A stretch of DNA of 64,000 nucleotides from the NCBI GenBank assembly GCA_050084515.1, contig CM114271.1:39680001-39744000 (forward strand). Reading direction: 5' to 3'. A program made the position numbers and the translations under genes. Every line of letters starts with the position of its first letter. Within the stretch, counting starts at the first letter, position 1. Below, one piece after another: positions 1-64,000 of this stretch. The DNA is from Blasia pusilla. Its lineage: Eukaryota. The notes under the pieces are model-generated. The model was not told the origin of the DNA and did no database searches. It worked only from the letters and a program-made list of their open reading frames with translations.

Positions 1-62
1 TTTGCAGTCAAATCGATACCGAGATTTGTAATTACTCATCCATTTGCGGATACTCTGAGCAG

Positions 63-705
63 GCTTAACAACAGGAAAGCAAGATTAGCTCGGATTGCCA
101 GAGAAGAACGAGCTGCGGATGGTGATCCACGAGGTGAGAACTCTCGGCATACCAGGTCTGCTCAGGGACCTTTGGGGGAACTATTACATGATATAGCTGT
201 AACTCCTCCGGCCTCTCCTGATGGTACTAGAAGTGGAGATGGTAGTTACAAGGACTCAGGAGCTAAGTGCGCAAGCAAATCAGCCCGATCTGTCAGCCAG
301 AGGGATGCACATGGAGATACTGGATCAACTCCAGAATCTGCTAGTACGGAGTCTGCACAAATGCTTGTGGTTGATACACAGGATCCGAGAACTGTTTCAT
401 CATGTGACACAGCAGGAAAGTTTAATTTAGGTGAGTATGTTTCTCTTAGAGATCTTGAAGGGAAGGAAGCTGCTTTAGGATTTATCTGTCAAGTTGATGG
501 AGCATGGCAGGGTAGGACGCTTGAAGAGCAGAATCTATGTGTAGTACAGGTTACCGAATTCAAAGTGGATAAAACAACAAAGTTGCCCTATCCTTCCAAC
601 TTGACAGGGACATCCTTTGAGGAGGCAGAGACATTACTCGGAAAAATCAGGGTTGCTTGGCACAAAGACAAGTTGGAGAAGGTTCATGAAAGCAGCAGTA
701 AGTAG
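63..705 (+). CDS. NDX: Last coding exon of a Nodulin homeobox (NDX)-like protein; the gene begins upstream of the window
   Basis: AG acceptor at 61-62, then (W)LNNRKARLARIARE (homeodomain helix 3), in frame with ORF 172-705. The C-terminus GxWxGxxLEExxxCVVxV...LPYPSxxTGTSFEEAETLLGKIRVAW matches the C-terminal domain of plant NDX proteins as I recall it. TAG at 703-705. Confidence 0.8.
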
Positions 706-2399
706 CATGCAGAATAACTGAGAATTTTAGGCTGGTTTTGCTATGCAGCACAACCATGTATTATTCTATTTGACTTTGAAATGGAAGAAAAAGCGGAGAT
801 GGAGAAACTTCAATGCTTTCGTTCTTTAAGGAGTTCCATGTCGAGTCCTGTTTCTTTCCTTGGCTTCTTTGCCTACTGTTTTGTTGGTAACAGCTGCAAA
901 GAAGTCTTCAACAGTTCCAAACTGCGCTTTGCCCGAGTGGAAAACGGGGTAGAAAATGGCTGCTTCATGAGTGCCTGGGGCTCAGTCTAAGTGTCCCCTA
1001 TTACTCTCTTCTCGATGGGAAAACTGAGAAAGAAATGCCCCTTCATGAATGCCTCAGTGGTTCCTCAACTGAGAACAGGGGAGGAAGATGGTGGAGCGTT
1101 AGTGACACTCTGTACACTTCTGGATCGGACTCCACACCAAATATCCCTGCGAATTATGCACACTGGATGATTGGGTTCTTTGAATGTTGCAAGTAGCTGC
1201 GGTTTCCAAGCATTTCAGACACAGGGGGATCAACAAAGTAGTAACGACGTATGGTGCTTGTCCAATACCAAGACTGAAGCAAATAAACTGGAGGAGACTA
1301 GTATACATGACGGATGGAACTGTGGATCTTACTGTACACGCATAATCTACTGCATACCAAGTTTTTCCTACCATAGGAGTTCACCACCTTAAGAGATAAA
1401 ATGCAGAAAAAATGGATACCGGGATTTACTTTGATTCATTTATTTAGTCGTTCACCCTTTACTTACATGAATTTTTTGGCTGTTGTATTAGTTCTATTCA
1501 CATACATAACCTGCATAAAGATACCGATAGGTGTCAAATGAAGAAGTTTAGATGCTACAAAAGTTCCCTTGATAGAAATAAAGTGGGACACATAATTAGA
1601 CTATTGAGGAAAGATAGCTAAAGTAAACATCTCATTACACATGATTAGTATGTGGTTTTCCCTTTAATTTAATTATTTTTTATGACATCCCTTAATAATA
1701 GAAGGACTTCAAGAGGACAGGTGTCAAACGCTTGAGGAGGGTTTCTTTTAACTCCATCTTTTTTTAATTATATAGGTAATGGAATATTAAAGAAATATTT
1801 AAGTAACACTGATAAAAAAATGTTTCAAAAGTTTAGGTAGCGTGGGTGAGACTATGATGGTCTATAGAACATTTTAGGTGCCATGTAAGTTAGTGGAAAG
1901 ATACAAACATGCATGACCTTCCTTAACTACCATATGAACTATGTCTTATACACCACAAGTAAATCCACTTGAGTTTTAAATTCTTTTCAATGGCTCAAAA
2001 ATGGTTGGGAAAAGGGATAAATGGAAGGATTGAGATTCACAAGGAGTTAAATGAGGTTAATTAGGATTTAGAATTTCCTCAAAGGAGGACATGAGACGTG
2101 GATTCTAAAAACAAATGGAAGAAAATGTTTTCCAAAGGAGGGGAAAGAAGGAAGTATTTCTCCAAATTGATTGGATGGAGTTAAGGATTTTTCAAATGGA
2201 AATGGGGGATGTGGAGTGGGAATCTAGAAAGGGGAGTGGGAAAATGAAATTGATATTTTTCCAAAATGATACACTCAATCATTTGGTTCATAATCATGGA
2301 AGAACATATGGTTTTTTGAAAGAAGTCCACGGGCATTTGAGGACCGGGAAGTTGATTCCAAGCCATGATTCCCCAATTGATTTCTCACTTTGGGAATGA

Positions 2400-4170
2400 A
2401 TCGGAATGCTATGTTTGTGAATTTTTCGGGAAAGGTAGAAAGCAACATAGCTTTAAATATTTTTAGTAAATTGAAAAGATTATCAAGTTTTAGCCAAAAT
2501 GAATGCCCCTTCTTTGGCTATCAATTCAAATTAAAAATCTCAACCTCAATTCTCATTAAAAATGTTCGACAACTTTGATGGCATGTTCTCCAAATGATCT
2601 CGGAAAGTTTCCAATTTGGGATATATGGAATTTCTGGAAACTTGGTAGAAAGGTAAAATCCAAAAGAATAGGAAGCTTCCTTAAAACTTGTTAGGAAGAT
2701 GCAATACGTTAAGTATTAACGTATTACACCTTCCTAACAAGTTTCAAGGAAGGGGAGTGGTCTACTAAGTTTCAGTCCAAATTGATGTTTTTAGTTCAAG
2801 TGAAAAATCTCAACATTGCTTTTCGTGGAAAGGTATGATCTTGCGTGTCTGAAATGAACAGGTAATTTTAGACTTTGAGAGTATAACTACATTCCCTGGA
2901 ATTTCTTAGGAAGGTATGATATACTAAAATGAAAAACTCTACCAATTTTCAGCCAAAATGAATTCAAATGAAAAATCTCTATCACATTTTTCATTTTAAG
3001 GTGTGATCATGCATCTTTCAAATGCATCAACCTTGGGATTTTGGAGTTTTGGGTGTACAATCATCTTCCCTGAAAATTTGCAAGAAGGTTTTATATATGA
3101 AAAAAAAAGCTTGGACCAAGTTCAAGCCCAAGTAGATTTTTTCATTGAAGTGAACAATATAAACCTTATTTTTAATTACAAGGTTTGATCAAGGGTGCTA
3201 AAAATGACCTTAGGACTTTCCGAGTTTTGGGTGTATGGTCATCTCCACTAAGACTTTTTGGGAAGGTTTGATATGAGAAAATGGATACTTATATCAAGTT
3301 TAAACCCAAGTACTAGTGGATTTTTTTGGTTGAAGTGAAAGTCTCAACCACATCTTTTATTAAAAGGTTTGAGTGCGTGTGCTCATAACGACCTTGCAAA
3401 TTATGGACTTTAGAGTGTATGGTCATATTCTTAGAAAATTTGTTGGGAAGTATCATGTATGATATAAGAATGTAATGGTCTACCAACTTCCAAATCAAAT
3501 GGGTTTTTTGGTTGAGTTCAAAAATATCAACTTTATTTTTTGTTGTAAGTAGTGATCTCGCGTGCTTTGAATGATCTTGGGACTTTTGGGTGCATGGTCA
3601 TCTTCCCTAAAAAATTTAAGAAAGCTTTGATAAAAGAAAATTGTTATGTTTTCCAAGTTTAATCCCAAGTGGATATGGTAAATTCAAGTGAAGGATCTGA
3701 ACCTCATTTTTATTTGCACGTTTGATTGCATACGCTCATGACGACCTTGCAAAATTTGGACTTTCAGGTATATGATAATCTTCCCAAAATAAAATTTAGA
3801 AGGTATAACACAATCAAATGGTTTATAATACTAAGTTTGAGCCTAAGTAGATGTTTTTGGTTTGAGTCACAAATTTTGAACTTATTTATAATAAAAAGGT
3901 CTAATCACGCGTGCTCAAAATTAACTTGGGATTTTGGGGACATAATTGTGAGTGTGTGGTTATTTTCCCTAAGAATTCATAGGAAGGTTTGATATAATAA
4001 AATTGACACTTATATAGAATTTTAGAGCAATTAGATATTTTCAGATAAATTCAACCTCATTCTTCTAGTTTGTTGATTGTGTGTGCTTTGAATAACCTTA
4101 CAATTTTTGGAGTCTTGGGTGAATGTGAATATGCCATGAAACTTTCTAAGAAGGTTTGATACAATTACCT
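2400..4170. repeat. Degenerate tandem repeat, about 180-bp units
   Basis: A motif like ggtcatcttccc...ggaaggtttgatat recurs at about 2888, 3061, 3239, 3421, 3598, 3776, 3959 and 4130 (spacing about 172-183 bp), together with recurring aaaatctcaac and tttagtccaa-like submotifs. Confidence 0.75.
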
Positions 4171-7100
4171 CTTTGGGAACTAAGCGGAAAAGAACCTCTT
4201 TGATATGATGTTTTAAATGAAGAAAAGTAAATTAGGGGAAAGTAGTTAATGGAGGTCCTTTGTGCATTGAAAAAGAAAAGATACTTGACAAGTTGACTAT
4301 GAGATCTTGGCCACCATTTAGAAGCATACACACAAGTAAGGTTGCATGTGGACAAAGTTTGTGTCCGCATACATGTCCATATCTGTGGACTTGCGTTCGT
4401 CCTATGGAAGGACTTGTCGTCCATATGGGCCCCACCTTCTCCTTCTTTCTCATTCCCTCCACTTGCCTTCGTGTTCCATATTACCCCATTTTTTTCCTCC
4501 CTCCACCTCCACTCCCTCCCCCCTTATTGTCCCACTTGCCCTTGCCCCGCCTTCCATCATGAACTGTAAGTGTGGATCTCACCTCTTGCAATCCATGTCC
4601 CTAGACGTGTTCAAACTTTTCCGTTCGTGTCCGTTTTAGGGAAGAACTTGTTCATTTTTGGTGCAACCATGCATTCAAGATAGTATCTTCATTGTTACAA
4701 TCATATGAAGAGGCCACTTTTAAAAAAAAGTAATTTAAATTGGTACAAAATTTGATATATGCTTTTGACTCTTCAGAAAAATATAGCACTAGTTCAAATG
4801 TCTGACCATGTCTCCCCCTAACTCTAGTCAATGACCAATGGAATCCTCATTGAAGCATTTTCTTAAGCTCCTTGTCAGATTTTGCATCTTCTTCTTCTCC
4901 TCAAGTTATCCACATAGGGTCGGCAGAAAACATCTCCTATTCTCTCCCAAAATCCTATGAGTTCATCATGTATTTGACGAAGGTATCAATGTCACCACGG
5001 ATAGTAGGATACCCCCTTCTAAACTTAAGGAAATATCTTGGCTTAAGAAGTGGGTAAAATCAATTCAAGCCTCCTCAAGACTTGGTCATCCACCAATGTA
5101 TTTCTTGTATTTTTGAAGATAAGTTGTTGCATTATATTTATGGCATCCCTCACTTGATCTAGGTTTAAGACTTGCTTTGTAGAAAAGATCTCCGCTTCTT
5201 GAGTTTGAAGATATTTTTGTATCATGTGATTGAGATCACCACAATCATACATTTTGATGTAGTAGAGAAACCACCATTGCATTGCCCTACTAATTCTCCT
5301 TTGGTGGGGAATTTCTTTAAACACTATCCCGTCGACTATCACTCCTTTCAACATAGTCGGACGGAGGGCTCGCAAATAATATGTGAAGTTTTCATTCTTA
5401 TGCAACTCCTTTTTGTATGAAGTTGGGAAATTTGTGTGTGGTGTACTTGTGACCATTCCATTCACTGCATAGAGTGGAATGTCAAACAAATGGTGAGTGT
5501 ATTTGATCAAGGTTTTGATTGTATTTACAAGTTGGGCACATGTGGAACAACCACGTGCACACATTCTCTTGGAGACCATGGGGATGCTTATGGAGACGGG
5601 TGGAGAATCCCCATTTCCCCACCCTTCTCCATACGGCATCTACCATTTACCAGAGTGCATAAAAGATACTAGTAGGGACCATTCCATTGTCCCTTACGCC
5701 CTGTTACTTGAATGCCCCCTCCTCCTACCATGATTCACAAAACACATTCTCACAAAGATAGATAGATAGATTTACAAAGAACTAAAAAAGTCATATTTTT
5801 AAAACCAATCGTACAAATTAAACCGAAATAGCATACCGATTAATATAACATAGATTTCCGACAGAGCAAGCGTCGACGTCTTGCGCCGTCGGTGAGCGCG
5901 CGTTGCGTCGCGGGTGATCTCGGAAAGAAGCGCTCGTTCGTTAGAGTGCGGGACAAGGGAGAGGCAGAGCAGAGATGATGATCGACGGGGGATACGAGAT
6001 CGGGGCAGTCCGGACTCCGGAGTCGCCGACATGATGAGAAGAGCGATCCCGACCGCTGCCACTCACTGCTCTGCACCGGTCACGCGGGCTAATTACGGTA
6101 AGGGGTAGGCGGTACCGGAAGGTACGAGGACAGGTTGGTTCTGAAGCGCGTAGAAAGCTGGAGACTCGGGTCGCAGCGACTGCGAAGCAGTGCGAACGGA
6201 TCTCTCTCTCTCTCTCTCTCTGTGAGTCTGTCCTGTCTGTTCGGTCCGTCTCCAACTCTCGACAATCGCCGGCACGAGCTCGACGGTACTGTACTGTACT
6301 GTGCGCTGCGCTGCGCCACCGTACTGCAGTAATAGGAACATTCTTCGAATTCCTGCGCGCGGGGTTATGTCGCTAATGATTGAGGAGCCTGAGCTCCTCC
6401 CGCATTGTATCGCGAAATCAATCTCGAATCTCCGCTTCACGTGCAATCCAGACTGTCAGATAGTGCGCTTGAGAGATTGGACAGGACGTGGACGGAGAGA
6501 GAGAGAGAGAGACTCACAGAGGACGGTACTCGTAAAGTAGAGACAGAGTCAGCCGCCCCTCCCACTCCTCTCCTCTACGGGTACCGGACTCTGGCGAGGG
6601 AAGGAATCGAGCGATCTCCACTTCAGGACTTGCGGTGGAAGCAACTCGACCTCTACGAAGTTTTGTCCAATCGGAAACGGTGATTCCGGATTTTGAACCG
6701 GTTTTGAGATACGAAATACAAAGGACAAATTCGTAGGCAACTTTTAAATCAATCGGCAGTTCTAAAAATTCCACTGGCTCGCAATACTCGTAAGCCCGGA
6801 TCTCCCCGAGCGTTGCTACGGGTCTGTGGCCAGGCCATCCCAAGAGGAAAGTAGAGGAAAACACGACCATCTTAAATCTTCGATTGAATAATGAAAAGGT
6901 CGTAGCTTCGCTTCGGTCGGTTCCCTACTTACACGACACTGACGGCACGGAAAAAGCGGGAGCCACACACTCAGAGTTCAGACTCTAGAACTACAGGATG
7001 GTGTTTGTCCGACCGTACTACTTGAGTTCCTTTCGGCACTTACCACTTAGATGGGGGAGTCCTTCTCCGACTTTCCCTTTTCGATGGACGTTGTCTTCCA

Positions 7101-9354
7101 GTGTGGACAAGAACCAAAACAGAGGAAACGAGACGCGACGAGTACGAACGAGACGACGGGTGCCTTACCGACTGTTTTTCGAGGGGACCCGGAACTAGTG
7201 CATGTCCACGCAGAATTGCAACTTTCGTCCTTTTCGCAATTTTCATGTTACGTTTGTGACGGACGAGATCAGCGGGGCATTGTTCCTGCAATCGCGGCGA
7301 GGGTTCACTCACCCCCGGGGGTATTTGATTACAATATTCTCTTGAACTGTACTTTTCTCGTCGGCCTCCCATTTCGGAGTTCCATTTTCAATGTGTTTTT
7401 CCCGGTGTGGGCATACTTCAGCCCAGTGCTTTATCTCATGTTGTTTACTCGATAATGTAAACGTCGAGTTCGGTAAAACCATCGGCTCCCATGGAGACTT
7501 CCCGGCCTCCTTGCATTTACTTTAAGCTCCGCTGTTCCTTGAAAAATTTCGTGAATGAAAGAGTCTCCTCCAGCTTCGAGAATCTGTAGAGAAGACGCGG
7601 ATTTCATTCTCTCTATTTCGACTCATGAAACCATCTGACCTCGTGTACAGACTTCTGTCTTACAAAGCTTCGACCGTGAACGCTGGACTCCCGGACAGAC
7701 AGGTGATCTTGCCAGACCGTCCAAACGATGGTCCATTCTCGGGTATAATAGCTCGTACGTTGTGTAGATGTTCCTCATCAATTCTGTGAGGTTTGTGTTC
7801 AGATCGGATAGAGCATGATAATCTCATTGCATGAAATCATATTCACTTCGAGAATATATCGAACTCTGAATTCGAGAGCGCGCCTCCTTGGATATATCGT
7901 ACCAGACAGACAATCTGACAGCGTCTCGCCCGCTCTACATTTGCTCCCTAATCGCTCGACTGATTCGTATTAGTGCTTCGAATTCGTCGGCGTCGACTGT
8001 ATATTTTTTAACTCATGGCCTCGATCACATGCTGTCTTCAGATCCTTCATAGTTTTCCCGGAATATCTGGGATCTTTCACATTTCCTCCGTCGTACGTGT
8101 TCTGGCCTGTAGCTACCTCCGTAGTTGAATGAGTCGTTAGATCGTGATCCTCGACTCACCCAACGCAAGTTTTTGAAACATGTCTATAGCACCATGCCTT
8201 CAACATTTTAATGAAATTGATGAGATCTTTCGCTTACATCAGTCACCTTGAATTGAATTGCCCTGGTACGTGAAACTCAATCCATGTCGCGGACAGGCAT
8301 TCATGTGTGCGGAAATTCAATCGATCTTGACATCATTAGCGAAGAGTTTCACAGAGTGGTTTGAAGAGTAGAACGTCTCTTGGTTGTGGGGTCATTAATG
8401 GATCAAAGTAGAGGTGACGAGCTGTTCTTCACAAGGGAGTGCTCATGGAAAGGAAAATAAGGCGCTTGCAACCTCAAGCACTTCATTCCATCAGGAAGGA
8501 GAAGTGACTGAGAGAGCGAGCGCCTCGATCGACGAAACATCGAAAACTTAGTACAATTATATCTATGGTCTTTCAATTTGAAGGATCCCCAGCACTGGAT
8601 GGTCTTGCCATGGGGATCGATCGCCTCACCATCAGCTATTTCCGTGCTGCTGCTGCTACTGCTGCTGGCTGGTACGTCCGCACGGGCCAATGACCAGCCA
8701 GAAGCACATGGCATTGCACTGATCTCTATAAGACTGAACTACTTTTGAAATGCACTGACATGTTGCCTCTTCTTTAATGGTATTTCACATTAGTACACAA
8801 GTTTCATTTCATGACCAAGACGCATGAAACTACGTACGCTGCTGCAGCAGCTAGACCTAATCTAACGATCGAGGATTTCATGATCAGTTCGGCTATGTTA
8901 TCTAGAATTAGGGTGAGCACTGCTGCAGGCACCTCGATCCATCTGTGGACTTAAGCTACATGTACGATAGATCGAGTTGTCCAAGGATTATAGTTATGAG
9001 CCCGAGGAAAGTCCTGCTGCAGGTTTGTTTCTCGACGACTTCCACATATGGCCGGGATCGATCGAGCGCTCATCAATGTTTTGTCCACGCCTGCGTGTAT
9101 CGGTCTCCGGCTCTACGGAGCTCTCAACGCGACTTCAGGAGCTACTGCATAGATCTAATCAGCTCCCAGGACCGTCTGTATGTGACGGACGCGTGTGTGG
9201 GAAATTAGGTGATGCACTCGTGAGATCTTGAGACCGCGAAAAATGAATGTATGGGATATTTTGGAAGTTCCGTTTAACGATGTCGAGATCGTCCCCAACC
9301 TCCTCCTATTCGGGCCGGGCTGCAGACGTCCGGATCCACCACCAACCTGTACCC

Positions 9355-12300
9355 TCAGATAAGTGCTGCTACTTGGTCTGGATTTGAAGCTAAATGTAGA
9401 GCTTGAATCATCTCCTCCGTGGAAGAACTCAGTCCCGAACTGATCTGAAAAACAAACGGAACAACATGATCATGAATGAAACAGCCACCTACTAAACAAA
9501 GCTTCCATCCAAGTCGAGTGAAAAAGAAAAACGAAAAGAACCTACAAGTCGATCGAGTGAATTTATGCGATTGGAAATCCTCATGAATTCATAGCTTCTG
9601 TTATCTTGATACCGACGATCTGCCAGGTTTGCAAACACTTTCAAGGTCTTTGAGTGTCCTACAGCTTTAAATACACGTCTAGGCTAGGTAGGTAGTATCC
9701 GCAACTTCTACATGGATCTATACAGCGTCATGCAGAAACCTTGACAGACCCGAGCAGGTACGTACACATTCGCGGACACGTCCACTCGATAAGATCCGGA
9801 CGATCAAACCGGTACATGTGCATTCACTCATTCAAATTGTCCGTGCATACCCGGAAGTCGGGTTGGCAACAAACTAACTAAGAACAGGGGTTTATGCCCA
9901 GGGTATGTATGATCGGAGCAAGTTGCGTTTCTGGTACTACATCATGGACTTTGCGATCGATTTTTCCAGACTTGTGTCGACAGTTCAAGGAGCCGAGCAT
10001 ATCTGTCAAGAAGAGAATTAAGACTGCACAGTTGATGAATATCAAAATTTCTCGAGTGCCACGTGATGGATCCATGGATGGTCGATGTCTGGAAGTACAT
10101 CGGAAAGAAGCACTTTAGAACTCTGGGAAAAGCAGGGATTTGTGAGTGGATCTTTGCAGGATCTGGAGATGTAGAGATGTACATACATACCTGGACGGTT
10201 ATGAAATGAACGGAGTTCCGAGCCACAGTGGTGACATTGGATTGAAGAATCTCCACCTTGCATTCCTCCAGAGCCTGTAGAACCCGCAGAACGAGGCCTG
10301 GACTGCGCGCACAAACAATCTTGATAACGGCTTGCTCTCCCAAATGTTGCACGTCGACCTGTGATTTGCTAACGATCACAGGAAACTCTTTCCCTTTCGG
10401 TTTCTGCGAAACACAGAACCGCAAAAATGTAAGGAATCCTGCAAACTAGTTTGAATTGCCCACTTGTAAGAACCTTCCATCATCATGCATACTACTGTAG
10501 TTAGATAGTGGACATGACATGACAAATTCCGACTACCGAAACGGAGGATGAAAAAAGAACACCAGTTCTACATCGACCTATCCGACGACTGAAACGGAAA
10601 CGAAACGGAACGCCTGTTCTACATCTAGTAAGACCTAAATCCGTTGCCAGCCTAGATCATGCTTATTGGTCCAGAGAATCTGATCTTGCCGACGCTTTCG
10701 ACACACTCAAGCTTGCAAACCGCCCCATGCGAGAATTTGCAGCCAGCTCGCAACTTGGCCGAGCCATCTTTCAAATTAAAGCAAAGGATTTGTAGGAGCT
10801 CTGTGTTGCTTGAATGCTACCTGATTTGGATTTGTGCCGATCTCTACAGGTGCAGAATTCAACAAAAGACCAGCAGGAATATTTTTTACTTGAAGAGGAG
10901 TTCCAGAGGACTGCTTGAAGATACAGGGAGAGGTGACCTATATAACCCGTGAGTAGACTTCAGCGATCCTGGCCCTAGTAAAGTGGAAGTTCTTCGTGAT
11001 TTGCAGGGCTGTGGAGTACTACAAATTTGTAGTCAGCCCTTGAGGTGCTCCCAAAATTTTCAAGACTCCAACGGATAGTTTCAGACACGGACACGAAGTC
11101 ATAAACAAGCACCCGCTGATTATTTAGATCCTTGAGGGGTCTAATCAGCGGGGAGCTAGATCCATAAATGTGCGAGATCTGGACACGCATTGCTCACGTG
11201 TCCCAAAAACTTTGGTTGATTAGAGAGATCGAGAGAGCGGAATGTCGAATCATGTTACCTGGGGACTAGAATCTCCACTGAACTCCTCGGACGAACTAAT
11301 AGCAGCCTCCTCCCTTTCTTTGCACCGCTTTTGAAGACTGTCTTCAGATCTTGTACACACCGGGCCTTTCATTACCTCTGCAGCATAATCGGATGGCGCA
11401 CTGGGAGAACATGAGATAGGTCTATCACGGTCATCGACTATTGCCAACGAGGGCTTCCTTTTCAGAATTCTCAAGTAGCCTTGGCGACTAGTCTTGCAAG
11501 CTTGGAGGTGCTTCAAGGTCTTCTCCAGCTCCAACACATAGGCGATGGTGTCCCCTACGATGGATGCCTTGTCCTTCTGAATATACAAGTACACATTCAT
11601 GATCAACCAAGACCCAGCCCGGCACAGGTTACAACATTTCGACGTGTAGAATTCATACCAACGTGAACATGCATACATTCAAGTCCTAACTCTGGCTCCA
11701 TGGCAAAAGCTGCAGGCACATCCTTCAAGCTACACGATGTCATCGGAAGGTCCTCCATTTCTACATCTGCTGTCGCATCCTGAAAAGTTTGCGATACCTT
11801 GTTCCCAGATCTCAGCAGACTACAAGTTTAAGATCGAGCTTCGATCGAATCGGCGGTAGTCCGAAGCTCTCGATCGAAAGCGCGACCTGTGAAGTATAGT
11901 GAACTCGACAGTCTTGGGGCCGTATAATTCCAGGAGGCGACTTACGAACTATCACTGACTCGAGCGATAGATCATGCGGAACCGTCACGCTCAGCAGCTG
12001 TAGGGCATGCGCGTATACGTATTCCACATGCATGCATGTGTCCAAGTGCCAGACGTCGGCGAGAGAAAGAGCGATCTCGATCTCGACGTTAGGTCTGAGA
12101 CTTGTAAGACTCGCTACAGATCGATCGATCTCCGCTAGACAGACGTACGTATATATAGACTACAAAAGGTGAACGTGAAAGACAGACTTGCATACGTCCA
12201 TCAGACGAAGAACATTCTCAGTCGTCAAAGCTTTTGACAGAATTCGTGAAGAGACGCATCTTCGCTGCAGACATCGGATAGTGCGCAATGCGGATGGACG

Positions 12301-14295
12301 GATCTAAGGCTCTGGACAACGTAATTATAACTCGGCCATCAAATATACGCACGCGTTCTTGCGAGGAGGAGGCGAGGCTGGCAACTCCAAGAGTCCAAGC
12401 TTTCGACCTTAGGAGTACCACCGGACGGAGGTCCCAACTGATAGCAACAACTGCTTTGTGCTTGCACATGCTACATACATGTACTAGTACTTAGCTCAAG
12501 CTAGCTCTCCAAAGTTCTGATGTAGACAAACACAATAAGTACTCTCGATAAGTTTGGATTGTACGTGTCAATTGATCGACCGGTACCACTGGACCTGGAT
12601 GGGACTTCTTGAGCTGTGGCAACGAGGAAAAGTTCCGACCAAATGCGGATTCCGTATTGGCGGACTGGTGCTAGGTCGAGACTGGATGAATGATCGTCCT
12701 TCGGAGCATAGAGCCGGGGCCCGGGCCGCGAATAAATGATCATGGGTCCGCATGGCTTTAGATATCCAATCAAACACTTCACGGGATCGATTGTGTCCAA
12801 TCGACCACAGGCATCGTGTCTTGATCCTCAGAAATTAAATGCAGCAGCTCTGGAGACTTCAGAAGCGTCGTCCATCGGATTCCATCGTGGACGTCATACG
12901 ATTTAATGGCACTACATATGACCGGTAGATGTGCTTCTTCACACACCAAAACTTCTGGCAGCGTTTACAAGACTGGATAAGATCAACGTATTGTTGATTA
13001 TACGAACGTTCAACTCCGGAAGGACTGGGATCAAATTGGGTTTTGAATTGGATGACGATCAGCAGGCCTAGGCCCGGCCTGGAATTCCTCGACGCAGCCA
13101 AAATATCAAAGATTAGTGATTCAAATGCCAACGGACCCACGAAGACATCCAAAAAAACTGGTGAAGATATATGCATCCACGGGCTGGATGAAGGTAGGTC
13201 CCTCCCTAGCACACACATATCTGTATGTACATATGTGGCGAAGAGAATTTGAAGAAACAACTGGATGACTTCGGTGGGATCTAAGGAGAGGATCTCGAGC
13301 TCAGGAATTCATGAATTGGAATTCTGACAGCACTGACTGTGAACAAGGCTGGAATCGAAGGCACTGAGCGAGAGCTGGATATTGCGCGAAGTCTTCATTC
13401 TAAGAATTGACCTGGAATCTGTCAGAAGTGGCGGACATTGAGTGGGCCACGTCCGATGGGTGTGGGGGATATCGAAGACTCACGTACGTACCTTGGTAGC
13501 TTTGGGAATCATGGATCGCAAGGCCGAGAACTTTTCGTTCATCTCCTCTCTACGCTGGCGTTCGGCGAGGATATGATTTTCCCGTTGAAATTGAGTTCTA
13601 TGAGGGCTCCTTTCCGTGGCCAGAAGATGATCCGCTTGGCACAATGCTCTGTACGCCAAAATGTCCGGTTTGCTCTGAGAAGACGAGTTGTCGCCAACAA
13701 ACGGGGGGCGCTGGTGCCCGGGTACTCCCACGAGCAAAGAGCCGGGAGTCGTCGACTCTTCCCCCAAGTGCAGGAACATGGGAGGACCAGCGATGTTCTC
13801 CGAGTGGCTCTGCTGATGTGCCATGGTGTTGTTCCCGTACGCCATGAACTCGCGCAGCGCCTGGAGCTGGGGTGACGGATCGTGGGGTTTCGGGTACGGG
13901 GATAATTGGCTGCTGTCGATCCCATGGCCGGGGTGTTGCTGGATTACGTGATGCGTGGTGGAGTTGAAGAGTCCGTGTGCGACTCCCACTCCCAAGGAGT
14001 TGTCCGCAGCAACCCACAGGCTGGATTGCATCCCGGCGAGCTCGGCCGTCTGCAAGCTGTCGTCCTCTGCCTTCAAGAGTGTCGTGGAGTCGGTGTCCGC
14101 AACATTGCTCATCTGATCGGAACTGCGGAAGAACGGTGTGGAGTCGGACGCTGCGCCGAATCCTCCGCTGCCGAGGCGGCCCTGAAGAAGATCGAAGAGA
14201 TTTTCGTTCGAACTCGTGAACGACGAAGCTGAAGATAAGTTCCCATTGACCGTCACTTTGGTAGGAGGGGAGCTCAACCAAGCCAGCTCGGCCAT
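9355..14295 (-). CDS. bHLH transcription factor with C-terminal ACT-like domain, about 474 aa; exons 14295-13492, 11576-11259, 10403-10191, 9444-9355
   Basis: bHLH ENHILAERQRREEMNEKFSALRSMIPKATK|KDKASIVGDTIAYVLELEKTL is split by a GT-AG intron. ACT-like segment VDVQHLGEQAVIKIVCARSPGLVLRVLQALEECKVEILQSNV. All four exons have canonical splice sites and lengths divisible by 3. Start taken as the first in-frame ATG (MAELAWL); upstream exons are not excluded. Confidence 0.88.
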
Positions 14296-17200
14296 CTCGC
14301 GCGCAGCAGCGCCCACCTCGTACACCGGCAGCGCTCGGCGACGTCTAGCCTAGAAATCTGGCAAAACCTGCAGCAACCGACCGGGATCGACACGAGACGA
14401 TTTCAAACTCCCATCAATTCCTACGACATCGACATTCCGCCTTGGACTACGGTCGCAAGCACTGCTTAGATTCTTTATTCTAGCCAGACCTGCCTGCCCT
14501 ATTGATTCTCTTCCGCCTACGACCACTTCCCCTCGAAGGTTGCTCACTTCCTCGAGCTCCTCACAAATGACAGCCGTGGTCGACAAAGCTGACATCTCGA
14601 TCGTACACACATTCTGACGGCATCCATCCAAAATGTGACGAGTAATGGACTTCACCAAGAGCTCTTTGCAGATAAGCGTCACCAGACTTGTAGCTATCTA
14701 GGTTTGACAATTTGCGACTGCGGAAGTTCTGGACAGGGCCAGCTTAGGTCCTAGCAGGTCTAGCCAGATCTCTAGATCGCTATCCAAAGCTCTAGCTGTT
14801 GCTCTCGGATATGCCTGATCACGCGCGCAGGTTTTCTCCATAGCCATGGATGCACGGTAACGTTCACATTACTTCAGAGGTGTACAGTTTTGGCAACTGT
14901 CTCACGCTTCGCACGTACCCAACCTGTTGTTCAAACACGCAACAAGCTTGAGCGTGCATGAAGACGAACGAGCTCGATTAAATAGTAGGCGATTCCATGG
15001 CCAGATCCTTGACTACGGAGTCCTGCGCCTATAAATTTACACGTACAATCGATTCCACATGTACATGTTTTTCCTATATCAGAGCCGGGCCGGGCCGTGC
15101 CAGCACCAGACGCTCAATCACAACTTTCTGCAAGACTGCAGCAAACTGCCGGCCCTAGCAGCCTAGCTTGCTGATGGAGCACCGGCTCACATCTCCCGGT
15201 GGGTCGAAGCGCACGGGTTCGCAAGCTGAACTTGCACAATTTCTCACCCAGAACGCTGAATATATCGGTTGACCAGACTGACTGACAAAATCGGCCTCAG
15301 ATTCTTCATGAATGTCTACTCCTCCACTCCAGAAGTGTTTCGGACGCCACCTAGAGCCGGCCTTCCGGGCTCCCGGGCGACCAGGACCTACATAGCCTGC
15401 CTTCCCCGAAGCTCGATGCGACCAGAGCTACCACTGCTGGCCATGGTGTGTAATTCAGACTACATCTGACAGGGGGCTTCGATCTTCGAGGGATTCCTAT
15501 AGTGCGCCATAGCAGAGCTACGCGTCTCGTTTACTGTGAAACCTTTTATAAAAAGATTTCGTTCGGCCAATTGCAATTGGTGGGGGTTCGAGTCACCCCG
15601 TCCAGATACACTCGTCCCGACTATAGCGATGATAGTACATATACATACATACGGATAATGCATGATCTATAGGTAGTAGCTATGGTGCTCCGCTCCGAAA
15701 GGCCCGGCCCACAGGGTCTTTCTCTCCGGTGAGATCCTAATAAGAAATCGAAGACCGGCTTCGGACGCGCTGCCGCTAAGCCAATCTCAGGCTGACGGCT
15801 GAAAGCTTTTGAGTCTACAGAGGTTCCTGAAAGTCATGCCATTCTTTATGAAAAAGAATGTCCGGACTACGGATTTCTTACTTGTTATGTACACACACAT
15901 ATATATAGTGGTATAATTGAAGTAACTTGCAATGGGACTTCGTGCAGTCGACTGTGGCGAGCAGAAAACCCTGCGGTGGCCAGCATTTCTTCAGCCCAAA
16001 TTCAGGACTTTTGGTGTCCAGGGAAGTGGCATGACTAATATCCCCCCTGCATCTGAACTTCGATGCCGGCATTGTTTGGCTTGGATCCGGGGAAATCTTA
16101 GACACAACGCGGATCTTTCGAAGCACTCGAGTGTTTCCAGAGCTATCGGTCTCGGGAGCGAGGGATTTCCTGATCGGGTCCAGCTTGAACTGATAGCTAC
16201 TGGTCGTGTCCTGGGTGAGGCCTGTGCTGGAGCGAAGCACATCATTTCTGTACAGATAATCAGACGGACAGAGTAATCGCCAAACCTGCAACTCTATGAT
16301 CGCAGAAATAGCATCAACTGCAGACAGAGGCCCTGTCGAGCTCCATGGTGTGTAGGAGATCTTGAGATCATTACTGTTCATGAACCAACTTTAATTGAAG
16401 TTTGCAACTGAAGTCAGCCAACCAGCTAAATCCCAGTGCCAGCACCTGATCTTACTTGCTAGCTAGCAGTCATTCTTGTGACCAATTCTAAATGATCAAG
16501 TAGCGCTGGCAAGCGTTGGAATGGTTTTTCTTGTTTGAATTTTTTTGCCAAATTCACGAATGCTACATGCGTAGATCTAGATGTAGAGAATACCGCCTCC
16601 GGCCACGAGAAAGCTTGACAATTGACCAGCACGATTGCGATCGACTTACCGGGAAGCTAGCTGATGGAGTGGTTGCCTGGGGTAGTAAGCATCACCTCAC
16701 CTCTCCTCACCTCAAAATCGTGGGAGTGAACTCAGAGCTGTCCACCCATGTCCGATCCCGGGAGCGAGCGATCGCGAACAGCGTTTCTGTGATCGATCGA
16801 ATCGACTAGTGCACTGAGAAACAGCGAGCTACCGCCTTCAGATAATAATCGTACTGAGAAACACAAGGGCTTCGATCGACCGAAATGGATTCCTCGCTGG
16901 TTGTAAGCTGGCGTGGATCGGAAGACGCTCACAATGTCAGGAAGATGCATGGAGGGATCCCACCGAGTCCCGCCGAGAACTTCATCGATACGAGTTTAAT
17001 CCGAGACGACATGTACGCACGTCCACCTCCAGTACCCGTTCCCCCGCCCCCCCTGAGGTTCTCAGAAGCTCACGCCCACGCCCAAACCCTTGCATATTCA
17101 CCAGCGTATGTCCATCCATGCACCCGCGCGGCCCTCGCAGCAACCACTACCCCGCACCGAATCAAATCTTCTCTTTCTCTCTCTAGAAGATCATCATCCT

Positions 17201-19783
17201 CAGCAACCCGGCGACGGCCTCCCCATTGCGCGCTCAGCGGTCGCTTCGTCATCCTGCCCGCTTCAGGAGAGGCTCCCTCCCACAGCGCTCTCTCTCGCTC
17301 TTCCCCTTTCCTTCCTCCTTTCGACTCAACGACTTCGAGTTCCGGAGCTGTACCTCTCTCTAGTCGTTAGCTGCTAGCACTGCCCCTCCCTCACCGGTAG
17401 TTTCTCCCCGGGGCACACAGGAGGGGTAGCAGCAAGCCTCTTAGGTACCACAGCCTAGGTACCGAGTTCTACAGACGAACGAGTCAGTCCTATCCTATGA
17501 CAATTTCCTGCTTATGATTGAGCGGCTCTGGGCCAGGGCCGGGGCGTAGGGATTGGTGGGATCCTTACAGGTCGCAGTGGGCAACCAGCGCGCTCGCGGC
17601 GGAACCATGGAGATTCGAGAACGGTGCAGCATCCTTGAGCCGAAGGGAAGGGAAGAGAAGAGAGGAGAGAGGCGGAACTCGTCTCAGCGTCTGTCACAAA
17701 CCGTCGTCGTCTCCTTCTTCTACTTCCTTCCAATGAATTTTATGCTCTCTCTATCTCTCTCTAAAGATAGTACATACACGTAGATGATAGCGCTGAACGC
17801 TTAAGTGCTTTCTGTTCCAGTTGGTACGGGGCGCCGAGACACCGGGCAGGGTCGGGGCAGGCCGTCAGTCATCAGTGCGGCCCCAACAGCAATCGCTCGC
17901 TCGCTTACTCACTCAATCACGCACTGACTGCCATAGCTCAGGACGACTCGCTGCGGAGGTCGAACAAACGGCGAATATGTGGTCGCTGCGCTTCGCCGAC
18001 CTCACCTTCCTTCCCCAACTCCACCAGCCGCCGCCTCTGCCATCCTTACGAGAACATTCGCTACAGGAGGAGGAAGAGGAAGCTCATCTCATCGCACGGA
18101 CGCGAATCTCCCATTTTTGTGGGCTTCGAGTGACCCGATAAATGCATGGATAACTGCCCATTTCCCATCACGGTATTTGTTTCGTTCGTCTTCAATGTAG
18201 TGGCCGCAGCGGCTCTGGAATGTCACAATGATTATCATTATTACTACGCTAGTTGTTATCTATTCCTACAATCATTCTTCTGTCTCCGAGCGCAACGATC
18301 AGTCGTATCTTTCCCACCTTCGGATATCCACATGTATCTTCGTGATCATGGCCACCAATACGAAATTATCGACATATCTGAACGCACACTTCCGCCTTCA
18401 ATTATTAGTCGGCGACGGCGAAATACGAGGCCTGGGAAGAAGAGGCGGCGAAGTCCTCCTACTCCACGGCGAGCGATCGAGAGAGTGTCCGCGACATACG
18501 AGCAGTAGCAGTAGCACTAGCAGTAGCACCCGCCTGCGCTGTGTCCGTTGGATATTGAAAAGAAGATCCGCAGGCAGCTAGCTTCGGCCCATGCTGAACG
18601 ACCCGAGTAGCCGGTCGGACAAGCTCACTAAACTCGAAACGTCGCCAGTCACACACAGCCTCGGAGAGTTGGTGGGCCCTACTAGTTTGAGATGCTCCTT
18701 CCGCAATTCGCGCAACTCGCATTCCCCCGAAAATTGTGTCAGTTTAGAGCTCTGGTGAGCAGATCTTCGGCCACGGACGGACACGGCGCCTGTGGTGGCA
18801 GGGCTCCAGCAATCGGACGGCGGCAGAGGCAAGAGCTTACAGGTGCCCTAAGTCTCCGGGGCCGTTTTGATCCGACGTGGCGGTGACGTAGGGTACGCAC
18901 GGGGGCTCCAGCCAAGTCCGAAGCGGCCAGCGCGGGAGCTTCCTCCCTTGCGGCTCTCCGTAACTGCATAGGGCAACGGATCGCAATAAATCTGCCAAGA
19001 ACGTCCGTTGGGCACTGCCGACGTAATTGATGGCGCGACCTTATTTACACAAATCGCCTGCTCCGCCTGTACTTTTGCCGTTATCCGAACCTTTGCTGCG
19101 ATTAGGCCCCGTCGATTACCCTTTTAGCTTATCCCATCCATGCAAGCGTGCCCGACTAAACCGGACTTTTTCTTTTCGCTTCTTTGCTGCTTTTATGGGC
19201 GATTTTTTTTTCATCGTTTCAAATTTGGCTTCACTTGTTGGCATGAGTGTTATTTACAAAATATCACAAGTGTGCATCCTTGGGACGGGAAGTAGTTATT
19301 ATAGTCGAGTTAACTACAAGTTGATAGCTTAGATAGTGAAAAAAAATAGAATGTACGAAGGGGTCGTAATTAATTAGACTAGTAAGATGATGGGAAATAA
19401 AAAAATGTTTGAAAAGTTTTTAAATAGTGCGGAAGGAATTATCGATATAACATGCAAATTAAAAAAAAATTCTTGTTGTTCAATTGTCACGCGTCAAACA
19501 TATAGATATTTGCAAATCAAGAAGGCACTCTCCCATAATAATATAGATGTAGGGCATGACCGACCCCACTGAGCTACCATTAATTCATGGTGAAATGAAT
19601 GGGGCTTTCTTATTTAGTTATGAAAGAATTTTTAGTTATATGCACGAATCCTGCAACAAATCATGGTTCTTACGACCGGCTCATATGACCAATCATAGTT
19701 ATATATGTACAAAAATGAATGGCAATACCTGATGACTCATGGAGTCACAAAAGCCTAGTCATTTGTGTGCACATTGTGAAAGA

Positions 19784-19925
19784 TCTTGATTTAGTTGGAG
19801 ATATTTTGGTACTCGATTATCTTGATGTTTAGATGTCATAAGTAAGTATGGTATCTTATGTGTTTGTGTCTGTATTTAATGACAATGATGTATGTTGTAA
19901 AGCAATGTGTATGCGTCGTGAGACA
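19784..19925 (+). repeat. Isolated A-type terminal repeat of the Gypsy-DNMT family
   Basis: gttggagatattttggtact...tgtatgttgtaaagcaatgtgtatgcg...gagaca resembles the A repeat at 21022-21149 and ends in CA. It abuts, in inverted orientation, the truncated A repeat of element X. Confidence 0.6.
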
Positions 19926-20505
19926 TTAACTCATGACATCTAAACATTGAGACGATCAAGTACGAAAATATCTCCAATCGACCCCCTAGTTGATGGCTAG
20001 GTCCCTCTAACTCGAGATAGCTATCTGTCCTTACCTACCATGATACAAATCTCTATGATGCTAAGAGCAAAAAGATCGGGTGCTCATTAGTGGCCTTCTT
20101 ATTATCCATGTCACAAACATAAGTCTGCATCTATGACTACCTAGTATCTACACTATGGATATCTGGGGTACATCCATCGTCCCTGAGGAACCCTAATGAG
20201 AGGTGGCGTTAGACATGCAATATGCCACCCTCTCAAATATCAATCATAAACTAGCATTGTGGCTACACCATGGGCACATCCACACAACATATAATGCAAG
20301 CCTGCAAGAACTACTGCTAAGCTTGGATCACATCTATTTACAATGTTAGGAAGGTGACATGGCGCACAGTTACGCACATGGTCCTTCCAAACCATATCAT
20401 CACGTCCCTCTAATAAGAGAACATCAAATGGCAACATATCATGCACTATCAAGATGATGCGCCCTGCAATCACATCCAACGTTATAGGTATTGTCTATTG
20501 CAAGT

Positions 20506-21149
20506 TGTCATGACTGTTAGGATAGATCGGTGGGATCTAGCAGAGCGTCTGCACGAGTAGTGGAGGACAGGCCCAGGAGGTTGAGGATGACATGTTGAGG
20601 CCCCGGGAAACTTGAGAGAGCAGGTTTCCCTTTCGTTTCGGCTCATTTGGAGCCATATAGATAAAATTACTATTTCGGGTAAGTTTCCATATTGGGGATA
20701 GTTGACTTTCCACTTTGGGAAGTGGCCCTTGACCCGCTACAGCAGGTCAAGAGCCAAGGAGGTGACCTACGAGCATAGGTTACCGTTGAGAGGGCTTGGG
20801 AGAGGAAAGGGTGTATACCTCCAAGAGAGAGAGAGAGCTTGAGAGCTCATTCTCTCTTTGTTGAACCCTTGGCATAAGGCGGCGGAGCTATGGTCCCTTG
20901 CCTTGTGAGTGTAACCCAAGCCTCTCATTAGGAGAGTGGGTTTGGTTTGATATGAGAGAGAGTACACACCTTTGAGAGCTATAGGTGTGAGATGTTGTAG
21001 AGAGAGATTGGATCTTACTTTATTGGAGATATTTTGGTACTTCTCGCCTCTATGTATGGATGCCACGAGTTAGCATGGGATCGTGTGTGTTTGTGTGTGT
21101 ATTCGATGACAATAATGTATTTTGTGTAGCGATGTGTATGCGCACGATA
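20506..21149 (+). mobile_element. Solo terminal unit B-A (Y family) with 4-bp TSD AAGT, inserted in the integrase C-terminus of X
   Basis: Starts TGTCA, ends GCGCACGATA (CA mutated to TA). AAGT lies at 20502-20505 and 21150-21153. Removing the unit restores the RFHQGDYVYLQ reading of X. B (20506-21021) is homologous to 22565-23081 and A (21022-21149) to the sequence from 41013. Confidence 0.88.
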
Positions 21150-22564
21150 AAGTAGACATAGTCTCCCTGATGAAACCTTGAGATCATTGGTGGAAAACTA
21201 CCACTACGAATAGTCGTATATCTCAAAGTATATCAATATTGCGCAATCGAAAAGTTCTCAAACGCCATGGGCATAACTATCTAAAACAAATTGGCCCTCC
21301 AAGAACATGCTCGCATCCATACATCAAAGTCATCGAGGTTCAACACCTCATAAACATCACAGCCGTAGATAAAGTACGCTCTCGGCCATAAAGCAACAAA
21401 TACGGTGAGAAAGACATTAAGGATGTTTGTATGTTGAATCTATATCCCATTGCTAACCACGATAACTATAGGTCCCAATCTCCTAGGTGACCTCTTTGCA
21501 AGCCATACTTATGTAAACCTCTTTTCATAATCTAAACGACTCTCTCTAGTAGTCCATCTGTTTCAGCCTCTCAAGATGATCTCGCGAAGGACTGCGGTGG
21601 TCAATCAACACCTGATAAGACAAGGCTTGAAACTTCCCATAAAAATCCATACTGTCAACACCTCAAAGTGGTGCGCCATAATAACTCGGCACTTGATCTA
21701 GGAAGGCATATGCTACTCCCTTATATACTTTGTTTGGAAATGCAACGAACTCTATCCACTTCCAGAAGTATTCGATCATCACCAACACATAATAACTATG
21801 ATGATCCATCAAAGATAAAGGTCTTGCAAAATCGAAACTTCATCTATAGCCTAAACCTATGATTGGTAATGGATGCAACTGTGGAGTCGGAGCATTGAAT
21901 GATGCCCGCACCAGATCACACATCATGCATCTCAAATAAACTGTTGAACATGAGTCTACATGTCTCGCCACCAATACTATATTTGGAGCAATTTTTACGT
22001 CGCTTTACTCCAAAGTGACCTTACCTCCTTGTGGACATGTTGCATCAAACATACTCTCTACGAAGGATGAGGCACAACGCGTACTCTACCATCCTCCAAA
22101 ACTCGTAACACATGCATCATTTCCCACCAAAACCATCTGACTCGCTGTAGGATCCAATCCTGCTCTCTAGCATCCACTATATAGTATGCTCATAACGTTC
22201 TCAATATGCAAGTACTCCAAGATTACTCCATCCTCCTTGATATCTCAGCCACTCGTCACCTCCTTATTGGCCTCTCGATCTAAGGGCTCTCCATCAGACC
22301 TTACCATCAAAGTCTAACCACTCTGCCTCTCAATAGTCAACAAGCCCAGATAGGTTAATGCATGTTATCTAGGCACTCTCCTTATCACTCTCTCTATCCC
22401 ATCCAGCTAACCCTCATCCGATGTTGCGATCCTTATAAAGTTATAATTGGCCTACCATGAAAGTGGAAAATATGCTCGTAAATCCACATTTACCCCATCC
22501 AAAAATATTACATGGCCGATCCATACACAAACATGATATGCACTCGATATGCACTCGTCACCAC

Positions 22565-23081
22565 TGTCACGGCTTTTAGGATAGATCGGTGAGATCTAGT
22601 GGAGCGCCTTTGTGAGTAGTGGAGGACAGGCTCAGTAGGTCGATGATGACCTATTGAGGCCCCGGGAAACCAGAGAGAGCAAGTTTCCCCTTCGTTTCGG
22701 CTCATTTGGAGTCATATTGAAGAACTTACTATTTTAGGTAATTACCATTTTGAGTATATGATCAATTGAATATTTTTGGTAAGTGGCCCTTGACCTCCTA
22801 CATCAGGTCAAGAGCCAAGGAGGTGACTTGGGAGCATAGGTTACCATGGAGAGAGCTTGGGAGAGGGGAGGGGTATACCTCAAGGAGAGAGAGCTTGAGA
22901 GCTCATTCTTTCTTTGTTGAACCTCTTGGTATGAGGCGGTGGAGCTATGGTCTTGCTTGCCTTGTGTGTGTAATCCAAGCCTCTCATTAGGAGAGTGGGT
23001 TTGGTTTGACATTAAGAGAGATATGTGAGAGTGCACACATGTGAGAACTATGGTGGGGTGAGAGAGATTGGATCTCATTTT
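22565..23081 (+). repeat. 5' B repeat of element Y (no A segment follows it)
   Basis: Aligns with 20506-21021 up to gatctcatttt. The solo unit then continues into A, whereas Y continues into the PBS-like acaaagagagaaagag. Confidence 0.85.
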
Positions 23082-26000
23082 ACAAAGAGAGAAAGAGTGA
23101 GTGAGAGAGCTTCATGGGGGAGTTCACTGGTCACTCGCTGGTTTTGCAGGTTGGGGATCGTATTCCCCGTTCAGCAGTTCATGGGAGTGCTCACCGGAGC
23201 AAGAGCCGCTTATTTGTGATGGTTCTTTTGCCGATTTTTTGTGTGGAAGAGTGGCGCGCAGAAGCGCTGCCTAATTTTTATAGGGATTGAGTATGGGGGT
23301 AGGTTTCCCCATCCCGTGCTCTCGAGAGCACTATGTAACTTGCTCATTTGTATTTTCACAGGTTTTACATCTTCGTTGGGTGAAATCAGCGCGAAAGCGC
23401 AGCCAAATTTTGTGTAGGAGAAAGAGACATTGGGCTTTACGACAGTCCCCGTCAGTTTTTACTCAAAATTTCTGATTTCAAATATTTTTGACGCCATCGT
23501 AGATCGTGAAGCTATACATGCCGTGCAAAAAAAATGCACAATTTGGAGTTGCGAGAAAAAAATTATGGTCAATCTTGCAAAATTGCCATTGTTAGGCGAT
23601 TTTTAGGCTACGTCGCCCAGTGCCGCACCCCATTCTCGAGTGTCGTGCGTTTCGTGCCGCAAATGCCACACCGAAGTGCTGGACCTGCACCGCACATCTA
23701 GGAGGTTTGAGCAGCATCAGTACGAGAGGAGTATGACTTGCTGATTGGAGGAGTTATCTTCCCGACCGAGTTGGGGTCGAGATTTGCAGTTGCCGAGGAG
23801 CGACATCGACATTTGTGTCAGGTTACCCATTCTGGTCTCTTACCCTACACGTGTGAGGGATTTTCGGGTATTAAGAAGTTATTTGGGATATTGGGTTTCG
23901 TGTTGATGCTAGGAGTATCGATGATGTATAGGTTTAGGCGACATAAACCTATGTGGGATGTCCAGAGTTTAGGATGGTTTGTCGATGAGACGATAGATCA
24001 ATTGATTTGCCGCACCACGCTGCTTATTTCCGCATAGCACACGTCTCAGTAAGAGAATGTAGATTGAGTGCCGCATATTTAGTTTGAGTGATTGAGGGAT
24101 TACTCGCGAGATTGAGAGTGATCTTGTGAGAGGGGCACGAGGGCCATCACGGCGTCCTTTCAGGATTTTGAGAGGCGAGGTAGTGGACCTGAGAATAGCT
24201 TTGGAGGGTTTACCAGGAGTGGTGCGAGGTTTCGAGGGTCTCCACATGTGAGAGACCACCTCGATCTCCTTCTTTGTCATTTTTAAAAAGGGGGGAGCGT
24301 GTAGAGGAGTGTGTTAGTGATCCAACGTACACATTGAGTGGTCCTACCAGTTGGGCGTACGAGATGGACGATCGGGATAGAGGACGCGTAGGTTTTTGGG
24401 TGTTGTATGCACTGTAGAGCTACATGACTTCATTGCGGAGTTTAGGAGTTGGTGTGACTCACAGCGGGCAAGGAACTCTAGAGAGTTTAACCCGTTTACA
24501 CCATGGAACGATATGTTCCAGTATTTAGAGGGGGCGCCCACGGACGATGCCCAGGATCGAGATTGAGGCATGGCAACTCTACTATGACCCACACTTTGTG
24601 TCATGGACGGAGCCATTTCCAGATGAGGAGAAGGAGTCAGGAGAGGCTACTTCCTCTTCCACTAGTGATATTTTAGGAGGAGTCACTCGCACTGAAGCAG
24701 TTGCATCGTCTAGTTAGGTTCGTCCCAGGTTCAACCCAATGGTTGAGTTCTTTGCTGAGTTGAGGGCGAGCTACCAAGGGGTACGAACGGAGAAGTTTCG
24801 GAGCATCCATGAATTCTAGAGGCGCTCGGGTGAGAGTTTGCGTGAGGCTTACACTCGCTTGCGCCGGTTGATCAATGTCACTTAGGGGATGACAGAGGCT
24901 CAGGCTATCCAGTCATGGTACGGGATGCTAGATCGGACCCTGCGGACACGGGTGCGGGAGGGGGTGCTCCTTATGAACACCTCCCCTACGTTGAGAGATG
25001 TTTTTAGGACCGCCGAGAACATTGAGCGGAACATGGCGGAGGAGAGCATAGCCACCATGGGTTCTAGGCGAGAGCAATCACGATTGTCTGCACCACCAGT
25101 ACAGCAACGTGGACTCTTAGATAGGTCGACTGTGGCACCACGAGCTCAAGGAGGATACTAGGAGGCCGTGCCATAAAGACCTGCGCCTTCATATGCGGCT
25201 TAGCAGTAGCCGCCTACGATTACTTGTTGGTCATATGGTGGAGCCCATCATCAACGCGACTCCACTCGTCAGGGTTACGGACATGTGTCTTAGCATGGAG
25301 GAGGAGATGGTGCTGCACCATGAGGTTATCAGTGTGACTATTTTTAGAGGTATGATCATACACGCGCCAAGTGTTTCAATTTACACCTTGAGTTACATCC
25401 GGACCAAGGGCCAAAGAGGGCACAAGAGCGAGTAGCCGGTCCGGGTGGGCTAGAGATCGTGCACCAAGTGGTCTCGTTGGGAGACAAGGAGCTGGAGTTG
25501 CCCGACAAGATGGTAGAGGTGCCCGTGGAGGAGGTAGAGTCCCACCACCTAGACGCATTGAGGGAGACGCCAAGCGTGAGGCTGGGATGGTTGCTCAGAT
25601 ACAGTAGCTACAAGACTAGATTGTCGCTATGGCATTGAGGTTACCCGATGCCGGATTCGTGGCATCGACATCATATGGAGCAGCCAGAGATATGGAGGAT
25701 CCTAGTTGGATGTGCGGGGTTGCCCAGATGGAGGCCGCCGCAATTGTGACACATAGAGTAGCCGCAAAGTTGGATCCACAGCGAGGGAAAGCCAGGAAAC
25801 AGTCCAGGCTTCCTCAGTCTTTCACGTTGTCCAAGGTGATCAGGACCCACCCTGATCACAGTTCTTGGAAAGTTGGTGATGTTGTTGGTGTGCAGGCATG
25901 GAGGGCAATGGGAGAAGCAAGTGCGACGACTCCTATGGCTGATGCTCAGGAGTGGCATGTGTCAAGCACATTGTTGGGGGCTGCCATCGTTGTGAATCGC

Positions 26001-26989
26001 GCTCCTTTATTTTCTGCTTCGATGTTATGACATTGGGAGGTACATCCGTCGAGATTTTTTGGTTGGCCGCTACCCTATATGAGCGTGGAGTTGGAGTTCT
26101 TGCATCATGTTCACATGTGATTGTAGAGGAGGTGATGGACCTGCCCTTGGAGCGGATGCTCGGGCCGTCCACGTCATATTCATGGCAGGCTGCGGTTGCT
26201 AGGATGGCGGAGATGCCCGCTAGACCCGCGATAGAGCGTGCCATGGCTTCTCCTGTTGTTGTGTTGTTGGATAACCGGGGAGAGGTCTTCTAGTTGGTGA
26301 GTCACGGAAGTAGAGATTTTAGTCCGCAACGCGTCTTGTTGGATTCAAGAGCGCAACCCCTGATATTGGGGAACGCGTCATTCAGAGGATTGGGCTTGAC
26401 GAGAGCCGATGTGGAGCGTTGTCCATTCCGGATATAGACATCCTTGGGTGGAGCGAATACCACACAGTATATCATCTGACAAGAAGTCGTGATGAGGATT
26501 CGCCCAAGACATCCTACAGATGAGTCTGTGGTGCGAGCCAAAGCGATATTGACTAATGCAAAGTCCCATGACGTCTTGGTTGGTGGAGCAGTGTTATACC
26601 CGATGGGGTTTTCCCTGGATTACTGGGAGGAGTCAGCGTCCTACAAACCAGGATGGTAGTTAGGCGATGGGCGCTTTAGCTCATTACCCATTCGATTCAT
26701 AGATGCAGTGATCGAGCGACGGCCAGGAGAGATGGCGACCTTAGTAGCATTTAGCAATGCAATTACTTGGCCTGGTGATTTGAATGAGGGACATGTCCAT
26801 GCAGAGGATACTCCCGTTCCTGACATTTCTATGGAGAGGAGTGTCATGGTAGCTGCATCATTCCATGGAGGAGAGGTGCCGCTTTTGGGCTTGACTGAGG
26901 AGCTCCGACGCTTAGCCACTGACCATGTGCAGACCACGTCACTATAGTGTGACGGGTCAGAGGAACCCTAGGTATGCAGGAGTGATGCT

Positions 26990-28000
26990 ATGACCCCTTT
27001 GGACACCATCCCAATTGTGTGGTGCATCCCAAAGGAGGATATTCGGGTGTTGGATCTCTTTAGGGGGATTAGCATTGGGTTAGTTGTTGTTTTGGACGTT
27101 GGAGTGCGCGTGCAGCAGTACTTGTATGTGGAGATTGATGATGTTGCAAGGCGCGCTTCACTTCACCATGTGGCGTTGTTATGCCTCCGTTTTCCTGACT
27201 TATTGTCTGCATCCGCCATTTAGGATTACCAGAGTTCTCTACCAAGGGATATTTTATTTTTGGGGGCGCGAGACTTGGAGCGGGTAGGGACCATAGACTT
27301 AGTCATTGCTTGTTGGCCATGCCGGGGCCAATTGAGTGTTGGATGAGGTAGCGGGTTAGTTGACACTTGGTCCAGGTTTTTTTGGGAGATGATGCGGATC
27401 TTGCGACATTTACATGAGCATCAACCTCGTTCTCCAGCATACATTTTGAAGAATGTGCCAATTTTGGGCGATTCGAGGTCGCGCGTGATGACGAGTGCAC
27501 ATCAGGTGCGTGCATAGATCGGCCCGGAATGTTGTTAGATGCGGTGAGTGTAGGTTCTAGAGCACACCGCCCGCGTCTTTGGTGGTCCAACTTGGTACCA
27601 CATGAGGTGTTGCGGAGGGCTTATGCGAGAGTAGAGCGTCCCTCTGATTTGTTGGTGGATTCTATATTGGATCCGGGCCGTCAATCACATGCAGTGAGGC
27701 ACGATGACTGTGATCAACAGGATTGGCATGCCACGAGCAGCCTTTCCCACATTGGTGAGTTTTCCCGCTTCCTATGCATTCAAGGAGGCCGGACCTGGCT
27801 TGGTTTGGGATTACCAGATACAGAGGTTGATGGAGCCCAACGCTAATGAGCGAGAGCGACCGATGGGATTCCCCACAGGAGTAATGGCAATATCGTCACT
27901 ATAGGAGATATCACGACGTCATGTCTTGGGTCAAGCGATGGACTTGAACTGCTTAACATGGATTTTCAGCTTAGAAGTAGCTGAGCAACATCGTTTGAGG
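26990..28000 (+). pseudogene. DNMT3-like C5 cytosine methyltransferase domain of element Y (disrupted)
   Basis: Motif I VLDLFRGISIG, motif IV DLVIACWPCRG (Cys codon 27320-27322), motif VI YILKNVP, motif VIII GSRAHRPRLWWSNL, motif IX EPNANERERPMGFP, motif X LGQAMDLNCL. Confidence 0.85.
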
Positions 28001-28010
28001 ATGCGACAGA

Positions 28011-28148
28011 TGTCGTGCGCATACATATCGCTACACAACATACATCGCTCGTCACATCTACACCACACAACACCGATCTTCCCCACACACGGGTTGATCC
28101 ACACATGTACAAAAATCAACTCATACATATACATGGAGATCACACAAC
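28011..28148 (-). repeat. Terminal A repeat of Z (138 bp)
   Basis: Near-identical to 28630-28767; on the sense strand it ends ...GCGCACGACA at the TSD. Confidence 0.92.
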
Positions 28149-28627
28149 AAAAATAAAGAGTAGTAAAAACGGCACACCCGGCCTAAAACTCCACTCCTCA
28201 ATCTACATCGGCATATCGAGCCTCGTCCACCCTGTGCTATCAAGGAATCCGGACGTTAGCACCCTAGTCCTAGCTCACACACATACAAGGGAGGCGCTCC
28301 AATGGCCCAACATGAGAAAGATGGCTTAGAAAGCCATCTTCCTCTCTTATATAGGGTTGGGAAGAGCCAAAAGGCTCTTCCCCTAAAAATAGTCCTTCCC
28401 TTGGTAACCTGCGCGCACAAGTGACCAGGGGCGGGTGACCTGGTCAACAAGTCACCCGGCTGTAAAAGACCTCAATATGACATTTGTCAGGAACGACGTT
28501 CCTGACACAATGGACCTATCCTCAACCTCATCCGACACCGTGGGACAAAGTTACACTCAAGATAGTCCGCTGGCTCCTACGCCCTATCCACGATAGATCT
28601 CGGCCTATCGGCTACTCAGATGTGACA
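28149..28627 (-). repeat. 3' B repeat of Z
   Basis: Highly similar to 36998-37480 apart from a few indels. Confidence 0.92.
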
Positions 28628-28629
28628 AT

Positions 28630-28767
28630 TGTCGTGCACATACATATCGCTACACAACATACATCGCTCGTCACATCTACACTACACAACACCGATCTTC
28701 CCCAAACATGGGTCGATCCACACATGTACAAAAATCAACTCATACATATATATGGAGATCACACAAC
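28630..28767 (-). repeat. Internal A repeat of Z, joined to B by a 2-nt spacer (CA-AT-TG junction)
   Basis: Direct repeat of 28011-28148; the junction tgtgaca-at-tgtcgtg lies at 28621-28636. Confidence 0.92.
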
Positions 28768-28777
28768 CGCCCCCCTA
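28768..28777 (-). promoter_or_regulatory. Polypurine-tract-like plus-strand primer site of Z
   Basis: Sense TAGGGGGGCG immediately precedes the internal A. Equivalent motifs precede A in X (TAGGGGGTCG, 19979-19988) and Y (TAGGGAGGCA, 41003-41012). Confidence 0.7.
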
Positions 28778-28843
28778 GCTGGTAGTTGGATCCCCCCAAC
28801 TCCAGATAGAAAATATCACATCTCTCTCACATGACCTACTACT

Positions 28844-28990
28844 CTATACACATCTCGGACACATCCATCGTCTCGTGGGAACCACATCAAGAGGGGGGGT
28901 CAGACATGACATATGCCACCCTCGAGAACAACCATCACATACCAACATGGTGGCTGCACCCCTCGCAGATCCGCACAACATACACCTCAA
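28844..28990 (-). pseudogene. PHD finger at the C-terminus of the Z polyprotein (after integrase)
   Basis: [45 protein letters not shown] has C4HC3 PHD spacing. Confidence 0.9.
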
Positions 28991-29276
28991 GCCTGCAAGT
29001 ACCACTGCCAAGATCGGATCCACCGTCCCATCTACGCTCGGAAGATGACATGGTGCACAATTGCGCATATGATCCTTCCAAACCATACCATCCCGTCCCT
29101 CCAACATGAGGACTCCGGTCGGTAATACCTCGCGCACATGTAGGATCGTGCACCCTGCAGTGACATCTAGCGTCGTGGGTGCCGCCTGCTGTAAATACAC
29201 GTAATCTCCAGGATGAAACCTCCTAATCCCTGGACGATAACCTCCTCCACGAATGGTCGCGTACCTCAATGTATCT

Positions 29277-31782
29277 CTATCTTTGGGCAATAGCTAAGTT
29301 CTCAAAGGCCATAGGCATAACTCTACGAAAAACTTCTGCCCTCTGAGAACATGCTTGTACCCACACATCTGGATCATCAAGATCTAACACCTCCGCCATG
29401 TCACGTCGAATCGCTGCACGTAAATCTGGCTCTCTCCCAAAGAGCAAAAAGTACGGTGAAAATGACGCCAAGGATGCTTGCCGACTAAAGCGATAACCCA
29501 TAGCCAACCATGGCAATTATAGGTCCCACTCCCTCAACTGTCCCCGCTACAAGCCATACTTGCGCAATCCTCTCTTCACCGTCTGTACCACTCTCTCCGC
29601 CAACCCATCCGCCTCAGGATGATCTCTGGATGTGGTGCGGTGATCTATCAGCGCCTGATCACACAAGGCCTAAAATCTCCCCTGAACTCGATACCTTGGT
29701 TAGTCAACACCTCCGCCGGTGCACCAAAGTGACTAAGCACACGATCTAGAAACGCATAAGTTGTTCCCTCACTCGCCTTGTCTGGTAGTGGCACCAACTC
29801 TATCCACTTGGAGAAATGCTCCACCATGACCAACACGTACCTATGATGACGCCCCGTCAATGGCAAAGGTCCTGCAAAGTCTAAACTCCACCGATAACCT
29901 AAACCCATAATCGGCAAAGGATGTAACTACGGAGTGGGACCATTGAAGGATGCTCGCACTCTGTCACATACCATACATCTAGCCACAAACTGCTGTACCC
30001 CAGTATGCATGTCGCGCCACCAATACTGAACCTCGAGCAAGTTGTAAGTACGCTTTACTCCGAAATGTCCCAACTCCTCATGGGCATGTCGCACTACACG
30101 TCCTCGCTGGGACGGATGAGGTACCACTCGTATCCTACCATCTCCCCATACCCGCAAAATGTGAACCCCTCCCACCTGAACCTCTTGGCTCTCTGTAGGA
30201 TCCGATCCCGCTCCCTAGCACTAACTGTACTCGCAATGACGCCAGTGCGCAAGAACTCCACAACCTCCACGTCGTCATGGATATCACCTGTCGCCTCCTC
30301 ACTAACCTCCGGATCCAAAGACTCATCATCCAACCCCACCACTGGAGTCATCACCTGTGGCTGACCTGCCATAGTCAACCAACAAAGATAGGCAGATGCA
30401 TGCCAACCGGGCACCATCTCCTCATCACTCTCTCCGTGCCATCGAGCTCATATGTCATCTCTCTGACTTGGACATGGGTTACGACTCAACCCATCCGCAT
30501 CCTGGTTCAGCCGACATGGCCTATGAACCACCTCAAACTCATACTCCTGTAGTAATAGAGCCCACCTGGAAAGCTTGCCCGTAAGCTTGTCGGACTCCAT
30601 CAACCATCTCAACGGCTGATGATCAGTGATAAGTGTGAAAGGGTTGCCGAATAAATAGCACCTAAAATGTGCCACGGCCCACACTGCAGCCAAGCACTCT
30701 CCCTTGTAGGAGCTGTACTTTGCCTCTGCAATGTTGTTCGATCGGCTCGCGTAAGCCACAACAAACTCCCTCTCCTCGTCATCCCTCTGAGTAAGCACTG
30801 CTCCTAGACCCAACATACTCCAATCCGTATGTAACTGGAATGGGCGACCCCTAACCAGTCTCTGTAAAATGGGTGAGGACGTCAATCTGTCCTTGAGCTC
30901 CTGAAATGCTCGCTCTTGATCATCTCCCCACAACCACACCTGATCAAGTCTCGTCAACAAGGTCAAAGACTTTGCGATCGCACTAAAACCCTTGACATAC
31001 GTCGATAGAAGTTCTTGACCCAAGAAATGCTCGGACTCGACTCACATCAGAGGGCGTGGAATCTGCGCAATAGCCTCTACCTTTGTCTGCTGAATGCCTA
31101 ACCCACTCGGGTATATGGTGTGTCCCAAGTACTCAATCTGCTCTGAAAGAATGCACTTGCCTGGATGTAACTTCAGTCCATGTAACTGCAATCGCCGAAA
31201 CACCTCCTCCAAGTGTCGCTCATGCTCCTCAACTGTGGAACTGAAGATAAGAATATCATCTATGTAACATCGTACAAAATCCAAACCAGCCAGAATCCTA
31301 TCCATCACTCTCTGAAACTCTGCAGGCGCGTTCTTCAACCCAAATGGTAAGAACCGCCACTGATACAAGCAATCTATCCCCCATAATGTTGTCTTCTCCT
31401 TGTCCTCCAACCTGATAGGAAGCTGATGATAGCCAGCACGGAGATCTAAAGTACTGAAGATCTTTGCATGCCCTATTGCATCAAAGATCTCTTCAAGAGT
31501 AAGCATGGCGTACCGATCTGACCTCGTCTTTCGGTTGATAGGACGGTAATCTCCATACATCCGCCTATCCGTCCAATTGCCATACATATCCTTCTTCGTC
31601 GGCATGATTGTAGCAGATGCATACTCCCCATGTGATAACTCCACAAGTCCTGCCTCCAACAAGTCCTGACATTTGCTCTGAATCAAGGCTCGCTCCATTT
31701 CAGAAATACAGAGGGTCGATTTAAAGATCAGCGTATCACTAGCCAACTCAATCCGTATCCCGGACCCTTCAAGCGTACCCAA
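29277..31782 (-). pseudogene. RT, RNase H and DDE integrase domains of Z (frameshifted)
   Basis: STLDLRAGYHQL, LPFGLKNAPAEFQR, YIDD; FQLHTDWS, ITDHQPL, DADGLSR; HAHEELGHFG...CMVC, WSLDFAGP. The RT-RH-IN order indicates Ty3/Gypsy. Confidence 0.93.
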
Positions 31783-32189
31783 GTCTCTCTCATATCAAGG
31801 CAAAACAACCGACATGCCCTCTCAGAAACCTATGAAATCGCCGTCGCTCTCCTCCTATCAACTTGAGACCTATCACAGGCTCCCAAGTCTCCATCGTGAC
31901 CTCACTCGGACAGGACGCAACCTACGGCTTTGGTTGCTATGTAGCAACCCTAGCCACCTCCGCAAGAGCCACTCCACTCTGACCTCCTACACCATGCTCC
32001 ACATCCGAAAAATGAACATGTGCTACTCTAGCCGCCGCACGCACTCTCGCTCGAACGACGTCCCAGAAGTCCATGGGTGCCTATCTCTCCTCGTCTCGCC
32101 CCTAGCCAATGCCTGTACAGACCCTATAGGCAATGGTCCAACTCGTGGACGTGACGGCATGGATGACACTCGCATCCGTCTCTGCTCAG

Positions 32190-33196
32190 CCATACCTAGG
32201 CTGACTATCCATGTGAGATAGTTGAGGTCCATCGCCTGCCCCAACACCTGTCTCCGTAATGCCTTAGTCATCCCTGGCACCGCCGTAGTACCGGGAGTGA
32301 ACCCCATGGCGCGCTCGCGCTCATCTGCTGTAGGCTCTTCCAATGCTCCAGTCACCTCATCCCAAATCATGCTTGGCCCTCCCTGACGAAAGGCATGGGA
32401 TGCTGGGAAGCTCACCAACGTAGGTAAGGCTGCCCTCAACTCCCCCACCCTATTGGCCATGGCCAACGGTGGTCTATCATCCCGTGTCACCACCTGAGAT
32501 CGACACCGTGAGCCCAAAATAGCATCCACTGTGAGATGTGGTGCTCTCTGGACTCCACCGTATGCTCGACTCAGTACCTCTGATGGTATCAGGTTTGTCC
32601 ACCACAGTCGTGGACGATGGGCACGTGACCCAACTCTCGCTGCATCTAACAACACAGTAGGTCCCAACCAGGACCTCACCTGATGTACACTCGTCATCAC
32701 ACGTGCACGAGTGTCTCCCAACAACGGCACGTTCTCCAAAATGTACGTTGGAGAACATATCTGACTCTCTTGCAAGTGTCGTGCTACTTGCAGCATCTCC
32801 CAAAACATCCCTGACCTCGGATCCTGCAATCCAAATCCTCGGCCAACTGATGAATGACCCTAACATGGCCATCCAGAAATCACCAATGCCAACTCTATCC
32901 AGATCCTACGCCCCCACCATAGAGATGTGGGCGGGTAGTGTATGCTGGTATCCCCGTACTGCAGATACCGATAATAACTCAGGATACCTCTGGACCAATC
33001 TCGCCACGTGACGTAATGATACTCGCCGTGCGATCCCATCTCTCTCCAGATAAAGGTACTGATGCACCCGTATGCCCGCCTGCAATAGTGCAGCCAATCC
33101 GGTGCTAATCCCTCCGAAGAGATCTAACACCCTAACACCCTCCTTTGGGCACTGCCACACAACAGGTGTGGTATCTAGTGGGGTCATCGTCTCCAC
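32190..33196 (-). pseudogene. DNMT3-like C5 cytosine methyltransferase domain of Z, between protease and RT (disrupted)
   Basis: Motif I VLDLFGGISTG, motif II YLYLE, motif IV ISGWPC*GHS (Cys 32865-32863, next codon TAG), motif VI YILENVP, motif VIII GSRAHRPRLWWTNL, motif IX EPTADERERAMGF, motif X LGQAMDLNYL. These motifs resemble DNMT3 (VLSLFDGIATG, AAHRARYFWGNL). Confidence 0.9.
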
Positions 33197-36100
33197 TCCA
33201 AGAGCCTGATCGCAACGTGACTATCGCTGCTCTGGGATAAAAACATGACTCCACGCCTGCCTCACGAGGTCGTCGGCACTCCTATGTAGCTCTCGAGTCC
33301 TACCCCATAATGGTGAAGAGGCATCGCCAACATGGGAAGAGACACCCGCCATGGCCTGTCTCTCCGTGGGACTATCCGCTACTAGGACATCCTTTGCATG
33401 TGCGTTCCCCTCCAACAACTCTCTTGGCCATCTAACACTACCTGTGAAAGCCGCCAACGTGGTCACAGACTCGCCTCGTGATCGACCACCTCGTCCCGCA
33501 AATTGCACGGGTAACTGACTCATCCGGTCGTCACCTGACCGATAAGCAACGGTCTCCTCCCAGAAGTCAAGGATGAATCCTAGGGGATATAACACTGTAC
33601 TCCCCACCAACACATCGTACGACTCAGCTGGTGTCGTAATCGCACGTGTGCGCACCATAGCACTATCCGTCGCATGCTCTGGCTGAACTCTGACAACAAT
33701 CTCCTGTCGAGTCATATACTGAGTGGGTGATACGCCCCCAATCGAGGTCTGTATCTAGAAGGGACAAGGCTCAATGTCGGCCTTCCGTAACCCCAACGCT
33801 AAACACGCCACCTTCCCTAACATCAAGGGTTGCGATCCCGAATCAAGAAGGACGCGCTGCGGGTGGTATACTGTCCCCGTCGGACTAACTAAGCGAAATA
33901 CTCTAGCTCGGTTATCCAGTAACACTACTCCATGTGTCACCACTGCTCGCTCTATGGCCGGTCGAGCTGGCATATCTACCAACTTCGTCACCGCCGCATG
34001 CCATGACTCTGTGGGGAACGTCCCAAGCACCGGCTCTGAGGGCAAGTCCACCACCTCCTCAACTACCTCTGAACAAGAAGCAGTCATCTCTCCACGCTCA
34101 CACAACGTGGTGGCCAACCGGAACACCTCAGCTGGTCCAACTCCCAACGTCGCCAACTCTATGGCGGAAAATAGCGGAGTGTGACTCACTCTAGTGGCCA
34201 CCTCCAACACTATGGTCGGCACTGACTCCACTCGAGCCGGCATAGGAGTTGTCACTCCAACTCCTCGTAACGTTGACGTAGGTGCCTGAACTGTAGGCAC
34301 CGCTGGTCGTCGAGGCAACATCGATGGTGTGTGTAGTGCCTCCGATAATGTGAACGACTGTGGAACCCTGGCCTGCCGCCCATCGGTCCCCTCTGGTGGG
34401 TCAATCTCAACTCCACCTCTCGATGGCTCGGTGCCTCTCGCAGCACCCCGAGTCACCACTGCAGCTGCCTCAACCTGGGCTGCACTACACATAAATCCCA
34501 TACTGGAGAGATCCTCACTCAGGTCAGGGTAGGAGGTAGAAACTGGTGTCACACTAGCTGCATCATCGTCATGGCAGCAATCCTCTGCTCCAACTGATTG
34601 ATGCGTGAGAGAAGTGCCGGCTCTGGTGCTCCTGCTCCATCTCCTCTGGCTGGTGGTGGTCCTCTACCACCACGTCCACGAAGAACTCCCGGACCTCCTC
34701 CAGGACGACCGGCCCCAGGCTCTCGGCCTACCTCTAGACGTGCCCCTCGGCGAAGGTCAAAACATCTATCCCTAGTGTGACCATATCTGTGGCAATGGTC
34801 ACACTGGTGCTGTGGTGGGGCCATCCTCTGTGGCTCTTGAGCAATTGGAGGCGCTGGTGGTCCTCTCCCATGCTGTGGGCAGTCTCTCTGCCTATGGGCC
34901 CTCCACACGTCCAACAAGACCACATCGGTCCCTGCTGGGCAACATATGTAGGTGCGGGTTGTTGCCTCATAGGCTCACGGTACCCACCCTGCTCTCTAGG
35001 CACATTGGCCCGCTCCCGTGGTACTGGTACTCGTTGTGGCACCTGTGGGGTCACCGTCGCTCGTGGACCCGTCGACTCTCGAGAAAATCCAGCGGTCACT
35101 ACCTGCTCCTCACTCATGTTGAGCTCAATACGCTCACACAACTCAAAGACCACCTTCAATGTAGGCTTCGTTGTGTGAATCAGTACCGCATCTCCGACTC
35201 TCCTCCGTAGTTCTCACCCGAACCCGACCAACATCGGGTCGATCGCGCCTCGATCACTCCAAACGTAGCAATGATCGGCCTCCTCATGCGTGTGAATGCC
35301 TCTCTCGACTCTCACCCGATCGTCGCTGAAAATCTCAGAGACTCTTCACTTGTCAGACGCACGCCCTGGTAGCTCTTCCCCAACCGCCGGAAGAACTCCC
35401 TTTGTGGGGCTGAAGCTAGGTGGCCCTCTACCACCAGAGGTCTCTGCCACATCGCATGTCTCACTGCCCTCCTCTCCATCTAGTCTCCGTGCTGATGGTG
35501 TGGGTCTCTCTCCTCTCACAATCCCATCATATGCCTCGCGACCACTAGTGGACACATACCCTGGAGCCCAATACATCCTCCAAGCATCGATCTCTACTGA
35601 ATAGAGTGATCGAAACTCCATGTAGTCATCCATCGGAGGACCCTCCAAGTGATGGAACAACCCCTTCCATGCCATGAAAGGGTTGAACCGTGTTAGGGTC
35701 CGTATCTCCTGGAAGTCGCACCATGTGTCAAACTCCTGGATGAAATCATCTAAGTCGATGGTGCCCACTGCACCCGAGAAACGACGCATGCCCCGATGGC
35801 CCATGTCGTCCATCTTGCCAAGTACTACTGTCTCTGTCGGTGATCTCGTCACCAGACCCAGTGTCCACTGATGACGATCCAGTCACGGATGGATGTCTAG
35901 GGAGCTTCTTACTGGTAACCCCTCGGTATCTCACTCCACTCCGTGTCACACCACTACCACCACTCGCACTACCCCGTTCTTCTGAACCCTGGAAGAACGC
36001 CGTGATGACAAACCCTGTCTCACCCACTCAAGCACTCAGACTCACCGAGAGTCTCCCACACGCCTCACTAACTCACCTATGCTAACATCAATCCCGTGAT

Positions 36101-36983
36101 GACATACCCGGCCTCACGCACGCTCAACACTCGGGCTCACCATGAGCCTCCCAACTGACTCATCTAACCTAGCGACACTCTCTTGGGTCATACACGCGAC
36201 CCTACTTGGCAACCGCCGTATATCCACCAACATGCTACACATGAAAAGAATCTACACTCGTCACCATCATTGCACCCATCTAGCACCAACTACTACCCGA
36301 TACCGAGCACTCTCAATCACACACGACAAGTGCGGGAAAAGGGACTCGAATGGTAACCTCATCACGCCCTCCAACCTGCTGCACCGTCAACATGCACTCC
36401 TCCACATGAGATGACAATCTCTGCAACATAACACTCCCCTTGACCAACATGTCGATCCTCCCGTCAACAGATGCGAACAACCCGTCGGCATCATGCACAC
36501 TGCCCCTCCATCGTCAACTCTCGCAACCCCCTGTCGCGCCCCAAAACATCATGTCGCGCAACCCTCTCTGTCGATCCCCACACGCGGCATGTAACGTGAC
36601 TCACCTTGGTCGGCTCCCAATCATGTCCGGCAAATCTCAACTCGCGCCCGTCCAACGCCCGTTGCCGCCGCGCCCTAACCCTAGACCGGCCGCTTTACTT
36701 GACAGCCCCCTGGCGGCTGCAAGCTCTAACTCTTCTCCCTGGGTACTCCCGACATTCCACGAGCTATAAGACGATGTTACTCCTGCCGACACAACTGCGC
36801 TACACCTGCCTTTGTCCCCATCAATCCGCACCAAAGCAAAATCGAGAAAACGGACAGCGCTTCGCCCACGGCCTTCGAACAGAAAAATGACACACTAAAC
36901 GTCACACACACGTCTCCGGGGCTCCCGACCAAGGCAACTCGCTTGCCTACACCGCAAACAACTTAATTCCCACCATCCCCCGA

Positions 36984-36997
36984 CATCTTTCTCATGT
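36984..36997 (-). promoter_or_regulatory. Primer-binding site of Z, complementary to its own predicted transcript 5' end (self-priming type)
   Basis: catctttctcatgt (36984-36997) directly abuts B and is a perfect 14-nt inverted repeat of 37179-37192. That segment lies about 32 nt downstream of a TATATAA (37223-37217). No TGG-starting tRNA PBS is present. Confidence 0.72.
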
Positions 36998-37480
36998 AAA
37001 AATAAAGAGTAGTAAAACGGCACACCCGGCCTAAAACTCCACTCCTCAATCTACATCGGCATATCAAGCCTCATCCACCCTGTGCTATCAATCAAGGAAT
37101 CGTGTGTGTGACGTTTAGCACCCTAGAAAAATGACACACTAGCTCACACACATACAAGGGAGGTGCTCCAACGGCCCAACATGAGAAAGATGGCTTAGGA
37201 AAGCCATCTTCCTCTCTTATATAGGGTTGGGAAGAGCCAAAAGGCTCTTCCCCTAAAAAAAGCCCTTCCCTTGGTAACCTGCACGCACAAGTTACCAGGG
37301 GCGGGTGACATGGTCAACAAGTCACCCGGCTATAAAAGACCTCAACATGACAACCTGACACAATGGACCTATCCTCAACCTCATCCGACACCGTGGGACA
37401 AAGTTACACTCAAGATAGTCCGTTGGCTCCTACGCCCTATCCACGATAGATCTTGGCCTATCGGCTACTCATATGTGACA
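36998..37480 (-). repeat. 5' B repeat of Z, containing a TATA box and the predicted transcription start
   Basis: Matches 28149-28627; sense start TGTCACA; TATATAA at 37223-37217. Confidence 0.92.
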
Positions 37481-40400
37481 CAGATCACAAAAGTTGCGTT
37501 GGTGAGCCCCATACCTACCGAGACGGTTGAGGCACTGGCTGAGGATGAGACCCGAGGACATCGACACACCAGGGGTGATCGGGAGAGACACCCTTGAACT
37601 TCTTGGGATGTTTTGCAAGTACGCCAAGAGATGATAGGCACAGCATCGAGCATGGTTCTGGGTACTACACGTGGAGATGAGAGTTCTATTGTCTAAGACG
37701 GGTTGCACCATAGCAACCACCGACATCCGCGCCGGAGAGTCCTACCGTAGTCACGATGGAGACTTGGGAGCCAGATATGGGCCCTAAGTTGAGAAGAGAA
37801 GAGTGGCCTTGGAGTTACAGGAGTTATACACCAATTCCTTAGGAGTTATAGGAGCTATTTTTCATTTAGTATGCATGATTTAGGTACACTAAAGGGTCCA
37901 AGGATCCGCATTGAGTTTTTGAGTGACACGCCGATCTTCCGATGACCCTACAGGTACAGTGACATGGAGAGGGCTCTGATTCAGAGTAGGAGCCAAGACT
38001 TGGTTGGAGCAGGACTAGTGGAGATGTCGCATGGAGAGTATGCATTTGCCATTGTCATGCCCGCCAAGAAGGATGTGCATGGCAATTGGATGGATATGCG
38101 GATGTGTGGAGATTACCGACCTATCAATCGGCAGACGAAGTCCAATAGGTATGCCATGCCCATACCTGAGGAGATCTTTGATGCGATTGGGCATGCAAAG
38201 GTCTTCAGTTTATTGGATTTGCGAGCCGGATACCATCAGCTGCCTATCAGATTGGAGGGCATGGAGAAGACGGCATTGTGGGGCATCGATCCTCACCGGA
38301 AGGATTATTTGTACCAGTGGCGGTTCTTACCATTCGGGCTAAAGAACGCCCCGGCTGAGTTTCAAAGGGTCATGAATAGGATCTTCGCAGATCTTGATTT
38401 TGCTAGGTGTTATATCGATGACATCGTAGTCTTTAGCGCCATGGTTGAGGAGCAGGACCGACATCTAGAAGAGGTGTTTCGACGATTGCAGTTACATGGG
38501 CTGAAGCTACATCTAGGCAAAAGCAAGTTCTTCTACGACCAGATTGAGTACCAGGGTCATATGATATACCTAGGGGACGAAGGTAGAGGCTATTTCACGC
38601 ATTCCATGCCCTACAAATGTGAGTCGAGTTCATGCATTCATGAGATTGGCGAACTTCTATCAACGATACATCAAGAGTTTCAGTTCGATTGCGAAGCCGC
38701 TAACCTTCATGACCAAGGTGGATCAAGAGTGGCACTGGGGGGATGAGTAGGAGAGAGCATTTTATATGCTCAAGGATAAATTGACGTCCGCGCCCATATT
38801 GAGGAGACCGATCAAGGGGCGTCCTTTCCAGTTGCATACCAATTGGAGCATGTTGGGGCTTGGAGCCGTGCTCATCCAACATGACCATGATGGTAGAGAG
38901 TTCGTGGTGGCTTACTCTAGTCATTCGAACAACACTGCAGAGGCAAAGTATAGCTCGTATGAGGGTGAGTGCTTGGCTGCAGTGTGGGATGTTACACATT
39001 TGAGTTGTTATCTATTCGGCAATCCTTTTACCATCATTATTGATCATCATCCACTTAAATGGTTGATGGAGTCCGAAAAGCTTATAGGGAAGCTTGCGAG
39101 GTGGACTCTTTTGTTTCTGGAGTATGACTTCCATGTGGGGCATAGATTTGGGACACTCAATCGGGATGTAGATGGTTTGAGTCGTAACCCATGCTCGAGT
39201 CAACGAGATGCGACTGGAGCTCATTGGCATGGTGAGAGTGATGAGGAGTTGGAGCCACGATGCCATGCGTTAGCCTATTTGGGCTTATTGGCTATGGAGA
39301 GCCAGATTTTTGAGACTTTGATGGCGAGGTCTGATGGAGAGTCTTTAGATCCAGAGGCCGGTGAGGAGCCGACATGTGGCCGAGACATTCACGATGATGG
39401 AGTGGTCTTGGTATACCTACGTGCTAGCAGAGTCGCGAGCAGAGTCGCGAGCACAATGGGTGCTAGAGAGCGGGATCGGATCCTATAGCGAACCAGATGG
39501 TTCCGGTGGGAGGGCACACATGTGTTGCGAGTGTGGGAGGATGGTAGAGTGCATGTAGTGCCTCATCCTTCGCAGAGAGCATGTTTGGTGCATCATGCCC
39601 ACGAGGAGTTGGGTCATTTTGGAATGAAGCGGACGTACAACTTGCTCCAGATTCAGTATTGGTGGCGAGGCATGCAAACTGACGTTCAGCAATTTGTTGC
39701 CAGATGCATGGTGTGTGATTGAGTCTGAGCATCGTTCAATGTTCCAAATCCATAGTTTCTTCCATTTTCCATCATGGATTTAGGTTATAGATGGAGTTTG
39801 GATTTTGCAGGACCTTTGCCTTTGACGGAGCACCACATTGGTTATGTGTTGGTGATGGTCGAGCACTTCTCGAAGTGGATAGAGTTGGTTGCATTGCCTG
39901 ATAAAGTGAGTGAGGGAGTAGCATATGCCTTCCTAGATCGAGTATTGAGTCATTACGTCATACCAGCTGAGGTGTTGACAGACCAGGGTACAAAGTTCCA
40001 TGGGGAGTTTCAGGCCTTGTGTGACTAGGCACTAATCGACCACCGTACTACTTCGCGAGATCATCCTAAGGTGGATGGCCTAGCGGAACGGGTTGTGCAG
40101 ACGGTGAAGAGAGGACTATGCAAGTATGGCTTGTAGAGAGGTCACCTAGGAGACCTTCAGTTGCCGTGGTTGACGATGGGATACAGATTCACCATGCAAG
40201 GCATTCTTAGCGTCTTTCTCACCGTACTTGTTGCTTTATGGCTCAGAGCCAGATTTACCTGTAGCCATTTGTCGAGATGTTGGTGAGTTGTTGAACCTTC
40301 ATGACCTTGATGTATGGATGCGAACATGTTTGCAAAGGGCTAAGTTATTTCGGAGAGTGATGCCTATGGCGTTTGAGAACTTGGCGATTGCCCAACATCG

Positions 40401-43400
40401 GGATACGTTGAGGTATGCAACTATTCAGGGAGGTGATTATTGACCTACTATCCGAAGATTTCATCAAGGAGACTATGTCTACTTGCAGCAGACGGTATCC
40501 ACGACGTTGGATGTGACTGCAGGGCGCACCATCTTGAGAGTGCATGAGGTTTTTCTATCCAGCGTTCTCTTATTGGAGGGACGTAAGGGTATGGTTTGGA
40601 AGGACCATGTGCGTAACTATGCGCCATCTCATCTTCAGAACATTGACGGTACATTTCATCCGATCTTAGCAGTAGTTTTTGTAGGCTTGCAGTGTATGTT
40701 GTGTGGTTTTTCCGTGGTGCACCACTCTTTCTAGTCTGTGATGGATGTTCGAGAGGATGGCATATGGCATGTTTGACACCACCTCTCACTAGGGTTCCTC
40801 AGGGACGATGGATGTGTCCCAGATGTACATAGAGTAGGTAGTTCTATATTGTTACTTATGTCTGTGACATAGATGATAAGAAGGCGACTAACGATGGGGC
40901 CACATGAGCACCTGGCCTTCTTGCTCTTAGCGTCCGAGAGATGTATGTCATGGTAGGTAGGGATTGATGGCTATCTAGAGTTAGAAGGATCTAACCACCA
41001 ATTAGGGAGGCAATTGGAGATATTTTGGTACTTCTTGTCTCGTTGTTTGGATGCCATGAGTTAGCATCATTCTCTCTTTGGATCGCATGAGCTATGGTCT
41101 TGCTTATTTTGTGTGTATGATTAGAAGAGTGGGGTGACATTGAGAGAGACAATGAATGTTTTGTAGCGATGTATATACTTTTTGTCTCGTTGTTTGGCGA
41201 TTTGTGTGTATGACACCACTCGTGATCACGAATAGCCCAATATTGGTATATTCTCTAGAATGTAAGTTGGAGAACATGACGGATGTTCGTGCAAGTGTCA
41301 CAAGATCCTCCTCATCTCCCAAAAAAATCTGGACCATGTATCAACTAAACCATTACTTGGTCTCGCACTCGATTGGCCCTAACATGGCCAACCTGCAATG
41401 ACCAAATCAATGGTCTCCACCCGATCTAAGTCCTACGCCCCCAGCAAGGACATGTCCCTTGATAAGGAACTCTAGTACCCCTTCATGACCGCCGCAAATA
41501 TCAAGTTAAGAAAACCCAGGCATAATTGTACTACACATCAAAGTGAGGTGCCCCTCTCAACCTCATCAAGCTCCACATAAAAGTATTGTTGCACATACAC
41601 TCATGCTTGCAAAACAACAGCCATCCCAATGTTAATCCCTCCAAAGAGACCCAACACTTGAATACCCTTCTTTAGGATGCGCCACACAATGCGTGTGGTG
41701 TCGAAGGGCAGAATCGTAGCACTCCTAGCTACCTCAAGTTTCTTTGACTTGTCATGCTCCGGTGTAAACTCCTCACTCCACACCATCTATATATGCTCAT
41801 TGGCCAAGCGTTGGAGCTACTCACTCGAGCCCACAAAGGCACTTCTCTTTCATGGAATAATGTTGCTAACATAACACTCTTCTCCATAGGGATGTTAATT
41901 GGTCACGGGTATCTCCTCAAAACATCACTTGGAGAAACCATTGCACACACTATCGTAGGTCTAGTAGGCATCTCCACCATCCAAGCAACCGCAACCTACC
42001 ATAGATTCCGTCTTCCTCTTCTCCATCAAGTTGATTTTTTTGCCCCTTCAACCCCACTAAAAGAGATCAAAATTCATGAAACTTTGTTACAACATGTGTA
42101 GAGACACATGGAGTCAAGAGGAGGATTTTAAGACGAAAGTGGATTCATATGTTGACAAAAAAATTAATATGAAGGATTGAGCTTTGATTTTCTCTTAAAA
42201 AAAATTTTTGGAAATGAAGATCTAGCTAAATCATTCATAAAATGCCTTATGCTAGGTTTCTCAATCTATAAAATGTGGATCCCACCTCTTGCAATCCATG
42301 TTTGTGGACATGTTGAGACTTTTCCGTCCATGTCCGTCTTAGGAACATACTTGTCCATATTTGTGCAACCATGGAATTCAAGAGCACCATTGATTATGGT
42401 CGTATTACTTTCCATAAGCTTAATGAAGGATGAATTAGTTATAGAAAGCTATTTGAAATAGAGGGGAAAATTAATGAAGTGCGTTTAAAACTAGAGAAGT
42501 TTAAGAAGATGTGTGTTTCTTGTGGTTTCCAATTCCAACTTGTATGAGGTCAATACAATTCTAAAAGTAACTTGCAAGGAAGGAATTGTTACAAAAGGCA
42601 GGGAAAATATAAGTATTCTATTTCATATGTGTCCTTGGTTGTCATACAAGAAGACCGATTGAATATAGTGTGGGAAAAGGTTGGGAGATAGAGAAAACAA
42701 CTTGGTTGTAAGATTTCGAAGATTTTAATTTGCAATTGATGACCCACATCCCAAAGTAGAATATGAAACAAAACTTGTGGAAAATGAGTATGTTAGTTTG
42801 AATGATGGTGTAAGAAGCAGGATTTATATTGAATGATTAGCTCCATTGGTTCTTTAGAATAATGTAAGTACAACAAATGATGATTTAGTTGATATGGATG
42901 TTGTTTGACATTAGATGAGACATGTTATGAGTGAGATTATGCATGAGTGTGTAAGAGAAGATCATATAAGAAAAGTTGATCTTATATATAATTTTAAAAT
43001 AATCTATTTTCATAAACAAACAAAATCATAAACAAAATTCCAAAATTGGACAATCCTATATATTATTAGAAGCTCATTCACATTTATACACCTAATCTTT
43101 AATAACGACCCTAAACCTTAATACAATAAATACAAACATATTTGAAACTTGGCAATTTCGAGGCTGTTCAATCTTGAGCTGTGGAGCGATGACGGAAATT
43201 TGAAACGTGAACTGTGAACTCTGATCGGATCGGTGAGTGGCAGAGACACAGCATTCTAATTCCATCGTCTTGTCTTTAGGCTTCAATACTATGAATCCGA
43301 GGCGTATTTTCAGTTCGGTATGTCCGTCATTCTTCGATTTTCTCTCGTAAGGAAGAGACTTAGGGTATTGCGGAGACCTTGTTCCCCCATATCTGACGAG

Positions 43401-44736
43401 GTTTTCTTGCATGGGAACGGCGGAATCTAAGCCTCTGATTGTCTGGTTGTAAGATTCGGATTCGTCCAAGCGGTCTTGGGACGGAGCAAAGAATCAAAAT
43501 AATCAGAACAGGAGAAATAATCAGGTTTCAAGTTCGTGTAGGTGCGTTTCTGCGTCTTTCCCATTCCGATATCCCTTCAAATTTTACCCCGAGTTTGACA
43601 GCTTGGCATAGTCAGAATTGGCTTCAGGGTCTTTTTGTGGTTCAGATATCGGCGAATAGTCTTCATCAGACTCGGGTTTCACTTCTTCTAAACTGATTTT
43701 TTTTTTCGTTTCAAACCCTTAAACCCCTGGACGGACAATCAGAGTCCAATTTCCCAGTATCCTATACAGCAACTGATGTCGTTTCTCATTAACGAAGGTG
43801 TCTTCCACTTGCACTCGTGTATCTGCTAACGCATTCCATTGCAGTGACAGAAAGCATTCAATCTCTCCTTTTAGTAGGAGCTTACGAAATCATCGCCATT
43901 TGCGAAAAGACAGAAAGGAATGGGGAAATGTTCAGAGCAAAAGTCCCTTGGAACGTTGAGTGGAGGGTTTACAGGCGCTAAACCCTTGGCAATCAAAGCA
44001 CTCACTGTATATGGCGCGGACAATTTGAAACGAGGCTGAGTCTGATACTACTATATCACTTGCAATCGAGGGAACTGTTTTACTCTCTACTTCTTGCAAA
44101 GCATCGCGGATTGCTCTGATCCCTCCGCAGCTTCAATTGGTTTGCTCCAAGCTCGAATGTAACTACTGCTCATAAGGTCTTTGCAGAATTTTGAGGAATT
44201 TTGAGTCGTTCCTTGTGTATCTCTCGAATGGACTTACTTTCTACCACGATCTCTTTCGAATCGGACCGCAAGTGAATTTCCACGTCATTGAATCGAAAGT
44301 GCGATTTTTCACCCTGAAAGTCCGCTATGTATGGGGATTTACTGGACGACGCAAGTGTTGCAAGTGCATATGCATCAATGATCAAATGCTCCCTTCCTCG
44401 TAGTAGTTATTAAACCTTGAAGCTGGTAGTCGTACTCCATCTCGAAAAAACTGCTTGTATCCACCACACTAGCTGTGCCCTCCGTTCGTTCCCTACATGA
44501 TTAATTAAATTTCAAAATTATCTTCGAAATTTTTTTTGTTTCATCCCATGGACCTAATTATGTGCTCCATCAGTGCAACTTTCTCCCAGTAGAATCGGTG
44601 CTCTTCAAAACAGAGACTCTGGGGCTCCACAAGTTTTCTTATCGCTTCGTTGTAAGGCTTTAGTGTTCAGGCAGATTGTTCTACTTCGCTAATGCCTTCG
44701 AAAGTTTTTATTTTCCAGTTTTCAAGCGATTGAGCC

Positions 44737-47700
44737 ATGAGTCGTCGCCAGGAAGTCTGCCGTGATTTTCAGAGGGGCAAGTAAGTAAGCTCTAAGTAAG
44801 TCGAAGAGCAATTTTAATTAATGGGGAATTTAAGTTGCTTTGGTAGTTATGTTGGGATCTTTCTAACAAATATCCTTTTGCAGTTGTCGCTTTGGTTCTC
44901 GATGCAAGTTTCTGCACCAAAGCAATCAACCGCAGCAGAGACTACCGCAGCAAAACCAAAATCAAAAGGTTAGTGATCTTGTAGGCCTATGACTGGTGAC
45001 GTTATTATCATTTGCTCTAGTTTCCTCTTAGATCAATGAACACTGCTTAGTATCAAACCCACTGTCTTTTCCAGGAGGAGCTTGAGATGTGTATAATGGT
45101 CGACATAGCTGTGGTTTTATTTCTTCCTCTGAGCAGAGATAGGATCATGATATTCCTCTGTGTTTTTGGCAATAAAAGCAGGACGTTTTTGATGGAGGTG
45201 GAGGTAGAAACTACTATGGAGCCTTGTCAAATCCTGCTCCTCAGAGACAATCACAAAATCCTCAGAGTCAATCGTCAACCAAGGACCACAAGTGAGTGTG
45301 TTCTGTATGTTAACATTCTGCTTTCAAAAGTGGTTCCTGTGCAATTGATCTGTTTGTTGGTTTCCTAACTGTAGGCATGTCAGATGTAGCTAGACAAGCT
45401 CTCTTTTTGATCAAAACCATGAGGGGAATTCCTGGCTGATGGATTAGTTTTTCGAATCTGCTGTAGACATAAATATAAGGGTCAAGAGTCTGGTGTGAGT
45501 TCTGTTTATGAATTATCTGTTGCATTTCTGATAGGTGCAATGATCCCCGGCTTTGCAAGGAGCAGATCAAAGAAGATTTTGCATCAGAACACCCGATCTA
45601 TTGGCGGCTAACTTGCTACGCACACTACAAATTGTAAGTAGCCCAATCTATGGAAGTTGTCAAAGCCTTATGGTGCATCTGGGCAAAACTTCATGAAGAA
45701 TAATGATTTTAACTACGACAGATTTTGGCCTGGCATTGGAATTCTCAGTTATGGAAAAGAAAAACGAACAAGTCAAAAATTATAGAAATTTGATTGTCAG
45801 TGATCCATAGTAAAAAGAGAGGGTAGCTTCTTGATTTTCAACACCTGGAGTATGTGACACATGTCTTTGTCAGCAGGGAAAAAAAGTTGACCGGCAGTTT
45901 AGTAACAGAGGTCTGTTGATTCTCTTCTGAACATGGATTGCATTTTTCCTGTGATTCAACATGGTAACATTGAAGACTCTGGAATATTAGCTCCTGACCA
46001 ATCCACATTCAAGCACTGATGTCTTTATGGAACTAAGCATAGTGGGGAATAGTGCACAGAACAAATAGACCAAAGAATTCTGATATGATGAGGGTAAAAC
46101 CTTCAATCTGTCCTCACTTACCTTGAATCCAGCTGTAAATCTATTACACAAACGTAATAGATGTACGTAAGGATACGGCAGAGAAATTACACAAACCTAA
46201 TAGACCACAAGGGTCCTGAAGTGATGATCATAAAATTATGACTCTTACTTTCTAATACACTGTCATACATTAATGTTAGTTCTGTGACTTAAGTACACTG
46301 AAGAGCACTGCCAAACTAATAGGCAAGTGATAATTCTTCTTTCTCTTCATTCTTAGCTTCAGTCTTTTGACCCACAATTGTGCTCCAAAATCAGAATCTA
46401 CTTTCATGGTCTATGAGGTGGTTAGCATCTATGCTTTTAATGATGGATCTCACAGGCATCCTGGCTTCAGGGCTATGTGAAGTCCTATCTTCAGGGTTAT
46501 ACATCCAAAAGCAAATCCACTTATATAGTCCATTCTGACTTGGTGGCAAGTAAATTTACAAATAATACTTCAACCCCTCCAGGACCCGTTGAAATTAGAA
46601 GAGTCTGGAGATAGGCTTTGATATTCTCCAGATTGGCAACTATTTATTCAAAGCCTTTTTGCATAAGCACCACATGAGTTTCATAAGTTGTTCGTCAATC
46701 AGAACTAGTCTCCCCCACATTTTGTGATCAAAGAATGCAAAAATGGATCTTTTTTGGCAGCCTTCCAAATGATATTGTTGGAGATGTAAGTCCAGAGGAG
46801 CTGCGGGCACTTGCATATGAAGGTGCTAAGCAAGGTCTCTCTCTCACCGACCTGGTCAGTTCCACACCTTTGCAAAGTATCTTTCACATTTCAATTGATT
46901 CTGTACTTTTCTTGTGAGATGCCACATGGTCGCAAGTAAGGTCAGAAAGGTACGTGTAGGGTTGGGCATGAAAGAGTGGAATTCAATAGTAATTCGAGTA
47001 ACGAAATTTGTCTCCACTAGCCTATTCAGATTGGGTTGAAAACACTGTCATAATAGAAATTGGCAAGCAGAATAGATTTCGCTGGTTGTTTTTTCAGACT
47101 CAGTTTCTCCTCGGATAGACTTTGTTTCATTTTATAGAACGAAATGTTACTTTCATAGCTTGCCTGTTTCCAGTTCAATAGTTAGATGTTGCATTGGCAC
47201 TCTGATATGACAAGCATCTTTTTAGTTCAGAAAAAGTAGATTTTAGTTTTCAAAATAGGCACATTAATAATGTGGGTTTGCTGTTTTACATCTTGGCAGT
47301 CAGTTTTGATAGGATATTGTCCTTTCATCGCTTTCTCTTGCGAATTGGGCCCTTACTCAATGCTTCATATTCAGTGATCAAGTGATCTCACTGATGTAGT
47401 TGATGTGAATGCTGTTTGTGCAGTCACAGAGAGAAGGAACAATGATTGCAGCAAAGAACGCCGAGTTCGAGGCTCTTTTAAGAAACCATTACAGGGGTCC
47501 TGCATCTCAAAGTGCTTCTGTATTTCCATCTAATTCTTTCTCTTCATCCCCATTCTTGGGTTCCCCACAGAACAATAGCACTGTCATGGTCTTTGGGCAA
47601 CCATTGACATTGTCCAATCCTTCCCCATCACCATTGACCTTTGGACCAACACCCAACTCTTTTGCAGTACCAGCTTTCAACTCTAGCCAACTCAGGTGAT

Positions 47701-49201
47701 CTTAATTTTAAATGTAAATTTTTTTCAGCTTCCTGGATGAGTTGGTGCAAAGCTATGTGTCTGACCCGGCAGAGATTTACTCCTCCTGATTTTGGCAGTG
47801 GAGATATCACTTTCGGAACCAAGTCCTCATCTGGAAATGCAAGCCCATTTGGACAGCCCACGAATCTCTTTCAGCAAAGTCCCTTTTCAAGCACCCCTGC
47901 TGTATCTCAACAAAGTCCATTTAGCATTCCGCAGCAAGGTACAGGATCTTTGTTGTATGTTCTGCAGTATGTGTATTTACATACTAGCCCTAACTCGAGA
48001 ATTGCCCTAATTCAAGGTTACCCTAAAAAGATAGAGGAACACTAAGTTATCTCTAGCTAACTAAATTAGTATCCAACTAAGTTAGTATCTGACTAACTAC
48101 TTTTAGGGTTAACAAATAGATATTAGCAAATTTCAAAGTTTCCTGTCTGTATGCCATTATAATCTAGGCTGTGAGAATCTTTTGAAGCTGTTAATTCCCA
48201 TTTGCAAAGAACTGATAATTGAAGTGGAAGACGAAATTTCCTTTTTAGCTATTGATTTTCGAAGGTTATGAAGCAATACTTGCTGGTTCAAAGGATTTCA
48301 TGGATGTCTTTCTTGGGATATTGACATCAAATGATAGACTGGTTTTCTATTACTCAAGTATGTGACCTTGTAACACCTAGTAAGTTTGGATACAAAGACT
48401 CCACTGCTTGAAATCAGCTGGCATTACCTTTAGTCATGCTTATGCTATTGATCTATGTCCTCATATGTCTCGTTACTGTGCAGGGTTTAACTCACCAGTC
48501 AGTGGCAACGGATTCCAGTCACCCTTGTCTCCTGCAAATCCTTTTACTCAATCACCTTTCTCATTTAACCCAAGTCCACAAGGGTTCGCTGTGAACACTG
48601 GGACTGTCCCGACCATTACAACTACTCAATCTAATTTTCCAGCAACTAATTTATCAACACCAGCCTCACAAATGTAGGTTGGCATTTTGTGATCTCCCAA
48701 TAAGTATGAGTGCTCATTCTTTTTATCAGAGTGGATAAGGTTTATAAGTATATTCAGACAATTCAAGTCTAGAAACATGTGTTTTACCAACACATTTGCA
48801 CCTGCCTTCTAGATTGTTTTAGATTGCCAAAAACACAAGCAGGATTTGGAGCCAATACGCATAGAGGAAAGGCTCCAGTCCAATGCATGATGAAAGATGT
48901 CTGGACGAAAGGGATTGCAGCTAGTCACCTTTCACTATGCAGTGGGGAATAACTCCTGTATCTCCATATTTGTTTCAGGATACCAAGCACACCAGTGGAC
49001 ATGGCTTCCAACACGCATGCTGGGGAGGATGGAAAATGGCTTAAAGATGTCTGGAAGATAGGCGAGGTAGTAATTTGAAGGTTCAAAAGTACTGCTCTTT
49101 TTAATGTGGTATCGCTGCTAAGCAATAAATCTAACTAGGTTTTTGTTTTCCTCCTGCGACAGATACCAGAAGGAGAGCCCCCTGTCCACGTGCGATTCTG
49201 A
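44737..49201 (+). CDS. CCCH zinc-finger FG-nucleoporin, CG1/NUPL2/Nup42-like (multi-exon)
   Basis: MSRRQEVCRDFQRG|NCRFGSRCKFLH (C-x7-C-x5-C-x3-H, intron 44781-44883); CNDPRLCKEQIKEDF...WRLTCY; DIVGDVSPEELRALAYE; S/P/F-rich FG-like exons at 47423-48675; C-terminal WLKDVWKIGE|IPEGEPP (GLE1-binding-type motif); TGA at 49199-49201. Confidence 0.85.
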
Positions 49202-50139
49202 TTCTTCAAATGCTTCGATTATGTGCATAATTTTCTTTTCATGCTTTGCATCTGGTTGGGTGATGTAAAGTAGAGGTTTACATCAAAGTTCTTGGACGGA
49301 ACCAGGGGTTTTCCATCCTTGAGTCCATGATGTTTTCTATTTATTTATCTTGAAGGATGGACATTAAGTGTATGGGTCCAATGAGGATATGTTATAGCCT
49401 AAATGCCAGAAAGGCCGACAATAGTTTGCCAATTCAGCTTTCTGAGTAAATTTTGAAGTTAAAGCAATACTTTTGACAACATATATGATACACACGGGGA
49501 TTCATTCGCAACAGTAGTGACTCTAACTTATTATGGTGGATTAGTTTATAATGATGGATTAGTAAGGCGCTTATATGATGCGTGGGAAAAAAAATGTTTA
49601 AGAGCTAGTGTATAATGGGAAAAGATTGATGATTTTGTACATAAATTGAAAATTATAATCTTGTTGCTTTTAGTATGTAAAATATTTTTTTATGTCCTAT
49701 CGTCTATTTGTCAAGTTGACAGGTAAATTAAAAAAAGTATATAAATTAAAAAGGAATTCTCTCATAATAACGTATATAATGTGTTCATATATAAAGAAAT
49801 ATTTGAAAAGTTATTATATAATAATGAAAAGAAGAAATTAATGACAATATACATAAATTTAAATTTTTTATAAAAAATTCAAATATTTGGAATATGTTGT
49901 TGGAATAAATTGTCGAGGTCAAATAGATATCTGTAAATAAAAAGACGTTATAATAATAAGATAAATAAGATGCTTATGAAAATTAATAAATGATTGAAAA
50001 ATTAGGGGAAAATCTAATGATTGCACTAACTTCAAATATTTTTTTATTATTAATAATTTGTTAAACATTTTTTTTCTCAATTGTTACATGTCAAAAAGTA
50101 TTTATCCTAAAGGATCCTATTTATCCTATGAATGAATGG

Positions 50140-50272
50140 TTGCTTTGGCAACCCTTGATAGTTGTCAACTTCGCCCTTTTGCTTTTGCAACCCTTGATAG
50201 TTGTCAACTTCGCCCTTTCTGTAAAAGCACAGTTTCACTAAAAGTTTCTGTAAAAACACAGTTTCACTAAGA
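50140..50272. repeat. Two adjacent short tandem duplications (about 39 bp x2 and about 29 bp x2)
   Basis: gcaacccttgatagttgtcaacttcgcccttt occurs twice, immediately followed by tttctgtaaaa(g/a)cacagtttcactaa twice. Confidence 0.85.
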
Positions 50273-51054
50273 AACAGTATGGAAGTGGCATTTCAAAGGC
50301 CAAACATTCAGATGTGATCTTAGTCAACTCGGGTTTCGCATAATTTCCATGTTCAAATCAAGAAAATGTTTGTGCATGGCCATCTGCCTCGATGTGACAC
50401 CATCTACTACCATCGCTTTTCATTCCGCCAGATGAACACAAGGAGATTGTGTTAAGATGGGACAATTTAAAGTGCTCTTTCTAGACACAGGATAAAATAA
50501 TTTAATGTGCATACATTCCCTTCCAAACAATCTAAGTATGAACAGGCAAACCACATAGAGACGAATCGTGTAGTTTTAGTCCGCCATAGTTATGAATCCA
50601 TTCCGAATTTCTACGGTGCAAGTTATTGTGGCCGAAATAGTCCAATCATGGCCAATTCCAGTAGTATAATTTCGTTTTCTCCTCAATCTTCCTCTCAAAT
50701 AAACATAATTGGCACGCTTGACTAGTATTATTACCTTAACAGAGCAGGGGAGGGTACGTGGAATCGATGGTATGTTCTCGTGAAAAGATTCTTCTGAACT
50801 TCCTCCATCCATTTCTGTTTGGTATCTGACAATGATCTTAGCTAGGCGAGGTACACCGCCTCCCTTACTATTATTGACTAACTTCTAATAGCTCATATCA
50901 CAGAAAAGTGATAAAAGTAATAACAATGTGCCGCTAGTGGAAGACCCACTTTGATATATAAATGAACTAAATTATGGGTTGAAGCCTGTACACCTAAACC
51001 CTCAAGCACAGCTGAAGAGACTGGCCAATGAAAGCAGGGCCTGCATTTCTGAAT

Positions 51055-54000
51055 CTACGAAGATCCAGCTCTCCTCTTCTGGTACTCATTGACTAATTGT
51101 GCCTGCACATCCTGTGGCACTGCGGCATGCTGGTGATACTCCATGGTGAACTCTCCCTTTCCCTGAATCAAAACAATGGTATGGAATAACAGTCATAATT
51201 CGCCACTCTGCATACCTCATTCATTCAGTCCACCTCAGTTGATGTTCATCCCTCCGTGGGTAAAGCAAACATTCAAGCCCACATTATTAAACCCTTACTT
51301 TCATACATTGGGGTTACTTTGACAACAAATTAGCTTTCCCTGACTTTTCTTTAAGTATGAAACATCTTAAAGATCAAATTAAAGAAAAAACATGAGAAAA
51401 CTATTTCTGGTAACACTGAACAACAAATTCCAAAAACTACTCTACACAACAGATTCTCATACTGGTTAGCAGGTCTACGTACTTGTGTCATTGACCGGAG
51501 ACCAGTCGAATAGCCAAACATATTGTTCAGTGGGACCTGTAGACATCAAACATTCTGAATATCAGAGAACACGTTCCATATTTCTTTCAAAAATCCAAAC
51601 AAATTCTTCTCTCCATGTTCTCTCTGCCAATCTCTCACGGCTCCTTGAAATGGCTGAATTTACTATGAGTAGTGCAGACCACATGCTCAACACTAGGAGC
51701 TCAATCTAAACAGCTTGAAACTTACATGTGCAGTGATGACTGCATCATCTCCATCTTGCTCACTGCCAACAATAATACCTTTCCTCCTGCAATTTTTTTA
51801 AAGCAAGAAAGCAAGCTATGAGTTTCTGAAGATGGCAGACTCATTCACAAATATTAAAACTTGAGAAAAATTACAAGTAGTGGAGATTTAAACTCTCAAA
51901 TCATTTTGGCCAAAATGAAGCAACTTCCACAAAAGAAGTTGGGATACAATTAATCACCTGTTTATATCTCCAATGATGGGGCCCTGAAACTCTATAGGCG
52001 CTTTCATCTCCACAAGCATAATTGGCTCCAAAATTACTGGCCTGGCATTTTGATAGCACTGTTCACATAATCGAATAGATAATCAGGACATCTCTACTAT
52101 TTCTAGATAGTGAGATAGACATGAACCTCTAGATATGAAGCCCCCACCACTCCTTTTCTTCTAATAGCCTTTACACATTAGTGATACCGAAAGGGTTTAC
52201 TGGAGGGGGATTAGTTTCCTTTTTTAAAGTAAGCAAAGTGAAGGTGGGGGAATTTTTGGACAAAGTCAATTCTTTTCCAAAATGAAGAGGCGAGAATGGT
52301 AGGTTTTCCACATGAAAGGGAGGGATGCAAGGCAACGTGAGAAGAAGCGGAGTTTTAAATGAAGGAATGCCTAAAGGGGGTTGTCTATCTCACTAATCTT
52401 CTCTATTATTTTAGGAACATGCGTATTTATGTTCTCACAAAAATTATAATCTTTCAAAGTATAAAATCATCTCATATTAATAGCTAAAAGGGGATTAGGG
52501 GTAGAGGATGGTGGGATTTTTGTTTCTCCAAGTTGAAAAGTTGGGGATGAAGGAGCTAATAAATGAAGAGGTCAGAAGGGGAACTTTAAGAAGGTTGTAT
52601 GAAGGACACCATGAATGTGGCAAGAAAGACTGGAAGTTTTTCTAAATATTTGCTTAGCACAGGCCTACTAATTTCCTAGAGCAGGCAAGCTGGTTCAGGT
52701 AAACATTCAAACTCAGAATAATTGCAACTCTGGAAACGACGTCTCTCAATGAAACTCTAAATCCACTATGGCAAACATAATACAATTCTGTCTCATATTG
52801 ACTCAGACTCTGCTTCTATACCATTTAAGTGAGAAAATTTTACCTACATTAAATGATTGGTTGAACTCAACTTATGGCCAAATCACCAGTGGGATTACCT
52901 CTCGAAAGGCATAGAGTGAAGCCAGCTTGAAGGCCAGATCACTGGAATCCACCTGATGTGATGCTCCATCAGTCAAAACTACTCGTAGATTCTCCACAGG
53001 ATGCCCAATCAGAGAACCTCTGCAATCATGTCCAAGACAGAGATGTCAGATATGATGTCTTCCTGCAAGGGAATATAATCGAACCCTTAGGTGGTGGACT
53101 CCAAGGTGGAGTCAGGAGAACCCATCAATCCCTCTGATTGAGACAAACTTCATGAGAAAACATGTTACTACTGGTCCACACATCTCCAATCCTATTGTGC
53201 TTAACAAACCAGAAACGTAACAATGGGAAGACACTTTTGCTTCACATTTATCTCAACTGTCAGGAAGGAATCAACTTACGAGTTACTAGCTTCAATAAAT
53301 CCTTTCTCAATCGAAGGTATGAAGTTGGATGGAATAGCTTGTCCAATCATCATATTTTTAAATTCAAACTTCTTGTCTGAATCTTCAGGCAATGGCTCCA
53401 CATATCTATTAAATGAACCAAGGAAACCATTTATCCCACTGTCAGAACCATCGGGTGGAAGAGCACATCATCAAATGAAAAATAATATTCTCAAATAGCT
53501 GTTTGGTCCAGGCACCGATATTTTGTATCACGAGCTAGTAGTTACCCAACAACACGTCCATATTGCCCTTGGCCACCACTTTGCTTACGATGAAGGTAAT
53601 CAAAGTCCGCCCTTTGTGTAATTGTCTCCCTAAAGTTCACCTGAGGCTTTCCAACAATCGCATCTACCTGCATATAAAAAAATTCGTTTGTGAATTTGGC
53701 TTTCAGTCAAGGTAAAAGCACCATACAATACTTACTCCAAGTCAAGATAGGCAGAGACATAAAGTTTGGTCTGTTTGTGTTGTAACATAGGTCTAATGGC
53801 ACCTTGGGTCATGATGACTGGGCCCCTCCTCAAGAGACTTAATCTCCTGCATAACCTAAATATACCCTGTAGGAGTATTCACTAACATTTAAAAGATTCA
53901 CCAAGAGATGTATAAGATCATGAATCTTACGAAGTACAAATGGTTTGGGGAATATATTGTCACAAACAGGGTCCACTCCACATAATGGATCAAATCTGCT

Positions 54001-57000
54001 GTAAGGCTGGTAATAGTGACCCCTAAAGTTCACTAGACAACGAGCTCCATGTGTCCCAACCTTGTATTCCCGACGAATTCGCTCCACATAGATGTCAAGA
54101 TGAAGCTCTCCCATTCCTGATATTATAGTCTGCAACACCATATCCGAATGTCAAATGTGAATACTGCTGCAGTCCACTTACATGAGAAATACTACTCTTG
54201 CAGCAGCAAAATTGGACATGTCTAAGAAATTGGAAAAATCACATGGAGCTAAACACACCTCACCACTGTCGGGATCCAAACTAACACGAAATGTCGGATC
54301 CTCTTTTTGGAACCGGTTCAGAGCTTTGGAGAACTGCATTGCATAGATCACATCCACACATCGCAAATCAGGAATTCATCATTTCCATAATCTGTTCTCT
54401 CAGTTTATCATAGCACTTCACTACATTCATGTTTCCAGCTCTAGAACCCACTTGGATAACTAACCAACATCGCCATGAATGACCAGATAATGCTTGTTGT
54501 CCAATCACTTCATGACCTCCAACCCTCTCTTCCACCCATGGGACTATTATACCTCTTTGGGTGCCCAGTGTCACCTCATCCAGACCATTTCAAAAAGACA
54601 GAATACTGGGTAAGCTTGAGCTGTCATTGGCGACCATGTTGGCCAAATTTCAGCTCAAGATAACAAAGTTGATTATTTAAAATCTACCTACAAAAAATTT
54701 CTAGTTAAAGAATTGCAAAAGAGTTTTCACCACCCTCATTACCTGCTGGCCTACATCTTTTGAAGCTGGTGCAATAGCAAGGGACATGACAGGTTCTGGT
54801 ACATTCATGGATGTCATTGTGTACTTAATTGAGCCATCTGTAAAGGTATCACCTGAACATTGATTCATTCAACAATCAATGGTGAATTCATTGTGGAATG
54901 CTGAGTCAGAGATGAATTCGCAGCACTGGACATGATTATAACATTACAAAACTTTGAATTCTCAAGCACCCGGTTTTGAAGTGTTTGAGCGGGATACCTG
55001 AAGAGCATTCCACTCCAAATACAGCCACAATTTCTCCTGCCCCGGCTTGTTGAATATCCTTTATGAGCCCAGGACAACAAATTTGCTGTCAACAGATGAT
55101 ATAACAGGGAGAAAAAAAAGTGGTAGAGCCTAATTGATTGCAAATTCAGAGGGCGTCCTTGTTCACACTGTACCTGCATCAATTGACTGGATAGCTTTGC
55201 CAATAAGGAGTGTGTTTCAGGATATGAGTAGTTTCAAACACTAGTTGGAGACTTCATCTAACAAAGATCTAGACTATGCTAGTTTCCCATTATAATCATA
55301 GTAGAATGTAGCTATGATTACCTCCATGTCATCTGCATGCATGCGAACCAACCTCGGGACCTGTTCAAAAACAACCGACCATACATACTTACATAAGTAA
55401 CAATAGACTTTTACATCACCATTTCATTGAAGTCATCCTTGAGTATATCATGGCAGTCTGGAAAATAGCAAACAAAAAGGGAATACTAGAAACCTACTTT
55501 GATAAGGAGGGGTTCATTCCACAAACAACGTTTTGATTCACAAACTTGAGATATATGGTTCCATGCACAAAGTAAGGGATGACAGCAAATGTCTTTAAAA
55601 CCTATGGTGAACTGCTAGTCTTCCAAAGCTAATAGTAAATGCATAGCACAGAAGAAACCTGTATGACCCATAAGGCCATACCTTAACTTTACGCCCTGTG
55701 CTTGAGTTCACAATATAGTCACCCCGACGAATAGTGCCATCATACAAACTGCTCAGTCAATAAATACAGAACGTGTCAAATCCTGAAATCTGCCTCTTGG
55801 AAACAAAGAAACATGTATGCAAGGTTTGTGTGATCCATGTCCCATAAGAGGTGATGAAGTAATACTAAAGCCTGAGACACACCACAGGGAATAATTCCGG
55901 CAAAAACGACTCGATCAATTCTATTACCGTAGATAAGTGAGCTGCCCAAATCGACCCTCTTCAAGTTTGAAAGCCAATGCAACAAGAGCCCCATTTGGAG
56001 ACCCCGTTAAACTCACCTGTCATGAACACATAAACCTTGCTCATGAGACACTGTTGTAAAGAGAAGAATACCATGAGAAAAACACATGAAAACAAGATAT
56101 TAGATGCACCGCTTCAGAAGCAGACCTCTCATGTGGAGATCAGCATGAACATCTTCTGCCCGGAATAGAAGAACAGGCAGTAATTGTTCTCACAAAGGTT
56201 CCTACCTTCTCTTCATTCTTGTTCTGGTCCAAGGCATGGTTGCTCACGTCCAAAGGACAGGGCAAGAAATTCACCACCCCATTCAAGAGAAGCTGAACAC
56301 CCTGCTCTGGCGCACATAAGAAAATCCAGCTTCGCCACATGAGCAATCACACCAACACTTGCATCCTTCTCATTAATTTGCCACTTTTAACAAATGTATC
56401 TCAAAGCCAAAGGATCAAGCTGGAAACAAAATTCTATAAACTCTTCATCACAAATTTCTGCAAAAAACTTCCATGGTTGGCACAACCAATCAAGTATTTG
56501 TTATAATCATTAGAGTGTCCTAGAAAATCTGCAACCACAAAGACAGAAGATGCACAGTCCACTTGGAAAGGAGAGGAGGTGCAGAGATACTCTCTATGGA
56601 ATCTGCTCATCTCTTGAACCCTCCATACTTTTTTCAGTGACTTGGGTAAGGGGTGAATCTAACACTCTATGCTATTAACCCACTATAAGATTCAATAGTC
56701 TTGGCTTGGCGTAGAATCTGATAAGCTCTTCATCACAAATTTCTGCAAACAACTTTCATGGTTGACATAACCAATAAATTGACGTTGTAATCACAAGAGC
56801 TGAGCGTCTACAACCAAAAGAGGCCTGGCGACGCACTCAAACCAGGCTGCTAATGCCAGAAATGAAGTCTGGCAAATATGTTTCCTACTGCACACATATT
56901 TAGATGGAGGATCACCATAATAAAATTCTTTGACATACTTCACTCAGCCAAAAAGGCACCTGAAAAGTATTCCAAGGAATAGATGCAGCCTATCAGGAAA

Positions 57001-60000
57001 GGCTTTGAATCTCTAAAACAGCTTGAGTCTCCATCCAGTCTCAACAGCACTTCGTTTCACAAACTGTGAATGCTGCAGATCAAATCAGTCTCTCATACTC
57101 GGTAAGACAACTAGTGTGAAGAAGCTCAGGCTCTGCTTGTTTGTGATTTTGTAACTGAGAGTTCACACTCCACAATTCCTGCTAGAACAGACCAAAGATT
57201 GGGAGAAGGTTTGATGGAACTCTTCATAACAAATTTCTGCAAAAAAACTTCCATGGTGGGTATAACCAATCAATGAAATTTATAATCACGAGAGTTCCAA
57301 ATCAAGACCCAGCACCAGGGAGTGCAGTATGTACCAGCTGTTCAGAGGAATCATCAGAGGATATGAAGTAGGATTCATGTGAAAATTCTTTTTTCGTTTG
57401 GACATGACTTCAATTTAAGCTAGCAACTGACACTCACCATCAGTCCACTAATCAGAACCATCACAAACCCAGACACAAATAATTCTAACATTGTCGAGAA
57501 TCATTCCACTCCAGACACTTCACTGTAAGACATATCTAACCTTGCAATTACGACAGACCAATATCTCTATCCTAGCACATGAACAACCCTGCTACAGCTC
57601 TCAGAAGACTTCACTGCAGCGTTTAGGATTGACTTCTCTGTCAAGTATGACTCTGCCAACAAATCCCAGACACAGATTTACCATCATTTGCCTCTGCACT
57701 CTGTGACTGATGATGTTGTACAAATCCCTTGGAAACCCCAACTGACCATGCCCATGTATTCTTTCAGAAACCCCAAGGACCCTCATAGGTAAGGATTTGG
57801 GACCAAAACATACCTTATTCTTGAAGGCACTTCCCATGAAAACAGGAACAAATTGCAAGGAGATAGTTGCTCTTCGTATGGCTTCCTGCAAAGTCAAAAC
57901 CATAATTATTTGACGAATGTTCGCAGATCTAACTGCCTTTGTGCATCCAAAGGCAGCAACTAAAAAACATCCAAAATTTCTCACAGTTTTGTCAGTAGAC
58001 ATAACAGCACTTACCAGGAGGTCATCACTAGAGATGGGCTGGTCATTAAGAAACTTGTCTGCAAGCTGGTCATCCACCTCTGAGACAATTTCAATTAACT
58101 CTCGGCTCTTTTCTGTGGCTACCTCAATTAAGTGGGGGGGAATTTCTTCTTCAACCACTATCTCTCTGCATGAAGACATGTTAACCTCAGAATTGAACTT
58201 TGCATAGACTGCAACCCCACCACTTCATGACAAGTGATGTGATAAAAGACAGATTCTTGGCAGCTTAAAAGAACAGTAAGAATTACTTTCAGATAAAACC
58301 ATTACAGCACCCATCTGCATATCCCCTCCTCAAAGAAGACTGACCAAACATGCTGTGCATCTCCAACACTGAATCAATGGCGGGTGAATTCTCTGACAAG
58401 ATTGGCATCGAAGTAGGAAACCATCACTGAGCTCCCGGAAAAACTTTCGCTTACCCGTGCACCCCTCGCGAATAGAAAGCTTTCATTTGCACAAGATCAA
58501 TTAGACCTTGTAGCTCAGTCTCAAGACCGATGGGGTACTGGACTGCCGCACAATTCAGTTTTAGCTTCTTCTTCAGCTGCAAAGGAAACATGGAAGTACA
58601 GCCATTAGACCATGAATAAGTGCCGGTTAATCTTGAGCTAAGAAAGGAGGAAATTACGAGGACATGAGGCTCATCAAGGACACCCATACATAGGAGTTTA
58701 CTCTCGTCTTCCAAGCCCACTGCCCCATGGTAGATGGGGCCAGATGAGTATGGTGCAACTATCCGAAGGACCCCAAAGTCACGGCTTCTCGTAAGCCGAT
58801 ATTTACTCGTCACTCAAAGCCATGCAGCAAACAGTGGACCTGATCGCAATTTCTCTACTGATGAGCTCAAGTACCAATTCACGAGTTCAAGTGACAAAGC
58901 TACGGAGAGAGGAAGATAATTGGCCAGTCCGGTCTGGTACAAAAAATGGTTGGACTTGTAGCAGTTAAGTTTCGAAACCGAGCGTAACTAATTCAGCGAC
59001 ATCACGTTCATGGAAATTCCTGTGTGCAAGGGACCACACCTGATCGATAACCTTCCATGGGTCTGCTCCACTCCGATCAAGCTTGTTGATGAACGCCAGG
59101 CGAGGAACATCATAACGTCGCATCTGGCGATCTACAGTGATAGACTGGCTTTGGACACCTCCCACACTACACAGCACCAACACAGCCCCATCCAGAACAC
59201 GTAATGCCCTCTCAACCTCAATCGTGAAGTCCACATGTCCTGGTGTATCTATAATATTAACCTGTTCCATCACCCAGACGATTGCAAATAAAGGAGTGAA
59301 CATGGGATAATCGGAACTCAATGTCGCACTATCCATAGACTGCCAAAAGTACACAAACCCGACTAAAGCCAGAGCAACTTTCTCAAAAGTTTTACATGAG
59401 CTTCAACCACTGCTCTCATCAAATGAAGTTACGCAAATCCGTTGCAGCGTAAACCCTCATAAGGAAACGCATTCCACTGCCGTATGATTTATCGGATCCT
59501 CCCGAACGAGATATCAAAGTTCAAACTCAGCTGTTACAATATTGAAGGCCGCGCAACGTACGAAAAGCGGGGCGGGAGGGGCTACAAAACTCACCTGATT
59601 ATCACCCCAAGTACAGTGCGTGGCGGCAGATTGAATTGTAATCCCCTTTTCTCTCTCTAAATCCATAGAGTCCATCTTCGCACCAACCCCATCCTTCCCT
59701 CTCACTTCGTGTATCTCGTGAATCCGCCCGGTGTAGAACAAAACACGTTCCGTCAAAGTCGTCTTCCCCGAATCGATGTGCGCCGAGATACCAATATTCC
59801 TCACCTTCTCCATCGAATCCCGCCATGGCTCTCGCTCCTGAGCGGGCTGAGCCGAGCCCCCTACTCCCCGCGAGTGTTTCAACCAGTGGGCGGGCCATAA
59901 TTCAAGAAGAAACGGTTGGGGAACACTATCTGAAATACATTGCAAGGATCGCAACGTGACTACGTTCCTTTCCTCTTTTCGCAGGACAGACGCTAAAGGT

Positions 60001-60038
60001 CCCCGCAGGAGACCCCGGGCTGCCCTGCGAATTCCCAT
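51055..60038 (-). CDS. Mitochondrial translation elongation factor G (EF-G1mt), many exons
   Basis: Transit-peptide-like N-terminus MGIRRAARG...; [87 protein letters not shown] introns; TAG at 51057-51055. Confidence 0.95.
56440..56516 (-). ncRNA. Putative intronic C/D-box snoRNA, copy 1
   Basis: Sense strand: terminal stem ACUCU/AGAGU, C-like AUGAUUA, D-like AUGA, with GCAGAAAUUUG upstream of D; homologous to copies 2 and 3. Confidence 0.5.
56724..56801 (-). ncRNA. Putative intronic C/D-box snoRNA, copy 2
   Basis: 7-bp terminal stem AGCUCUU/AAGAGCU, C-like GUGAUUA, D-like AUGA, same conserved guide-like segment. Confidence 0.55.
57216..57298 (-). ncRNA. Putative intronic C/D-box snoRNA, copy 3
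   Basis: 8-bp terminal stem GGAACUCU/AGAGUUCC, C-like GUGAUUA, D-like AUGA, same conserved guide-like segment. Confidence 0.55.
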
Positions 60039-60214
60039 CGTCTGCAACGCGTTTCTTTCACCACTTCTCTCCTCTTGTTCCTCCTCCTGCTCCTCGAGGT
60101 TCACATTTCTTATTGTAATTCGTCCCTTTCACGCGTCCTCCTCGCCTTCTAGTCTCTGCGTCGTGTTGTGCTCTGCTCCACTTCACTACTGCTTTGTTGC
60201 TGTCGGGATTTACC

Positions 60215-60227
60215 TAGGGTTAGGGTT
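60215..60227 (-). promoter_or_regulatory. Telo-box-like element upstream of EF-G
   Basis: TAGGGTTAGGGTT about 180 bp upstream of the ATG. Telo-boxes are typical of plant translation-machinery promoters. Confidence 0.35.
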
Positions 60228-60499
60228 CCGGAAACTAACCGGACGCACGGTTTCTAGAGTCCACGGAAATGGTTTCGGGGTCCGGAGATTAGGGCGTGTG
60301 AATTTCGGAGTACAAAAGTGTATATTTATTTACGGACTGTACATACGCACAATTAGTAAGAGGGGACACGAAATACATATGCACAACTAGTTAAAAAGGG
60401 AATAGGCAATCTAATTTGAATTTATATTTTTTTATACATTATATTTTATATATGGTTATTTTTCTTATTTGAATGTTAATTGGAATGTTCATCGCTTCC

Positions 60500-63400
60500 A
60501 ATTGTAAATGGATAGAATTTCTCTCCCCTGCTTTAGATAATGTTATATTCAATTGGCATGAGAATATACAAGAGCATGCAAGTAAATGCCCACATTTTGC
60601 AAAGTTTGACCTTGGGATTTATTGATAGTCATAGCAAAACCGGTCAAATAAGGACTTGAAACCTACGTAAATCAAATGGCAAACATGAATCTGATGCAAT
60701 CAATGAGATACCTGGAATAAAAACTCGATCTCCAATTTTCTTCCCTGTGATAATTTCAGCATTTATTCAATGTTGCATAAATCCACGAATCACCAATCTT
60801 GTTCCGTTTGCTTGTCCATGTGCTCCATTCATGTTTCGTAAGAGCATGATTGGTGCACCAATCTTCAGACACAGTCGGTGCGGATGAAGTCCTAAAGGCA
60901 AGCAATTCTTCAAAAATTCTATTGGATACATATGAATCATCCCTCGTTTGGAATAGAGTCGACGTTGAGGTAAACTTGCTCCTATACACAAAATATAATG
61001 AGTTTGTGAGAAAAGGTAATATTAATATCCAAACTTCCCAAAGAATAGCTCTTTTATAAAGGCTAAAGGGAACCCATGACATTACGCTTTTATAAAGGCT
61101 TAAGGAAATCCACGACATTACGCTTGCATTTATGATAACATCTTTATTTCTCACAATCGAAATTGTCGTATCTCTCGAGAAATCGATGTTATTGAATTTG
61201 CATGGAAAATTTTCATATATCAAATCAATAAGTTCACATATCTTATTGAATTTTAGTAACAATTTCATATGGTAGTCGTATTAAGTCTTCTCCTAAATGA
61301 GATACGAAGTACACGACCCTCTCCCACTTCTAATAACCAATCAGCAAAAGCTTGTTGTTCACTACGCAAGTGACCTTCCAACCTTTGAACTCGCATGTTT
61401 GTTTTCAACTTCATGACCTTTACATTAGACCAAAGAGATGACCTCTTTATGGTGGCTTGGATGATTTTTGGCCGATCCCCATGACGAACAACAGGCAACA
61501 CTTGACCCAAATCATCATTGAATACCATAAGTTTTCCACCGAATGGTAATTGTCATATATCATTAGAAAAACTCCCATAATATATTGTAAAGTTCGATCT
61601 ACAACCTCAAATACGTGACGATGAGCCATATATGCTTTGTCCCATATAGTATGCATTGCATCACGGATGAAGCGCGCTCCATCACTATTAACTGATTATC
61701 TACAACTAAAAAAAAGGGAGTAAATTAGAAGTTGTGCCACCATAATTAGAGGTAATTAATATTTGTACATCACCGGAATTGACACTTACTTGTAACCAGA
61801 GCTCTCATGAAGATTGATGGGGATTTTGAATCACAAATGTGGAATACGTCCTCCATCTAACAATAGAGCAACTATTTCGGATGACGCTAGAGCCAAAGCT
61901 ATACCTCTTGCATTCCTTACACTTGCAAGCAGAAGATTATATGAAAACAAATTCCCGTTCCATTTGGGCCATCCATGAAAAACACTTTTGGAGATGGTGG
62001 AGCATCCAAGCATATTTGATCAAGCTCATCGTGTATAGCATCCCAAATAATACGTCGTCCTTCCTTTAGACACGCTTCTCCCAATTGAACTTGCTCAAAT
62101 AGTTCTTCCGTATCATAAAATAACTCTTGTTCTTCCAAATATGAATTTGATTGAAGGTGTTGAAAGTCAAGTTGGGGCGTGTCTGGAAAGTCAGACAGTC
62201 TTTTTCCTTGATCTTGAAAATAATAATGGACTTCCAACAATGCAGTATTAACCATAGCATCTTCAACATGAAGATTAGGAATTCCAATTTTCTACAAAAT
62301 AGGATGATAACCCAAAATTTGTTAGTATGTTGAATGCTCAATGGAAGATAATATTAGGAATAAAACAAATGATGCAAGAATAGTAATGAATTCTTGCTTG
62401 ACATCGTCTATATAAGAGATCTTCTACCATTGGAACCAAAAATTGACTCCAAAGTGTTGCAGGTTGAGCTGGTGTGTTGTACGCTAGAATAATTGCAAAT
62501 AAGGCGACGAAGTGAAGAACCTGTACGGATTGTAGAAGCTTCTTCAAAGCAAGAGAATACTTCCCTATCATCCTCAAGAAGTCCCAATTGGACAACAGCC
62601 TCCTTGAATATTGGACATAATACCCCATTAACATTTCTCAAACATTCGTACGTAGTTGCTACTCGCAATTATACACAAAGAAGTTTTGAGCATTTATTTG
62701 GATGAGTAAGGTATAAGCGGCCAATGGGATGGCCATAACCATTTTGTACCCTACGAATCCATCCCTTGTTACTCCAACGATAATGAGAAGGATAATCTAT
62801 GTATAGATATTGTCGAGCACTGGAGTCAGATAGATTGGTTGCAAACCATTGGGTCAATGTTGTCTCTCTTTTTAGTTGCAAAATATCTCTAGGAGCGTCA
62901 ACATCATTGAAGTGGACTAGTTGTTGTTCCAAAAGATGGACTGCTAGTCGTACGATACTAGGAAGTTCATTATGTAGACTAAACTTAAAGAGACAGCAAC
63001 CTGCCTCCGAAGAAGATATATATATGGAATAATGAGAATTCCAAATATTTGAGTAAGGAAAATGAAATGAAGTTGAGAAATAAAATATAATGCATCAGAT
63101 AAGTCAATCAACAAAATCATACCTCGCATCAAGATATGACGTTATCTCGTCAATAACTTCGATTACGTTGGATGTATCCATATCCTTTGACTTAAATGAC
63201 ATAGCATGAGAAACATGTTTTTATAAGTACTTGACGGGAGAAACACTACTTGTAATCTCCAAATTAATGTGACAATCGAGGAGGGTTCATAATATAGGAT
63301 TGTAACCCAATGATTATCCAATGAATGTTCGCTCTTAATTATCGCCCTTCCATTCTCCAATCTACAAAAACACAATAACAATCGTAATGAGTCATGAATG

Positions 63401-64000
63401 AATACATTAGAAGGAATCACGAATACATATGCCTTAAAAATAAAAGGGTCCTTACCTACGATATAAACCGAATAACCATCTTCCATTTCGGTAATGTTGG
63501 CCGCAAAAGCTTTAGGATAGTCTTTTGTATAATTTTTTGTTTCCTTATCCATACATGGTACATTTGGATTTAATGATCTACACGGCCCGTGAACCATGCA
63601 ATTAGAAACAGTAGAATATAACCTTAGATCAGTAGATTAATCAGGGATTTCTGCTAAAATTATACAATCATAATTAGTTATGGTACGTGGTTTATCCTTA
63701 CGACCTAAAATAATAAGGACGTGCACATGCGGCAATTCTCTTTCTTGGAATTCCACCACATGGATGCATCCTACAACTCGGCCAAATATCTACTTTTTGA
63801 TGATAAGTCGTAACAACTCCTTCTTTTTCTTCTAAAAAACCGACACGACCAAATTTGGTCGGTCTGTAGTTGATTGGCAAGGTAATAGGGCTGATGTAAT
63901 CTCCTCCCACTTTGGATTGCATGTCATGGTCAAGAAGTAGTCGAGCTTCCCTAAATTTTGTACAATTGCCATTGTATCACCATAGAATTGATGCATATGA
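60500..64000 (-). mobile_element. Decayed Helitron (Rep-PIF1 helicase), running off the window end
   Basis: Rep motifs GKLDYFLTMTCNPKWEEI and VVEFQERELPHVH; MVHGPCRSLNPNVPCM; helicase motifs FMDGPNGTG, DLGQVLPVV, LKIGAPIMLLRN...NGTRL, FAMTINKSQGQT. Many frameshifts and stops. Confidence 0.9.

What the first reader, a model, noticed from the sequence alone, without database searches (positions are those of the whole stretch)
32190..33196. DNMT3-like cytosine methyltransferase embedded in the retrotransposon polyprotein, in three related elements
Seen in the sequence: C5-MTase motifs I, II, IV (PC), VI (ENV), VIII, IX and X lie in order between protease and RT in Z. The same domain occupies the same position in Y (26990-28000) and X (41216-41680 plus 22500-22564), so it is a fixed family domain and not a one-off capture. 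Established knowledge: DNMT-carrying retrotransposons have been reported in dinoflagellates and charophyte algae, and non-flowering land plants retain DNMT3. Inference: a land-plant Gypsy lineage encodes its own de novo methyltransferase, perhaps methylating its cDNA or circle inside the particle, or its insertion site. All three copies here are disrupted.
Basis: partly seen in the sequence, partly recalled or inferred. Interest (0 to 1): 0.85.

Follow-up and report, generated by a model that had tools for sequence, protein, structure and literature searches.

The report
Methyltransferase-carrying retrotransposons, three nested dead copies
Three broken, nested copies of a plant jumping gene each carry their own DNMT3-type DNA methyltransferase, and the same element family, first described in an alga, also lives in liverworts and peat mosses.

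Summary
Z (28011-37480, minus strand), Y (22565-41215, plus strand, split by Z) and X (minus strand, split by Y) are related Ty3/Gypsy-like elements. Each has a C5-cytosine methyltransferase (MT) domain between protease and reverse transcriptase. All three copies are dead.

- **DNMT3-like:** Pfam DNA_methylase is above threshold. Human DNMT3A/B/C are the best solved relatives by sequence (profile E 1e-24) and by fold (E 1e-16).
- **Fixed and constrained:** pN 0.31 against pS 0.72 between Z and Y. The catalytic Cys is kept in 52 of 54 full domains from public proteins.
- **Land plants:** named relatives are liverworts (Marchantia, Calypogeia, Riccia) and Sphagnum, plus the algae Closterium and Klebsormidium.

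This is the lineage published as KnitGypsy-Dnmt3 (de Mendoza 2018), so it is a new member of a known kind.

New details:
- MT ends ORF1 (gag-PR-MT), and a conserved in-frame stop precedes RT-RH-IN-PHD.
- The integrase ends in a PHD finger, not a chromodomain.
- Terminal repeats are split (A1-internal-B1-A2-B2), with 4-5 bp target duplications.
- A sister clade has MT between RNase H and integrase.

Methylation of the element's own cDNA is inferred, not shown.

The parts
28011..37480 (-). Element Z, whole. In its own sense it reads A1, gag, PR, MT, RT, RH, IN, PHD, B1, A2, B2. Termini are TGTCAC...GACA.
   Evidence: Domain map by Pfam and tblastn. Repeats and junctions. The flanking duplication CAGA lies at 28007-28010 and 37481-37484 (or the 5-bp reading CAGAT).
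32170..33181 (-). Z DNMT3-like C5-methyltransferase domain, motifs I to X. It is broken by a TAG at 32906-32908, a frameshift near 32882-32890 and a TAG at 32860-32862.
31987..32025 (-). Two in-frame stops in the Z MT-to-RT linker, TAG at 32023-32025 and TAG at 31987-31989. The second lies at the position homologous to Y's TAA at 37694-37696 (...SMV* in Z, ...SIV* in Y). It is the likely family-typical end of ORF1.
   Evidence: compared with the conserved stop in related loci
33224..34663 (-). Z protease region, with the active-site motif LLDSGSQ.
   Evidence: ORF translations. Relatives P0021, P0025 and P0027 carry Pfam aspartic-protease families. No Pfam hit for the Z piece itself.
34551..35882 (-). 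Z gag, with a CCHC zinc knuckle.
   Evidence: Translations, homology to Y gag. Relatives are named 'CCHC-type'.
30451..31794 (-). Z reverse transcriptase (31045-31794) and RNase H (30451-31041).
   Evidence: Pfam RVT_1 E 3e-29 and RT_RNaseH E 3e-35
28847..30214 (-). Z integrase (H2C2 zinc finger and rve core) with a C-terminal PHD finger (about 28847-28990). No chromodomain.
   Evidence: Pfam Integrase_H2C2 E 1e-16, rve E 3e-10, PHD E 4e-11. PHD relatives in PDB.
36998..37480 (-). Z repeat A1, at the element's 5' end.
   Evidence: Matches A2 with 19 mismatches plus gaps over 501 columns
28011..28767 (-). Z 3' block, on the + strand B2 28011-28148, A2 28149-28627, the dinucleotide AT, then B1 28630-28767. 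The B1/A2 junction reads like the two element ends joined (...GACA AT TGTC...). A purine run AGGGGGG lies just upstream of B1 in Z's sense.
   Evidence: B1 against B2 has 9 mismatches in 149
22565..41215 (+). Element Y, split by Z. It holds gag 24387-25242, PR 25665-26932, MT 26996-28000, then Z, then RT 37877-38569, RH 38667-39209, IN 39513-40398 and PHD 40387-40829. The flanking duplication CCAC lies at 22561-22564 and 41216-41219.
41216..41717 (-). Element X, the N-terminal half of its MT domain (motifs I to VI, with stops). It is cut by the Y insertion after motif VI.
20162..22564 (-). Element X, continued. About 20 MT codons lie at 22564-22500, then a large deletion removes RT and RH. Integrase follows at 22117-21239, and PHD at 21229-20162. 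The PHD region is interrupted at about 20506-21148 by a repeat-like fragment.

Best explanation
**What it is (confidence about 0.95).** The feature is a real DNMT3-type C5-cytosine methyltransferase domain. It is an integral, selected part of a streptophyte Ty3/Gypsy-like retrotransposon lineage, the one first described as KnitGypsy-Dnmt3 in Klebsormidium. The window holds three diverged members nested in each other (Z in Y in X), all inactivated.

**Anatomy shown here.**
- The order is gag, protease, MT, in-frame stop, RT, RNase H, DDE integrase, PHD finger.
- The terminal repeats are split direct repeats (A1-internal-B1-A2-B2).
- Target-site duplications are 4-5 bp.

**How it most likely works (inferred, about 0.4).**
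- ORF1 gives Gag-PR-MT in bulk.
- Occasional read-through of the stop adds RT-RH-IN-PHD.
- MT is therefore made and packaged in Gag-like amounts.
- It methylates the newly made double-stranded cDNA, probably at CG, before or during integration, so a new copy enters the genome already methylated.
- The PHD finger on the integrase steers insertion towards chromatin with unmodified H3K4, such as older copies of the element.
For: **Identity.**
- Pfam PF00145 is above threshold for Z and for six of seven relatives scanned (28.8-35.6 bits).
- The family profile A1 against PDB gives DNMT3A 1e-24, DNMT3B 5e-22, DRM 1.6e-14 and M.HhaI 6e-7.
- The AlphaFold model of relative P0046 has pLDDT 76.9 and pTM 0.79.
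- Every row printed by Foldseek for that model is DNMT3A/B/C, with E down to 1.3e-16 and TM by target 0.40-0.83 (0.74-0.83 for catalytic-domain chains).

**Constraint.**
- Z against Y over 308 MT codons gives pN 0.307 and pS 0.717. That is like protease (0.32/0.70) and gag (0.32/0.74), and looser than RT (0.13/0.66).
- In 54 near-full MT domains out of 101 public proteins, Cys of PC is kept in 52, Glu of ENV in 54, and the two Arg in 51 and 52.

**In the polyprotein.**
- Single ORFs carry MT with the other domains: P0043 MT-RT-RH-IN-PHD, P0003 gag-PR-MT, P0032 RT-RH-MT-IN-PHD.
- Locus L032 has ORF1 gag-PR-MT (1369 aa), one TAG, then ORF2 RT-RH-IN-PHD (1047 aa), all in one frame.
- The same stop position is found in 18 of 18 same-frame loci of the L001-L030/L051 clade, 18 of 22 loci examined.

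**Link to the known family.**
- K. nitens KFL_000540020 (P0097) matches at E 7e-33. Its MT runs straight into RT, and it sits inside the family tree.
- Split repeats occur in Z, L029, L036 and L040. The paper says KnitGypsy-Dnmt3 has DIRS-like repeats.

**Land plants.** Named hits come from Marchantia, Calypogeia, Riccia and Sphagnum.

**Transcription.** About 900-1000 RNA reads per run from the same species label lie on Z at 90% identity or more. They are strongly strand-biased, and depth over MT/PR/gag is 1-6.

**PHD.** The best PDB relatives are PHF12, CHD4, KDM5A/B PHD1, DPF3, PHF21A, ATXR5 and AIRE. I recall most of these as readers of unmodified H3K4.
Against: - **No activity data.** No catalytic activity is shown for any member. 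The KnitGypsy-Dnmt3 domain gave no methylation in yeast, which the authors call inconclusive because human DNMT3B also failed (passages read).
- **Untested steps.** Methylation of cDNA, packaging, protease cleavage around MT, stop read-through and PHD specificity are all inferred.
- **Saturated dS.** pS is about 0.7, so dN/dS values are rough. The codon sets come from alignable HSPs only.
- **Non-independent loci.** The 18 loci that share the stop are close relatives from a few metagenomes, so they count as few independent events. The stop context is not uniform: TAG CAA CCC, TAG CAG TTA, and TAG GAG in Z.
- **A clade without the stop.** Nine loci have a continuous MT-RT frame.
- **RNA reads.** They are mostly 90-95% identical to Z, so they come from other copies. 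The library's strand protocol is assumed.
- **No outgroup.** No host DNMT3 or DRM sequence could be put in the tree, so 'DNMT3-derived' rests on similarity ranking and fold, not on phylogeny.
Confidence: 0.75

Rival explanations
1. The domain is a working methyltransferase but acts on RNA. It would place m5C on the element's genomic RNA or on a tRNA primer, as DNMT2-type enzymes do, rather than on DNA.
For: The catalytic motifs would be conserved either way. KnitGypsy-Dnmt3 gave no DNA methylation in yeast, and the authors raise RNA methylation for the LINE-borne DNMT. MT is co-translated with Gag, which binds the RNA.
Against: Similarity is far stronger to the DNA enzymes DNMT3A/B (1e-24) than to DNMT2 (about 5e-6). 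The fold search lists only DNMT3 chains in its printed rows. The related SymbioDIRS-Dnmt3 domains methylate CG in DNA in yeast.
Confidence: 0.12
2. The enzyme acts in trans on host chromatin rather than on the element's own cDNA. It could methylate the insertion site and its neighbourhood, or other loci. That could bury the new copy in heterochromatin as self-limitation, or interfere with host or rival-element regulation.
For: ORF1 placement means more MT protein than RT or IN. The PHD-tailed integrase suggests engagement with chromatin. Insertions in this window fall into older copies of the same family: Y into X, Z into Y, and a repeat fragment into X.
Against: There is no evidence of nuclear free MT. 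No methylome data were examined here. The K. nitens methylome is reported as not unusual. Three nested events in one window do not establish targeting.
Confidence: 0.2
3. The MT domain no longer catalyses anything. It is kept as a structural, DNA-binding or protein-binding module of the Gag-PR-MT precursor, as DNMT3L is for DNMT3A.
For: No activity has been shown for this family, and the yeast test was negative though inconclusive. pN in MT (0.31) is about twice that of RT or IN.
Against: The catalytic Cys, the ENV Glu and both Arg are kept in 51-54 of 54 domains, across clades that share only 31-50% identity. An inactive scaffold would be expected to lose them, as DNMT3L did (recalled).
Confidence: 0.1
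4. It is not part of the elements at all. It would be fragments of a host DNMT3 gene or pseudogene into which transposons inserted, or a one-off transduction.
For: Bryophytes do keep a host DNMT3 (passages read). All three copies here are broken.
Against: The position between PR and RT is the same in three elements that differ by 41-59% at the protein level. It is contiguous with gag-PR or RT in single ORFs from many genomes. There are no PWWP, ADD or other host DNMT3 companion domains. The copies are flanked by the elements' own repeats and target duplications.
Confidence: 0.01

Closest known systems
KnitGypsy-Dnmt3 of Klebsormidium nitens (de Mendoza et al. 2018, PMC5890265; passages read, figures and supplements not seen)
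   Same: Both have a Dnmt3-type, non-rearranged MT domain inside the coding region of a Gypsy-type element. In both, the domain composition is Gypsy but the repeat structure is DIRS-like. Both show purifying selection on MT. A K. nitens protein (P0097) matches the family at E 7e-33, has MT directly upstream of RT, and falls inside the family tree.
   Different: The relatives named here are land plants (liverworts, Sphagnum), not only a charophyte alga. MT identity to the K. nitens copy is only about 31%. The paper called the capture 'independent ... in the K. nitens lineage'. Three things are not in the text I could read: the ORF1 position with a conserved stop before RT, the PHD finger on the integrase ('PHD' occurs 0 times in the main text), and the sister clade with MT between RNase H and integrase.
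Host DNMT3 (animal DNMT3A/B/C; plant DNMT3)
   Same: Best sequence and fold match. The motifs I, IV, VI, VIII, IX and X are colinear, and the catalytic residues are kept.
   Different: There are no PWWP or ADD domains, and no plant companion domain. It is translated as part of Gag-PR-MT. It has a longer stretch between motifs VIII and IX. Identity to human DNMT3A is about 21% in the structural alignment.
SymbioDIRS-Dnmt3 and SymbioLINE-Dnmt of dinoflagellates (same paper)
   Same: These are also retrotransposon-encoded C5-MTases. The SymbioDIRS-Dnmt3 domains methylate CG de novo in yeast, which is the only activity data for this kind of element.
   Different: They belong to a different element class (tyrosine-recombinase DIRS, LINE) and a different host. 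The authors report them as independent captures.
Chromoviruses (Ty3/Gypsy with a chromodomain on the integrase)
   Same: Both have a chromatin-reader module at the C-terminus of a DDE integrase. That module is presumed to guide integration.
   Different: Its specificity is untested. PHD fingers in retrotransposons in general are already noted in the literature.
Split-direct-repeat retroelements of the DIRS order (PAT/Ngaro type; arrangement recalled, not checked in a paper)
   Same: Both have the repeat layout A1-internal-B1-A2-B2, with the B1/A2 junction looking like the joined element ends.
   Different: These elements have a DDE integrase (rve) and 4-5 bp target duplications, not a tyrosine recombinase.

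Membership tests
C5 cytosine DNA methyltransferase, DNMT3 type | Pfam DNA_methylase (PF00145) above the gathering score | tested here: met
   Z read-through P0001 scores 24.8 bits against 22. Six of seven relatives scanned score 28.8-35.6 bits; the patchy Sphagnum model P0030 has no PF00145 hit.
C5 cytosine DNA methyltransferase, DNMT3 type | Catalytic motifs I, IV (PC), VI (ENV), VIII (RxR), IX and X in canonical, non-permuted order | tested here: met
   All are present in order in Z. They are conserved in 51-54 of 54 family domains. The match to DRM covers only part of the domain.
C5 cytosine DNA methyltransferase, DNMT3 type | Closer to DNMT3 than to DNMT1, DRM, DNMT2 or bacterial enzymes | tested here: met
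   PDB by sequence gives DNMT3A 1e-24, DRM 1.6e-14, HhaI 6e-7, DNMT2 5e-6, and no DNMT1. PDB by fold lists only DNMT3A/B/C in its printed rows. This is a similarity ranking, not a phylogeny.
C5 cytosine DNA methyltransferase, DNMT3 type | Placement inside the DNMT3 clade in a tree with host DNMT3 and DRM | not tested
   No host DNMT3 or DRM sequence was returned by the three protein searches, and no genome is held.
C5 cytosine DNA methyltransferase, DNMT3 type | Host-type companion domains (PWWP and ADD in animals, a plant-specific domain in plants) | tested here: not met
   Pfam scans show only retroelement domains around MT. It is therefore a DNMT3-like domain, not a host DNMT3 gene.
C5 cytosine DNA methyltransferase, DNMT3 type | Methyl transfer to cytosine in DNA | not testable with these tools
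   The only published test of the Klebsormidium relative was negative but inconclusive.
Ty3/Gypsy (Metaviridae-like) LTR retrotransposon | The order gag, PR, RT, RNase H, DDE integrase | tested here: met
   Pfam and tblastn maps of Z, Y and L032
Ty3/Gypsy (Metaviridae-like) LTR retrotransposon | Two identical long terminal repeats at the outer ends | tested here: not met
   Z, L029, L036 and L040 instead have A1-internal-B1-A2-B2. No B copy follows or precedes A1.
Ty3/Gypsy (Metaviridae-like) LTR retrotransposon | Short target-site duplication and TG...CA ends | tested here: met
   Z has CAGA and Y has CCAC. Both have the ends TGTCAC...GACA.
KnitGypsy-Dnmt3 lineage | Dnmt3-type domain in the coding region of a Gypsy-type element, with DIRS-like repeats | tested here: met
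   compared with the paper's text and figure legend
KnitGypsy-Dnmt3 lineage | Sequence kinship with the K. nitens copies | tested here: met
   P0097 has 31% identity over 96% of the MT query, E 7e-33. It groups with type-1 algal clades in the MT tree (quick search, SH-aLRT only).
DIRS order | Tyrosine recombinase instead of a DDE integrase, and no target duplication | tested here: not met
   rve and Integrase_H2C2 are present, and target duplications are present.
Chromovirus | Chromodomain at the integrase C-terminus | tested here: not met
   A PHD finger is there instead.

The most novel reading that the evidence does not exclude
This is one old retroelement lineage that captured a DNMT3 catalytic domain once, before or near the origin of land plants. 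It has carried the domain ever since through charophyte algae, liverworts and peat mosses.

The enzyme was moved into the Gag-side reading frame, so it is made in capsid-like amounts. It pre-methylates the element's own cDNA. A PHD-tailed integrase aims the cDNA at H3K4-unmodified chromatin.

Together these would amount to an element-encoded copy of the host's DNMT3 logic (a histone-tail reader plus a DNMT3 catalytic domain), split over two proteins. The lineage is still transcribed in a liverwort-like host. Because it is present in the model Marchantia, the purpose of a transposon-borne DNA methyltransferase would become testable by genetics.
Probability: 0.25. Interest if true: 0.8.

Novelty: new member of a known kind. 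Interest (0 to 1): 0.55.

Why it matters
DNA methylation is the host's main weapon against transposons, so a transposon that carries its own DNA methyltransferase is a paradox. It has been described in print for dinoflagellates and one charophyte alga, with no function established.

The same lineage turns out to be abundant and transcribed in bryophytes, including the transformable model Marchantia polymorpha. That moves the question into a system where knock-outs, methylomes and new-insertion assays are routine.

Three anatomical findings give concrete, testable hypotheses about when and where the enzyme acts:
- MT sits in ORF1, ahead of a conserved stop.
- The integrase carries a PHD finger.
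- The terminal repeats are split, yet the element uses a DDE integrase and makes target duplications.

There is also a practical point for annotation. Many 'DNA (cytosine-5)-methyltransferase' or 'hypothetical' gene models in Marchantia, Calypogeia, Riccia and Sphagnum are pieces of these elements, not host methylation genes.

Tried and rejected
- **Pfam on single ORF pieces.** The MT region gave no hit at E<=0.01. The domain is split by two stops and a frameshift, and the read-through with X did hit.
- **Own genome.** No genome is held, so intact copies in the same genome and the host's own DNMT3 could not be looked for.
- **Earlier scan notes.** Nothing on record.
- **Sequencing-run search.** No RNA holder listed, and organism names are coded, so the species could not be named. 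RNA runs with the same species label were laid instead.
- **Host DNMT3/DRM for an outgroup tree.** None appeared among the hits. P0100, a distant unnamed PF00145 protein, served only as a long-branch placeholder.
- **Regex motif counts.** These were too crude and were replaced by the HMM-aligned counts.
- **Close metagenome relatives L001-L030.** Those examined all have stops in the MT frame, so they could not serve as intact examples. L032 did.
- **Primer-binding site after A1.** None was recognised.
- **Repeat-like fragment in X (20506-21148).** Its ends and target duplication could not be resolved.
- **Y's own A2/B repeats.** They are mostly missing or deleted.
- **Literature.** Searches, and passages read, found no text describing these elements in bryophytes. 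Two later papers speak only of 'streptophytes' and cite the 2018 work. Figures and supplements could not be seen and may show Marchantia sequences.
- **Not run.** The search of protein representatives and complex prediction.
Full report
**What is in the window.**

ORF listing, Pfam and tblastn with Z's own protein pieces show three related retroelements nested in each other.
- Z lies on the minus strand (28011-37480). It reads gag, protease, an unassigned 1-kb stretch, RT, RNase H, H2C2-plus-rve integrase and a C-terminal PHD finger.
- Y lies on the plus strand (22565-41215) with the same order. Z cuts it right after the unassigned stretch.
- X lies on the minus strand. Y cuts it inside that same stretch, and X has lost RT and RNase H.

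Protein identity in the stretch is 45-59% between Z and Y and 41-50% between Z and X. These are three different family members, not recent duplicates. Flanking DNA holds intron-containing plant-like genes, including an EF-G-like GTPase and a bHLH protein. No genome is held for the window.

**The stretch is a C5-methyltransferase of the DNMT3 type.**

Separately, Z's ORF pieces gave no Pfam hit. A read-through with stops as X (P0001) hits PF00145 at 24.8 bits against a gathering score of 22, and it hits human DNMT3A/B in PDB.

The intact Calypogeia relative P0002 places all of motifs I to X on Z at 33181-32170, on Y at 26996-28000 and on X at 41708-41211. X continues for about 20 codons at 22564-22500.

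| Test | Result |
|---|---|
| P0002 against PDB | DNMT3A 8e-11, DRM 4e-7, HaeIII/HhaI about 1e-3 |
| 24-sequence family profile against PDB | DNMT3A 1e-24, DNMT3B 5e-22, DRM 1.6e-14, HhaI 6e-7, DNMT2 5e-6; DNMT1 absent at E<=0.01 |
| AlphaFold model of relative P0046 | pLDDT 76.9, pTM 0.79 |
| Foldseek of that model against PDB | every printed row is a DNMT3A/B/C chain; E down to 1.3e-16; TM by target 0.74-0.83 for catalytic-domain chains, lower for full-length ones |
| ESM Atlas look-up | nearest cluster Streptophyta by features, chordate DNMT3A by structure |

**State of the three copies.**
- Z's MT keeps every catalytic motif. It has a TAG at 32906-32908, a frameshift near 32882-32890 and a TAG at 32860-32862 just after GWPC.
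- Y has many stops and frameshifts, and has lost a motif I glycine and the ENV glutamate.
- X keeps the N-terminal half only.
- Z's repeat pairs differ by 19 mismatches in about 460 aligned bases (A1/A2) and 9 in 149 (B1/B2). Z is therefore not a recent insertion.

**Is the domain a selected part of the family?**

Nei-Gojobori counts on tblastn-derived codon pairs:

| Pair, region | Codons | pN | pS |
|---|---|---|---|
| Z-Y MT | 308 | 0.307 | 0.717 |
| Z-Y protease | | 0.32 | 0.70 |
| Z-Y gag | | 0.32 | 0.74 |
| Z-Y RT | | 0.13 | 0.66 |
| Z-Y integrase | | 0.15 | 0.66 |
| Z-X MT | 145 | 0.32 | 0.64 |

Synonymous sites are saturated, so the ratios are rough. Even so, replacement changes are clearly held back.

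Public proteins point the same way. Three searches returned 44, 77 and 157 relatives. Of the 101 proteins from the first two searches, 54 have a near-full MT domain in a single stretch. In those 54, the Cys of PC is kept in 52, the Glu of ENV in 54, the two Arg of motif VIII in 51 and 52, and the second Gly of motif I in 54.

**Who carries it.**

Named relatives are:
- liverworts: Marchantia polymorpha (many gene models), Calypogeia fissa, Riccia sorocarpa
- peat mosses: Sphagnum fallax, S. troendelagicum, S. jensenii, S. tenellum
- algae: Closterium and Klebsormidium nitens

.

In a quick maximum-likelihood tree of 57 MT domains, Z sits next to Calypogeia, Marchantia and unnamed relatives. 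Its best identity is 71%, to Calypogeia. The window's organism is coded in the run search.

The K. nitens protein P0097 matches at 31% identity, E 7e-33. It continues from MT straight into the start of RT, and it groups inside the family.

The published KnitGypsy-Dnmt3 is described as a Dnmt3 domain in the Pol ORF of a Gypsy element, with Ka/Ks below 0.2 and repeats 'the same as that of a DIRS retrotransposon' (passages read). This is therefore the same lineage, extended to land plants.

*ORF structure.* Metagenome locus L032 looks intact. ORF1 at 976-5082 encodes gag-PR-MT (1369 aa). A single TAG follows. ORF2 at 5086-8226 encodes RT-RH-IN-PHD (1047 aa) in the same frame.

In the clade closest to Z's relatives, 22 loci have both MT and RT matches, and 18 of them keep the two in one frame. 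All 18 have a stop at the same linker position. It is TAG in 13 and TAA in 5, followed by CAA CC(C/T).
- L031 and L032 have TAG CAG TTA, which fits the leaky UAG-CAR-YYA context that I recall from plant viruses.
- Y and Z share a stop at a homologous place (...SIV*/...SMV*).
- Many public proteins end 59-130 residues after the MT domain.
- Another clade (nine loci) has no stop.

I infer stop read-through, with MT made at the Gag level. This is not tested.

*PHD finger.* All full-length members end in a PHD finger rather than a chromodomain. Its best PDB relatives are PHF12, CHD4, KDM5A/B PHD1, DPF3, PHF21A, ATXR5 and AIRE.

*Terminal repeats.* The repeats are split. In Z's sense they read A1, internal, B1, A2, B2. 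The B1/A2 junction reads ...GACA AT TGTC..., which is the two element ends joined. The same layout occurs in L029, L036 and L040. Yet Z and Y are flanked by 4-5 bp duplications (CAGA, CCAC) and end in TGTCAC...GACA, as expected of a DDE integrase.

*A second architecture.* A second architecture, RT-RH-MT-IN-PHD, forms one clade of 13 rows with SH-aLRT 99 in the MT tree. It includes a 3329-aa single ORF in L077.

**Transcription.**

Three RNA runs carrying the same species label as the best DNA holder put 916, 1006 and 1003 reads on Z at 90% identity or more. Most are 90-95% alike, so they come from sister copies.
- Reads are strongly one-sided. If the libraries are of the usual stranded kind, the RNA is sense to Z.
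- Depth is 10-20 over RT to PHD and 1-6 over MT, PR and gag.
- The lower depth may reflect faster divergence of the 5' half, or a 3' bias.
- The DNA run shows very many matching contig pieces, so the family is high-copy.

**Mechanism.**

Shown: a conserved, constrained DNMT3-type domain co-translated with Gag and protease.

Inferred:
- packaging in particles
- methylation of the new cDNA, as de Mendoza et al. proposed for the DIRS-borne enzyme
- read-through control of the ratio of MT to RT
- PHD-guided insertion into H3K4-unmodified chromatin

The three insertions into older family members in this window fit the last idea but are too few to test it.

The only activity test of the Klebsormidium relative was negative and inconclusive.

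**Novelty.**

Eight full-text searches and passages from eight papers found no description of these elements in bryophytes. A 2025 paper and a 2026 preprint refer to 'streptophytes', citing the 2018 work. Figures and supplements were not available and may include Marchantia sequences.

I file this as a new member of a known kind, with new anatomical detail.

Noticed in passing
window 22561-22564 / 41216-41219, 28007-28010 / 37481-37484, and 20506-21148: All three insertions seen in this 22-kb cluster landed inside older members of the same family. Y went into X's MT domain. Z went into the tail of Y's MT domain, in the opposite orientation. A repeat-like fragment went into X's PHD-coding region. 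Y's target next to Z (GATGCGACAGAT) also resembles the element's own A-end (GATGTGACAATT).
   Followed up: partly
window 20506-21148: A fragment about 0.6 kb long resembles Y's 5' A repeat (81% over 536 columns) and is followed by B-like sequence. It may be a solo A-B unit left by recombination. Its ends and target duplication could not be resolved.
   Followed up: partly
window 23083-41215 (Y and Z coding strands): There is a strong strand asymmetry. The sense strand of Z and Y has G well above C (GC skew +0.19 to +0.24) and T above A. Intact L032 shows less (+0.11), and the algal-type L036 and L077 show none. CpG observed/expected is 0.68-0.78 in Z and Y against 0.34-0.55 in those loci. Unexplained.
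   Followed up: partly
L077 1865-11851; L056 7997-13117: In a sister clade the MT domain sits between RNase H and integrase. L077 carries one uninterrupted ORF of 3329 aa (RT-RH-MT-IN-PHD plus long unassigned parts). L077 also starts with an exact 824-bp tandem repeat.
   Followed up: no
window 57601-60128 (minus strand): Exons of an EF-G-like translation GTPase ([14 protein letters not shown]...), interrupted by introns. This is a host gene.
   Followed up: no
window 9942-14349 (minus strand): Exons of a bHLH transcription-factor-like gene (ERQRREEMNEKFSALRSMIP...). This is a host gene.
   Followed up: no
window 62669-63636 (minus strand): ORFs that I recall as resembling Helitron-type helicase or Helitron_like_N proteins. 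Judged by eye only.
   Followed up: no
public proteins P0003, P0006, P0009, P0010, P0020, P0030, P0050 and others: Many gene models in Marchantia, Calypogeia, Riccia and Sphagnum are pieces of these elements, though they are named 'hypothetical', 'CCHC-type', 'Reverse transcriptase' or 'DNA (cytosine-5-)-methyltransferase'. Some models appear to splice out the ORF1 stop region (P0010, P0030).
   Followed up: partly
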